Positions 1-64,000 of a stretch of 64,000 nucleotides of DNA are shown here, piece by piece. Within the stretch, counting starts at the first letter, position 1. Each line of letters opens with the position of its first letter. The DNA is taken from assembly GCA_000182565.2 (NCBI GenBank), contig KQ257463.1; one strand, 5' to 3'. The notes under the pieces were generated by a model that saw nothing but the letters and a program-made list of their open reading frames with translations, was not told where the DNA came from and made no database searches. The DNA comes from Spizellomyces punctatus DAOM BR117. Its lineage: Eukaryota. A program made the position numbers and the translations under genes.

Positions 1-735
1 ATGTTCAATGCCAGAATATTCTCCCTCGGTATTTTCACGGATAAGAACCGTGTCAACATCGTCAAAGGGGGTTTTGTAGCCGATGATGGATTTGCAGGGA
101 CGAACGTTGGCAAAGAGGTCAAAAGTCCTGTTGTTGTTTTTCTATTTAGCTTGAATCATCAGAGTGTATACGATAGATACCTACCTGCGGAGAGTCAAGT
201 TCATGGAGACGTGGCCCTTTCCAACGGGAGTGGCAAGAGGCCCCTTCAAAGCGACCTTGTTTTTGTTAATGGAGGTCAGAGCATCATCGGGGATGGTAGT
301 CCGGCCATCCTTCAAAATAGGGTATACATCGACAGATTCCCACACAACAGGAACCTACGGCAAAATTCAAAAGACATGAGGAAACTGTGATAACAAAAAT
401 TACCGTGAGCGGAAAACGTACGCCCTCAGCCTCGAAGATGTTGACGACCGATTTTGAAATTTCGGGACCGATACCGTCGCCAGGGATTAAAGTCACAATC
501 CGCTTTCCATCCTACAAGAATCATAGCATCAATTTGCGCTCATCATGTAAACCCCGGTCTTTGCATACCTGAGTATACGCCCCCTCACCAGCAACAGAGG
601 CAAATCCTCGACGACACAGAGGTGTTGCCTATTTTCATGTTGACATGTTAGCTCTCCGGATAAAAAGCAGATGGCGCATCACCAACGCGCAACTCGTACC
701 TGGCGAGCAGCACGAGCAAAAGCCGTTCTAAACAT
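1..735 (-). CDS. IDH2: NAD-dependent isocitrate dehydrogenase catalytic subunit, mitochondrial; multi-exon, runs off the left edge
   Basis: Spliced minus-strand exons read [11 protein letters not shown] (presequence-like), [49 protein letters not shown] and [15 protein letters not shown], which are IDH/IMDH family motifs closest to fungal Idh2. Confidence 0.9.
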
Positions 736-1801
736 CTTTGCAACGGTACGTTATATATGGATATAGAAACACGGAGGGAAAACGAGGTCGGAGAAAGTAA
801 TGAAATGACAAAGACAAAAAAAAAACCAGTTCCTTCCGTTATCAAAAGCTGCCAGACGGTCCGCAAAGACGAACTTTTGTAAATTCGCGGAAAATGGTGG
901 CAATGGTGATTGGAATGGGTTGGAATGCATCCACAATGAGATGAGGCTCATCCAAAGTTGGGGTGTTCCATAGCACATTACTTACGGAGAAGATGACGCT
1001 GACTCTCCAGATTTGAACGCTGTACTTTCTTAATGTCTAAAGCCATATTCCGCAACTTGTCCGAATCTGTGTTTTCAGTTTCGGGTCGCGGACACGCAGG
1101 TAGTTGACGATCTGAACTAGGAACTTTCATCACGGACTGTTTGGTGCTGCAAACATTTTCCTTCTCAACTTCATTGAATGGGTCTTCCTCAAAAAGGGAA
1201 AAAAGACCAAACACATTGGCAGCCGCTCCTGACCATCAACTCACATTGAAATCACCGCGTTGCCGCTTCGCTATCGTCAGAGTGTCCAAGATATAACGCA
1301 TTTGCGGCTTCCGCTCATGTACCACTTTGTGGCTTTGATTTTTCAAACGCTTGTCCTGTCAACAATTTCGTTATTAGTCCTTGGCTCCCTTTAGCCCAAA
1401 AGGAGACCATATGTACGAGCGATACCACCAAGAGAGGTATGATGTGTAGGGGCCTTCACTGAAATCCCAAAGTCTCAAAGATGCTTTTTGGTTTATTACC
1501 AATTCATCATGCATAATAGAATGCGCAATGCTGACCAAGGGAGTTGGAATATGTTGCAATGCAACCTAGGCAAAAGAAGTATTGTGCAATCTACAGTGCT
1601 ATGGTTCCAGTTTGATGAAGACAGGATAGTGTACAACGCGCACTTGCTATGAGCATTCTTGAGAGTGGTAGTCAGGAGACATGTCATGGCCGGGTCAAAG
1701 CCCATCCGCCGGTATAACTGTCCAAGCCATTCAACAATAGCATCTTGAAACGATGAGCACATTCCAGTATATACAAGAGCAGAGGGGAACATTCCCGTCC
1801 C

Positions 1802-2907
1802 CTAGTCCCGCAAAATAGCCACCCTTTCATCCACGAGGTCCTCCAGTTTCACATCACGCTTTCTATCCGCAATGACTCCAGCCTTTTTCAATACTCGTAC
1901 ACAGTCCAGGATGACTTTCCGGCTCAATTCGCGTGAATTGCGGGGGTACTCTACCGAAGCGAACCACGTCTTGACGTCCTCCTCCGGGAGTTTAAACCGA
2001 TCCGCAACGTACTTGATGGATGAACCCGTTTCGCGGCCCTGGAAAAAGGCTTGGGATTGGGTGGTGATAGCGTCCAACATGCCTCGAAGGGCCTGGGTGG
2101 CGGCCAAGGCCTTGGGGGTGGCGGCAAGGAGGAAAGCAGGCCAGGGAGGTGTGATGTTGGAAAGATGGTGGAGGGTTCCAGAGTCGTAAAAGGGCTACCC
2201 AGTAGGTTCGTTAGACTTGGGAACGCAATTGGGTAACAATGGGGTTGTTTATGTTCACCTTTGTCATGATCCTCTCCCACAAAAACGCATCAACAGTCCC
2301 ATCCCTAACACCCTCCACCAACCCATGAATATTCTTTAACGGCACAAACGAAAAAGGCTCCTTCTCCTCTTCCAACCATCCCAGCTCATCCGCCATCACA
2401 TACGGAATAATGTGACTGCCACTTCCGAAACGCGAGATGCCAATCTTGCAATTCTGAAGCCCCTTCCAGGCTTCCGGACCCGGCGACTCGCGTGGAGTGG
2501 ATGCGTGTGAACCATTCGGAGACGTCGCGATGGACCATGTCAGGGGCGTACTTACGTAGGTTCCAATAAGACGAAACTGTGCATCCGTATTGACGAGACT
2601 GGCCACCAACCCTTCCGTAAGGGCAATGGCCACGTCCAGCTGGCCTGTATTGAGCATATTGACCATCTAATATAAACTACTGTGAGGAATATGGCATTTA
2701 TCACACTGGGTTGTGATGTTTTACCTCGCCAGTCCCTCCAGGACAGCTGATAATCTCCACGTCCAAGCCATGTTGTCCAAACAGCTCATTGGCCACTGCC
2801 TGGTAAACGGGCGACGAAAAATGCTCGGGAACACAACCCAAGCGCACTTTCTCAAGGGTTGTCTGTTCCAGGACGGAACCCATGGTGTTGTCGTCCAGAG
2901 TTTCCAT
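1802..2907 (-). CDS. Type-2 periplasmic-binding-fold protein (SsuA/THI5/NMT1-like, Ca3427-like); 3 exons
   Basis: Exon peptides VRLGCVPEHFSSP, CPGGTGE|MVNMLNTGQLDVAIALTEG, IGISRFGSGSH and DAFLWERIMTK, with GT-AG introns near 2667-2720 and 2210-2257. Confidence 0.75.
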
Positions 2908-3077
2908 CCTATAGATTCCAGACAAGATGGAAAGAGTCTTGTGGTCTCTGAATAGATGTGTTGGCAAGTGAATGGTGTTCAATATCTGTGCCACTCATTT
3001 TGCCTTATTAGGATAGATGAATGACCAATCAACCTTTTGTAAAGCCAGCCAAACGACGGGCATTTTAAACGCAAAAA

Positions 3078-3617
3078 CTAGAGCCTGCCCTCCTTCTCCA
3101 TCTGAATGACAACCTCCAACGGCCTCTCATGAAACTTTACAGAAAATCCTCCAAAGTCGACTTTCAAATCCCTATTGACCGTCTTGCCCATCGCCCTCCA
3201 ATCCCACTTGATATCTGGATACAAAGCAGCAAACTCCTCCAATGACATATTATCCACAACGATTTCAATGTGCTCTAGACCGGATGGGTAAGGGCGTCCT
3301 GGTTTTGGTGACGGGAGTTCCACAACGTCCAAGTGTTGCTGAATGGGATGTGTGCCGTCGACTAGCTTTATAGCATGTTCTGGGTGTAATTTGTAGGTTG
3401 CGATGGGGCGCCCGCCAATGATCCCTTCCGTGAGGACATGTCCAATGGCTTCGAGTTGGGTTTTCAACTCGGTGTACTCTTCTAATGTCCCCGTTCGATA
3501 GCAAATATGGTCAATCTGGTATGTACCGACATGTATTCCAGATGCCTTGAGGGTATCGATGGCCCGTCCGATGAACGGTGGGGCCTCCTTGTTGAGGATC
3601 TGGTCGATGGATGTCAT
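3078..3617 (-). CDS. YecM-like VOC/glyoxalase-superfamily metalloprotein, intronless
   Basis: 179-aa ORF with IDHICYRT, IGGRPIA, VVELPSPK, GLEHIEIV and VKFHERPLEVVI, typical of the YecM family. Confidence 0.8.
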   Translation of the reverse strand: MTSIDQILNKEAPPFIGRAIDTLKASGIHVGTYQIDHICYRTGTLEEYTELKTQLEAIGHVLTEGIIGGRPIATYKLHPEHAIKLVDGTHPIQQHLDVVELPSPKPGRPYPSGLEHIEIVVDNMSLEEFAALYPDIKWDWRAMGKTVNRDLKVDFGGFSVKFHERPLEVVIQMEKEGRL

Positions 3618-3864
3618 TTAAAGGAATTACCCCACACTCTCCACCCAACAAAAAGTGTTCTTCCACGTGACTGGTCACATCGATTGTGATGACATAATCG
3701 GTACGCGCAAGCGCCCTTCCGTTTTGCCTGAATCCCCTACATAAACACTCTTCTGGATGCTTTTTTCCATTTCGCTCCATTGCTTCACGACGACAACCAC
3801 AACAGAAAACTGACATCTTTATTCTTGGTTTACTTTCTTTTTCTCAAGTGAGAGACCTGGCAAT

Positions 3865-4591
3865 ATGACTTCTGCTTCCGACCTATGCGCATCCCTCTAC
3901 TCCTTCCCGACATCCAGTGACACACACACCCTCATTGACGCCGTCATGCTCGAAGGGCAGTTGGCCGCTCGGGATGCCCGACCCGTCCGCCGGGCTCCTG
4001 TCGCTTTTAGTGCTCCCAGCCGCCAAAAGGCGGTACATGGTGATGCTCTGCGCTCCTTGGATGGCCAGGTACAGGAGGTGTACGGTCAGCAGGCGGGAAG
4101 CGAGATGGAGAGTGAACGTTGGGTGAAGGCTGTTGTCAAGGAGGTGAGTCGTGTTGTATAAACTCGGGGTGGAAGCTTGTATTAAATGTGTTTATTGAAA
4201 GGTCCCAACTACCAACCCTCGGACCCAATCCATCCTCAACACGTTGCACAGTTTAACAGCCAGTGGTGCCGTTCCCCATGAAGAAATCATTACACTCCTT
4301 TTAACTGAGGCTAGACGGATTCAATGGGAACAAGCCCAACAGGAAGCATCTTCGTCGGGTACTACCAGGACCAGCACACGTACATCGGGAACATCTTATC
4401 GTCGGATGCATGCGCAGAGAGTTCAACCGGATGTATCCCGTGAGCAGGCAATCATGAAGGAGATGTATGAAAAGGTTACGTCGGCGGGTGCTGCAGATGC
4501 AGAGGGCATGTTGGATGTGTTACTGGCGGAAGCCGTGAGGACGGCAAAGGAAGGCGAACAGAGGCAAAAAGCCGTGTTGGCCAAGCTTTGA
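3865..4591 (+). CDS. Hypothetical protein, 2 exons
   Basis: ORFs 3865-4161 and 4244-4591 can be joined by a GTGAGT...AAAG intron (~4144-4201). No family recognised. Confidence 0.5.
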
Positions 4592-4800
4592 ACTTCAAAT
4601 GTGCTATGTTGACTTTTGATGTACTATATACCTTTTTTTTTCTTGAATATTGTCAATTTGTTTTGTGCTTTTACTTACATATGGTACATGGTTCCGTTAC
4701 CATACCGCATTCCATTTCCGCAATTACAAGGAGATGTCAATATAATTTACATTGGAATATGGAAGCACCTCAACTTTCAAAATAATTGTCGTCAATCTTA

Positions 4801-7800
4801 TCAACGCGGCAGAGTCCACCCACAAGATTCACAAAAAGCCCTAACAACCAAAACACTCTTGATCACACACCCAAACCACGTCCCACCAACCAAAACCCCT
4901 CCACCCAAATCCAATTCTCCTTTTCTCATACCCCACGCCAATAAAACATCACCTTCCCGCACACCAGTCACGTCGCTGACCGCTACACCGCGATTCGTCA
5001 TTCGGGGCGCAAAGGACGTGTACAGTCCTTTGGGTAAATTCGATAGGAAGGGATTGGGAGTTAAATGCGCGGGTGTGGTGGAATGAAGGGCGTGAAAGGT
5101 CGGATGAGAAGCGTACAGGGCTGGGTATGTTCCCAGTAGCAAGGCCAGAGAAGGAGCCGGGGCAACAGGAAGTGGAGTAAGGGCGAGAGATGATATGATT
5201 CGTGATATGGAGACAGCGAGGTCTTGGAGGGAGAGAAAAGTGTCGTAATGAAGGTTATGCGAACGACACCATGCGCGTGGGGTGGGTGTCGTGCGGAATT
5301 GGTGAAGAAGGGTCCCTACACTGAGCACATCCGATGTAGAGTATTTAATCGACGCAGAATGTATCCCAAGACTTTCGTCAATCACAACTCGCTTCCCCAA
5401 TGTCAAATACGCCAATCCACCCACAACAACATTCAAGCATTCTTGTCCCATACGAGCGGCAAAGAGTGCTGCAAGCCCCAACCGGACATCGAGCGGGATA
5501 CGCGACAAAAGTCTCCCAAGTGGTGTAATTTGTTCATTTGCATCGAGGGCGTCCATGGATTGGAGAATGGTGATGGCTTTGCGAGTGTGCTGCGGAGGAG
5601 GTGGGTCAAGACATCCAGCGAGGACCGAGTCGATGGATTCATCGGGAGAGAATAACGCGCATGAACGGATTTTGAGTGCAAGTTCTGTGACAGGTAACAA
5701 GGCCATATCTGGTGGGTCACGCTCTGGTAAAGATTCCCAGCGACGTCGTTCCAAAAGCGCGTACCACGTCCCACTTGAAACACGTCCGGCCCGACCAGCA
5801 CGTTGGCGTCCAGATGCCTTGCAACACAGTCTATCCACCAACCGGGTGCAATCTCTTTTCGGGTCATAGGTGAGACGCCGGTGCAGGAGAGTATCGATGA
5901 CGATCGTGACATCTGGAATAGTGATACCCGTTTCCGCGATATTGGTGGAGAGGATGACTTTTGGCTGTCGTGATCGGAGAAAGAGAGAGGCCTGTGATGA
6001 AGGTGGGAGGGAACTGTGTAGTTCGTGAACGGTAATGTTGGAGAGGTGTGCGAGGCGGCTGGAGAGGGTTCTGATAGCCGCCAGGCCGGGGAGAAAGACA
6101 AGGATGCTGCCAGAGTGGGACGTCGCGGTTAGATGTGCGATGAGATGCTCGAGTAGGTCGTAGTTGGGTTGGGTAAGGGGATACGTCCGAAGAGTGCGGA
6201 GAGCGCGGTGTGTGCGGGGGGAATAAGTTGTTGGCAAGTCCTCACTGTCAGCGTCGCCATCATTGTCCTCCACGTCATCATCTCCATCGAGTGGCTCATT
6301 CCATTCAAAGCGAACCCGAGCCCTTCGTCCCCCGCGACCAGAGATATCGACATACCCCTCTAAGTAACATGAACATCATCGTTAACATACTTCGCGTACC
6401 AAATGTACAATAACAGCGCACGCACCACGTCCTCTGGCCGACCCCCATTCTTCAGCGACAAACCCAGTCTGCTCAATCACGTCCTCCAAAAACAGTTTTT
6501 GGACCTCAAAAGTCCGGCCGGGAACAGTATAGACCGGGACGGGGCCGTACTTGTCAAAATACGCGGCAAACCGTGTCGCATCGGCTGTTGCAGACATTAA
6601 AATGATCCTAAGAAAGTGGGGTTGTCAAAATGGTTTTGTAATCCGTGTGAGAACTGTAACATCCTGGCCGACCCGTCACCCTCATCCTACGAAGCAGTCA
6701 CCACCTTCGGCACGTTTCCCCGCCCGGCGGAGACGATACACACACAGAGTACACGCACTGCATGGCGCCGCTATCCACCCCACAGCTTATTCCCACTCCC
6801 TCTTGAAACAACACTTACCGCAAATCAGTTCGAACTCCCAACAACCGCTCACAAACCCGCACCAAAAAATCACTATCCAATCCCCGTTCATGAACCTCAT
6901 CTACAACAATATGCGTCACATGCTCCAACTGTGCAGTATGTTCCAGCATATTGAGTAAAACGCCCTACGCAAAAAATTGTTAATTCGGATATAACGTGTA
7001 AATATACGGTCGCACATACGAGGGTACAAAACACCAGTCGAGCATTCACCCCCACACGCCGCTCATTTCGGATGTGGTATCCAACCCATGCCTCCCGATT
7101 TCCAAGAGAAGTGTCTCCTATTTCCGCTGAGACGCGGGTGGCAATCGATGTGGCCGAGATACGACGAGGCTACAAACGTTCATGCCATGAGCGGGTAGTT
7201 CGGCGTAGGGACGAGGGAGGACATACCTGTGTACAAATAACATGAACATGTTGACCACGTTCGACAGCATCTTCGACGATGAACTGAGGGATTTGGGTAC
7301 TTTTCCCACTATATCAAAACAACGTTATTTGCCATTCTCGCAACCCACCAAGTCTGGATGCTCACCTCCCAGTCTCACCAGAGACAACAAGCACTCGATG
7401 ACTTTGAATCAACGCCAATATCTCCTGCCGTGCTTTGTAGACAGGTAAACCTTGCCGATCTTTCAATAAGGATATGTACTGTGCCGATTGCTTTCGAGTT
7501 GCCCAGGTGGAGGGTGGTAAACGAGGGCTGGGAGGTGGAGGAGGATCGTCGTGTGTCACGGGTGTGGGAGTAGAGGCATAGGACTAAATACCAACAAGTC
7601 AATATAATCGACCAAAACAGCGGGAAAAAGGCCAAAGTACCTACCCGTAACCGCTCATCCCGAACTCTCCGTAAATCCTCCAAAAACCGCATCCTTCTCT
7701 CCTCACCAACACGGGTTTCAGCCTCCACAGCACGACGCTGCTCAATAGTTAGCACCGCATGTGACAATGCCAATTCCAAACTGTACATACTTCCTCATCC

Positions 7801-9780
7801 TCCATGTTGAGCCAGAGTTCTTTGTATGCAGGTGGGAGGGAGCGATGCAGGGGAAGGTGCGGTGCAAGGCTGTATAGTGCCTTGGTCTACGCAAAAATAT
7901 ATATAAGAGCTATATAACAAAGTCAACAGTGGGAAAATACGCACAGCGACAATCTGTTCAGCGACTTTCCACCCCCCATTTCCAATCTCTATAGTCACCT
8001 CTTCGGGAGGTGTACCGGGGAAGCGGACACTAACTCTCCACCCGTTGTCTGACCGCGTGCGAGAGTATTTAGGTGTGACGGAAAGACGAGATAGGTGGGT
8101 TTGGAGGAGGTCTTTGGGTGTGGAGCCTGTCCAGGTCTTGGGGATGGTATAGGGTGCAGTTTGGAGGACGGCTTGAGGTGTGAAGCGTGTAGGTGATGTG
8201 GGCGATTCGGCCAAGATAGTGTTGAGAATGTCAATTTCAAAGTCTTCGTCTTCTTCCTTATTCTTTTCGTCTGATTTTTCTGTAGTCGGTAATTCTTTGA
8301 CGGATGCAAAAGACTCTGTCACTGCTCTCTTCTTTCTCCCCTCTTCAATCAAGCGTTCCGCTTCACCCCTCACAAACCCCTTGCAAGTCTCCAAGTCCCT
8401 CATCTCCGCAATAACCTTGCGAATCTGTTCTCCAACTGACTTTTGCTCACTTGAGCGACGGTTGGTTTTAGCTTCGGCAGCAGCATCTTTGAGTGCCTCA
8501 AGAGTGAGTGCGAGTGTAGCATAGCGGGGCGTCGGTGCCGGTGGCGGGGTTTCAGTGGACGAATCGTCGTCAGAGTCCTGGAAAGGTGTCAGTAACATGT
8601 GGAGCCGATGGGGATGGATCAACGTACACTCCAATCGCGGTTCAGGATCCATGATTTGACCTCTGAATCGACTGTTGAGGGCTTTGATACAGTGGGACAG
8701 TCTTGCGTGCACGGCTCAAGTACTCCCTTTTCCTCTTCATCATCGTTGCCGGTCCCTAACTAGAAACGGGCATGAGCAAACAATGACACAAAGTATGTAC
8801 ATTCACACTCACGGTCTCATCATCCTGGCCCGTCACTATAACCAACTCAAAATGTCAACATCAATCCAGTTCCAAAGGCATATCGGGACATACCTTGTTC
8901 AGCCGTATCATTACGTGATAGCTCCGCCTCATCGGTACAAACACTCTCACCATCCACATTCGCAATGACCGCATCTAATTCAAATCATCAAAAACGACGA
9001 CCATTAACCAACACATCCAACCAATCTTACCTCGCTCCCCCGTATTCCCATCACCAACCGCCACAAACCTAATCACCGCATCTTTACACAACTAAGCTAC
9101 CAGCCAAACCCTTACGAAAAACAACAAAAGGTCCAACACACCTCTATGCTCGACATTGGCAAACCCATTTGGAAGCTCCTCACTCGGAACCGACAAACAA
9201 ATCTATAAAGATCAGTAGACATTCATTGATCATACTATATATGTTACGGACATACCCACTGCACAATCCCCTCTACGTTTTGTCCACCGACGGCAAGCAT
9301 AGCCTTTTCGATTACGTCAGGAGTGAATCCCAAATGTTGGAGATAGAGATATACAAAATGGAGGCGAATGAGCGAGGTTGGGAGAGTGCTTTCTGGAGCG
9401 AACCAGTCGTGGGTTGTTAGGAAGGAGGTACAGGAGAGGTGGGTAATTAAGGCGTGTTCGAGGGTAGGCGTGAGGTGGAGGGTTGGGAGTCGGCTGGCTA
9501 GGCGCTGACTGGACTTTTCAAGTGTGGAGGACAGTTGCAGGCGGGCGAGACGGGTAGCGGCAGTGTGGTCAGTAGTTGTGGGGTCGCCTTGTTCGTCATT
9601 GCATGGCTTTGCATGGTTCTCCTTGTCATTATCTTCACCCAGTGGTGGTGGTGTTGGTGGCAATGGTGAGTCGCTTTGCGCTACGCTCTCCTGTTCTTGA
9701 ACACCAGCAGTAGGTTTTGGCGCGCTCACTGTTGCGTACCCGCGGACAATGCCCGTCGTCTTTTTCTTTTTCTTTGCCAT
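4801..9780 (-). CDS. DEAH-box RNA helicase (DHX29/DHX57-like), multi-exon
   Basis: Motifs VVSGETG(SGK), IVDEVHER (~6880-6905), [33 protein letters not shown] and HA2 [14 protein letters not shown]. The N-terminus starts MAKKKKKT, followed by a UBA-like segment ([12 protein letters not shown]) and a dsRBD-like segment ([10 protein letters not shown]). Confidence 0.88.
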
Positions 9781-10146
9781 ATTGAAAGCTCTGGCATTCA
9801 CCAGAAGCACCAGCAAGCAGAGATCTGAAGCGTTTCTGCTGAATGACGTGTCATGTTGCGGAGGCAACAAGTGCCATGACAACACAGGCCATATGTCGCG
9901 TCGCGTCATGTCCGAACGTGCCGTCCTCATCGGACAAGCGATCGGATTTACTGGAAAAAATGGAAAAAACATGCCTCTCGACACAAACACACACACAATT
10001 TGCAAAATGAAACAATCTCTTTTTTTTTTTCAAATACACAACATATCGCAAAAAAACATGGTTTGTTATAAAATACGCAAAAGCGCACAGGAGGCCAAAC
10101 ATTAAAATAAAATCCTACAACATTTCTGCAAAACCTAAAGGGCACC

Positions 10147-11067
10147 TTATGCTGTCTGAGCCTTGCTGCTGGGGAAAGTCGACTTCACTTCGGTCCAAGC
10201 CTGTGCAGCAGAGTTCATGTAGTACTTGTCGGCCTCATCGAGTCGCGAGACAATAGAGTTGACAGCGCCCTTTGTGGTGCCAACAACCATGTCGCGGGTG
10301 GCTCCGACAGCATTCACGGTGCGGTCCGCCGTGGTAGTAGTGGTGTTGACGCTCCATTCGAGAGCACTGGATATGGGCCTTGGGAGAACCGCCTTTGCCG
10401 TTTCGATGGGGTGGGTAGCCGCGTTGGCTACCACTTCGTAGGTCTGTTCGGCACGCGAGACAATACCGCCAGGAAGCACCTTTTTAGCAGTAGAGTGGGT
10501 TGTTGCAGTGGTGTAGTTGACAACAGCTACTGTAGTGTCGGCGACCTTGTGAGCAATGTTACCAGCAGTTCCGACAGCGTAGCCTGTCACGCCCGAGACG
10601 GCACCAGCACCGGCGGCCACGACGTTGGCGGTCGTTTGAACGTAGAGCTTGGCGGCCTTGGCAGCGCCACCTACTGTGAGACTTGTCACGGCGCGTGTTG
10701 CGTTGACTCCAGCGTTAACAGTTGCGCGTGCGACACCGACTGTGACACCGGCAGCTTGAGCTGCACCGCGAGAAGCGGTGGAAGCCGCGTTTTGAGCGAC
10801 GGATGCAGCAGATTGCGCAGCCGACTTTGCCTTTCCGACGACAGTTTGAGTTCCCTGTTGCGCCTTTGCGCTCACATCCTGCGTGAATTCTGCAGCTGCA
10901 GCTACCTGAGGGGCAACGGTTTCCTTTGTCTTGTTTGCGTATTCCGTCACGTAAGGACGAGCTCCATTGATAGAGTCTTGAACAGCGCGAGAAGCCTTGT
11001 GCGCTGTGTCCTTGACCTTGTTGACTGTCTCACCGTTAAGGGGAGTGTTGGAAGCGACGGCGCTCAT
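10147..11067 (-). CDS. Ala/Thr/Val-rich amphipathic-repeat protein (perilipin/LEA-like)
   Basis: Long ORF from MSAVASNTP with low-complexity repeats (AQSAASVAQNAASTASRG; VGTAGNIAHKVADTTV). The family call rests on composition only. Confidence 0.5.
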   Translation of the reverse strand: MSAVASNTPLNGETVNKVKDTAHKASRAVQDSINGARPYVTEYANKTKETVAPQVAAAAEFTQDVSAKAQQGTQTVVGKAKSAAQSAASVAQNAASTASRGAAQAAGVTVGVARATVNAGVNATRAVTSLTVGGAAKAAKLYVQTTANVVAAGAGAVSGVTGYAVGTAGNIAHKVADTTVAVVNYTTATTHSTAKKVLPGGIVSRAEQTYEVVANAATHPIETAKAVLPRPISSALEWSVNTTTTTADRTVNAVGATRDMVVGTTKGAVNSIVSRLDEADKYYMNSAAQAWTEVKSTFPSSKAQTA

Positions 11068-14039
11068 GTTTAAAGAGAGGGTGGGAGACTGTCGAGATGC
11101 AAAAGGATGAATGCAATGAATGAGCGACAATGAGAGACAAACATGGCACATACAATGTAGAAAGACTGCAACCCCAACGGCAAAGAAAGACGACAAGACA
11201 GTTAAGACAAAACTCGCACAAGACAAGGAGGACAATGCACACCCAGTACCTTATGAGGAAGAGAGTAAGAGATGAATACACGACTGCAGTGATAATAAAA
11301 CCAAGAGGTTCTCGTTTGTTTTCCGTTGGTTGCGTGCAAAAGAAGAACAAAAGGAGGAGGAGGAGGAAGAAGAAGAAGGACGACGACGAGAAAAAGCCCA
11401 AATGCAAGGGGTGAAAGACGAACGCGTGCTCTTCACATGTCAATTAAGCGTCTTTACTCATCATATTCCATATATGGATATATTACATTCTCATTCCGAT
11501 TCATTCCGATAGTTATTATCAAATGGGGAGAATTGAACACTTTTTTTTTTTTAATGGAGAACGTTTGGCGGCCAGCAGGAGGAGGTTCTTCGCAGGAGCA
11601 AAAGGCGGTGATCATTAGAATGGGCAGTAGCAGGGGGAGAGCCCAGTAGCCTCCAAGCAAAAAGGCAATGGGATTAAGGAAGAAGTGCCCGTTAAAAGAT
11701 TAGGCGGGTGATGGATTTGGCATGCGCTAAAAACAGAAACGGCTGCGCATCCGCTTGCGTCTTTTGCAGACCCGCCCGTGGTTCTTTTTGTAAATACTTT
11801 CCACGTGTAGCATCTTTTTTTCATGTGCATTTCACGCTCGAAAGCGCTCTCGCTCAATAAAGGAAACAAAACGCCATCGCCTTTATTAGCTTGCATTGGG
11901 TTTTTTGTAACGAGCAGCCTTTGTCACAAGTGGATGGCTCTCGCCCTTTGGGGGGGGACTCTTCTCCATGGGGCTACGTAGCTTTTCATCCCAGTTGGGT
12001 AAATCGAACTGCCCTGGGTTGTGCATTCGCGCCCATTTCCCGTGGCCCCGCGCGGGGGCGCGCCCCTCTAAAGAGGTTTCTCGTAGTGAAGAGCTTTTGG
12101 GAGCTTTAGGCGGAGGCCCGCGAGGATTCCCCGGGAATGGGATTGCTTACTCGTATTGGAAAAGTCGTCATGGTCTGGACACTGTCAGTTTTAATGTGTG
12201 TGATGGTAATCTGATGAGAAGCAATACAAGCGATCAAGATAGGGTGGTGATGATCAACAAAAGTAGTGATGATATGGGCCATGCCGCACACCAAATTTGA
12301 TGCAATGCGTTTCTTGGACAATAACGACACATTTCCATTACTGTCTCCCGAGAGTGTGCCGAGACAAACCTTCAAACAATAGTAAGATCATACAGGGATG
12401 GCCATTTGTGCATGGGATTTGCCAGCAGTTGTTCTTTCCACGGCATGCACTCTGCCCAACTGCTGGCATCCGTCCACTTTCGAGCATGACCAGCTCTTTG
12501 TCACTTTAACAGACGCTGATACATTTGCAAACATCAGACATTGCATGGGGATATAATTAATCCATGCCCAAAGAGTGAAAACCGTTTTGGGGAAATTAGA
12601 CAAACAATCAATATGTCATCATCCGTAATTGATGTCTCGCAGGATCGGAAAGCTCTCAAATACTTGTTTGGCGCCAATGTAATAAAGTTCTTCACGATTC
12701 GTAGCGCGGATGGATAGACGCCGGCACAAGGTGGACAAGTCTCCAAGTTTACCCAAAAGCGCAGATGCTGCAAGGATCGGGTCTTGCGAGTTCAAGCAAA
12801 ACATGATGCATTACTTGAATTGCCTCAGTTACCATAAGGCGGGAGAAGATCCCACCTGGGATACAGGCAGCAATGGCAGCTTGCTCGTCACAAGCTTTCT
12901 GCGCAGAATATATTGTTTCACGTGGAAAAGCGGGTAGACAAGAAAGTTCATTTGTGTGAATTGTGCATGCCACCTCCTCGATGGCGCATCAAAGTTTAAA
13001 GGATCTTGACGACATGAATACCATGCTCCATCTTGCCTCCCAACTATGAGACGTTCATGCCGCCTATGAAGGTTGATGCAGCAACTCAGCGTGTGTTCAG
13101 CAATACACAACTTTTGAGCCCTCCTACACTTGGCTACTTGGAACTTGGCCAAGTGCATTTGCCCAATGTGGTTGGGCGGAGTTATGCCATTTGTATTATT
13201 GTTGGCCGATGTCGGTCTGCTACTAAATCACCATTGCCACCACTCGCAAGATGACATTTCCTAGATGACACCTTTGGTAGCACTTTTGCAAAGAGAAACT
13301 ACAGTGTAGACACCCTCAGGTAGACAGTGTCCACACAGGATAGGAATCCCTTGGAGATTATGATAGGTAATTCACAGGTGTAATTTCCCGAGTCAGCAGA
13401 GTCGCTTTTGAGGGAATTAATATAAAAACCAGCAACCCTTAAAGAAAAGTAAATCCAAAGGAATCAGTAAAATAAGCTAGAGTTTTTCTCGATGAAATAT
13501 AATGTGCGCAAGATTAAGGTTATGCATATCCGAGTTGATTTGTGTTTGGCGATGGTAGAATTTGGGGAACATTCAGAAAACCAATGGCAGTGCGACACGC
13601 AAAGTCATGTCAGATTTTGAGTCTCATCTTTTTGCACGTCCGCTTTATGATCATGGATGTAAGTGGGCATACTCGGTTTTGATACCACAAAAAGTGTGTT
13701 TTGGAACAAAATGAGATACCAGTAGATGCGCATTCGGCCAACTGCATGGATATATCTGTCCCCATTGGCACGGACCAAAAGAACTCAAGCTCTACCGGCA
13801 CATCTTTCGTACCCGAATAACACTAATTACTCTTCATATCCATTCAGTCGTATGCCTATGGTGAAATGGTTCATCAAATAATTGGCACATTCAGCAATGG
13901 GAGTTACAAGCGCAAGCTGTCCAGCGTTCGTGAATGTGTACGTAAGCAGAATTCCCGATCGCAAAGCACGTGGCTGACTCAACCAGCTGAACACTTTGGA
14001 ACCGAGATCTTTGCCCGCAACTGTAATTGGAGCTGAACA

Positions 14040-15764
14040 ATGTCTACCCTCCCGCAGGACTTGGCCAACCTCATTTACTCCCTCCTCACCCAAGACCTTT
14101 CCACCCTCCAACGCCAACGCGCCCCCACTTGCTGTATATCCAATTTCACAACATTCACGTCCCAATTCCTCGCGCTCCTCGGCTCCACGGACCCAGTAGA
14201 CGCCGACGCCCTAATCACCTCCCTCCAAACCCAACACATACCCCACGACAACCTCGAAAGAATTCTAAAGCAAGTCGTCGCAGGGTCTATTCTTGTTGTC
14301 GGGGGATACGATGCTCGTGTCCGTGGGGTTCTTCGGCGGGTACTGGGGATTGTATTGGTGGCTGAGGGCGAAAAGGGGCGAAGCATGGTCTTGCAGGTTG
14401 TTGAGCGTGGTGTTGGGGAGGGTGTAGGTAAGGAGCTGAATGCAAAGGAGGAAGAGCAACCAAAGGACGCGACAGAGGATGTGAAAAAGTGGATGAGGTT
14501 GGGATTGTATACGGTTGCGGGTGGGATGGCGGTTGCGATGACTGGCGGGTTGGCGGCACCGTATTTGGCTACGGGACTTGGGTCTTTGTTTGCTAGTGTT
14601 GGGTTAACAGGTGCGACGGCTGCGGGGCTCGTTGGGGCTTTGGGGACAGCATCAGGCGGGATGATAGCTGGTGCCGTCGTGGGTGCTTCAGGAGGATTAG
14701 CAGGTATGTATCCTAACTCTTTTGCAACAAGCAAAACATGATACGTATATTGACCCTTTTTTGCGGCAGCGTACAAACTAGCCCACCCAACTCTCACTGA
14801 ATTCTACTTTCGACCCGTCACTCCTCACCCGCCCTCTGTTCCCTCCCTCCACCTCATCATCCCCATTAGTGGACACCCGGGCACCATATCCGAGACAGTA
14901 GAACCATGGGAAACCCTTTCCATCTACGCAGCATTTTCAGAGATCCACTGCCTGATTTACGAGTCGGGCGCGATGGGAACTCTCTCTAAAGCCTTGGAAG
15001 AGCTTGATACTGCCGGGGTCGACATGCACGGTGACAGTCCCACCTTGCCATCCATGTCAGCCATCCACCTCAGTCTCGTTACTGATTCGCCCTGGACGAG
15101 CGCTCTCCACCTCTCCAAAGAAGCCGGTCTCCTCCTTGCTAACCAAATTCTTGTTCCCGCATTACACGGCCACCACCCCGTAACTCTCATAGGCTACACA
15201 ACAGGCGCATACACCATCTTCCATTGTCTATCTGAGCTTGCGCGTCGTGGCCGAGTCGAGTCAAACGTATACGGTATCATTGATTCTGTGTACCTCCTTG
15301 GTGCACCCATAGACATCCATGACCCCATGTGGCCTGAACTCCGCCATGTCGTCCACGGCCGATTCGTCAATGCCTATTGTGGTGGCGACTGGGCACTCCG
15401 CTTCCTATGTCGCACCGCCAATGTTGCAGGTCTTTTACCCGTTGAAATCCCATCCCTAATTGACGACGACGATAATGATATCACCCACATGGACAGCGGT
15501 ATTGAAAATGTGGATATATCCCATTGCATTACTACTTTTCTTGACTTTCCTACCAACATGGTCGAAGTATTGGAAGCCATTGGATTCGAGAGAGGTAAAA
15601 GTAGAGTTCAGACTGGGGAAGTCTTGTTCGCGTTTGGAGAGGATGGCGAGGGGTTGGACAATAATGTGTCCACTTTATCACCCAACAAGGCTGCGGAACT
15701 GGTTGAAGAAGAAGAAGATGTTGGGTGGAAGGGTCGTGGAATTGCGTTTGGCAGGGCTGTTTGA
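14040..15764 (+). CDS. DUF726/TMCO4/Mil1-family membrane protein with alpha/beta-hydrolase-like domain
   Basis: Motifs GGYDARVR, MTGGLAAP Gly-rich TM region, AGLLLA..PVTLIGYTTGA and VVHGRFVNAYCGGDWAL; intron ~14704-14769. Confidence 0.85.
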
Positions 15765-16461
15765 ATAGAACTTTGGCCAGTTATGGCCCATGTATATCAA
15801 CATTCGAAAGAGTAGACAGGCTTTAAATTATATCATTTTTAACATGGGAGCACCCCACTGGAGAGCTCTTTTAGAATTTACAGTTTTGAGAAAAAGAAAA
15901 TCCAGGCAATCCTGATGTGAGCCACATGATCCATACCCCATCGTTTTCCGAATTCACAGTGCCAGTCCATCCCTCACAGTATCCAACCAGGCAAAAGCTG
16001 TAACACACCCAAGAAATGTGATAGTACATTGTTGAATTCACATACGTCTTTGGTGCATTCTCTCCTCTGGAGGGTTGGTCCCAGGTCCGATTCCTGGCGG
16101 GCTCACTCACATGCAAAGATATACATTTCTTGAGGAGACTGCGTTTTAAATACATTTTATATTCGTAGCTATTGCGCAGCAAAAGACTCTTTGCTGAATT
16201 GAACAAGCCTTAATAATCAGGAAGCCCTTTAAAACCACTGTAAGCTGACCAGGCTTGACACGCTATATATACTAGGACATTGTATAATAAAAAAAAATAT
16301 TATATTATCTCAAGGGGCAAAGTAACTCTACCCTCCGTCTGTGTATTTCGTGCAATAAGCTACATAAATCACACTCGTAAAGATCATCAGGGATATGTAA
16401 GCAATTTACACTGGGCTCCTCAGACAAGTCGATAGTCATTTCCTTTCCAAAATTCAAAACC

Positions 16462-18338
16462 TCACAATGGTATCGCTCGTCTCCGACCACCTGCATACCC
16501 GAACAAGATCCCTAAAAGCAATAACAGAATCCGATTTCGAGGTATCAACCGCATCACAAACAGGCCTGGATGCTTTTTTGGTTTCACTGTTGGCTTGGGC
16601 TGGACGGCCACGGAGGTGGATGGAACGGGCGGTGCGGAGGAGACGCTACGACGAGGTTCTCCGGAGGATTGCCTGGACACGGGTCCGGGTCTGGGAATTT
16701 CACGTGGGGGTGCGGCATGAGGCGCAGGAAGGGAAGGCGGGAGGGGTGTAGAGAATGAGATTCTGCGAGCGGTCACCGGAAGATTATTGGAAGCGACAGG
16801 GTGATGCTTTTCCTCGTGTGGAAGAGATCGGTAGGACTATATAGTAAATTATTTAGTCTCGGACAGAGCAGCCAAATATGCCATACCGCGCACAATCTCA
16901 CCTCGACAATAGTGAATATAAACTCTCCAACAGGCTTTGCAAACCACCTCTTGGGCTTCATTCCCTGAAACCATCCCAAATGCCCTCCATGCGGAGTTAC
17001 GCCCAAAATCACGTACGGATTTTCCTTGACTTCGAAGAAAGGTATGGCTTCCTTGGGTGCAACAGGATCATCCAGAGCAGAGAACAAGAGCATCGGTCGA
17101 CGAATATCAGGCACAAACTGTGCACTAGATCCCTGACGATAATATTCATGGACAGTGCGGTATTTGAAGGCTTTGCGGGTCAACAAGTCATCAAATTCGT
17201 AAATGAAGCGAGCACTCATGAGTTGGTCCACATCGACGAGATTGGAGTTTGTAAATTTGTGCATGTGACGCTTAAACACTCGAATCAGGTTCTGCGTCAT
17301 GCGCTTGCTGTATATGTTACGGCCGAACCAAGTGCTGTGCATGACATGGCTGCCGAGAAGGAGATCGAACGGGTTTGCAACCGCTACTGCACCAATAAAA
17401 GGACAGCTCTCGCCTGTTTCTCCAACAAACTGTCAATGAGGAACGTCAGCATGGGCAGCTACATTTTAGGAAGTCATGACCGCTATATGTACCTTTGTCA
17501 ATACGTTTGCACCCAAAGAAAAGCCAACGCCAAAAAGAGGGGCATCAGGACATCGCCTCCTGATGTAGTCAAGAGCATATCTCAAATCGCCAGTATATGC
17601 ACCGCAATACAATTGCGCTGAAGTAAGCTCTGTCTGAGCACAGCCTCTAAAGTTTGATACTACCGCTCGGTAGCCCCTTTGAGCTACTTCCTCTACAACA
17701 TCCTGCACGTACGTCTCGTGCGATCCTCCAGTCAGTCCATGAAGAATGACGATAATAGGTGTTTTGTCGTGTTCAGAGGCCGAAGGGGGAAGAGCAGGAT
17801 GCCAATCCAAAGCCACATTTCCACCATCAGGAAAGTAAATTAGCTCACGGGTATATTCTATCCTTGGCTTGGCGTAATCAGCAAACAACGCAGCAAAGAT
17901 CGTTTGTAAGTGCCCGTTAGCCAAGTAAGGTGTTGGGGAAAACACATTCTTCTCCCCCTTGGGATCCGCCAATGTCGGACATTCTTGCCGGATGAGCTTA
18001 TGCAACGGCACCTGCTCAATACTCTCGCCCCCTCGTTTTCCAACCTGCCTTTTGGCTCGCTTGATGCCAACAGTCCGTGGCGCGTGATAAATAGTCACCG
18101 GGTTCGTTAGCAGCAAGCGTTGACGAAGATACAAGATTAAAGCCCACAGAGCAAGGGTGGCGATAGACAAAAGGAGCGAGAGACGGAACGGGGAGAGCGT
18201 GTAGAGTTTGAACTGGTTGACCACACTCGCCGGGAGATAGAGCAAGAATCGGTATGGCAATTGTGGCTCCATGTTTGACCAGTCGCTGTAATCAGTAGGA
18301 ACCCCAGTGTTGACGGGAACGAAAACTCCTTCCGACAT
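16462..18338 (-). CDS. Alpha/beta hydrolase, ABHD1/3-EHT1/EEB1 family; multi-exon
   Basis: Motifs NGHLQT, DGGNVALDW, ILHGLTGGSHE, NFRGC, nucleophile GFSLGAN, ALDDPV and HGGHLGWF, plus an N-terminal TM helix. Confidence 0.9.
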
Positions 18339-20863
18339 GATGGGCACAACTGAAATATTCGAAAAAAAGAAAAAGCGTTGAAAACTTCAAAGGCCTCCAA
18401 AGTGTTCGCGTTCGGTACAATGAACTTCCATGCGTTCCAATGCATTCCAATAGATAAACATGCTTGAAAGCCACGTGGAAACCTTGATCGACTGTTGTGT
18501 TGTACGTAATACGTCTCCGTCGTTGTGCCGAGGCCTTAAAAATGCATGATATTGACATTAACCTAGAATCCATGACAAGTGGAACTCTACTACAGTATTC
18601 CGTAGGCGCAGAGGCGATTACCATGCGATCTGTTGAAGATAATGAAATATCCATCCTCAGCATCCTCATGCCTATGGACTTGGCACTCACGGTGCAAATG
18701 AAAATAAGCAAACGAACGGCTTGTAATTACTTGCGGTCAATTGCATATGCTAGAGGGCGGTGCCTATGAATTGACCAATGAATACAAGCGATGAATGAAC
18801 ATTGGGACAGAAAATATGGTGGAAAGCACTATGAGCCGTCGGTTGGCTAAGATTACTGCTAAATCAGGTTCAACCTCACATTCCAGTACCATATTATCAA
18901 AGTGTACCATTGCATTCAATGTTTTTGAACAAGTACTTACACTCCATCGCACAGATTTCAAGTCGGCTATCAAGCGCAGGAGTAAATCTTGATTGCTTTC
19001 CCGGCGCGAAGGCTTTATCTGGGTACCACCTAGTTCGTTCCAATTTCTTTCCACACACGTGCATATATTCTCTACGAGTTCTATTACAATGTCCTGCTTT
19101 TTCATAGTGTGATGTCCGTGTTTCAACGTATCACCCGACCATTGCAGGTGTGGCTTATTAAGCTGATAACCAAAATAGTATTTTAATAGAGTATTCATTC
19201 TCAACTGCCAGCCCGCGAACAAATGACCATGGAAGCCGTTGTATTGTGCGCGGACTTCGGTTTGGAGAACAGCGGGATGGTTTCTAATACCAAGTGACAT
19301 GGAGGCAAGCCCTTGGACGTGGCAATCTAAATGGACTGAGAGATATCTGGCCCCTTGACGGGTGGTGCATCTCTGTGGGAAACTTTGCGTCCACATCAAT
19401 AATTTCCTGTATGGGCTCATTGTCCAGCGGAATTGGATGTAGGTTAGTATCACAGCAGCGAGCTCTGGTATATCAGGCATGCCGTCGTTTGCCCAATCAC
19501 CGCAATGCTTTTACATGCTGCCAATATTATCCCAGCTTTTTCAACTTTGAATCGCGCCTAGTAACGCAGTTCGGAATTGCAGTTTGGTGAGATATAACTC
19601 TGTCCCTCGCTTCACCGTGCATCGATGCCTGCCATACTGCTGTTGTGTTCATGGAGGCTCGCTGATGAGAAAGGACGCAAATCGACACACAAATGCCTCA
19701 AGTTTGCCACACGGCAGTGGCAGATTGTATTCTCGCGTGTTGGTTCTAGCCAAGTCTTCGAGACCAGATCCTTGTACTCTTCCTCAAGCTCTCCGGAACT
19801 ATCTTTGACGGCCACCGCAGGAGGAATTTCAAATGGTAAAGATGCACATGTTTCTTTTTTTTTCATAGATGTAGCGGACCCACGCCAACATATCCCTCAA
19901 GTGAATACTCTCATGGCAGACCAAAATGTTTGCATGAAGTGTAGCGCTCCAGCCGGTCAATGGTGACAATGTCATGTTGTGACCGCTAACCGAAACCTTC
20001 ACAATATTTGTATGATCTTCCTATCGACCCCCGTCACTTGCAACATACATTCTTCTGTAGTCAGAACGCAACTTTGTCCATGCATGTCAACAGGGACCCG
20101 ACTGTTGCTAATCATACATCGACACTCCAAATGGCAAAGCTTGGAGTTGCGGAGCTTTCAATTTTGCTGGCTCTAGGTCGTGCTATGTCATATGAGGATA
20201 GATTGAGTAGCGCTTGCGCAATAAGACGAATGATGTCAGGGACCGGACCAATAGGCGCCGAAGCTATGATTTCCTTGATGACATATTCAAGGTCCAGGTT
20301 CTTTACCAAGGAAGGCCTTATGAACCCTTTGTGCGAGCTATTTTGCTGACTCTTTGGCGGTGTTGATCTATGACAACAAGAAGTCGATTATGGTATATTT
20401 ACACATCTTGTCTATACCTCTGAATGATGGCAAAAGACGCTTGAAGCGCTCAATAGTCCGGAAAGTAAGATAAACTTTCATCCATTGATCCATTTCCCTT
20501 TGATTCACTGGTTGCGTAGTGTGATCAAGTTCTCTTGGCATTTCTGTGACCAATATGCGCAGCACGGGAAATGCACAACAGTATTTTCGCTCGTGCTGAC
20601 TGATTCTGTGACAAGACAAGGGGCATGACTATGTCTGGAATACAAATTCATGGTAGTATCGAATGCATTAAGGAATGGAAAGTCATGAAAAGTGACGGGG
20701 CAGCAGTCACTTTGTGACTGGTATTCGGACAACTGTATTCGGACATCAGTTTGGACCTGACGCCTTCGGACAAATGCGACGTCCACGTGAGATTATGATG
20801 ACCTAATCAACGGAGACGCATCTGAGCCGACTGATGACTTGCAGGAACCTGGCAAAGGTAGTC

Positions 20864-22405
20864 ATGAACGCAAGTCCAATTAATCCACTATCCAATCCAA
20901 AAGGTCTGCTAGATAATGCTTGTGGGTTACCTATCAGCCATATAGTTCTCACAAGCTGGTACAATTAGGATTAAAGCTCGATTGTGAACTATGCGGGAAG
21001 CCAGCGTGAGTTTGACTTTTTGACTTGCGCTTGATAATCGCTGATGGATTGACGGTGTTTGGATAGGTACTTGCGATGTGAAGGGTGTCGAGTCACATTT
21101 TACTGGTACATTCTTTGAATTGGATTGTTGGGTGGTGTGAGAGAAGACGGAGATTGATATGTGTGGTCTAGTGATAAGGAGCATCAATTGACCGATTTCA
21201 AGGGGATTCATGAAAAGATTTGTGGATTGCTTATTCCATTACGGTGCGTTTTGAATGTAAAGTATGTATATATCTATGGTTTGGTCTAAAAGTGAACGAT
21301 TTTAGTACACCCGTTGCCGTTCTTGGATCCGAAGAAGAACGCGCGCATCGATCGCACCAAACCCTGCACCGCCAACAACAGCTGCTAGAGTTGACGAAAA
21401 CAGAGGCCCACAAAAAATTGTTTGAGGGGAAATATAACCTTGCCATCCCGGCTGCTCTCCAGGCTCTTCGCTTCTCCATTGCAATTCATGGACCCGATGC
21501 CATTGAACTGGTTCCGTCGTATTTGCTTTTGGGCGAGGCGAGTATTGGGTTGAATCAGACCAAGCAGGCGGAGGATTATCTGTCGTTGGCTAAATGGGCG
21601 GTGATGAGGTGTGGGGAGGTGGATTTGGAGGTCAAAGCGCAGTTGCATCGAAATTTTGGGTTATTGTTCAAGGCAAAGGAAATGGCAGAAGAAGCTATAG
21701 AGGAAGTTGCTTTGGATGTGAGTACTTTTTGAGTTTTTTCTGATATGATATAGTGGCACTGATTTTGGTTGTCGTGAAACTTGTGATCAACAGATATATT
21801 ACTCGTCCCTCAAATCCGGCAACCCTGAACACATCTCTGGTACGTTCTGTTCCCCTTCTCATGCATCGGTTTTTGTCTCGTTTTGCAACTAACGCACCTT
21901 GCAGTCGCAGGCGGATACTACCATCTTGGCACTCTTTTCCAATCACTCAACCGCTTCGACGATACAACAAGCATTTACGATCGCATCATCCATATTTACA
22001 AAACATATCTCGGCACGTCCGAGGCACTGAACGAAGCACAGCAGGCGGAAGCTGTACAGATTCTAAAGAGCGCTTTGGCCTACCGTCAGAATTACGTGTC
22101 GTCTCCAATATCTGCCGCAGAAGCGTTGTGGGTTTTCGCGTTACTGTGGAGGAAAGTCGGGTCAAATGAGAAGGCGAGGGAGTTTGCTGGAAAGGCTCTT
22201 GAAGGTACGCTACTTTTTAGTAACTTGTTTGTTTCTCAAACTCTGGAGAGACGTTCCTGCTGACACCCTCCCAACAGCGTACGAGGCAGCACTGGGCCGC
22301 GAGCATTCCATCTCGATTGAAATCCGTGCGTTTTTAAAGACCATGGTGGGGGATTCGGGAGCAAGCAATAGACTAGTAGGAAACAGAAAGAGCAGTAACG
22401 CGTAA
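20864..22405 (+). CDS. ZMYND12: Zinc finger MYND/TPR protein, ZMYND12 homolog (ciliary); multi-exon
   Basis: Micro-exons reconstruct MNASPINPLSNPKG-LKLDCELCGKPA-YLRCEGCRVTFYC-DKEHQLTDFKGIHEKICGLLIPLR, then SEEER...AIPAALQALRF...ELVPSYLLLGEASIGL. Confidence 0.85.
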
Positions 22406-22494
22406 AAAGACTTCACACCAAAAGTCCATTGTGAAAGAAATGATATATTTATTATAACTATAGTGGCAGAAACAGATATCACACATGCTCCTCA

Positions 22495-25400
22495 TCAGCT
22501 TTTTATTTTCAAATCATTTTCATCCTTTTTTTTAAAGTTGTTTTTCTTTTTTACAGGCCCTCCTCCGGCCGGAGCCATTGGCACCCCCACCGCGGTGAGT
22601 CGTGGCCGCCGCTCCACCATCGCGACAGTCAGTCCTGTTCAACCAAAAGACAAGTGGAGAAGACGAGTAAAGAGAAGGGGGGGAAAGGCGAGAAACGTCG
22701 CCTTTTTATAACCCTGGGGAACTGCGCTTTTTTTTTGCAATCGGGAATTCTCGGCGGAAGATTCCCTATCTTGCGTACGTCATTCTTCTGAGCACGCCAT
22801 GAAGGTCCAATCATCGTCGTCGTGTTCACCTCCTGGCAGATCTCCTGGCGTGCGTTCCGTTCCCCCCTTTGGAGTGTGAGGTGAGGATTATGTAAACGCG
22901 TCATTTGTTTATTCATTTTTCCCACGGTCGGTCTTTTGGCTGTTTTCTGAACGGTCTCGAGCAGAGCAAGAGCATTCTTCTACCGGGCTTTCTGTCGTCC
23001 TTTCTTTGGTGGGTCTACTCCGTAGATTCTGCGCAATTTGGTGATGGATGTAGGCTTGGATGGGTCAACGGGTTTGTCTTTTGGGAGCGGTGGGGGCGTC
23101 ACCGCTGAGGTTCTATTCCTCACGCAACTTGAGTTATGGTGTTTGAAAAGAGGTGAAGAAACAAAGAACAGTACCTAGCTGTTATAGGAGCGTTCAGAAT
23201 CCCATCGGTAGGCCGCAAGGACTGTCGTGTTGCCACAAGTTCTACTCCCCGCTCTTCTCCTTCCACTTTTGCTACTCGTTCCTCCAAGGCTTTGACGGCC
23301 CTCTCAACCTTGCCGTCATCAGTCTCCTCAATAGCAGGCACATCCCTATACATCTCCAACAGCTTGGAAGGAACATCCACGGAATGGGTAGTAAGGATTT
23401 GTCGTTGGAGAGAGGTGATTTGGTCCAAGCGGGTTAATTGTGTGCGTGTCTGTTGTAGGGTGTTGGTGAGGTTTTGGAGAAGTGTTTTTTGTTGTGCGGT
23501 GAGAGTTTGGAGGTCTGTGTCTTTTGTTTTTGAAAAGAGTGAGTGGCCTTCGTGTGAACTGCAGAGGAAAGCAATCGGACTTACTTTCAAGGGATGTGAA
23601 ATGAGACTTTATAAGGAGTTCGAGGTATTGTCGGCTTCGGGTGTCAAGAGACCTCGGTATACTCTATTAGGTGGTCAAAACAAGTCCTTGAATACAAAAA
23701 GTGATCTTACGCAAACAGTACCTGCTCAATGCTTCTAATCCCCTCTTCGACCTCTCCAATTTGCTTCAGCACCTCCTCCCTTTGTCCGTCATTCCCGACC
23801 TCCATTTCCAAAAGTCTTTCCCTCAACTCCTGGTGCTCGGCAAATAACCCCAAAAGCACTGAATGAAGCTCTGTAAACATGGAACGTTCTGGCGTCGCTG
23901 GTGTTTTGGGGAGAGGTTCGTCAATAAGGCGAAGACGAGGGGCAAGACTGACGCTATTCCTGGGTTGTATAGTCGTTATGCCGCTTTCGGCTCGCACCAG
24001 GCGATTTTTTAAAAGACCGATTTCGGATTGAAGCTGTTGGATTGTTACGCTATATGTGTCGGTTTTTTGGGATACTTGTTGGGTTACCTATTAAGCCCAT
24101 CATTTTAGGTCACCAGATGATCATCATACGGGCCATATCAGAAACCGTACCTTGGTCTTGATGGCTCGAGCTCGACTAGCATACTTTAATGTATTTACTG
24201 TTTCATCAAAGTTGCTACTCCCAGGACTGATATTAGCGATCATGACCGTCCGGCAATTGCCTCCCAAGGAATCTTTCAAAAGCCGGGTGAGTTTACTATC
24301 GCGGTAGTTGACGTATTTTCCCTTCTTTTTGGTCGTATCCGAGAGCGCTGTTATGCAATTTCCGAGAGCGAGGAGAGAGCGATTGATATTTGCGCCTTCT
24401 ATCATCCGCATGCCGCGATTCTAATATGATACTCTAGTGTGAATAAAGGAGAATAAACGGCAAAAGGCAAGTCATATAAAACTGACCTTTGTCTCCGCAG
24501 CTCTTTCTGACCCTGCCAAATCAATCAGAGAAAGCTTCCCAAACCTCTCTACAATCTTCCCTTTCCGATTCCGCATCCGGCATCCGACCAAAACCTGCAA
24601 CACTGCATGAGACCGTGAAGAAACCTCATTGGCGCCCGTGGCTTCTTGTGTGCGATGTCGATTGCCTTTTCGGAGGAACCCCAAGACTTCTTCGGGGGTT
24701 TTGGCTGTGACGGTTGTTATCCCTGCTACGACGACGCCTTTTTGGGCATCTTCGCGTAGATCGAGGTAATCGGCTTTCCCAGAAAGCAAGTCGCGAATGT
24801 TTTCATTGTAGATCTCAAGGTAGGATAGGGTTACAGTGTAGGTTCCTTGAGTGGTAGCGTCCTCGCCTTCGACTTGTTGCTCTCTATTGTGGGCATCGAT
24901 GAGGGTGAATAGGTCCATGAGTGTTAGGGCCATGATACCAGGTGCTGAATCGGTTCCGAGCATGGTGTACGTTTTGCCGGCCCCTGTTGCGCCTGAACAT
25001 TCACTGCGCACATTAGCAATGAGTTGGCGTTCAAAAACTTTATATTCCGTCTGTGTGCATACCATAAGCAAAAACAGTCGCATTATACCCCTTGACGACC
25101 CACTCGATCAAATACTTGACCGTTTTGTCAAACACCTCGGTTTGTTGGGCACCTTCACCAAAGACCCGGTCAAATGCGTATATTCGCTCTTTGGGACGGT
25201 CTTTGCGTAGGACATCGTCGTATTGATCTGGAGTGGGTTCCGTCACGAGGACTGTCTGTTGAGAAACGCAGAATGAGGTATGATACTATGGTTGGATGGT
25301 TTTTGTAGATTAGGGAGTTTTTACCTGGTCGTCGTGGGATCGTGCAGTGATTTGAAGGTTCTCCTTTGCGAGTTCTTTGAGTGACAGTGGACGGATTCGG

Positions 25401-25539
25401 ACAGACACCTAGAGCAACATGGCCGTTAGATTCATCAAATATCTCTAATGCATTCTCTCTTTTGAAAACGTAAAAGATGTACCATCAATTTTGCCACTGA
25501 AGATCCGGCAACGCTTTCTCGTTCTGCTTCTTCCGCCAT
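22495..25539 (-). CDS. Kinesin-8 family motor (KIF19/KIF18-like); multi-exon, 3' end uncertain
   Basis: Motifs [78 protein letters not shown] and [20 protein letters not shown]. Confidence 0.9.
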
Positions 25540-26394
25540 TATCAAAAAATAGATACTGGGAACCGATGCTGATCGTGTTTTTTGGGCGGGATTGAGAGTG
25601 GTTCGGAGAGAAACAGCAAAAAACCCAACCACCCAGAAAAAAATCGTTCCGAACCAAAATAGCAAGTGTTCAATGGGGAACCTCCGTTACCACTATGAAC
25701 TTGTACCGCCTTGATGCGAAACAACCATCCAACAAAAAAGATCTTTGCCTTCTATCACACTCCAATGAAACCAACACACACAAAAAGAAACACCCGGCCC
25801 ACCGTATCTATATCTCAACTGTTTTTTTCTTCTCGGGATGGTGGTTCGGTGGGTCGGGATATGCCCCATCCCGATGAAAGGGTGGTTTGCCGTTTATTCA
25901 AATAATCTCAACGGCGTTTAGGAAAGAATGGTATTTTTGTTATACGAGGTTTATTATAAAGCGTCTTGTCATTTTTTGTTCTTAGTGTTGGGCTGCTTGT
26001 GTTTTTTTTGTTGATGTTTGAATGGTGGGGCCTATGAAGCGCGTATTTTCCTTGTTTGCCCTCCGTATTTTGATTACCTCATCTGCGCTTGTATATCTTT
26101 TTGGGATAGCCCAGCTGTAGAAGTTTTTTTTTCAAAAACGTTTTTTTTTTATCTTGGTTTGATGACATTCCTTTGTTTTTTATATTGTGGGATTTTAAGG
26201 ATACATTACCAAACTTTGGAAATCAACCTTATGATGATGGCATGTGAAGCATTGCATGATCGTTTAATAAACGACTCTTGTGAAGCAAAAGTTTGCCAAA
26301 AAAGCAAATGCATATACGCTTCCTTGTGCTGTGTATGTACACCACACAAATTTCATTAAAATAAAAAAAAAACAAGCAAGACATCCTTTTGTCT

Positions 26395-27699
26395 TCAGCC
26401 AAACCCAACCCCATAATCATTGATCAAATCTTCTCCTCCTCCACTCGCAGTTCCCATTGCAGAAGTCCCTAATGAACCCATCATGGTGGATTCTGGGCTA
26501 CTCCCTAATACCATGCCCGGATTAATATCTACAGGCGCATTGGAGGATAACCATCCACTATCCATTCCATTTCCTATACTACCACTAACAGCATCCCATC
26601 CTCCATTACCAGTGGCATTCAGGGCTGTCATGTATCGTTGCATTTGGATTTTCATTCTTCGTGCGGCTGTGACATAGCGAGCGGCTTCAGAGAGTTGTCC
26701 TTCGAGTTTACGAATTTTTTGTTCGTCTGCAAAGGATTTTGATTCACGGGCGACGCGTTCGTTTTCGAGGGATGCGACACGGAGGACTAGACGGTGGTTT
26801 TCGGCTTCCATTTCTTTGATGCGGGCTTCGAGTTCGTCCATTCTTGCTACGCGGCGGAGACGGGATCGGCGGGCTGCTTCCGTGTTTCGGAGGCGTTTGA
26901 GTTGGAGGGCGGCTTCGTCTGATCCGCCTTCGGGTGTGGCATCGCTGTGGGATCTTGCTCGTGTACGGGTTGGGGTGGGTGTGACGGTAGATGATGGCTG
27001 TTGTTGTTGTTGTTGTTGTGATGGTTTCCGTTGGTGTCCTGCCATATGGATGTTATTGGTATTGTTGTGGTTGTTGTTTGACGGTTGGTCCGGTGCAATA
27101 TGGTTCATGTGTTGGGACCGTGGTGTATTGTCTTGCATCCAGGAACCCAGGTTGGGCACCGACGCTCTTCTATCGATTCCACCAAGGACATTATTGTTTG
27201 ATGAAATAGACACGTCGTTGTTGTGGTTTCGTCGCACGGGATTCATACATGGGTTGGGTTGAAAGCCCGGGACGCCCTTTGACATTTGCGGGACCGCTGG
27301 AGGCTGGCCCGACGTTGGTGGCGGCGGAAACAAGAGTCCGGCGGACGCAGCCCACATGTCTCCACCCATATCTGAAAATAACTCCATGGAACCCATTTCT
27401 CCATCCACGGCCACATTTGTGGGAGACGACTGCGATGAATCGTAAAATGTCATTAATGGGTCCAAATACGGCTGCGGCGTTCCGTTAAAGGTGAGCGGGG
27501 GTGGAGATGTCTGTGGGGAAGGCTGTTGGTGAGGATTCGATGCAAGAGAAGCAGCAGACGGAGGTGAGTAATCGCTCGGAGTTTCTGGAGTTGGTAGGAG
27601 GCGGGCAGTCGTCGTTTGGTTCTTGGTGTAGTTGTTGGTAGTGGTGATGTCGTTTCTGTACCACGGCTCCATTCTCTGTTGACCACGCTGGACCTCCAT
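26395..27699 (-). CDS. bZIP transcription factor, GCN4/CpcA-like
   Basis: Basic region KRLRNTEAARRSRLRR followed by a leucine zipper; Q/N/P-rich activation-type N-terminus; first in-frame ATG at 27699. Confidence 0.8.
   Translation of the reverse strand: MEVQRGQQRMEPWYRNDITTTNNYTKNQTTTARLLPTPETPSDYSPPSAASLASNPHQQPSPQTSPPPLTFNGTPQPYLDPLMTFYDSSQSSPTNVAVDGEMGSMELFSDMGGDMWAASAGLLFPPPPTSGQPPAVPQMSKGVPGFQPNPCMNPVRRNHNNDVSISSNNNVLGGIDRRASVPNLGSWMQDNTPRSQHMNHIAPDQPSNNNHNNTNNIHMAGHQRKPSQQQQQQQPSSTVTPTPTRTRARSHSDATPEGGSDEAALQLKRLRNTEAARRSRLRRVARMDELEARIKEMEAENHRLVLRVASLENERVARESKSFADEQKIRKLEGQLSEAARYVTAARRMKIQMQRYMTALNATGNGGWDAVSGSIGNGMDSGWLSSNAPVDINPGMVLGSSPESTMMGSLGTSAMGTASGGGEDLINDYGVGFG
26999..27019. 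repeat. (TTG/CAA)n trinucleotide microsatellite encoding polyQ
   Basis: Run of ttg repeats within the bZIP CDS. Confidence 0.8.
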
Positions 27700-27764
27700 G
27701 AAAAACGTAAACGACAACGTTAAAAGAAAAACAAAAACGAGGGAAAGCCGTTGATCAAGACAAT

Positions 27765-27821
27765 TCAACTGTTCAAAACCGAAGCCAACGAATATCCAAA
27801 AAGCACACACTTTAAAGTCAT
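27765..27821 (-). promoter_or_regulatory. Candidate upstream ORF (18 codons, MTLKCVLFGYSLASVLNS*) in the bZIP 5' leader
   Basis: ATG at 27821 to TGA at 27765, out of frame with the main ORF, lying between a TATATA element (~27885) and the main ATG. Confidence 0.45.
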
Positions 27822-29722
27822 AAAGGGCTGAACGCTTCCTTTTGACTTTCGCTCCACCTCTCACGTGTACAGATATATGTTCTATATATAGAAATATAAA
27901 CTTCCTTTTAGGGAGAGGACCCGCGAAACGGGGCAAACCCACAGCAACAAAGAAGCTCCGAAATAAAACAATATCAAGTGTTCTTTTTTTTTTTTTGTTA
28001 AATGTCCAAATATACGAATTTTGAATAACAACTGCATATTAAGCTATTTGTAAAAATGGATAGTGGACATGATAGATATTGCTCACCGCCAAGTATTGCA
28101 GCTCACTGCCAAAGCTCCAATGTTGGACAACTGCCAAGAGTGAAAGGTTGCTCCCCCATCTCCCCGGAGCCAACAACAACAAGTGCATGCACTCTTGATT
28201 TCATCCAACAGGCCTTTCCTGATCATGCTCCATAATCCACCAAAAAAAATGCTAGCTCCTTTGTCTGTTTGTAACATTTCTTTCAAAACCTTGATGGAAA
28301 TCTGGAATCACCGGGACCTGATTGTTGTGCCCAAAACACAGTCGTTTGAGTTGAATTTGTTCTTGTCCCCATTCAACACAGCGTATGGTTCCTCCGTAAC
28401 CACTTTGATGGTTCCCGGTAATGAAAAAAGGTTATCGGAGGGAAGCCTCCGCCCCTCTTCTCCATGATTCACAGTTGGCGCTCTACATCACGTGAATGGC
28501 TGATGTGGGACAGAACCAGCGGTGTGTTGGGTGATTTGCTAAACAAAACGTGCTATAGTGTTTAAAACCTCGTTGCGGACAAAGAAACTCTAGAACCGTC
28601 TTGAGAGATTTAAAAAGATTTGTACACGGTTTTACAAATTCCGTTTCCAAGTGCTATGCGAGAGAGATCAGCACAGTTTGCTGGCTCCCGTTCAACAAAA
28701 AGGGCGGCGGCGGTCCATTTTGAACTCTACAAGAACGAACAATGTTCCAACCTGCTACGAAAAAAGGAAAAAGATTCGATTTGCGGTTGCGATCCAGGGC
28801 CTGTGACCTCTTTATTACCAGGTGTCCTTTGGGAAATGCAGAACGCTTACTGGTTATGATCATCCCTTCTCAGTACCTGGAAGAAAGAAGATGAACGGCA
28901 ATGATCAGCATCAGGCAATTCATCACCACAGCAACAATTTAGTCATGTAACGTATCATCACGTGCAAGATCATGCTGTGCAGTTGTCTAGGCCCGTTACT
29001 TCCCAGTTCTTGCCCTGGTCGCTTCCGATAAAAAAGCATCTTGCCAAGGAATGCCACCCAAATTGCCCACACACACACACACATACTTGCATCATTGTTG
29101 GTTAAAAAAGGATGGATATCGTCCGCGAGTGGAATGCATATTCTGCCGTGTTTCCGCGCAAAATTCCCGGCCATACGCTTGGGCGCGGTAATAGTGTGTC
29201 TGTTTTTGAACGAGCCAAAAGCGCAAAACGTCATGATTGACAAACTGTGAGGAGGGAAAATGATACAATGTTCCGCCCACATTTACAGTGTTTTGTCATG
29301 TCGATCCATCCTTGTCAAGAAGCATCATGAATATTGCCTTACTTACTAGTATACCATAAGGGATAATCATTGCTCTTGTTTTGAAATGCTGTGACTCTGC
29401 TCACTTTGTCTTTTTGCCTCTTCCGTGGATCCCCTCCCCTCCGAACACTTTTGCAGATCATTTGTATCGGGAGAAAAGCGTGTCCAATAAAAAGCACATG
29501 ATCACACTCGCTTGCAGATCGCTTTTTATTTCCCAATGGAGCATGGTTGTACATGTAACACAGAACGCGTCATTGCAAGGATTTGGAACGCTTGGAACTG
29601 GGCTTCAATACGCAGACATACGTCATTGCGATGTAAACAAATGTAAAATTTTTGTGTGGTTGTGTGAGGCGTTGGCGTTTTGGAATTTTTGCAAGTTTTT
29701 TGTTTGGATTTAAAGTTGTTGT

Positions 29723-29748
29723 TGAGAGAGAGAGAGAGGGAGAGAGAG
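29723..29748. repeat. Imperfect (GA)n microsatellite
   Basis: gagagagagagagaggg agagagag in the long bZIP-PTP intergenic region. Confidence 0.75.
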
Positions 29749-30614
29749 AAGAAAGGGAGGCTGGGTAACAAGAGAAGAAGAAGAAGAAAACGACTAGAGT
29801 GAGGGAAGAAACGCGCTCTTTCAAAACGTGTTATTTTGGGAGATTTCATCATTTTCTGTAGAGAGAGAGATTTTCATCTTGACTTGACTTCCTACTGCGA
29901 ATTAACAAAAAGAACGGCCAAGAAAAAGGCTTGTCGTTTGTGGGCAGAGTTCGAGAGTAGAGCAGTTTTCCTTTTTGCCAACTCTTTTCAAAAAACGACT
30001 GCGGAACTTGCGTCATCATTTTGTTTTATTGGTTTATTGGGCTCCCCCCCCATTTTTTTCATCTTGCAACTTGTTGCTTTCTCTCTTCTTCTTCCCTCCC
30101 ATAACGTTACGATCGCTTTTATTTTCTTTCTTTTGTTCTTTTGGGCGTATTCGTTTCTACGCTCTCAAAGAAGACGGAAAACGAGATATTACGCATCATC
30201 ACACATTACGGGTTTTACGCATTAGTGTTGCTTTCTTGCTTTGAACGCGGATCGCTCTTCTGTTTTTCGGTTATCGAGCCTTGGATTGTGTGATTTCCCT
30301 CGTTTTCCCCATTCTTGGTATTGTGTGTTGGATATCCATCCATTCATGTAAGTATTCTTTTGTTTTTTCGAGTATTCGTTGCAAGCGTATTATTGCTGCA
30401 GTGTTTTCTGGTAGCACTCTCATCTCACCCAGACCTCACCAGATAGCCTCGCTACCGATTTTTATTTCGCCTTTCTCGTTCAACAGCGTTTGCCGTGTTT
30501 TTTTTCCTGCGCACATTTCCCGTGTGCGTGTGTGCGTGATATTACCGTCGTTGTCCTTCAACGACCGATTCCTTGTACAGTCCAACAGAAAACTAGTCTC
30601 CCTACTTTTCAAAC

Positions 30615-33322
30615 ATGGCTACAGTGTGGAGAAATTCTGGCGATATGGAAGGAAGCTCATTGACGCCTGGACGAATGAGTCCAGGCTTGTGTTCTCCCGT
30701 CGTCAACTTTAGCATGGCAAGACCATCGTCAGCGAGGTCGCCCATGGAGTCGACATCAAAAGGCACAAATGGAAACATGGATTATTTTTCATTGAATCGA
30801 AGTAAGTCGATGGTAGAATGCATTGTGTCTGTAGTTGTGTCGTATTGATTTTGTCTTGAGCAGATTCCTCTCACCCAGCTGCAACACCTGCCACACACAT
30901 CAACCTTCCCACATCAACGCCGCTACCTTACCTCACCCCAGCTGCTCCCGCCGCCGACTCACCCTCAGAGTACTTCACTCCCATGATAATCCCCACTACA
31001 CCTTCCCACGGGCCGGCGAATCTCTCGCAACGCACTCCAATCATCAGACCCATTTTCCCACCGGCAACTCCAGGAGCACTACCACCAAGAGTACCGCCGT
31101 CGTCGAGTAACGGCGGGGACCGGTCACAATTCCGGCTGGCTCTTCCCGTGCCAAATGGTGCCGCCATCCCTGCGGCAACGAATGTGGTACCGCAAGACAA
31201 TGGGCAGTCCTATGGAAGCACAATCCAACCCCGCGGTCAGATGCATCTTCCTCTCCCTTCACCACGCTTCAATTTGTCGCTCCCCGTCACGCCAAAAGTG
31301 TGCGGATCGCCGAATTCACCGCCAGAACCGCATGCTTTTGAACCGATCGAGCTGGCCAATTTACTGCACGCGCAGGGATCCCCAAGACCCGCGAGTATTA
31401 CCTCTGCGGAAGGCAATCCTTTGGTCCTCGTTCTCGACATGCGATCGTTTGTGCAATATTCTCGTCAGCGTGTAAAATCATCAGTCAACGTCTGCATTCC
31501 TACAACGCTCCTCAAAAGGCCAACTTTTGGCGCCGACAAGCTATTTGATACACTGGCATCTGACCACGCCAAAGACATGCTCAAGCAGTGGACAAACAAC
31601 ACATTTATCATTCTCTACGACAATGATTCATCTCAAGTGTCGTCTGGTTCGCCACTCATGCTTCTCGCTCGTAAACTTCAGCAAGGAAACACGACCGCGA
31701 CTATTGGATGGCTTCGTGGAGGCTGTACAGAATTTTGTCGAAATTATCCGGACCTCTGCGACAATTCTCCACCACCCGTCGGATCAGAAGGCATTGGATC
31801 ACCACCGGGCGCGGCAGGAGGTCAAGGCCTGGCTCTGCCCAATCTAGCTGGTATGGGAATGGGACTGACTGCCACTGGGGCTACTCCTGCAAAGATTCGT
31901 GGAGGGCTGAACTTGTCTCTTGACCTTTCAGGTCTCGGGCCTCTCACCGCTCCGTCGGCTCTCGGTGCGTTAGCCGCTTCCAGACCTCCGCCGCAACCTA
32001 CATATGCTGCGCATACGAGTGTTCCAAGCAAGAGCCCGACTGAAATATTGAAGGATGCAACTGTGGATCCTGCCGACGTGAATGTGCCGCTGTTCTTGAG
32101 AGAGCTTTTCCAAAAGGAGAATGTCAAGGGGGCTATCGAAGAAAACTTTAATGCAGTCGAAGCCGCCGAAAAGAAGAGACTGGACTGCTCGTTTCGGGCG
32201 AGAACACGCACAGACCCGTTTTCTGTTTCTGATGCCCTTGAAGCCGGTGCAACGCGGAATCGGTACAATAACATTTGGCCGTTCAATCACAACCGTGTCC
32301 GTTTGCACACCCCGACGCTGCCGAGTGTTCAGCCCTCAACGGCTGCACCCGGTTCCGACTACATTAATGCCTCCCACATTGTTTCCCCCGCCGGACATCG
32401 AACCTACATTGCAACACAAGGGCCCATTCCCTCAACGTTTGAAGATTTTTGGCGTATGGTATGGGAACAAGAATCGGGTGTGATTCTCATGTTGTGTGCA
32501 GATGCGGATGTACAAAGGGGAAGTCAGACATGTCACAAATATTGGCCAGAGGAATCAACACCGGTCTTGAAGCTCAACCGAGTCGAAGTAACATTGCTCA
32601 AAGAGAGTAATATCAGCTGGGGCCAAGATGACAAAGCAAAGGGCAGCGACATGGTCGTGCGATGCTTTAAAGTTGTTGTGGACGGCCAAGACGCCAGTGC
32701 ACGAGAAATCTACCAAATTCAGTATTTGGGCTGGCCTGACCACGGTGTTCCAGATCACCCCGACGAAATGCTCCGAATCCAGTACCTAGCCGACAAACTC
32801 CACGGACGCCTCGCCAAACAATCCTCTAGCATGGTCGGGCCCATGGTTGTTCACTGCAGTGCCGGATGCGGACGTACAGGTGCCTTTATCTGCGTCGACG
32901 CCGTCCTAGCCCTCCTAAAGCACTCGGATACACCCTTTACATCATCGACTCCCACACCACCCGAATCCGACCCCCAATCCTGGTCCATTGTTCGCCCCAT
33001 TCTTACACCCACAACATTTTCATCCAATGCCCCGCATGACATGATTCTAGCCTCAGTTCACCACCTCCGAAGCCAACGCATCCTCATGGTACAAAGCCTC
33101 AGTCAGTTTGCATTCTGCTATGAAGTCGTTGGAAGGTTTTGCCGTGTCTCTTCTTTGCATGGGTACGAGGATATCGTCATGCCTCCCCTTATCGAAAAAT
33201 TACTTGATGAAGTGTTTGATGATATGGAAGGTGTCGTTCATGGACGTAAAAGAGAGCGAAACATGTCTACAGATGACCATTTTGAGCGGTTGAAAAGGGT
33301 TGGAACAAGAGGAACAGAGTAA
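30615..33322 (+). CDS. Protein tyrosine phosphatase with N-terminal rhodanese/CH2 domain (Ptp2/Ptp3/Pyp1-like MAPK phosphatase)
   Basis: Rhodanese segment LVLDMRS..SVNVCIPTTLLKRP..WLRGG, then RNRYNNI, DYINAS, YIATQGP, WPDHGVP, HCSAGCGRTG and MVQSLSQF; intron ~30802-30863. Confidence 0.93.
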
Positions 33323-33865
33323 AACGGTTTTAATTATTGGATATGAAAGAAAAGAGTGGGAATGGGGGAAACAGGAAAAAAGGGTTTTTTAATTGGACAT
33401 ACGTATTTTGGGGATCCCACTTTTTTTTTCTTTTTTCTTTTTGTATACCACGTTTTTTTTCTTATCTTTAAAAACACTTGGGGTTGAGATCCTTTGTAGT
33501 CTTGGTTCTACAAACTGTTGAGGTGGTGTGTGTGTGTGGTTTTTTGTTTTTTTTCCTTTTGTGTAATTTGAAATACAAATGATTTGAACTTCAAGGGTTG
33601 CATCCTACAATAGTAGATAATATTATCGCTCTAGAGTTTCTGGATCTAAAGGTTGTATCCTCGGGCTTTACAAACTTGGTCATTTTCTCACTCGTTTGAT
33701 CAGAGTCGACAAGATCCAAACGCAGCTAACAATGTAAAAAACAAAATGACACCGCGACGGAACAAAACCACAAGATCCTAGCCGCACACACTCCATATTG
33801 CAGCATAAATTATAGATGATACAATTACGGCCAATAGTTTAACGGGCCCAGCTTCCCCACCAAAA

Positions 33866-36856
33866 TCACTTGACAAACCGCCCAACAACCACCGTCCTCC
33901 CACTCCCACCCAACATCCTCGCAATATCCCCAAAAACACTCGCACCAACTCCTGCACCCCGCTCATTAGCTCCACACCTCGCCCGCCGCTCAGCAATTTC
34001 AATACACGATTCATGATTCTTATCTCGCAATTTTGGATTGGCGCCCCAAGCCAACAGAGCCGCCACAGTTGTTCGCCACCCGTTGACGACGGCCCAGTGG
34101 AGAGGGGTGCGGGTCCATGTATCCGTTGTGTGGATGTAGAGTGCTGGATTGGGTGAGGACTGCATGAGGAGGTCAATAATGGTCGAAGGGGCGCCTCCTC
34201 TTGCGGCGTGATGAAGGGGTGTTTGACCATTATCATCCGTGTTGGAGAGGGGGTTAACGCCCTTTTTTGTTCGTGTGCAGTCGAGGAGGAGGGATACGAG
34301 GGCTTTTGGTCCGTGTTGGGAGGCGAGGTGGAGGGGTGTCGCGCCGTGGGGGTCCCGCGCGAAGGGGTTGGCGTTGTGGTTGAGGAGGAGTTGGGCGGTT
34401 TCAAAGTGAGCATTGACGGCTGCGCAGTGTAATGGGGTTGTATGCCGGCCACTATGGGATCCACCATCGACGTGGAGGTTGCGCTTTTGCAGGAGATAGT
34501 CCACAATGGTTTTTGCGCCGCGGCCAGAGGCTGTGTAGAGGAGGGAGAGATGGGTGGTGGATGTAGGTTGAGAAGCAGGGATTTGCACAATGGGTGCACT
34601 GCCCGATGAATCAAAATCGCCCAAAGCACGATAAAGGTACTCGGCAAAGTGCACCAATATCGGCCGTTTGAGCAATTCAATGGGTGCAAGGACGCCTAGT
34701 AATTCGCCAAATAACCCATCTCTCGTTTCGGTGTCCGTATCGCCGCCCTGATCTTTTGCGTCGGTCACAGCAGCGCGATTCTTCCACAAATGAGATAACC
34801 GCTGACACGCTCGTAAAGCAGCCAGCGAGTCCCCGCCTGCTTCCATAAAGTGTGTCTGTATCCCCAAAACGCCCACTCCGCCTAGCACCTCCGTCCAGAC
34901 GTCACCGACCACCGCTGTCCAACCACCCATTGTCGCACTCGCATCGTCATCAGCCTCGCTTTGAAAAACCAGTAGAGGTAACTCTTCTTTCGCTAGTACA
35001 CTTCTCGCAATTTTCCCCGTTCCCGTCTTTGGTAGATCTCGTACAAATACGAATCGCGCAGGAACCATATGTCTAGGCAACGTTTCTTCAGACAGAATCC
35101 GTAGGAGCGTAGAGAGCAGGCCACCTCTTGATGATGCCGGTTCGCCGCCATCCAAATAAACATCCACATCCTGGGGAATGCAGAATGCGACCAACTGTCG
35201 CGTCTGATGATAAATGACTGTCACGCTCGACAGCAGAATACTCGTAGCGGATGACATTAACGCATGTTCAATCTCTTCCGTTTCGATCCGTTGTCCAGAG
35301 ATTTTGACCTGTGTGTCCATTCTACCGAGGAGTTTCCATCCATTCCCATCATCTCGCGCAACAATGTCCCCTGTTCGAAAACATCGACCATACACGGGAT
35401 GGTTGATGAATCGTTCGGCAGTCAAGGTTGGCCGATTTAGGTATCCAAGACCTACTTGGTGTCCAGATATCCATAATTCGCCAATTTCTTTGCTATGCTC
35501 TGCAACAGGTAGCATCTCCGTGGGATCCGTGCAAGGGATTTTCTCCCAGCCATGAGGTGACGACATGATAAGGAGAGAGTTACCAGCAAGCGGTGCTCCA
35601 ATATTCTTGCGACTGATTCCTGGGCGGAGGCGGCAGGCTGTTTGATAGACACAGCATTCTGTTACGCCATATGTGTTGAGTAGGACTACCTGTTCTGCCC
35701 AGGTATCTACAACCGACTGAGGTGTAGGTTCCCCTCCAAGGGCGATGACCTGTAACGCCGGCAAACCCTTGGGTCCATACCCTTGAAGCGTGCCAAAAAG
35801 CGCCGGAGTGGTGAGGACATGCGTTGACTGTGTACTAGACAGACAATGAAACAACGCAGTAAAGATAGTGGTCCGTGGAGCCAACGCGACGGTTGCACCG
35901 GCTATCCAGGCTGAGATGAAATCACCCAGAGATGGATCAAACGTGTGAGAGGAGGCAACGAATATGGTGCTTGAAGAATTAATTTGATGAGCAGTGTTTT
36001 TGGCGTGAGAGTACGACGTTAGAGATGATCGGCTAGTGATGCATCCTTTTATGATAAGCTTACGTTAGGTCTGTCGCTACCAGGCAGAAAGGTCACTTGT
36101 TAATTACCTTTTGGTCGACCCGTACTTCCACTCGTAAAATAAATATGCGATACATCGGCTCCAGTACAGGTTGATCCTGCTACCGCTTCATCATCCTCCC
36201 CACAGTTCTTCATCTCATTTGTCAGAGCGTCCAATGTCACACACCGCCCCGATTTCCGTCGTTCGCTCTTTCCCACGGCCTCAACAAGTTTTGCCCGTCC
36301 CGCGTCATCTTTTGCGATAACAACATCAGGATCTGTGTCGTCTATGATGTAGTGCAGGCGGGGATCGGTTGCGTCCATCGGAACTAACGCTTTTGATAGC
36401 GTTTGTTGAATACATTGCTACTTGAATTCACTCTGGGCAGATATACGTACCTGCTTTCGGAGAGCACAGTAGCACCGCGAGCATAAGTATCGGAAGCATG
36501 ATTCCTTCATCCACCAGAATTCCAACTGTTCCCTTCCAAACAACACAGTGTCAATGTCTAAACGTTTCCTATTCATACCAACATTCACAAAGCCGACCTT
36601 TCCGATACTCATGTCCCACATTTGTCTCGCTCTGCTCCAGTAATTTTCCCAAGATCGTTGCAGTTCTCTTGGCTTGGCTCCATACTTGTTGATAGGTCAA
36701 CCGTTTCAAGACTTTGTCCGGTTCGCGGGACGGGTCATACCACAATAGAGCAGTAGCGTTCGGACAGCGGCGTACCTGTGCTGCTATGTGCTTGGTTGGA
36801 CAGGTATCGTTTGGAATGGTGTGCGGGCTTGGATGTGTGCAATCATTCGTCGTCAT
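33866..36856 (-). CDS. NRPS-like protein: adenylation - thiolation (PCP) - ankyrin repeats; multi-exon
   Basis: A-domain cores YFTSGSTGRPKG, FDPSLGDF, NTYGVTE, GELWISGHQVGLGYL, FRTGD, GRMDTQVKISGQRIE and LPKTGTGKI; PCP FMEAGGDSL; ankyrins TPLHCAA, TPLHLAS, TPLHHAA and TPLHWAV. Confidence 0.9.
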
Positions 36857-37119
36857 TGGTATCTCTATTGGTAGTTTACGTTGGGTGTCCCAGATTTGGA
36901 CCACTGGAGGTAGGTAGCAACGCGGTTGCTAACACAATTCGTGAGTGGTTATATTCCATAGGTATGTACTGTATCAACAGCTTAAACATCGAAAGAAAGG
37001 CTTTCCACCCAATATGTGATGAATTGCCGTCAAAGGCGCTATGCATATACAAGATACAAAATGATACATGATGCAGTCTACTCATCTAAGACTCCTATGC
37101 TACTCCTAAAGAAAATATA

Positions 37120-37837
37120 TCAAACTGTAAAGCCATGCCCAACAAGACCGTCCAGGGCAGACTTACCTTTCTTCCTATGAACAATCTCGACCCCCAACAA
37201 CTTTACAAACTCTTTCAAAAGGGATTGATGACCCGGCCAAGCAGGCGATGACACCAAGTTACCATGCACAATCGCATCAGTTGCTGGCACTTGCTTATAC
37301 TTTCCACCAGCCAGTTCAATTTCGGGAGCACAAGCCGGGTACCCCGTGCACTCTGTTCCCTGCAATACCTTTGCAGCAGCCAAGATCTGCAATCCATGAC
37401 AAATCGCCGCAACAGGTTTCTTCGCGGCAAAAAACGCTTTGACGATCTCCAGGACTTTCTGATTCAGTCGCAAGTACTCTGGCGCCCGTCCGCCTGGCAC
37501 AAAGAGTCCGTCATAATGCTCCAGCACAACAGAGTACAAATCCGCGTTGACTTGAAATTTGTGTCCCGGTTTCTCCGTATAGGTTTGGAAGCCTTCGAAA
37601 TCGTGCACGGCTGTAATGACCGTTTCTCCGGGTTTTTTGTCTGGACAGACAGTATCAACTTTGAAACCAAAGGCTTCAAGGGCTTGGTAGGGGACCTAGT
37701 ATACCAAAACCGAACTTGCGTGAGTATCTTTGCGTGCGCTTACACCAAGTGCCAACCCTCCCCAAGTAGAAACATACCATAACTTCGTAGTCCTCGACAA
37801 AGTCACCAACAATCATGAGAATCTTACGCTCAGACAT
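37120..37837 (-). CDS. DJ-1/PfpI family protein (glyoxalase III/deglycase-like); 2 exons
   Basis: [51 protein letters not shown], catalytic AICHG and AWPGH. Confidence 0.9.
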
Positions 37838-38760
37838 GTTTATTCAATCTTTACTCGATAATGGAAGAACAAGGGGAACACGTGTAGCGATGAAGATGTG
37901 TAGAAATGTTTTGCGAGCGAGGCTCTCCAACTACGAAAATGGTACGTCCCAGATCATTACGTACAAAGCTGTGACACGCGACTGTCAGTTTGCATTTTGC
38001 AGAACAAGCCGGACTTCCGGCAAATGTCCGAAAGCCTGCTGTGCAATTTCTTTTTCTTTTTTTTTTTTTTACATCGGTCTCATACGGATAAGATGAAGAA
38101 GAAAAAATAATGTCAAAAATCTCGGCTCTCTGCCAAAAAAAAACGATATGGGCTGAAATGGATTATCAACACGGTTGAATAGTTTGCCGCGATGAAAACT
38201 GCATGGCCAAAAAGATTAGATCTGTCAAGAGACACGACGATGAAAAAAAAGCCGACATGTCAACAAAAGCTCAAGCAGATTCCTGGTTCAAAAGATGATG
38301 ATAAGGTCAGCACGCTAATGTCCCTACAGGCTTGTCAAGTATTGTGACATATCGGGTGCTTCCTACTCGACTAGAACCAGGCTTACCCCATCATTTCCTT
38401 TTCTGAGCTACCTTTGGCTTTGCATTCATTTCAAGACGATTTGAAACAAAACATTACGCAAGTAGCTCCCAAAAATCTTGCTAAAGTATAGTATTGATTC
38501 GATGGGATTATAGCATCATTGATGCAAGTGGCACAATGATGTTAACCACGACAAAGTCCGGGTCAAATCTCGGCTCAGAATAACTTTGAGGAAGGTAACA
38601 TTGAAACGAGCTAGATTATGAACAAAATATCGTCGGCAATATCATTGCCGACGACAACCGTGAACCAAATATAATGATTTTTTATAGCCTCTTACAATCC
38701 CCAAAAAATAACTGTACATCCTCCCAAATAATGCCACTCATCGTAACAGCTAACTACATG

Positions 38761-40346
38761 TCAAGCACTGCCAACCTCGACGGCATTAGCTGAGCCGTTT
38801 TCCTTCTTGTCGCTACCTCCATCAATAACCATCTTTTCCGTATCGTCTTCAGGTAATGCAAAGCTTCGTTCACTGATATGCGGCTTGTTGAAGACGACGG
38901 ATTTGTTTTTCCACCGCCCATTGTTTCCACTTGGCTGCCCCATGGAAGGCGAGTCTTTTTCAACGGTTTCAACAAACTTTTTAGATTTGAAGACAGGTAT
39001 TGGTGTAGATCTTGACGGATGCTGGAAGGCGCAATTGGGGCGCTGTGGACCGTGATGAGATTTTGACAACAGTGACGCACTAATATTTTTGAAGCTTACC
39101 TGGCAGAAAGGTTCAAATTTACACACCGTCCCCGAGGTAACTTCCGTACTAGGCGTTTTTCCAGGTACCATACTGAATACGTTAACGCTTCCGTTCTTGT
39201 GCAAGCTTTTGTGTAAAAACGGACATCCAGGTTTTGTGCAGTTGGGATCGAATCGGCAGAGAGGCTTGCCCGCGTGTCCCATGCTATGATGTCCGGGAGG
39301 GTGCGTGAACGAACATCCTGGTCGCATGCATTGGACTCCAAATTTACAAGCAATTGGATATTGATCAGTGGGATGAACGTACAGACATTGGTTCCCTTTC
39401 GGACATGAAGGAAAGGCGCGACAAGGCTGCGTTGGATGCCAAAAAACGCAATTCGAGCCCCTCTTACAATGTGGCCAATAAGTGCATCGCGTGGGTGTGG
39501 TTTCGCTTGGTGTACTCAAGGGACGAAGTTGATTTCCTGGTCGACGGCCGGCAGATCCATCTACTGTAACCGTGAATGTCACATTCTCGTCTCCTTCCTG
39601 TTGCCCATTTTCCATTTTCGACAATTTGCTTGCTCGAAGCCCTTCAGTCGACGCCTCTTCGTCCTCGTCCAAAGGTCGTCTAGTATCCCTCGATGATTCC
39701 CGACCTCTTTTACGTCCATTAGAACGTGTCTCCCGTACGTCGTCAGCTGCCTCTTGAACTGCTCTCACAAGTAGGTGAGCCGGATTGCCTCTTGTCTCAC
39801 GACGAGGATGTTGTTCTTGATCATCTATCAGATCGCGCACATTAGCCTCTTGAATGGGGAGCAGTCCATTGTCTATCCACACCAACCTAGCTCCTCGTCT
39901 GAGCGCACATCCAAGTTGATGACCATGTCTTCCTCATCGTGCGTAGTAGTTGCATCCGCTTGGGGTGTCACTGGAGGGGCCGCTGACGCCGTATAGTTGC
40001 ATATCCATTCGCTCACTGTGGTCGCAGCATCGGGCATGTTCATGACTGAATTGGCAAAACAAATGTCAAAACAATGGCGCCGGGCATAAATACTGAAGAC
40101 AAAACAAAACGTGCCTTCTGCAAAGTCTGCTTTCAGTTCATCTTTGCTTTTTCCAGCCTGCACTAGTACTGCAGCATATTCAGACATGAGCTCAACATTC
40201 TCGCCTGGGAAATTCTCTGAGAGATAGCTCTCAAAGTCCACCTGTCGAGGACAAAATACATGTCAGAAGAGGTGCCAACGAAAAGATCGGAGATTTTAGA
40301 TCTGGGTATATACCTTGAAGCGTTCTACCCCTCTAGATTCGGCCAT
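38761..40346 (-). CDS. Nab2/ZC3H14-like poly(A)-RNA-binding protein with tandem CCCH zinc fingers
   Basis: N-terminal PWI-like segment (ELMSEYAAVLVQAGKSKDEL); CCCH repeats CTYWPHCKRGSNCVFWH, CRAFPSCPKGNQCLYVH, CKFGVQCMRPGCSFTH and CRFDPNCTKPGCPFLH; C-terminal HISERSFA. Confidence 0.8.
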
Positions 40347-41340
40347 TATTGAAAGGCAAAAGGTCAATCAGATAGCGGTGTTGAGGACAGGGTGACGACG
40401 TCGGGCGGAGACACTGATTGGAGCAAGACAAATCAAGAAACTTGGGGTGTGGGGCAAACCAAAATATCTGGTGGTGACTCGAGACATGAAGCAAATCACG
40501 TGGTTTATTCTTACATAAGCAACACCGAAATATCCTACTCTGTCGGTCGTCTTGGCTTTGGATAAGGGGATCTGCAAATTCCCTACTTGGCGAAATGGTG
40601 GGTACTTGTCAGTCTGGTATATCGTACAGTTTCGGTTGGTGTCGATCTTGGTTACCGATTATATGCTGGCACGGTCTTTGCCGGAATATCATCGACGTTT
40701 GAAATACCGCCATGTTCAGGCACTCAAGCAAGGACCTTAATAAATTTTCCGTATTTCGTAGGTTTATTCATATTTTCCAGGGAGCAGCTCACCTTGATTT
40801 ATACTTTTGTTGCCCCTGGACTTACAAAGTTACCTTGTCGGATATCGCAAGTCGAGTGACTGCATGCTTATAGCTAGTTTTCTGAAGGGAAGCAAGACGC
40901 CACTAAAAGTCATGTCTGCTCCAATTGTTTATTCAATCCCTTTTATTGCAATGGTCATCCAAGTTTATTTTATCTAGCAGGCGGTAGCCTCGTCGTAGAT
41001 CCGTCAAATATCATTTAGTCATAGAGAAATTCTCCGTGCCCTACGGTGCATATTTTTGCAGAAGCATGTACCCTTTGTTTACGTCTGACCCCTTGATCTG
41101 GTACCTAAATGCGTTCATCGATCATAGTTATTGAATGCTAGGATGGGACCAAGCGAGGGTCAAGATCGACCGTGGCAGGGCGTTGGATTTATTTAGTTTG
41201 CCTCAATCCCGTATAGCAGATTTGGTGTATTTGACATTCTTCCAGGGGAAGAACCACGGACAGCCAGCCTTTTCTGGGATAACTCGAAGTCTATTGGCGT
41301 GCGAAATCTTCCCCGTTGCGTAATTCGAAGAGTGTTGACG

Positions 41341-44174
41341 ATGGCCTCTGAGGAAAGCACGCACGGGGCAGACCGGTCCAAAACATCTTCACCCTCATCT
41401 CTGCCGCCACTCACCGAGCAACAACAGAGCGACAGGCATGTTCGTCTTCTGGAACCCGATGGCTATGCAAGTGACGGCGATCAAAACTGGAGTCAAAGCC
41501 AGTCCGAAAATGTCCGTGGGTGGCCACAGCGCCCACACACTGCCGGAGGTCAACGCCATGTCGACAAGCATCCGCATGCCTCAAAGAGTAGCAGATACTT
41601 TAGAAGGGTTGTAAAGAGTGGTGATGAGGAGATTATGAGCCCAAAAGAACAGAGGAGGTAAAGCTATCAAGGATCAAATGCCTGTTATTGAAAAAGCCAA
41701 CTGATCGGTTATTGTAGACTGTGGTCTCACCAATCCCTTCGTGCTCGAGAACGTACTTACGATGTCAATCTTGTGACGACTCACATGCCACTCTATGAAC
41801 CATTGTTGGACGAGTATCTCGCAGACTACTTCAACAGCCCAAAGATTCGAAAGCACTTGGTCAAGCTCGGCCTGGTGGGACCTGTGATCCATGTGCTATT
41901 GTTGTCTGACACTTTTATTCATCATTTTGATTATATGTGTGCGCCCAACGCATTCATTCAGGTTGACGATGAAGGGAACATCATTGACTCAAGGCAGTTC
42001 AAGTGCAATCAGATCCGTCTCGACAGAATGGAGCATGAATCACAGATTATGAAAAAGATGGAGGAGAGGGAAATGGACCGAGCTGTTGAGGTAAAGTCTC
42101 CAGTCCCTTGACGACCAAATCGTTTCAAAAAACTCAGTCAATGTACATTTTGGGCAGACTGCTATTCGCCAACAAAATGAAGAAGACAAGACTCCCCGAT
42201 CACAGAAACTCAGGAAGACTGTGGTAAGTGTGGTTTATCACCGTCGTCGAAACCATGCACCACGGACCACTGATCAGGCATCAACACACGCAGGAGGCAC
42301 CACATTCAAGTCTCCCTTATCCAGATTTTCTGGCGCATTATCCTTCAACCATGACAAGAACAGCTTTGCTCTACTCGGAAAAACCTGCTCCACTTACCAC
42401 AGCTGAGCAAATGGTTGTCGCAAAACTTAAGCAACAAACGCCTCGTAAATTGAAAGCGTTGGGCATCAGTCCGGCTCAATTACATGATCGCGAGATTCAT
42501 TCACAAGAGGTAGCCAGGAAAGAACGAGAGGCGATATGGAAAAGTGGTCCTACTGCGTCTCGATACCGTAAGGACCACGGTGGCACTGAGCCACCACCTC
42601 TAAGACAACAAAAGAAACAGACAATGGCACCTGTCCTGAACGGTGACAGTTGGAACCGAAACGCAGGCCAGAGAGACGAAGATGAGGAAAGCCTTTCGCA
42701 TCTCTTTGATGTCGCCAAGCGGGAATACAAGGAGGGGAAGTTGGAAGAGGCAGAAAGTCACATTCGCAAGATCTTGCACAAAGTTGAAGAAAAGGAAGGC
42801 AAGCAAGCATGGCAAGGCCAGGAGCGAACAGAGGATAATCTTCCCAAGGGATTATTCGCGGACGACAGGGGAAGCTCTACAGAGAGCCCGAATCTCTCAC
42901 AGGTAATTCTTGACAAAGATGTCCTGCGAACACGTTCAGGTCGATCCACACCCTCCACGCCTCGACACCGTGCTCTGCGCCCCAAATCTGCACGACCAAC
43001 CCGGCAGTCTCATTTTCCGGTCGCGACAGATTTCAGCGACTTTGATGCTGGCAGTGAAGGTGGATATGAATCCGACGGAGATGTATTCTTATCGGATGAG
43101 CTGGACCCACATGCTCTTGCTGGAACTGGTAGTAGGAATGAGAATTCCTTGTCAATGACGGAAGATGTCGAAGGCATGCTTCAGGAGGTTGTGGAACAGA
43201 GTACGGTCCCTCCTGACCCGGTGACTGATGAGAGGAATTCAGACTTGCAGCAATATACGACCAAACATGCCGACGAGCATTCAGGTAGTATGGACCTGGC
43301 GAGAAACGTGGCCTTGCCCCTCAGTAGACCCATGAGTGCCAAAGATAGTAAGAATGCGCTGAATGGAGCAACGAAATCGTCACCCTACGCACAGCCTCAA
43401 AGTCGAACGGCATCTCGTGCGGCTAGCGTATCGAGTTTAACAAATGGACAAAATACCGGCAAGATGTCCAGAGCGGCAAGTGCGACTCTAAATAATGCGC
43501 CGGATGGTGTTGCGTCGCCTCTGGTGCAGCGAGGTAGCCTTCCTGCATCGCGAACTAGCTTTTCATCACAGACCGCACCACAAATACGCAGTAGGGAATT
43601 CAGCACCGGCATTCTGAAAGCGATCAACAACAAGAATGGCGATGAAAATGAGCAACCGTTCGGACGAACAAACAGTGCGAATTTTGCTGCTGGGATACCC
43701 CTTCCTGAAAGTCGACCAATGAGTATCGACAACTTGAAGCAAACCAATGGGATTCGTAGTCGAGAGCAAAGTACTGGTACACTTCAAAAGGACAATCCCC
43801 ATCATAGCAGCCAAAATATCAAAGCCATCGACCAAGCCCCTCCATCCCTTCCTCGCGATGAAGTAACCTCAGCGAAGCCAATGAGCCGCACCGCGAGCGC
43901 TATATCACTCCACCGACAAATATTCAATCGCTCTGCAAGCGGGAATACACTGGACGTTATGGTCCAAGCAAAGAGCCAGCAGTCCCTTTCCGGGGCCCAG
44001 GTACCCAGTGCGTATGGGATCAGCCAAGATGGAAGGCCTTTGAGTCGAACTGGTAGCGCGCAGAGTGTGAAGGCGATTTCAAGTCGACCGCAGAGTGCAA
44101 AGAACGTGCAAAGAACATCGCAGGCCAATAGTCGAGCCCAGAGTCTACAAGAGCTGGCTATAAACAGTTCTTAG
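41341..44174 (+). CDS. ERICH3-like protein (conserved N-terminal motif plus long disordered tail); multi-exon
   Basis: YEPLLDEYLADYFNSPKIRKHLVKLGL|VDDEGNII resembles the ERICH3 N-terminal motif as recalled; followed by a 648-aa Ser/Arg-rich exon. Confidence 0.55.
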
Positions 44175-44486
44175 AGGTAGACCAGTGTAGACGAATTTTG
44201 CTTGGCTTAACCTATGTGAAATTCTGGTTTTTGTAATGTACTCGCTTGAATTTTGTCGAGTAGACCGGGAATGGTGTGGTTGTAGTGGAAACTATAATCG
44301 CAAGCATCTAGTCCTTAAAGATTTTTGAATGTATGTGGCTTTTTGACACTTGGTCCTGTTGTTCCCAATCTCCGTTGCCCTCTATATTCAATATAGATGT
44401 TTGTTCATAAATTTGAGAAGAACATAGCAGTCGACAAAGATGGCTATTTCTTGCATATGCATCAATGTCAAAACGAATCATTTGAA

Positions 44487-47439
44487 TCAATAAGCCCACG
44501 CAAGTAGCCCATCGCCTACAAAACCATATGGATCTCTCCCCCCTACCACTCTTTTATGACCCTTCCTTAACCCTTTAACAACATCCTCAACAACCTTCTT
44601 TTTGAGAATTCGCCACCCACGGCTTTCTAACCAAGCTTCCTCCACTGTCTTTAAACTAGGGCGTAGAGATGCTTCTTGGCGCAAGTATCTCCACGTGCTG
44701 TCTGTCGCCAGACGTTGGAAATCGATTTTAGAGATGATTAGCAAAGAACTTTTTGTGTTTGTTATTATTGATGCTGGTTGTTTTTGGGGATTTTGGAGAG
44801 CTTGAAATCCGGTTGGGTGTGTTGGAGGGGCTGTTGAGACGTTTGGGACGGTTTCGCCAAAATACTCGCCAGGCCCGAGGGTGTGGATAGTGAGCAGTTC
44901 GGTGAAAGTGTTGAGGTTTGGTGGGAGGTATTGCCTAAAACTGGTGAGGTTGGTGCGCTTTGAGGTCAGATTTGTTTGTGATGACGTGGAGGATGACGAG
45001 GAAGTGGTGGAAGAGGAAGTGGGTCGTCGGGAGATGGCTGGAAGATTGGTTTGCGGGATGGTGGATTCTAGTTGGGAAAGAGGTATGATACGAAATGTGC
45101 GGCCACCAAGGTCTTCCTTTACAAATTGGATTGCTTGAACAACCCTGCAGGTACCGGAACTTAACCAACAAATCATTACAATGCGATAATATACGGGTTA
45201 CCCATTCAACCAACTCACCTGATAAAATATAAACTACTGCTTCGCACCCCTTGAGTAATGACGACCTTGTTCGCATCAAACTTTCTCATAACACAGCAAT
45301 GGGTCAACGTTGCCATATCCGCGTTAAGCGTTTTAAATATCGGCAACGTCCGTAGCATATCCTGCTTTACAGTCTCGGATTCCTTATAGGTACTTAGGAC
45401 TCTCTCGTAATCCTTTCGCGATACAGTGAGGAATTCGCAGGTGCGTTTAGTCGTATAGGTGGTCGTACGCAATGAGGACGTTAGGAAGGAGATTTCACCG
45501 AATGAGTCTATTGGAAATGAGGTATTATTTATCATGGTACATGGTTTGCAAAGGATGATCAGGGAACTCACCTCCAGATGTGATATGACCAACAGTGACA
45601 GTATATGCCTTGTTTAACTCTTCTTCTATTTCCCTTATGACCTTTACCACTTCTTCATCATCGCTACCGTCACTGCCGGCATCCGACGCAGTCTCTCCCC
45701 CAGTTAAAAAACCATGATCATGGGACATGACGCTTTGTCTCGCACTACTTTTTCTTGCTGCCAATTCAGCCAGCTTTGCTTCGTATGACGCCAAAGCAGA
45801 AGAAACTCCCTCGTCCTTTGCTTGCTCACGATCGGCAAGTATTGGATGGGAGGTAAACGTAGTGGGTTGGCGAGATCTGAGTATTCCTGCTATGGCCACG
45901 GACTTTTTGCGGGCGGCGATGAGTTTTGCTCGGTCCACCTTGGTAATTTCCACATCACCATCGAGTATGATATAGAACCCTCGTGCTGGATGCCCTTCTT
46001 TCAATATTTGTCGACCAGTGTGCCAACGTGTGTAATGGGCTGCTTGGAGGAGTGCTCGCTGGAAATCATACAAGGAATTTTGCATCAATTTCTGTTGTCG
46101 AAAATAATGCCAGATCTTTCAAATCAAGAAGAGGTCAACACACCTGTACAGAGATGGGGTATTTTTCCATACATTTCATGGTACTGCACCACATCACCAT
46201 TCTATCCAAGTCCGCTCTAGTCCTTTCTGTTCTCTTCTTCCTAAACAATACCCGCATACTATGGTCCAACCATCCTTTGAACTGCTTTGGCCTTGCAAAC
46301 AAATGCGATACTCCAAAAAGGTCATACGAGATGATCAATGCATTTTTCGAACCGGGAGAGATTTGTGTTGTCCTCTGAGTGGAAGTATCGTCTTCATCCT
46401 GATAGGTTTTTGGATCATATTCCCAAGACCATTCAATGGGGTTCTTTAGAATCCGTGCTAGAAATTTGACAAAGTGGACACTGTGGGCTACCATCCTTGC
46501 TATGCGACGGAAGCGGAGATACGCCGTTTGGGGTTCGTATTCGGGGGGTGTTGTGGTGCGTGAAATGGATGTAAGGAAGGTTTTAGCATTTGTTGCCGGT
46601 CTGTAGGGTACGTCGATTGAGCTTCGTCGGCGGTTGAATAGGCTGTTGGGGGGAGGGTTGTCAATGGAATTACGTTGACGGGATAAAGTATTGCTCATAT
46701 TTCCTGTTGGGCGATCAACAATGGATGCCCGACGGGATGGGGAAGACGAGCCTATGGATGCTCGGCGGTTTGAGAGTGCTCTCCCTCTGTCCTCCCCACT
46801 AGTGCCTCTGCCATTTATTCGTCCCGACTCATCCATACTTGCACGTCTGTTAGATAGTCGTCGTGGTTCATCTGCCGTTATGCTTGGTCTGCGGACCGAT
46901 AGTCTTCCTGTCTCGTCCACACTCGTGCGTCTCGTAAGCAACCTCCCAACATCTTCTGCAGTGATGCTTGTTCGTCTGCCAAGCAGTCGACCTGCATCTT
47001 CAGCGCTTGTTTGCCGATTGTTATCCACAACAGTGCTCAGTCCTGAGGTGTTAGTTTGAAGGACAACGACGGGGGTGAATTGCTCAATCGGAGGTTTAAT
47101 TCCTTTGAGCATTTCCTCGCTCATGAGCATATCTGATTTCCCCATTCTATCTTCAATGACGCTATATAATCGACCATCAAGCGTTCCACTTCGACCCCGA
47201 TGCTGCACCTGCGATAGCCCAGAGTATTTCAGTGGTTGGTCCGCACCGATGCCCTTCTCCCGTGTTGCCAATGATTCTACTCCTTTTTGGTAAGCCGGGG
47301 TACTTGCCCGACTTTTCAGAAATCGTTTGGTTTCCCGGAGATGGGACGTGGCAGGTCGAGCGGAGGCTCGTGCTTTCTCAGCAGCTGGGGCTGCAGCAAA
47401 CTCGTCCGGTTGGGTGTGGGGCCGGGGCTGTGGCATCAT
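44487..47439 (-). CDS. Cyclic nucleotide-binding domain protein (CNBD2-like); multi-exon
   Basis: ILKEGHPARGFYIILDGDVEI, SFGEISFLTSSLRTTT, VITQGVRSSSLYFIR and LGPGEYFGE, indicating two cNMP-binding domains. Confidence 0.8.
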
Positions 47440-47772
47440 GGAAGAAATTCACCCCTGCTGAAATGTTCGTTCCAATACCCGTAGACGAAGAGAGATGCGA
47501 CATGTATATGACAAAACGTCTCGGAGGTTTTTTCAGACCATGATCGTTATGATCGGTAAAGGTGAATCTTGTAATTCGTATGATCGGGGGATTATTTTTA
47601 AAAGTTCCAATTCTACACATCAAATCCAAAAGAAAAAAGCAAACCTATTTGTCTCAACAACCTACTCTATCTAACCATCATCTCTACACACCATAAATTA
47701 CACAGCCCCAAGTTTTCCAACTTGGACCTATCGCACTGACAAAAATCAGTCTATATAAAATGTATCCCAAAA

Positions 47773-50448
47773 CTATCCTTTTAGTCCCACAACCTCCCGA
47801 ATAACTTTTCTTTTATGCATTCCCCATTCTCTCATTCTCAAATACTCGTGAGCAGCCTCTGCCTCAGATGGACCAGACCTCGCACGACCCCGCAAATACG
47901 TGACAGTCGCATCCGTTGCAATTCGGGCAAAATCGTCAGCAAGCATACGAAGGATTTCACATCGATCGTTGGTGATGATTGTGCGGGTTGTGGGGGGTGG
48001 GGGTGGTGGAGAGGGTATAGGTATTGCAGTATGCGATTGAGGTGGAATGATACTTTGACGACGGCTTGGTAACCGGGCTACAAGGACCATACTATTTCTT
48101 CTGGCTTTGTTGGGTACTGGTGGATTCATTGCAATGGGAGCGGGTTCATCTGTTTTCTTTGAATCATCGCGAATGATTTCCAATTGCTCCTCACCGAAAA
48201 ATGCACCTGGCGATAAGGTTTCTACTACAAGCAGCTTTGATACGCGGTCTTCGTTGGCTTCGAGGTAGGTTTCCTTCTTTTCGTCATATTTAAGCAGGAA
48301 GGTCCCATTTGGTAAACTTGTTTTGATAAAGTCCACATTACGAACCACTCGACAGATGCCGCTTTTGAGAATGTAAACGTATCCATCGCCTTCATTCTGT
48401 CAAAAGATAGTTAGAGCGAGTAATGCATAACGCGAATAGATTAAAAAAAAAACTACCGGTCCAAAAACTGTCACATTGGGTGGAAACGTCACCACTTCGG
48501 TGTGGCGGTTCAAATAAGTTGTTCCAACAATCAAAGTCTTAAAGACACCATGTTCCCGAATCAAGTCCAGCTTCTCCTTCTCCTCTTTGTTTGCAAGATC
48601 CTCTACAGCTTCCTGGTAATCCCATTTATCTATTCGAACCAATTCTGTGCGCTCTTTACAAATCGCCGTATCAAGTCGGGGTAAATCCGTTTGCGTCTCA
48701 TGGGTACCAAATGCATCTCCGCTTCTATGCTCGGAGATTAAGCGGAAGGTTCTCTTGTCCCATGGTGTCGAAGCGTCACTAGGTGCATCCATGGTCCGTA
48801 CAAGGCATATGCATCCCGTCAAGACAGCGTACGAAGAGGATGGATGGTGACCTTGTTTATAAATAATTCGACTGGCCTCACGCGTTTCAAGCACCATGAC
48901 TCTACTCAGTTGTTTTTGGACCTTGAGAGGCAACCGCTGCAATCCTCGCATTTTTGTAATATGCGACTGAATGACTGTTACGTCTGCATCTGTCCGTTCC
49001 TGTGGTTGCTTGTTCAGAGCTCTTCGCACATCGTCGGGAACAAAGGTTTCAACAGAGAAAGAGCGGAAAGTGTCACTTGAGTTCAATCTGGATAAAAAGT
49101 TCATGATAGCAGTGCTCATGTCCAGAATATCAGTCGAAGGTGTCATGTTGAAGCCGCTGACCATGGCTCGAGTGTTCCGTAAACCGTCTATAACAGCAGC
49201 GGTAGCCTATATAAATAAAAGACGCAGATAAACAAGATGTCCTTGCAAGATAACATGAGCGTTTCTGTGGATACCTCACGAAAACGTTCTACCCCAACTG
49301 CGGGCACCCACGGTGCAGGATCAATAGATTCATTCGCATCAACAAAGCTGACAGGTTTACGAGTACTCGAAAGGTTGGGTGCTCGTGTCTCACTCATCGC
49401 GTCGCTGCTGACCAAGATGCCTCCGGTTTCTAATATAATATTGTCCACTGTTTTACTGTGAGGAGGGTGATCTCCAGTCAGTTCTTTGCTATCATGTCGC
49501 AAGGACTCGAGAGATTTCAGCGTGGACGTTCCATTTCCGTCCAAAGTCCCGTTTGAACCCGGTGCAGCCCGCTTTGATCGAGATTTAACAATGCCTTGAT
49601 TTTCCCCAAATAGCAAATCCAATTCCTGCGAACTTGTCAAGCCATCCGAACTCGAGCCATTCACTTCAGCGGATAGTTCCGGCTGAGATTCGTCCACTAC
49701 ACTTTCCTTACTCCCACTACGTGACAGTGTCGTGGGGACGCACGTTGATTGTCGTCGTTTGTACATTTTTTTAGCTGTTGCAAGGATGAGGTCGTCGTAA
49801 ACTGGTTCGGGGTCGTCATTGAATTTGGATTTGAGTTCGTTCGAAAGGGATCCTTCTCGGGCCATGAGCTGAGATTTAAAACGCTTGTACCTGATGGGAA
49901 AGACAATTCTTGAAATGAATGGCCATGGTACGTAAAACTGCAAAGTGCGCGTTAACGAGAACCTACGTAGCACTGCTTCCCCGCTTTTTCAAAAACTCGA
50001 GGGCTTTCCCTGCACTGACTCCACTCGTCGGAGATGCACTGAGAATGTTCATATTGGAAGACGACGAGCTCCCCTCATCATCAGCACTAAAGCCTCGTTC
50101 CCATTCGCCAGATACCCACAAGCTACCCTTTGGTTGACGTTTCCCGAGTTTGGGACTTTTGGGTCCTCGCTTGTCCTCTTCAACTCGGTTTGCGTCCTGT
50201 AATAAGGGTTCCTTGTGTCTTACCACTGGCGCCGATGCTTCTCGTCGTCGTATGGATGGTAAGCGGGGGAGAGTAGGACCTGCGGCACTTGACTGGCGGG
50301 TGATTTTGCCATCCACACCAGACTCTTTGTGAGTACGCAAAGGAAGTGTCGGCGGAAGGGTGAAAGCGACCATTGAAGTGGACCGCTTGCATTTGGGCGA
50401 TTTAGGAATGTGGTGATTGGATTTCATGACCACATGAGGTTTTTGCAT
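47773..50448 (-). CDS. Second cyclic nucleotide-binding domain protein, tandem paralog-like; start uncertain
   Basis: IYKQGHHPSSSYAVLTG, SGDAFG...RLDTAIC, VYILKSGICRVV and LSPGAFFGE; the C-terminus (REWGMHKRKVIREV) parallels the neighbour's (RGWRILKKKVVEDV). Confidence 0.75.
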
Positions 50449-50809
50449 CCACCTGCCAACGTTGTAGAGGTATGTACAAAAGACAATGAGAGCTTCTCAG
50501 ACCAAAAAAAAAGAGATTATTCTTGGGAAGATAACAAAAAGCCTCAATGGTGAGGGATGATCCTGCTAGTGCTGTCCCAATGTACCGCACAGTGTCCACA
50601 GACAAGTTTATTCAAAAAATAATGCTGGCATTTATACGGATCAATATGCTTGATCCTTGATTTGAAATTTCAAAAATACTGGCCGCCATGGCGGGGCAGT
50701 AAGATATAAATAGCTTTGCTCACAAGTAAAAACAAAGGGTTAGGTTGGGTTGCGGTCACATGACACTAAGTTCATTGAGATACAGTACATTAAAGAGTCC
50801 GAAAGCATA

Positions 50810-51048
50810 GTGTGGAGGTGATTGAAAATGGCACTAGAACCCCGCATAATCAGCACCCCCTCTATTGCTCAAAACGGTGTGGCATGTATTGTAATGTTTT
50901 TTTTTTTTTAAACTGCGGTGAGGCGCATGCCAAAGGTCTATGAAAGGGGGGCCTTTTCCTAGTAGTAGTTAGTTAGCTTTTCCGAACCGGTTGTCGCCGG
51001 TTTATTCCCTGGTGTAGTAGCTAGTGCCAGTTTCTGTCACCTCTACAC
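50810..51048 (+). mobile_element. Non-autonomous TIR element (Fanzor 'ghost' / Spu-1-like), short 239-bp copy
   Basis: Ends TAGTGTGGAGGTGATTGAAAATGGCACTAG and reverse complement TAGTGTAGAGGTGACAGAAACTGGCACTAG match at 26/30. TA occurs on both sides (50808-9, 51049-50), the left flank is CATA, and the element is homologous to the inverted copy at 56307-57019. Confidence 0.88.
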
Positions 51049-51065
51049 TATTAGGATTCAATCGT
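50976..51065 (+). ncRNA. Putative Fanzor omegaRNA: 75-nt scaffold plus ~15-nt guide (TTAGGATTCAATCGT)
   Basis: Scaffold GCTTTTCCGAACCGGTTGTCGCCGGTTTATTCCCTGGTGTAGTAGCTAGTGCCAGTTTCTGTCACCTCTACACTA with hairpins AACCGG/CCGGTT and GGTGTAG/CTACACT; it closely resembles the SpuFz1 omegaRNA as recalled. Confidence 0.75.
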
Positions 51066-51555
51066 ATCAATATTAGGACCTCATGCACCTCAACCCATCA
51101 CCATCAATTATGGTACTCTACTGATGCCCGCAAGTCACAGAAACGAAAAGAACCAGATATAATTTAAAACTTTAGAAACATGCAAATAAAAAGAACATTG
51201 CACAAATGCAACGAGAAGGCGTGTTTCTCGCAGCTACGTGCTTATCCGTCAGTAAGTAAAGGATTACATCAGCAAGTCTCGCTGGTCTCCTTGCTGTTTC
51301 CCTCCCTCCTTCTCGGTCTCCCCCCCTCTCTCTCTCTCGGCCATAACGCGCCCAAGTCCCCGCTTCCAGAACAGGGGCTGACTCTCTACCCGATCACAGC
51401 GGGATACTATATCCGCCAAGAAAAGAAAAAAAACCAATACAACCTTCCCTAAATACAAAGCCATCAATCGCTACATGCAAGAAAAAGGCCACTGGGTCAT
51501 GAGGTTGAAAATGCCGTCATTCGAATCTGATTCCATTCCTTTGTTTTTCTTTCGT

Positions 51556-53039
51556 TCACAAGCTTCCCATGTTCGATGGGTCTTCCAAATCATTCGAACT
51601 TTGAGCCAATTCACCAAAGTCTACAGGCCCGTCGTCCGGTAATTCGCCATCTATATACGAAGTCTCGAGGCTACTCATCAAATATGGATTGTTTGATCCT
51701 GTTTCTCCTGGAGTTGATCCAGAGTTTCGTCTCATGTCGGTTCGGATGTGTAGTTTGATGCCTTGCCGAGCCAGACACTTGGCAAGTTGGGAGGACTCTA
51801 CAACAAAGAACATGTCAAGAACGCTGGACGCGTGAAAACGACCGCCAATCTATCCAACTTTACCAGTCATTCCAGGAAATGTCTTTGGGGGGAATACTGC
51901 AATGATGTCGGACATTGCCGATGCCATGGCTTGTGAAGCATCCTTGGTGATGTCGTACAAAAAGAATTTCAACCGATAATGGCCGCCCGTTCTTATGCTC
52001 AAGTCGGCAAACTAATGGAGCGATAACAGAATATTCGAACCTTGGTCTCGGAAAGGTGGCGTGCTATTCTTATAAAAGAACTTACCGTGAAGAAAAGCGC
52101 CTTTTGTCCGTCAACATCTGTGAGAATGTGGCAAGGGCTCACCAGGGAGCCTACAAGAACGGAAACGTAGCTAGAAGGTGGTGGCGTCAAGGTTGACTCT
52201 CCTGCGAAGAGCGATTCAGTTCGTCGTGCGGCAGCACTGCCCGGATTCAAGACGACTCCTCGCTCTTCTGTTCCATCTGCCGACCAAAGCGACGCATGAC
52301 AAACGAGCGACGTACTTTCCTTGTAGCTATGGACAAAACAGAGACAAATTCACCGTCAGATCATCTGCACGGAGGTATGGAAAAACACATTTTTGGTATT
52401 ATGTGTCTTTACTACATGTCCACTTACTCTAAAACGACTCGATCCCCCTCCCTTCGGATGAGTTGTAGGATTGGTGCTGGATCAACAGGGCGGTAATCCT
52501 TTGTTCCAAAGCCACACATTCGAGCCCGATTGGGCTGTTGGCGAATGATGAGTTCGTATAATCTGTATTCAGAAGAAAGAAAAAAAAAAGAAAAACCAAC
52601 ACCCACGCACACACACACAAAAGCGTCGAAAAATGGTCAGCGAAAAGATATATGGATACGACTGTCGTTTGTTGCCGCAAGCAAAAGACTCCTCTACAAA
52701 AGGCATGTGTGGCGGCTACGCCAACACACATGCGCAAAGGACATGCGAGTTGCGGGGAGACTTGCCATAATGCGCAAGCGTATTTCACTTAAACCCTTCA
52801 CTCCCAAGCGTGCAAACCGCGACAGCGTGAAAGACACCAGTGAATAACTTTTGCCCATCCGCCCCGAAAGAACCCAACTCTACTACGGTATTGTTAAGCC
52901 ATGCCAAAAACAACAACTTTATTACGTACATTATGGGGGAAGGAGGAGGAGGATTGGACGGAGGAGACAAGCTGGCAGACGTAGCCGTGGCACCGGCCGA
53001 GTCAGTATTTTCTGTGGGACCCACTGGAGACGCGTGCAT
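51556..53039 (-). CDS. Velvet-domain transcription regulator; multi-exon
   Basis: YELIIRQQPNRARMCGFGTKDYRPVDPAPILQL, LVGSLVS, LSIRTGGHYRLKF and VFPPKTFPGMT-ESSQLAKCLARQGIKLHIR are hallmark velvet motifs. Confidence 0.9.
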
Positions 53040-54583
53040 TGGGCGGCCAACAGAAGCGACAACAGGGTCGGTCCGAGGGTGTGATAGAGCTTCTCAACTT
53101 TGTTGAAACTGTTTACTTGTCTTTTGTAAACTGGATCGGCGCGATACGGCGGCGGGTTATGACGAAAGGATTAAAAGAATGAGCGTATGTGTGTTTTGTG
53201 CGTTGGTGTGTGAGTCGCCAGGTCCCCCCACGGACGGATTGGTGCTTTAATCGTCCCGGGGAGGCGAAGCGGGTCCTAGCAAGAAAAAGTACACGGAGTA
53301 CGACGGAGGGGGCCGTGCGGTTGGCAGCGAACGAGTACCGGGTAGAGGGTAATAATGTCCTGATATGCGTGTGTTGGGCAACTGAACGGACGACCTCCAA
53401 GATTTAAAAATACGGGAGGTTCTATCACGACGATGATTCGGAACAAGAGCGTTACCAAAGGGCAACAGGACCGCCATATAGACACGAAAAGGAACGCTAA
53501 AGGGCTAAATAAAAAAAAGGATCTGTCAACAAGGGAGGGGGGGTGGAATATAAAGGAACTCGCTAGCAAGGCAAGCCGCAATGGGAGGGAAATGGGAAAA
53601 GAAACGAGTTGCGGGAATCCGCGGAAATGCAACTTGTCTACGGAGAGCGAGAGAGGGCGGGTTTGTTGTTCTGTGTGGGAATTTTGTGTTTTTCTTTTCC
53701 TTGTTATTTTTGTGGTGTCTATGGCTATTTCAAATATGTGTCTATTATCGAATATGAGTGCATATCGATTCATCTTTGCAACCCATACGACATATTCAGG
53801 TGGACATTTGAACATGGCCGCACAAACAAGTCGCATTATCGCAAGTTCCGATCTCCTTTCAAACAATGAGAAAAAAACAAATAAAAAAACGACGTATTAT
53901 TCCCCCCCCTTTGAGTTCTCTCACTCTCTCTCTCTCATATTTGTAAATGTAAGCGTATTTTCCCGATCTGATTTTCCCCATCTATTTGAACGTTGACATT
54001 TTGCCGTTCTCCTGGTCATTGGCATACCCATGATTGGGAGCGCATGGGACTTGTGGGTCTAGAACCCGTATTTGCTATGGACCCCATGCACCCAGTATCC
54101 AGTGTCTTGGAACCACCCACCACGGTCACTCCACGGACGGAATTTCAAGACATTTTATCCTTGTCTCTTTTGTTCAGCCCATTTTCTCTCTCGTTGGTGC
54201 TGAGCGGATGGGGTGTTTGTGGGAAAAAGCAAAAAAAATGGAGATGAACAAGGCATAGGAGGCACAGCCATTAAATGTGTTACTATGGATATTTGGCACA
54301 ATTCATGTCTCTCAAACACAGCAAGAAAACCACGCAGTTAAAGAACGAGGCTTACCACTTGTAGATTTTTGCCGTGACGCCGTGGGCCCCCCCTTTCCAA
54401 CTGGCGGTTTGCTTTGTTCACGCAAAACAACGCTAAACGCTACCGCGGTCAAACGTCTTTCACTTGCATTCATTAACATCCCCCTGCTATTGAAATTCCC
54501 TGACGAAAAAAGGTTAAGGTTCCCCCCCTCCTTCAACCTGAAACTCCCAGCCACCGTGAAGAATCCTTTGTCAACACAAAACG

Positions 54584-56100
54584 ATGAAAAGGGATATTCT
54601 GATTGTCGGAGCTGGTCCTTCAGGACTGGCAGCATTGAAGGCACTCAAGCAACACAATCAAACAAAAAGCTGGAAGCTTGTCGTCGCTGAACAACGATAT
54701 GGAATCGGCGGTGTTTGGTATTGAAAATTGAACTATGATCAGCAGTTGCACATGAACAACGGATGGGCCGAATGTTGATTGTTTTAACAAAAATTGCAAC
54801 TTCTAGGCTGCCGTCGTCTTTGACGCCCATCCCACCGGACCTGCCCTCGTCCCCGATCTACGACTCGCTCACCACAAATTTGCCTCATCCGGTGATGGCG
54901 TTCTACTCCCATCCGTTCCCCCGAGCCACTCCGCTTTTTCCCGGTCACCCCGTCGTATTGAAATACCTGCAGGCATTTGCGGAACGGTTTGCTCTCTTGT
55001 CGCACATTCGCTTTGGGCACAAGGTCGTGGGTGCAGAATGGGATCCTCGTGTTCAGAAATGGCGGACAAGATTTTGTACGCGGAAAAGGAACACGCCAGA
55101 AATGGCTGACGCGTCTGAACACGAACGCGCAGCCAACGCGTCTGAGGAAATGTACGACGCGATTCTAGTGTGTTCTGGACACTACCACTATCCCAAAACG
55201 CCGGATTGGCCAGGCGTCAACGAGTGGACTCTGCATGGGCGAACCTTGATGCATGCTTGCTACTATCGGCGACCGCAACCTTTTCGCAACAAGGTGGTGT
55301 TGATCGTAGGTGCAGGCCCTTCAGGGAGAGATCTGAGCAATGAGATTGCGTCAGTTGCACGACAAGTGTATCACTCTGTTCCTTGGGCATGGCATCCTGC
55401 ACGATCTGCAACACCCATCGTCCATACGACATCGTCAGGCATTGCTCTCAAGCCTCCCATCCGCAGATTCCACTCGAATGCTATAGAATTTGAAGATGGT
55501 ACACAACTGACGGACGTTGATATTGTCATTGCTGCCACCGGTTATTTCTATCGTTACCCTTTTTTACCTTCCAATATCCTCTACGATCCATCCCAATCTC
55601 CAACCGCGCCTTCAAGTGCCTCCCTCTTTTGCGATGGTTCTCATGTTGAACCTCTCTACCAGCACATGTTTCCGATAACACCGACGTCACCTGCAGCTCC
55701 TAATCTCATCTTCTTTGGACTCCCGTCCAAAGTTGTTCCTTTCCCATTGTTTGAGATCCAAGCGCTTGTTGCAACTAATCTCCTGTTAGGTAAGAAGCAA
55801 CTTCCACCCTTTGATGCCTTTCAGGATATCCCACATTCGCATAACCTGCCGAACGAGAAACAATTTGCATATTGTAATAGCCTTGCTGAATGGGGTGGCG
55901 TAAGAGATTGGCAGGTCAAGGACTGGGTAGTGGAAATGTACGCTAAAAAAGATATTCTGCGGAAAACTTGGCAGGAGGTTGAAAGACGAGGTGAGCAGCA
56001 CCTCCAAGAGTGGATTGGAGGCGTGGAAGGAGAGAATGAGTGGGTCAATGTTATGAGACGATTAATCGCATTGGGAGAAGAACAGGCCAGTCAGGGGTGA
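54584..56100 (+). CDS. Flavin-containing monooxygenase (FMO1-like); 2 exons
   Basis: Exon 1 MKRDILIVGAGPSGLAA...GIGGVW (54584-54717), intron to 54806, then YDSLTTNLP, CSGHYHYP, MHACYYR, IVGAGPSGRD and IAATGY. Confidence 0.92.
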
Positions 56101-56289
56101 TTAGGAGTATATTCAATACGTCTAAAGCCTGAATGGCTACCGTCCTCGGATGCAGCACCCTTCGACGGTCATTTATAGAATCTTGCATATTCTGATATCT
56201 CCATAGTACAGGAAGAGATTGGGCCTCACACATCATTTACCCTGGGCAAAAACTGAAATTCTAACTGATTGTCTATATTCCACCCGCAG

Positions 56290-56379
56290 TAATAGTTCTG
56301 TGATTAGTGTAGAGGTGACAGAAACTGGCACTAGCTACTACACCAGGGAATAAACCGGCGACAACCGGTTCGGAAAAGC
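56290..56379 (-). ncRNA. Putative Fanzor omegaRNA: 75-nt scaffold plus ~15-nt guide (ATCACAGAACTATTA)
   Basis: Scaffold 56305-56379 is identical (75/75) to 50976-51050; the downstream flank is different. Confidence 0.75.
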
Positions 56380-57019
56380 TAACTAAGCTACTACTAGGCA
56401 ATTATACACGCAATACGTAACGGTTGGTTCTAACCGGATAATTGCCCACCACCACACGCGGTCCCTACTAGGCCTTGATCCAGAACTCTTGATGGCATTG
56501 AAGCCAGACTCTTGCATCCAGGAGCGAATCGACTGGGCAGCGTCACAAGCCAGAGGATGTTCAGTGACAAGACTTGGAGACTAAAACGGCATGTCAGCGA
56601 GAGAACAATATGAAAAGAGATGATGCCATTGGTACTTACCAACCAAGCTCAACAAGTGTAGCAGCATAATAGTAGGCTTTGTTATCGGATCCAATTGGTT
56701 GCCGCTGGTTCTGATCACGATTGCTGTCGGGCGGTCGAGGTCCTCGGCACCACCACATCGGCGTTCTCATGACTGATGAGAGTTGGGCAGATGCTTTGAG
56801 TCGAGGGATAAAGAAACAAGAGGAAAGAGACAGAAGGTCCCCCTTTTATAGACCTTTGGCATGCGCCTCACCGCAGTTTAAAAAAAAAAAAAAAAAAAAA
56901 ACATTACATGCATGCCACACCGTTTTGAGCGATAGAGGGGGTGCTGATTATGCGATATGATTAACCGGAGTGAGCCGGATAATAATGAATCTTAGTGCCA
57001 TTTTCAATCACCTCCAAAC
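56307..57019 (-). mobile_element. Non-autonomous TIR element (Fanzor 'ghost' / Spu-1-like), long 713-bp copy
   Basis: Reverse complement of the 50810-51048 element with ~440 bp extra internal sequence (~56399-56835). TA at 56305-6 and 57020-1; CATA at its left end on the minus strand. Confidence 0.88.
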
Positions 57020-57268
57020 TATGGATAAAGTTAAGATTAAGGCACAGTAACACCGCTAACCAACGGCACACTGCAACTACGGGGCAGTGACTGCGTGCAT
57101 TTAAGTGAATCAATGCATTCTAACCTCCATATTGGGTTGAGTGCAGGAGTGGAAAGTCTGCGCCGCTTACGTATCCTGATCGTCAGATTGTGACTGCGCC
57201 GTCAGTGGGAGAACCATCAGTGAACAACGAGTTCAACCCATCTGCGAGCCCAGTCTTCCCACCCAGAT

Positions 57269-58581
57269 ATGGCCCCTGTTGCACGCTTCCGCTTCCATGC
57301 CCTCCGTCGATACAGTAGCATCTCAACATGCCCGACTACATCCACAGCCGCTCTCGCCTTTGACATGGATGGCGTCCTAATTCGCGGTGGAAGGGCGATC
57401 CCAAGTGCCCATCGTGCATTGCAAAAGTTGAAGGGTGATAACCCATTGAATAGGTGTGTGAGCTGATTACTGTCTGCCGTACGGGCCATGGTTTTGCGAC
57501 AAGTCACAACTGCTTGTTGTATGTTGTGGAAAGAGATGAAATTGGCTTGGACCCATTGAATACAATTGACTCTTTCGTTTAGAGAAATTCCATTCATTAT
57601 TTTAACGAATTCAGGCGGAGAATCAGAAGCTAGTAAAGCTCATAAATTAACCCAAAAGCTCGGTATTGAGGTACTAAAAAAAACACTCAAAATCCAACGA
57701 ATCCGCATCCTAATACGGCGATGTTTCTAGATCCATCCATCGCAAATCGTTCTATCCCATTCACCGATGCGTCACCTGGCACCCCAATACAAGAACAAAT
57801 TGGTCCATGTTGTCGGACCTGATGAGTGTAAAAATGTTGCACAATCCTATGGATTCAGCGATGTGGTAACGTCCAAGGAAATGAAGGCGTTCGATAAAAG
57901 CATGTGGCCATATCGCTCTGTTGGGGACGAAGTGGACGACACGGTCTGTTCTTGATTGGGACCCCTTTGTGATTGGATGCATTAGATTGACTCGTCAATA
58001 TTTTCTAGCAATGTCCTTACGATCTATCCCAAACTCCCATATCCGCCACCCTCATCTTCCACGATCCAATAGACTGGGGCCTCGACATCCAACTCATCAC
58101 CGATACACTCGCCTCTCAATCTGGATTAATTACAACACGCCAACCGTCTCGTCCCTACTCCCAATCTACACCCTTGTACTCCTCGAATGCGGATTTTCAG
58201 TGGAGTAATGAATGGCCGTGGCCGCGGTACGGTCAAGGCGCGTTCGTGACTGCCTTGAATGCAGTCTGGAAAAGATTGAGCGGAAACCCGCTTGTCATTG
58301 AGAAACAATTTGGAAAACCCTCATCTCCCACGTATGAGTTTGCTGAAAAGATGTTGAGTGCCGCTGCGGGTGTAGAGGTCAAAAAGGTGTATATGGTCGG
58401 GGATAACCCGGATTCAGACATTGCCGGGGCAAATCTTCATGGATGGGTTGGCATTCTTGTAAAGTCGGGTGTATACAGGGACGGAATGCCATTAACCAAA
58501 AAGAACAAGCCACAAGTGATTGTTCAGGATGTCGGTGAGGCTGTTGATTGGGTGTTGAGGCAAGAAGGAGTTCTCAGATAA
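57269..58581 (+). CDS. HAD-superfamily class IIA hydrolase (CECR5/HDHD5-like), probably mitochondrial; multi-exon
   Basis: AFDMDGVLIRG, IPFIILTNSGG, HDPIDWGLDIQ, SNADFQW, RYGQGAF, FGKPS and YMVGDNPDSDIAGAN; presequence-like N-terminus. Confidence 0.92.
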
Positions 58582-58828
58582 ACTCCGAATAACTTGCACA
58601 ACAATCGCCTCACAACTTGACTGCTTATAGAATATCACTGATGAATGCCAAGAAATAGGAAAAGGCAGTCCGTAAATCTATTTCGCATAGCATGTCTACA
58701 GTATTTAGAAAGAAGGTAAAAAAAAAGTAACCTAAAGTACCAGAAGGGGATCTACTCTATAAAACCGTAATAACTATTTAAGTACAACTGGATATGGATC
58801 CGTTTTTCATGCGTGAGGACTCGTCGCA

Positions 58829-60729
58829 TTAATCATATCTTCGATTGCCATAAGGTGGGTAAGACGCGTCGGATGAGTAGGAAGGGCTATGTGGCTCTTG
58901 AGCTGGGAAGTAACCCTTGTCTTGGGCAGAAGGATACAGTCGTTGTCCATCCGGGTGCAAAGGCTGTTCACCAGTGGGCGTAGCACTATATCCAACAGGG
59001 AAAGGAGGGTTCACAACCTCATATCCCTGTCGTGCCTGCATAGGCTGTTGAACATTGTTCATCGTCGAGGACGCTGTCGACGCAAATCTTCCAAGGCTGC
59101 TCTCCCTCTTTCCAAATTGCAGACTATCCATCGTGGTCATTGTGCCCATTCCATCATCGGATCCCCAGTGATCGTCCGATTGCGGACTATCTACGGGATT
59201 TTTGGCTCCATCGCGAGAGTTGTAGGGCGCCACACACGCGAGAGGGAAGGAACCTTCTTGCTTGGTCGTCATGTTGAAACCGTACCCCCAACCGTCATCG
59301 AACTTGCATTTAACAATGACTGGGTCGCCAATATCTAGAAAAAGATGCGTATCACGCAGTTAAGCTTAAAACTCCAAACAAAATTGAGAACGAACGCTAC
59401 TCACAAAGATAAATCTCATCAGAGAGATTCGGCACATAGTTATATATGACTTCCATGGTTTCCGCGATTTGGATTGGTTCACCGACATCTCCCTCTCTAT
59501 TAGCCGCAGCAGCCGCAGCGGGGGCCATCGCACCAGCCATCAACATTCCACCTTTCTCATCCCCACCTCCGATTTTCCTCCCGCTGCTACCATCCTGGCC
59601 ACTCGCGCCACTTCCCAAGATAAAGCCATCGGGAAGTTGTCGTGCAGCGCGCTTTCGCCGCCCAACGATCAAGACAGCTCCTACAGCAACGAGGGCAACA
59701 AAGCCGGCAACCGATGCGCCAATGATCACTGCATTACTGGGTTTACCGTACTCGGAGTTACTTTGAGTCTGGCTGCTGGGCCCGTTTACTCCAGAGGTTG
59801 AAGCAGTTCCCCCTGTTCCCCCTGGAGTTGTCCCCTGCGAGCCACCACCTCGTGTGGTGGACGTTGGGCCGCCCACAGATGTGGGAACTACGATGGGTTG
59901 ATTGGCTAGTTTGGCTTTCTGCGCTTGACAACAGAGATCCGAGGATGTAGCGGCTGCACTACAATAAGCCGTGGCTTCAGCATCTGTCCAAAATCCTGTC
60001 ATAACAAAGTGAATTGTGTGAGTTACGTCATCCATGCCCGAACAGCGGATTCAAAGACGTACCGCACATGGCCCATTCAAACGGCAATGCAGCAACACAG
60101 TCCACATCCGTGGTCATCCTCCTCATAAACGTTTCAGTAGTATTCGGAAACGGTCTGGCGACGCCTGGCGTGCAACTCTTTGCGTCTGCATAAATCTCTG
60201 TCAAACTATCAACGGCCTGCTTTGCTGTTTTGCTACACAGTGGCCCTGGGATGTTGGTAGGGTTACAGCCGTTCACAGTCGAGACGTCAATGACCATTCC
60301 GCAGAGGAAGGAAATGTGATATCGTCGCCCCTTGCCATTCCAAGTGGGACAAGCATTATCTCGTTGAAATGTAGCAAGGGAAGTTGTGGTGTTGTCGTAA
60401 AGGGATTGAATGTAAGCGTCAAATGCGGTCAGATTGGCAAAGCTAGTAGAAGCTTGAATAGTGTAGTCTGCGAATAGTTGGAACGAGTTATATGACAGAC
60501 TGTTAAAACGCCAAGAACAAAAAAACTTTTGGGAGCCCGCGTCGCCCGACGTACCTTTCCATGCGGTACAGGTTGTCGTCCCAGCGAGTGAAAAGCACGT
60601 AGGCTGCCCTGCTATGCCAGCTGGCACACCAGCTCCTGGTCCTAGGTCCGAAGTCGTCTGTGCATTCACACCCCAGAATGCTACCCCAACCAGCAATCCC
60701 GACAATACGAGTCCTTTTCCATGTGCCAT
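58829..60729 (-). CDS. Single-pass membrane protein: signal peptide, Cys-rich ectodomain, S/T/G linker, TM helix, cytoplasmic SH3
   Basis: Signal LVLSGLLVGVAFWGVNA; multiple Cys; TM VIIGASVAGFVALVAVGAVLIV-GRRKR; SH3 VIYNYVPNLSDEIYL|YIGDPVIVKCKFDDGWGYGFNMTTKQEGSFPLACV. Confidence 0.8.
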
Positions 60730-61445
60730 ATTCCACACAATGAGGTCGTGGCTCCGATCGGATCACTCTTTATAGAACTCTTACTGCCGGTCTTGAAATG
60801 CCAAAAAGACAAAAAAAACTTGAACCCCTCCTCCAATACTCGAATGCCTTTTGTTTCTTGACACCCTTTTTCCAAGAAACCAACCTACGAGCAGCCCCCC
60901 CCCCCCCCCAATCAAAAAGTGCAAAACGGTCAACCGCTGCCCGTCACACACGCGGTCCGCTTTCCCAATTGAAGGAAAAAGAAATGCAAAAGGTGTGAAA
61001 TTTGATGAGATAATTCATTTCTCCATTTATGGTATTCATGATCATAGGTCACGTGGTAGATATCGGAGGCTTAGTATTCCGCCGCGATTTTTGCTCTTTT
61101 TGTATTTGAACAGAACGGACATGAAAGACGTTTTTTTCAAGCATCGTTTTATTTTTATTCAGAGTTTCCAATGGCGTCAAATGGTTGGGACACATGGAAT
61201 GCCTTATTTTGTTCATGAGCTATCGTTCTCTTCGATCTTGTTGATACATGTTGAGAATTCCAGCTCCGTTTTGCGATCAATGGCATATTTCCTTTGTAAT
61301 CAGTTTGCAGTGTTGTCATCGGCATTCATTGTAAAATGGCACTCTCTGTTCAGGATCTCATTCGTTCTGTTCAATCTGTTCATAGCAGATATTGTAAAAA
61401 AGGCTGGAATACACTGTCATCCATATCCAGATGCGTGGCTGGGTG

Positions 61446-61676
61446 GAGAATCGCTTCGATTGTATCTTGATCTACCGTGGGAAAGGATGGTGCAGATAGG
61501 ATGTAGAATTTGAGAGCATGGGAAGCATGGTCAGCAAGTTGATGGATGATGGCGATGTAATCTAGAAGCCATTGGTGGTAGTTTGGCAGGAAAGCTTTTG
61601 CAAAGGAAGTTTTGTTACAGGTATGTAAGGTGGGTTTGTCGAGTTTTTCAAGCTTTTGCTTTTTCTTTGGCGGCAT
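61446..61676 (-). pseudogene. Fanzor1 (TnpB-derived RNA-guided nuclease) N-terminal remnant
   Basis: MPPKKKQKLEKLDKPTLHTCNKTSFAKAFLPNYHQWLLDYIAIIHQLADHASHALKFYIL...DTIEAIL is near-identical to the SpuFz1 N-terminus as recalled, including the PKKKQK NLS. It switches to unrelated sequence after ~77 aa; no RuvC. Confidence 0.85.
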
Positions 61677-61856
61677 GATGATCTCTGTGGAAAAAGATGA
61701 AAGCCTGGGAAAATGGGCACGACAACTTATATAGGATTTTTGGATCAAACCATAGTTCATGAGTCTAAATCGAGTAAAATTATGATATGTGTGCTATGTA
61801 AGTGACGGACACGGCGGGAGGTGTCGCAGCGTTTTTATACCGTTCATCCTTTAACA

Positions 61857-62940
61857 ATGTCCACCTCCACCACAACCTACGAGACAATCGTCATTGGCGG
61901 CTCGTTTGCCGGTCTCTCCGCGGCCCTCCAGATCGCCCGCTCCTGTCGTAAAGTTCTGGTCATTGACAGCAGTGAAAACCGGAACCGCTTTGCACAACAT
62001 GCTCATGGGTTCCTGGGTCACGACGGAAAATCTCCCAGTGATATTTTAACAGAGTCCAAAGCGCAGTTGAGGCGATACTCTGATTGTACGATTGTTGAGA
62101 ATGTGCGTGTTGTCTCCATCCAAAACTTGACTGCAGAAAAGGGAGCCAGTCCCTCTTTCAACGTTGTTACATCCGATGAAAAAACCTTGCACACCCGCCG
62201 CATTATCCTCGCCACAGGCCTCAAGGACAACCTTCCTCCTGTTGAAGGCCTCCAAGAATCCTGGGGCAAATCCGTCTTTCATTGCCCTTACTGCCACGGA
62301 TACGAATTCCGCGGCAAGCCCTTGGGACTCCTCTATACCACTCCTATCCAGAGTCATCAAGCTCGCTTGTTACCAGACCTTACAAAGGATATTATCCTCT
62401 TTACGGGTGGTGCGATCAATGGTACCGAGTCCGTGTTCCCTGCTGTTCAATTGAGCACTGAAGAGACGGCGTTGTGGGAGAAATTGGGAATAAAATTGGA
62501 GCACACGCCAGTGAGCAAATTCGTTCGGGATTCAAATGCCGAGTCCGAACTCTCCTACGTGGAATTATCGGATGGTCGGAAAATTGAGCGAAGGGGAGTA
62601 TTACTCCTCCCACCTTTGACCCTGTCTACACCCAATCTCGTCGCTGATCTCGGTTGCGATGTGACACCGAGTCCGTTTGGTGTGGACTTGATTAAAGTTG
62701 ACCCGGCGACGCAAGTTACGTCGATTCCGGGCGTTTACGCGGCTGGTGACTCTGTGAGGCCTATGAATGTGTAAGTTTTTCTGTTTGGTCTTCCGGTTTG
62801 TGGTGACTTTGGGATTTACTGAAATGGTTGATTCTTGGGATTCTTTAATTTATAGGGCGGTGGCGGTCGCCGATGGATCCATTGCGGGAATCATGTGCCA
62901 TCAGTCTTTGGTAGCCGAAGATATCAAGAAAATCCAATAG
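61857..62940 (+). CDS. FAD-dependent pyridine nucleotide-disulfide oxidoreductase (TrxB-like/GliT-like); 2 exons
   Basis: IVIGGSFAGLSAA, NRFAQHAHGFLGHDG, ILATG, active site HCPYCHGYE and TSIPGVYAAGD; intron 62771-62855; final exon ends CHQSLVAEDIKKIQ*. Confidence 0.9.
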
Positions 62941-64000
62941 GTAGAATTGCCATCATGCTGGACTACTAGCCAGACGAGATGATACTGGATGCTCAGGTTA
63001 TGTATATACTTGTGACAGTATTATGATATGCCAGTCTAGTAGATGATTGTAGCGCCTTCGCGTACATGTATCAATATTGAAACCAACGATTAGACTAGGA
63101 CTTGCATCATTGATGAGTGCTACCCGCTGCACGCGTCCAAATCGCAAGGCAAACACGGACTGCTGATCAAGAAGCAGAATATTCTACGGAAACCGTCAGT
63201 CAGGTTCCCGGAACAGCACGGTTTTAAAATTCGGCGATTTCGGGGCTTCTATACTTGTACAGTATCTTTGAGCTCAACTCCAAGCTTCACCGACGTGTCA
63301 ACAAGCACATGTAAAGCAATACAGTTTGCAGAAAATGAAATGGTATTCAATATGAGTTTGTTCTTGGGACACGCAAACGATGATGGTCCGCCGATCATAA
63401 CTACATTGTTGCGCGCCTTCCAAATGGCGGCCGAGTATAAAATATGTTATCCAACAAGTATATTACTCTGCCCGATGGCTTCGTGTACAATTCTAGAGAC
63501 ATTCTTAGGGTTGTACACTTCATCGGCACCAGAGTAGCTAGGGTTGATGATATAGGATACTTTCAGTTCTAATCATAATATAATTCTACTGATAATGTTT
63601 ATGGAAACAGGACGTTGTTTTACGCTGGAGGGGGGCCTGTCAACTGACAACTGGCGCTCATTTATGCTCCGGGAAGAAATGGAGTCCACTGAATGTTTGT
63701 GATTGTGAACTGGCCCATTTACGCTATCTGTGACCTGGTACTTGAAGGATATACCAGCGTTAACCCCCACAAACACCAAAGGGGGCATGGAACTTTGAAT
63801 TGTGATTAGTCCAGAAATTTTGCATATCGCAGCATCATGTTATCAGTAATACGAGAAAGGTATTCATCGTTTTCAAAAGTACCATCTCCTTTTCAAAATG
63901 TTGCTGACATTGGAATTGCAGGGTTGGGAAAACCTTGTGTGGAACAGACTGTCATATTTGCTATTTTTAAGCAGGATACCTCCTGAAAGTCCTTTAATTC

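What the first reader, a model, noticed from the sequence alone, without database searches (positions are those of the whole stretch)
50808..61733. Dispersed eukaryotic RNA-guided (Fanzor/OMEGA) system: two guide-RNA-only transposons plus a Fanzor remnant within 11 kb
Seen: two copies of one TIR element (50810-51048 +, 56307-57019 -). Each has ~30-bp imperfect TIRs, a TA duplication, CATA at the left end and a structured 75-nt right end ending CACTA. A truncated ORF starting MPPKKKQKL lies 4.4 kb further on. Established (recalled): Fanzors are eukaryotic TnpB relatives whose omegaRNA overlaps the transposon right end and takes its guide from flanking DNA; SpuFz1 uses a 5'-CATA TAM; ORF-less 'ghost' loci occur in S. 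punctatus. Inference: these loci supply guide RNAs in trans to an intact Fanzor encoded elsewhere, so this is a known class of system seen in a local, nuclease-free configuration.
Basis: partly seen in the sequence, partly recalled or inferred. Interest (0 to 1): 0.93.

Follow-up and report, generated by a model that had tools for sequence, protein, structure and literature searches.

The report
Known Fanzor "ghost" guide-RNA transposons

Summary
Two copies of one TIR element lie at 50810-51048 (+, 239 bp) and 56307-57019 (-, 713 bp). Each has ~30-nt inverted repeats, a TA duplication and CA just upstream, giving CATA. Their last 75 nt are identical and fold well (z -3.8). The ORF piece at 61443-61676 (-) is 82-92% identical to residues 1-~82 of the S. 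punctatus Fanzor proteins, including SpuFz1 of PDB 8GKH. The rest of that gene is missing.

All of this matches Saito et al. 2023, who described 134 "ghost Spu-1" loci and 42 full or partial Fanzor loci in this genome. They also reported the CATA TAM and a 75-nt scaffold with a 14-15-nt guide. Ghost scaffolds already work with SpuFz1 in human cells (2023 and 2026 papers). Fifteen of the 18 omegaRNA scaffold nucleotides named in that paper match this right end, allowing one 1-nt offset.

A public RNA run shows abundant sense-strand RNA from the ghost family, but I could not assign it to these two loci. The 11-kb clustering shows no functional link.

Small additions: the long copy carries a TATA box and a spliced 59-nt intron upstream of the scaffold. 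The short copy is an internal deletion.

Verdict: already known, low interest.

The parts
50806..50809 (+). CATA at the left junction of copy 1: conserved CA plus the left TA target-site duplication. It equals the SpuFz1 TAM.
   Evidence: Sequence. Paralog contigs fit from 50806 onward (table 7). TAM CATA from PMC10432273.
50810..51048 (+). Copy 1: a short (239 bp) ghost Spu-1 element. It is internally deleted relative to copy 2, lacking the equivalent of about 56401-56833.
   Evidence: IRs are 50807-50837 / 51021-51051, 87% complementary (I5).
50976..51050 (+). 75-nt omegaRNA scaffold of copy 1: 8 unpaired nt, stem-loop 1 (nt 9-28), 6-nt linker (nt 29-34), stem 2 (nt 35-75, with a 3-nt bulge).
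   Evidence: Fold. Nucleotides named in PMC10432273 section 10 match at 15 of 18 positions, allowing one 1-nt offset. Sense-strand RNA depth is 4,591-11,704 against 3-32 antisense (table 3); this is family-level signal.
51051..51065 (+). Predicted 15-nt guide of copy 1 (flank directly after the right TA). Inferred, not shown to be transcribed from this locus.
   Evidence: Position follows the published scaffold/guide boundary A75|U76. Sequence printed. No other TAM-plus-target match in the window.
56290..56304 (-). Predicted 15-nt guide of copy 2 (inferred).
   Evidence: same logic as for copy 1.
56305..56379 (-). 75-nt omegaRNA scaffold of copy 2, identical to that of copy 1.
   Evidence: 75 of 75 identical. 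A paralog contig in X8 carries both G14>A and C23>U, a compensatory change in stem-loop 1 (tables 3 and 8, record 17).
56307..57019 (-). Copy 2: a long (713 bp) ghost Spu-1 element, flanked by TA (56305-56306 and 57020-57021) with CA at 57022-57023.
   Evidence: The paper gives ghost loci a conserved region of about 550 nt between 30-nt IRs. The interior has multi-copy depth in X1/X2: 32-236 against 2-4 in the flanks.
56844..56850 (-). TATAAAA box inside copy 2. Copy 1 has TATGAAA at the same place, where every read from other copies carries A (50942 G>A).
   Evidence: table 3: at 50942, 72 of 72 X6 first_mate_on- reads and 2 of 3 first_mate_on+ reads carry A, as does all X1/X2 depth.
56581..56639 (-). 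59-nt GT..AG intron in the ghost transcript. It is spliced in RNA reads.
   Evidence: table 5: joint 56580/56640, 14 reads with 9 starts, all first_mate_on-. The same junction is used in gene model P0024.
56388..56565 (-). Most abundant RNA segment, directly 5' of the scaffold. It holds a long hairpin (56398-56446).
   Evidence: X6 depth 15,826-25,766 at 56430-56482, falling to 2,332-3,932 at 56566-56572; X8 contigs of depth 42-113. Fold. No Rfam family.
61443..61676 (-). Fanzor1 (SpuFz1-family) gene fragment: residues 1 to about 82 only. [quoted passage not shown]
   Evidence: 23 proteins at E<=0.001 among 39 candidates; the 20 best-scoring are named S. punctatus DAOM BR117. (P0015 is the 8GKH chain). 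(tblastn of 23 Fz proteins: this is the only significant match in the window).
61677..61786 (-). 5' non-coding part of the Spu-1 Fanzor element, shared with other copies up to 61786. No left inverted repeat was recognised.
   Evidence: X1/X2 contigs diverge after 61786, and an X2 unique contig ends at 61443; no IR-like match here.

Best explanation
The window comes from Spizellomyces punctatus, or something nearly identical to strain DAOM BR117. The two TIR elements belong to the published 'ghost Spu-1' family. These are non-autonomous TA-inserting transposons without a Fanzor gene, and their last 75 nt encode the scaffold of a Fanzor omegaRNA.

Inferred mechanism, from the published SpuFz1 work and by analogy with TnpB:
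1. The element is transcribed in sense. In long copies this starts from an internal TATA promoter and runs through a spliced leader.
2. The RNA runs across the right end.
3. A roughly 90-nt omegaRNA (75-nt scaffold plus 14-15 nt of flank) is bound by SpuFz1 made from one of the intact Fanzor genes elsewhere in the genome.
4. Both insertions sit in CA|TA. The empty site left by excision would therefore read CATA followed by exactly the guide sequence. The RNP would cut the element-free allele or sister chromatid, and repair would copy the element back.

The third piece is a dead 5' fragment of a Fanzor gene. It makes no nuclease and has no demonstrable link to the two ghosts.

Shown here: the anatomy, the homology, and sense-strand family-level RNA. 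Shown in print: ghost scaffolds work with SpuFz1 in human cells. Inferred: guide use from these two loci, loading in the native host, and the retention role.
For: Identity of the nuclease family.
- The ORF piece is 82-92% identical to the N-termini of S. punctatus proteins.
- One of them, P0015, is identical to the SpuFz1 part of PDB 8GKH.

Ghost features (PMC10432273) met here.
- IRs of about 30 nt.
- CA upstream of the left IR in both copies.
- No Fz coding inside: tblastn of 23 Fz proteins found none.
- An interior of roughly the published size (about 550 nt) in copy 2.

Scaffold.
- The fold gives stem-loop 1, a 6-nt linker A29-C34, and stem 2 at nt 35-75 with a 3-nt bulge. This is as the paper describes for ghost omegaRNAs.
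- A29, C32, C34, U35, G37, A72 and A75 match at the same numbers.
- UCC (nt 5-7) and UGUCG (nt 16-20) match with a +1 offset.
- C40-G70 is replaced by U40-A70, which still pairs.
- A paralog contig carries G14>A together with C23>U, a compensatory change in stem-loop 1.

TAM and guide logic.
- The published target oligos read CATA directly followed by the guide, and the scaffold ends at A75.
- Here, CA+TA+flank gives that arrangement for both copies.

RNA.
- In run X6, depth over the scaffold is 4,591-11,704 sense against 3-32 antisense.
- The library direction was calibrated by the GT..AG intron (14 reads against 0) and by the + strand FMO-like and HAD-like genes.

Function in trans.
- 75-nt ghost omegaRNAs from four loci gave editing comparable with the improved canonical omegaRNA.
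- 126 unique ghost scaffolds were clustered and 12 representatives tested; those closest to the canonical and ghost1 scaffolds generally edited better than the more distant ones.
Against: - I could not align the right end to the canonical SpuFz1 omegaRNA sequence itself. No genome is held and the sequences sit in figures and supplements. The match rests on 18 nucleotides named in the text, of which 3 do not match and 8 need a 1-nt offset.
- The RNA reads are family-level. 112,222 of 118,283 laid X6 reads fit only in part, and many carry letters of other copies. No read was shown to cross into the guides of these two loci, and no start or end pile-ups were reported (table 6).
- Copy 1 lacks the interior and has a mutated TATA box, so it may be silent.
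- No transposase for these elements is known (the paper's discussion), so the excision-and-homing step is unproven.
- I could not check whether these two loci are among the 134 listed, because supplements are closed.
Confidence: 0.88

Rival explanations
1. Inert MITEs. The two elements are ordinary decayed non-autonomous TA-TIR transposons. The RNA signal comes from other family members, and these two loci make no working guide RNA.
For: - No locus-specific read across the scaffold/guide junction was shown.
- Copy 1 has lost about 430 bp of interior and has TATGAAA where 72 of 72 X6 first_mate_on- reads and all X1/X2 depth from other copies show TATAAAA (table 3).
- Copy 2's small ORF is frameshifted relative to gene model P0024.
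Against: - Both scaffolds are intact and identical (75 of 75), whereas the left blocks differ by 5 substitutions and 42 gap columns.
- Ghost scaffolds of this kind are active with SpuFz1.
- The family is heavily transcribed in sense.
- Read-through from a neighbouring gene could still supply RNA for copy 1.
Confidence: 0.15
2. A local functional unit. The two ghosts and the Fanzor fragment lie within 11 kb because they work together or arose together as one dispersed system.
For: Three Spu-1-related pieces lie in 11 kb. Cut-and-paste elements often hop locally (general knowledge).
Against: - The Fanzor piece covers residues 1 to about 82 only. It has none of the catalytic residues named in the paper (D383, E541, D606) and no omegaRNA or IR nearby.
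- Unrelated host genes lie between the pieces.
- With 134 + 42 loci in a genome of about 24 Mb (size recalled, from no call), roughly one such triple is expected by chance.
Confidence: 0.03
3. Ghost elements are not protein-less. The long form encodes a conserved small protein of about 105 aa, whose stop codon lies just before the omegaRNA scaffold.
For: - A spliced transcript exists.
- The annotated model P0024 (SPPG_08830, 105 aa) is 82% identical to the exon-2 frame of copy 2.
- Of the family variants listed, 5 of 7 in exon 1 and 4 of 7 in exon 2 fall on third codon positions and are synonymous.
Against: - The gene models on other copies read exon 2 in different frames (P0024, P0025 and P0026).
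- The only relatives among 1.84 billion representatives are S. punctatus models plus two repetitive chance hits.
- No Pfam family was found.
- The Atlas model has pLDDT 0.32.
- Only 40 of 55 variants were listed, and I chose the exon-2 frame after seeing the data.
Confidence: 0.1

Closest known systems
Ghost Spu-1 elements of S. punctatus DAOM BR117 (Saito et al. 2023, Nature; PMC10432273)
   Same: 30-nt IRs. CA upstream of the left IR, which with TA gives the CATA TAM. No Fanzor ORF. A conserved 75-nt right end with the omegaRNA fold, including the 3-nt bulge in stem 2. A conserved interior in the long copy. Same organism.
   Different: Nothing of substance. Copy 1 is a 239-bp internal-deletion form lacking most of the ~550-nt conserved region. 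I could not check whether either locus is in the published list of 134.
Canonical Spu-1 Fanzor element and SpuFz1 omegaRNA (PDB 8GKH; Bao & Jurka 2013, PMC3627910)
   Same: TA duplication. A 75-nt scaffold made of two stems and a 6-nt linker. The guide is taken from the flank right after the right end. The Fanzor fragment at 61443-61676 is 82% identical to SpuFz1 itself.
   Different: The ghosts carry no nuclease gene. Their IRs differ from the Fz-locus IRs (at 7 positions, per the paper). Their scaffold differs in stem-loop 1 register and in stem 2. The Fanzor piece here is a fragment with no catalytic part.
Bacterial IS200/IS605 TnpB-omegaRNA systems and their non-autonomous derivatives
   Same: The guide RNA is encoded at the transposon right end, the guide comes from the flank, the TAM sits at the left junction, and the expected target is the element-free site. 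Protein-less copies rely on a nuclease made elsewhere.
   Different: The elements here are eukaryotic, have TIRs and TA duplications, have no TnpA-type transposase, show Pol II-type features (TATA box, spliced intron), and need a nuclear-localised nuclease.

Membership tests
Ghost Spu-1 element (Saito et al. 2023) | About 30-nt inverted repeats at both ends | tested here: met
   31 nt, 87% complementary in copy 1. Copy 2's ends match those of copy 1 (I1, I4, I5).
Ghost Spu-1 element (Saito et al. 2023) | Conserved CA upstream of the 5' IR | tested here: met
   Both copies read CA-TA-IR. Paralog contigs fit from C50806.
Ghost Spu-1 element (Saito et al. 2023) | No Fanzor ORF between the IRs | tested here: met
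   tblastn of 23 Fz proteins at E<=10 gives no match in 50806-51050 or 56305-57023.
Ghost Spu-1 element (Saito et al. 2023) | [quoted passage not shown] | tested here: met
   Indirect test. 15 of 18 nucleotides named for the canonical omegaRNA match, allowing one 1-nt offset (10 of 18 at identical numbers). The fold has the published parts. No direct alignment was possible.
Ghost Spu-1 element (Saito et al. 2023) | Conserved interior of about 550 nt | tested here: inconclusive
   Copy 2 has an interior of about 650 nt that is multi-copy in DNA-like runs. Copy 1 lacks about 430 nt of it. I had no reference alignment.
Ghost Spu-1 element (Saito et al. 2023) | Listed among the 134 loci / 126 unique scaffolds | not testable with these tools
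   The lists are in supplementary data, which are closed. A 20-nt stretch of the scaffold is not in either main text.
Fanzor1 nuclease gene (SpuFz1 family) | Sequence homology to SpuFz1 | tested here: met
   82-92% identity over residues 1 to about 82, E 1e-39 to 1e-30 for the 14 best-scoring hits. P0015 is the 8GKH chain.
Fanzor1 nuclease gene (SpuFz1 family) | RuvC catalytic residues and NUC zinc finger (D383, E541, D606 in the paper) | tested here: not met
   Similarity ends at 61443. Nothing downstream matches in any frame. This is a fragment, not a gene.
Functional omegaRNA locus | Sense transcript of scaffold plus 14-15 nt of its own flank | tested here: inconclusive
   Family-level sense RNA is abundant, but no read was tied to the guides of these two loci.
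Functional omegaRNA locus | Bound by Fanzor and directs TAM-dependent cleavage | not testable with these tools
   Published for other ghost scaffolds in human cells, not for these two.

The most novel reading that the evidence does not exclude
Long ghost Spu-1 elements are self-contained Pol II transcription units. They carry a TATA box, a leader with a spliced 59-nt intron and a conserved 5' hairpin module. Their abundant sense transcript carries the omegaRNA as its 3' tail. In the native host, ghost RNA far outnumbers Fanzor mRNA, so ghost loci rather than Fanzor loci would be the main source of guides. The main texts I read, and searches, describe neither the intron, nor the promoter, nor native ghost expression.
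Probability: 0.45. Interest if true: 0.4.

Novelty: already known. Interest (0 to 1): 0.15.

Why it matters
Fanzor is the eukaryotic RNA-guided nuclease, and S. punctatus is its best-studied host. Ghost loci matter because they suggest one nuclease serves a large pool of guides encoded by protein-less transposons. That idea, the loci, their anatomy and the activity of their scaffolds are already published for this very genome, so the finding adds no new kind of system.

What this check adds is small. It gives a worked example of two loci with their predicted guides and self-targets. It shows that a 239-bp deletion form keeps a perfect scaffold. It also gives public-read evidence that the ghost family is strongly transcribed in sense, from a spliced unit upstream of the scaffold. 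That last point makes the question of where native guides come from easy to test.

Tried and rejected
- Whole-genome search: no genome is held for this window, so I could not count copies or fetch a canonical Fanzor locus.
- Metagenome scan with SpuFz1 (P0015): 159 pattern matches, none a relative.
- Metagenome scan with a 20-nt stretch of the scaffold: 4 contigs, all chance matches of 20-21 nt in unrelated GC-rich DNA with no Fanzor coding.
- Rfam: no family on 50500-57300 apart from a chance viral hit at E 0.65 elsewhere.
- Run search: no RNA holder listed. The runs I laid came in as holders of unknown kind or by species label.
- Text search of a 20-nt scaffold stretch in the 2023 and 2026 papers: 0 occurrences.
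- Pfam on the Fanzor fragment and on SpuFz1 itself: no family in this copy of Pfam, although the protein table lists PF26935 for the full-length proteins.
- Second targets for the two predicted guides in the window: only the loci themselves, plus 3-mismatch hits without CATA.
- IR or scaffold next to the Fanzor fragment: none, only an 11-nt match at 61333-61343.
- Differential conservation from the two copies alone: 0 of 75 substitutions in the scaffold against 5 of 145 in the left block is not significant by itself. I dropped this argument.
- Ghost-encoded protein: considered and largely rejected; see the rival explanations.
- Copy number from read depth: the tool warns that summed contig depth is no copy number. 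I use it only to say 'multi-copy'.
Full report
**1. The observation**

The region holds two copies of one element in opposite orientation.
- Copy 1 is 50810-51048 (+, 239 bp) and copy 2 is 56307-57019 (-, 713 bp).
- Their right-hand 82 nt are 100% identical. The left parts match at 88-97%.
- A global alignment gives 140 matches, 5 mismatches and 42 gap columns for the left block. The right block gives 92 matches, 1 mismatch and 1 gap, with the last 75 nt identical.
- The ends of copy 1 form a 31-nt inverted repeat, 87% complementary (I5).
- Both copies are flanked by TA and preceded by CA, so the left junction reads CATA and the right end reads CACTA.
- A 26-nt IR pattern with up to 3 mismatches hits only these two places, against 0 in 100 shuffles. 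Low-stringency blastn finds no third copy in the window.
- In run X2, contigs from paralogous copies fit up to 50806 (3 contigs) and up to 56304 (4 contigs) and then diverge (table 7). This fixes the boundaries independently and shows that other copies share the CATA.
- The 75-nt right end folds at -23.4 kcal/mol, z -3.84.

**2. The ORF piece**

The minus-strand ORF starting MPPKKKQKL (ATG at 61676) finds 23 proteins at E<=0.001 among 39 candidates. The 20 best-scoring are named Spizellomyces punctatus DAOM BR117, one more a Spizellomyces sp., and two carry no name. Identity is 82-92% over 80% of the query for the 17 best-scoring. One hit, P0015 (638 aa), is identical to the SpuFz1 part of PDB 8GKH. 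tblastn of all 23 proteins against the window gives one significant match only, 61443-61676, covering residues 1 to about 82. So this is a 5' fragment of a Fanzor1 gene. The catalytic residues the paper names (D383, E541, D606) lie far beyond the break. Read contigs show the repeat homology running from 61444 to 61786. I recognised no inverted repeat or scaffold near it.

**3. What the two elements are**

I read passages and section 10 of Saito et al. 2023 (PMC10432273). For the sequenced S. punctatus DAOM BR117 genome the paper reports:
- 42 loci with full (19) or partial Fanzor genes.
- 134 'ghost Spu-1' loci that have the inverted repeats but no Fanzor ORF.
- Ghost loci with a conserved region of about 550 nt between 30-nt IRs, which differ from the Fanzor-locus IRs at seven positions.
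- A conserved CA upstream of the 5' IR.
- A 75-nt region spanning the 3' IR that resembles the stretch between the Fanzor stop codon and its 3' IR.
- An omegaRNA of a 75-nt scaffold plus a 14-15-nt guide taken from the flank, and the TAM CATA.

Bao & Jurka 2013 (PMC3627910; passages) give TA duplications for SPu-1. Every one of these features is present here.

I could not align to the canonical omegaRNA itself, because no genome is held and the sequences are in figures and supplements. Instead I used the 18 scaffold nucleotides that section 10 names.
- Numbering the ghost scaffold from 50976, A29, C32, C34, U35, G37, A72 and A75 match at the same numbers.
- U5-C6-C7 and U16-G17-U18-C19-G20 match with a +1 offset.
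- G22 does not match.
- C40 and G70 are U40 and A70, which still pair in the predicted fold.
- That is 15 of 18 with one offset, or 10 of 18 at identical numbers. Chance would give about 4-5.

The fold gives 8 free nucleotides, stem-loop 1, a 6-nt linker at exactly nt 29-34, and stem 2 at nt 35-75 with a 3-nt bulge. The paper describes two stems and a linker A29-C34, and says ghost omegaRNAs have a 3-nt bulge in stem 2. The 2024 Cell paper reports seven base pairs in stem-loop 1 (PMC11423790, passages); the predicted stem has eight. One paralog contig in run X8 carries both G14>A and C23>U, partners in stem-loop 1, which is a compensatory change (tables 3 and 8, record 17).

**4. How it most likely works**

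The 2024 paper's target oligos read CATA directly followed by the native guide, and the scaffold ends at A75. Applied here, the predicted guides are 51051-51065 (+) and 56304-56290 (-). Both insertions sit in CA|TA, so the site without the element would read CATA plus exactly that guide. Each ghost omegaRNA, loaded on SpuFz1 made elsewhere, would thus recognise its own empty site. This is the TnpB-like retention logic that the authors discuss. It is inference: no transposase for these elements is known, and I found no second target for either guide in the window. Supply of the nuclease in trans is partly tested in print. 75-nt ghost omegaRNAs from four loci gave editing comparable with the improved canonical omegaRNA in human cells. 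A 2026 paper clustered 126 unique ghost scaffolds and tested 12 representatives; those closest to the canonical and ghost1 scaffolds generally edited better than the more distant ones (PMC13434818, passages).

**5. RNA evidence from public runs**

The run search listed no holder on record as RNA. I laid four runs on 50600-61900.

Library direction of X6 (raw RNA reads, 60 nt). The first mate has the sense of the RNA, on three grounds:
- The GT..AG intron on the minus strand (joint 56580/56640) is seen in 14 first_mate_on- reads and 0 first_mate_on+ reads.
- The + strand FMO-like gene gives 71.4 against 10.1 (first_mate_on+ against first_mate_on-) in the bin holding its 3' end.
- The + strand HAD-like gene gives 4.38 against 0 in the bin holding most of its last exon.

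Depth on that reading:
- Over the scaffold on copy 1: 4,591-11,704 sense against 3-32 antisense.
- At 56430-56482, just 5' of the scaffold on copy 2: 15,826-25,766 sense.
- Neighbouring genes: bins of 0-71.
- Run X8, whose short contigs look like a small-RNA library, has contigs only at 56327-56565 and 56704-56746.

The limits are serious. 112,222 of 118,283 laid X6 reads fit only in part, and many positions carry letters of other copies. No start or end pile-up was reported, and no read was tied to the guides of these two loci. So the ghost family is strongly transcribed in sense, but nothing is shown for these two copies in particular.

X1 and X2 have uniform depth of 2-4 over genes and spacers alike, so they are probably genomic. 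They show 23-242 over the ghost parts and 4-83 over the Fanzor piece, which is consistent with multi-copy families.

**6. Small additions**

The long copy has TATAAAA at 56850-56844 (-). Downstream lies a 59-nt canonical intron that is spliced in reads, then a hairpin-rich segment that is the most abundant RNA, then the scaffold. Copy 1 has lost about 430 nt of this interior. It has TATGAAA where 72 of 72 X6 first_mate_on- reads and all X1/X2 depth from other copies show A.

A small ORF runs through the spliced unit. One S. punctatus gene model (P0024, SPPG_08830, 105 aa) is 82% identical to exon 2 of copy 2. Listed family variants lean towards third codon positions: 5 of 7 in exon 1, and 4 of 7 in exon 2 in a frame I chose after seeing the data. 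Against a real protein:
- The other gene models read exon 2 in different frames.
- The only relatives among 1.84 billion representatives are S. punctatus models and two repetitive chance hits.
- No Pfam family was found.
- The Atlas model has pLDDT 0.32.

I read it as a spliced non-coding leader. The main texts I read, and searches, mention neither the intron, nor a promoter, nor native ghost expression. Supplements that I could not see may.

**7. The 'local system' idea**

The three pieces are separated by unrelated host genes. The Fanzor piece is dead. With 176 loci in a genome of about 24 Mb (size recalled, from no call), about one such triple within 11 kb is expected by chance. I see no evidence of a functional unit.

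**8. Verdict**

Novelty: already known. Interest: low. The only open and mildly new point is how ghost guides are transcribed and how much they dominate the native guide pool.

Noticed in passing
window 61476-61738: In RNA run X6, reads over the 5' part of the Fanzor fragment are almost all first_mate_on+ (25-126 against 0-7). By my calibration that is antisense to the Fanzor ORF. Most carry letters of other copies, so the 5' ends of Fanzor genes elsewhere seem to have an antisense transcript running towards the left end.
   Followed up: partly
window 56388-56480 (-): The most abundant RNA segment is not the scaffold but the hairpin-rich ~90 nt just upstream of it. 8,125 reads continue past 56388 with a different sequence, so this module may also sit in another expressed context. 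No Rfam family matches.
   Followed up: partly
window 56419-56478: A second joint skips 58 nt with non-canonical ends (9 reads). There are also many opposite-strand joints around the 56398-56446 hairpin. These are probably paralog deletions or template switching at the hairpin.
   Followed up: no
window 56954-56988 (copy 2 only): Copy 2 has about 32 extra nt next to the left IR containing a small palindrome (ATTATCCGG...CCGGTTAAT). A similar ATTATCCGG motif recurs in the hairpin at 56431-56439.
   Followed up: no
P0026 (SPPG_09019, 258 aa), not in the window: This S. punctatus gene model, named as a mannosyltransferase by one source, starts inside a ghost element and reads out into the flank. 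Some ghost copies have therefore been annotated as parts of host genes.
   Followed up: partly
window 54763-56100 (+), 57269-58581 (+), 61857-62774 (+): Ordinary host genes lie between and beside the elements: an FMO-like monooxygenase, a HAD-like hydrolase and a pyridine nucleotide-disulphide oxidoreductase. The insertions sit in the spacers between them.
   Followed up: partly

Follow-up and report, generated by a model that had tools for sequence, protein, structure and literature searches.

Two predicted ghost Spu-1 elements with an identical omegaRNA-type scaffold in Spizellomyces punctatus DAOM BR117

Ghost Spu-1 loci and the two elements of the window

Bacterial IS200/IS605 elements with TnpB encode an omegaRNA at the right end, and this RNA has a homing role. 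TA-flanked MITEs are short non-coding derivatives of cut-and-paste DNA transposons that result from internal deletion and carry terminal inverted repeats (TIRs). The closest described relatives of the elements considered here come from Spizellomyces punctatus DAOM BR117, for which Saito et al. (2023, PMC10432273) reported 42 loci with an Fz gene and 134 'ghost Spu-1' loci that have inverted repeats (IRs) and lack the Fz open reading frame (ORF). Several characteristic features of the ghost loci are given in that paper: (i) IRs of 30 nt, the 5' one preceded by a conserved CA, and the TAM 5'-CATA, (ii) a 75-nt scaffold that spans the right IR and is followed by a variable guide of 14-15 nt, (iii) a stem 2 in which a 3-nt bulge replaces the 8-nt hairpin loop, and (iv) an internal stretch of about 550 nt that is shared and conserved. 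At seven positions the published IRs differ, and according to a figure legend the IRs and the omegaRNA regions show strong conservation from one ghost locus to another (PMC10432273). Four 75-nt ghost scaffolds supported editing with SpuFz1 in human cells in the same work. A dozen ghost scaffolds, with clade representatives tested, were later reported to support SpuFz1 editing, and one ghost scaffold was engineered as gst28.m2 (Nat Commun 2026, PMC13434818).

The window, that is, the whole stretch of 64,000 nt that was analysed, contains two protein-less TIR elements in inverted orientation whose right ends face each other. Copy A occupies 50810-51050 on the plus strand (241 nt) and copy B 57019-56305 on the minus strand (715 nt); BLAST found neither further copies nor solo ends elsewhere in the window. 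The following features were assigned.

50806..50809, plus strand: CATA at the left border of copy A, made up of the conserved CA and TA and equal to the published SpuFz1 TAM
50810..50839, plus strand: left IR of copy A, 30 nt, of which 24 equal the reverse complement of the right IR
50939..50946, plus strand: TATA-like box of copy A (TATGAAAG), a putative promoter element
50976..51050, plus strand: predicted 75-nt ghost-type omegaRNA scaffold of copy A, from its fold and its identity to copy B
51019..51048, plus strand: right IR of copy A, equal to scaffold positions 44-73, from the IR comparison
51051..51065, plus strand: predicted 15-nt guide of copy A, consisting of flanking DNA; placed by the published layout, and with CATA it spells the empty site
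57020..57023, minus strand: CATA at the left border of copy B, read from the sequence
56990..57019, minus strand: left IR of copy B, with T for G at IR position 3 in the alignment
56843..56850, minus strand: TATA box of copy B (TATAAAAG), a putative promoter element
56640..56770, minus strand: exon 1 of copy B, from the ATG, 43 codons plus 1 base, after the spliced transcript
56581..56639, minus strand: intron of copy B, 59 nt, with GTAAGT, CTGAC and a terminal TAG, placed by contig joints
56430..56580, minus strand: exon 2 of copy B, with a reading frame that is not conserved between copies
56305..56379, minus strand: predicted 75-nt ghost-type omegaRNA scaffold of copy B, identical to that of copy A
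56307..56336, minus strand: right IR of copy B, from the IR comparison
56290..56304, minus strand: predicted 15-nt guide of copy B, consisting of flanking DNA, placed by the published layout

Both borders of each element carry TA, and CATA directly precedes each 30-nt left IR. The IRs also find each other by BLAST, with self-matches at 26-27 of 30-31 positions. About 655 nt lie between the IRs of copy B, and the ORFs within this copy are all of 81 aa or shorter. Global alignment showed that copy A lacks 433 nt present in copy B; copy A is thus an internal-deletion derivative of a B-like element. The two left IRs form the outer ends of a 6.2-kb segment (50810-57019) with an FMO-like gene inside (54739-56100). 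By layout alone this segment resembles a composite transposon, and it gives no sign of mobility.

Comparison with the description of the ghost loci, rather than with their sequences, revealed the same set of components in the two elements. Both lack an Fz ORF and have 30-nt IRs and a CA/CATA left border, as do the published loci (PMC10432273, PMC13434818), and both end in a 75-nt right-end scaffold with a 3-nt bulge, followed by a flank-derived guide (PMC10432273). The span 50976-51065 of copy A thus divides into 75 and 15 nt, which is the published layout of scaffold plus guide. The several hundred nucleotides inside copy B may further correspond to the conserved internal region described for the ghost loci (PMC10432273). 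No defining feature differs from those given in PMC10432273. The sizes do differ, copy B having about 715 nt against roughly 610 nt implied by PMC10432273, and copy A 241 nt owing to its missing 433 nt of internal region. We assign both loci, with a probability of about 0.9, to the non-autonomous ghost Spu-1 transposons of the S. punctatus Fanzor1 family, that is, to nuclease-less elements with a 75-nt ghost-type scaffold at the right end.

For the peptide encoded by exon 1 of copy B (43 aa), the protein collection contained only two matches, the N-termini of SPPG_08830 (95% identity) and SPPG_09412 (93%) of S. punctatus DAOM BR117; at the level of sequence comparison these matches are an independent link to this organism. 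PDB searches with two translated frames of copy B returned no match to the solved SpuFz1. The interior of the ghost element was also considered as a remnant of an Fz gene; this candidate was rejected, as SpuFz1 was not matched in PDB and the one match obtained was weak and unrelated (E = 0.02). A TnpB-type Pfam domain was absent from 48 of the 52 window ORFs of at least 150 aa, the other four overlapping larger ORFs that were scanned. A 648-aa ORF at 42228-44174 on the plus strand, close to SpuFz1 in length, was rejected as a Fanzor candidate, having no Pfam or PDB match and no similarity. An intact Fanzor gene is present in the same genome according to PMC10432273.

Two wider classes share part of this organization. 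Like the TnpB omegaRNAs of IS200/IS605 elements, the predicted RNA is a guide RNA at the right end, its guide is read from the flank, a TAM stands at the left border, and the target would be the empty site. Unlike them, the elements reside in a eukaryotic host, have TIR ends and TA in place of hairpin ends, and would depend on a nuclease supplied in trans; a pseudoknot is absent as well (figure legend, PMC10432273, which makes the comparison with ISDra2). Like MITEs, the elements are short, non-coding, internally deleted, bounded by TIRs and flanked by TA, whereas the guide-RNA scaffold and, in copy B, a spliced transcription unit set them apart from MITEs.

Fold of the scaffold and its identity between the two copies

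The original prediction had proposed that the right end of the element encodes a two-stem RNA that is perfectly conserved while the rest of the element drifts, and the proposed fold was reproduced. Stem 1 is formed by positions 9-16 with 21-28, and stem 2, which includes an inner hairpin, extends from position 35 to position 75. A linker of 6 nt (positions 29-34) separates the stems, and stem 2 has a 3-nt bulge. The minimum free energy of the 75 nt is -23.4 kcal/mol (z = -3.84), and none of 200 shuffled sequences folded as well. The global structure of exon 2 together with the scaffold was not notable (z = -1.07). No Rfam family matches the scaffold region; at E <= 1 the search returned a single match, to a viral stem-loop (52843-52908) that is unrelated and did not reach its threshold.

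The scaffold was compared with the canonical SpuFz1 omegaRNA over the 16 residues named in the text of PMC10432273. Nine of these match in register (C7, U16, A29, C32, C34, U35, G37, A72, and A75), and at the protein-contacting residues the two are similar, with A29, C32, and C34 of the linker kept. The general plan is also that of the canonical RNA (cryo-EM structure 8GKH, PMC10432273): a 75-nt scaffold with stem-loop 1, a linker at positions 29-34, a stem 2 ending at A75, and a guide that begins at position 76. In stem 2, a 3-nt bulge takes the place of the 8-nt hairpin loop (PMC10432273). In addition, the loop UGUCG of stem-loop 1 is present and displaced by one base, and the pair C40:G70 is replaced by U40:A70 (PMC10432273). 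The last of these bears out, for the one pair named in PMC10432273, the compensatory changes that had been proposed for the long stem. By its fold and by these residues, the 75-nt segment appears to be a ghost-type scaffold of a Fanzor omegaRNA, and a functional reading of it is supported.

Alignment of the two copies confirmed the pairwise differences that had been listed for them. The segment 50969-51050 (plus strand) is 100% complementary to 56305-56386 (minus strand) over 82 nt, so that the identity of the 75-nt scaffold holds and extends 7 nt beyond it; the BLAST match as a whole covers 97 columns at 97.9%. Upstream of this tract the copies diverge as follows: (i) the left IR has G in one copy and T in the other at 50812 in the global alignment, (ii) the subterminal indel, proposed at about 30 bp, amounts to 32 nt in gap runs of 1, 18, and 13, (iii) the poly-T run has 13 nt in copy A (50897-50909) and 22 nt in copy B (56880-56901), (iv) the TATA boxes differ by one base, at 50942 of copy A, and (v) internal substitutions occur at 50841, 50866, 50887, 50951, and 50957. 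The T-run of variable length is situated just upstream of the conserved promoter block.

Substitutions in the global alignment number 0 in the 75 scaffold columns and 7 in the 166 columns outside. The contrast between two copies alone is marginal, with a one-sided Fisher p of 0.07 and a probability of 0.04 for zero substitutions in 75 columns at the outside rate, and these values leave some room for a chance escape of the 75 nt from mutation. The contrast is strengthened by the gap runs, since all 8 of them also fall outside the scaffold, and the strong conservation that PMC10432273 describes for the IRs and omegaRNA regions of ghost loci further argues against such an escape, which we regard as hardly credible.

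Variation of the scaffold across the family and the source of its conservation

To describe variation beyond the pair, Logan contigs of four sequencing runs (X1, X8, X10, and X16) were aligned to copy B at a likeness of at least 80%, and variants with a share of at least 5% were considered. The pieces placed on copy B numbered 170 for X1, 371 for X8, 41 for X10, and 21 for X16, with matches at 80-100%. The kinds of the runs are guesses of the tool, and cover differs between regions of copy B. The tally comprises 40 of the 54 variable sites. Among the sites listed, the scaffold contains at least 4 in 75 nt (5.3%) and the rest of copy B at least 36 in 640 nt (5.6%). The scaffold had been expected to show a lower substitution density than the rest of the element, and this expectation failed in the four runs, among the sites listed; equal density inside and outside counts against the original prediction. 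Perfect conservation of the scaffold is likewise a property of the pair formed by copies A and B, and does not extend to the family, which varies at four or more scaffold positions. This agrees with a 2026 survey of 126 unique ghost scaffolds of 74-76 nt that form several clades, the more divergent ones being less active (PMC13434818); an identical scaffold at two loci is thus not the rule in the family.

The distribution of the variants within the scaffold is uneven. All four listed variants fall in RNA positions 2-23, and among the sites listed none with a share of at least 5% falls in positions 24-75. Three of the four sit in stem 1 and preserve pairing. Two of them, C>T at 56366 and G>A at 56357 in plus-strand terms, correspond to G14>A and C23>U in the RNA, which are partners in stem 1; they occur at equal depth, with one contig each in X10 and X16, and record 17 of X16 has exactly two other letters. 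The remaining one, A11>G, would turn the pair with U26 into G-U. The computed folds have energies of -23.4 kcal/mol for the wild type, -17.2 for G14A, with which the helix opens, -21.2 for C23U, and -21.9 for the double variant. The covariation called for by the RNA reading is therefore present as one pair within the family (G14:C23 to A14:U23) and one pair relative to the canonical scaffold (U40:A70).

Further variants cluster at the 5' edge of the scaffold in copy B coordinates: 4 nt are missing at 56379, the base at 56380 is substituted, and 1 nt is missing at 56387, the last of these being shared by copy A. An exact 26-nt anchor from exon 2 had 0 matches among metagenome contigs. The sole metagenome match to a degenerate scaffold pattern (L001, 1501-1546) was dismissed as a chance match, being GC-rich and lacking stem 1. 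Root, plant, and soil runs had shares below 0.2, which have no bearing on habitat. Of the 16 papers whose full text contains one 11-mer of the scaffold, the 10 listed were all unrelated.

Shared recent descent of the two copies, or gene conversion between them, could account for most of the identity in place of selection, and the scaffold may still function in that case. The two copies are inverted and only 5.25 kb apart, and their identity runs 7 nt past the scaffold, with near-identity over 97 columns. The family-wide variation of the scaffold points the same way, as does the count of 126 unique scaffolds after removal of duplicates (PMC13434818), by which an identical pair may be an exception. 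Against recent copying as a whole stand the left 166 aligned bases, with 7 differences and several indels. A conversion tract limited to the right end is possible, yet nothing requires it, and the absence, among the sites listed, of any variant of at least 5% share in RNA positions 24-75 suggests a constraint that reaches beyond the pair. We therefore consider descent or conversion unlikely as the main cause of the identity.

A constraint on the right end could act on DNA or on RNA. The right IR (positions 44-73) accounts for 30 of the 75 nt and largely coincides with the distal part of stem 2 (positions 40-70). The published structure places the RuvC, NUC, and WED domains in contact with stem-loop 1, with the linker, and with the base of stem 2, whereas no protein contact is made by distal stem 2 (C40-G70), the trimming of which leaves activity intact (PMC10432273). 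Because of this overlap with a segment that SpuFz1 neither contacts nor needs, the DNA-level inverted repeat is the better explanation for the invariance of positions 44-73. The RNA explanation fits positions 1-43, which comprise stem-loop 1, the linker, and the base of stem 2.

The same facts, namely the share of the IR in the 75 nt and the dispensable, uncontacted distal stem 2 (PMC10432273), could be carried further, to a right end kept solely as a DNA transposition signal, with an IR and subterminal transposase-binding sites and with no functional RNA. No transposase is known for Spu-1 (PMC10432273), which leaves space for this reading. However, a symmetric signal does not predict what is observed next to the IRs: the 45 nt internal to the right IR are identical between the copies, whereas their left counterpart has the 32-nt indel and substitutions. 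The change from G14:C23 to A14:U23 lies in stem 1, outside the IR, and points to an RNA helix, and ghost scaffolds work with SpuFz1 (PMC10432273, PMC13434818). A signal at the DNA level alone thus appears very unlikely.

The identity of the right ends would instead reflect two overlapping constraints, one on positions 1-43 as omegaRNA and the other on positions 44-73 as inverted repeat. The claim of purifying selection on a functional RNA is accordingly upheld in part: the ghost architecture and the structure-preserving variants favor it, whereas the variant density of the scaffold, among the sites listed, is about that outside and the invariant positions 44-73 belong to the IR.

Possible transcript, proposed working and meaning of the elements

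Several observations indicate that copy B, as a full-length ghost element, is possibly transcribed and spliced. Its components follow the order TATA box, leader with a canonical 59-nt intron, exon 2, and omegaRNA at the 3' end. One X16 contig connects 56580 with 56640, and one X10 contig connects 56565 with 56640 through 16 intervening letters; X8 pieces have loose ends that read across the intron. In X1 the intron is covered, and no such joint is listed. The gene models of SPPG_08830 and SPPG_09412 are spliced at the same junction. Contigs of the runs with a spliced-RNA-like profile, a kind that is guessed, cover the scaffold; contigs cannot show RNA ends. Contig cover in X10 and X16 begins downstream of the TATA box of copy B. 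The middle of the intron and the left end of the element have no cover in X8, X10, and X16, as would be consistent with RNA.

The leader does not appear to be maintained as a gene for a protein. A conserved small protein in ghost elements was considered as the main reading and set aside, since only two database proteins match and the frames of exon 2 are discordant: SPPG_08830, SPPG_09412, and copy B each read this exon in a different frame. Of these two proteins, P0003 is 92% identical over residues 47-95 in a second frame and has residues 96-105 in a third; the C-terminus of P0004 is in yet another frame. Pfam gave nothing significant for either exon peptide. Across the four runs, nevertheless, no part of the element is more uniform than exon 2, with at least 1 variable site in 151 nt (0.7%), among the sites listed. 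Exon 2 is thus conserved as nucleotides and is probably not protein-coding.

We tentatively propose that full-length ghost Spu-1 elements are small spliced transcription units, presumably of RNA polymerase II, rather than bare guide cassettes, and that the leader acts as RNA, either as a 5' extension or as part of an omegaRNA precursor; the opposite is somewhat easier to believe. A conserved leader of this kind would have a parallel in the canonical scaffold, which is boosted by a 5' extension of 275 nt. Copy A, in turn, may represent either a naturally minimal form of the omegaRNA cassette or a copy with a dead promoter. No mention of an intron, of splicing, or of a TATA box in ghost loci was found in the main texts searched: the main text of PMC10432273 contains neither 'intron' nor 'TATA', and 'splic' occurs there only in a reference. 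A literature search with the tags SPPG_08830 and SPPG_09412 returned no paper.

The predicted components suggest the following course of events. Transcription would start inside the element, in copy B through the TATA-driven, spliced leader and in copy A from the same TATA-like box, which the loss of 433 nt has brought to a distance of 37 nt from the scaffold. Beyond the right IR the transcript would continue for about 15 nt into the flank, and these nucleotides would serve as the guide. SpuFz1, supplied in trans by another, full-length locus of the genome, would bind the scaffold, and the complex should recognize 5'-CATA followed by the guide sequence. Removal of the element and one TA at either locus leaves CA, TA, and the right flank in a row, which spells CATA plus the guide target; the complex would thus cut the element-free site. 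A cut in the empty allele would favor repair from the occupied allele. Guide expression at copies A and B, supply of the protein in trans, and homing are all inferred here, and homing was raised by Saito et al. (PMC10432273) only as a possibility. No other CATA-adjacent target of the guides was found in the window, where the best of 387 CATA sites has 6 mismatches in 15 positions.

The ghost omegaRNA loci of S. punctatus, the conservation of their scaffold, and its use in engineering are already known. The two elements have little weight as a discovery, given that 134 ghost loci and their conserved IR and omegaRNA regions were described in 2023 (PMC10432273). The suggestion that the scaffold is a natural variant useful for engineering is sound in kind, as such engineering has been carried out in print on ghost scaffolds, and for the same reason it is not new (PMC13434818); the printed data on SpuFz1 binding and editing concern other ghost copies. 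What the present comparison offers is a correction, in that the perfect conservation seen in a pair is not family-wide and part of the invariant stretch is IR. A possibly fresh thread is the transcription and splicing of the full-length ghost element. A leader that is conserved without a reading frame would bear on how the native host makes ghost omegaRNAs.
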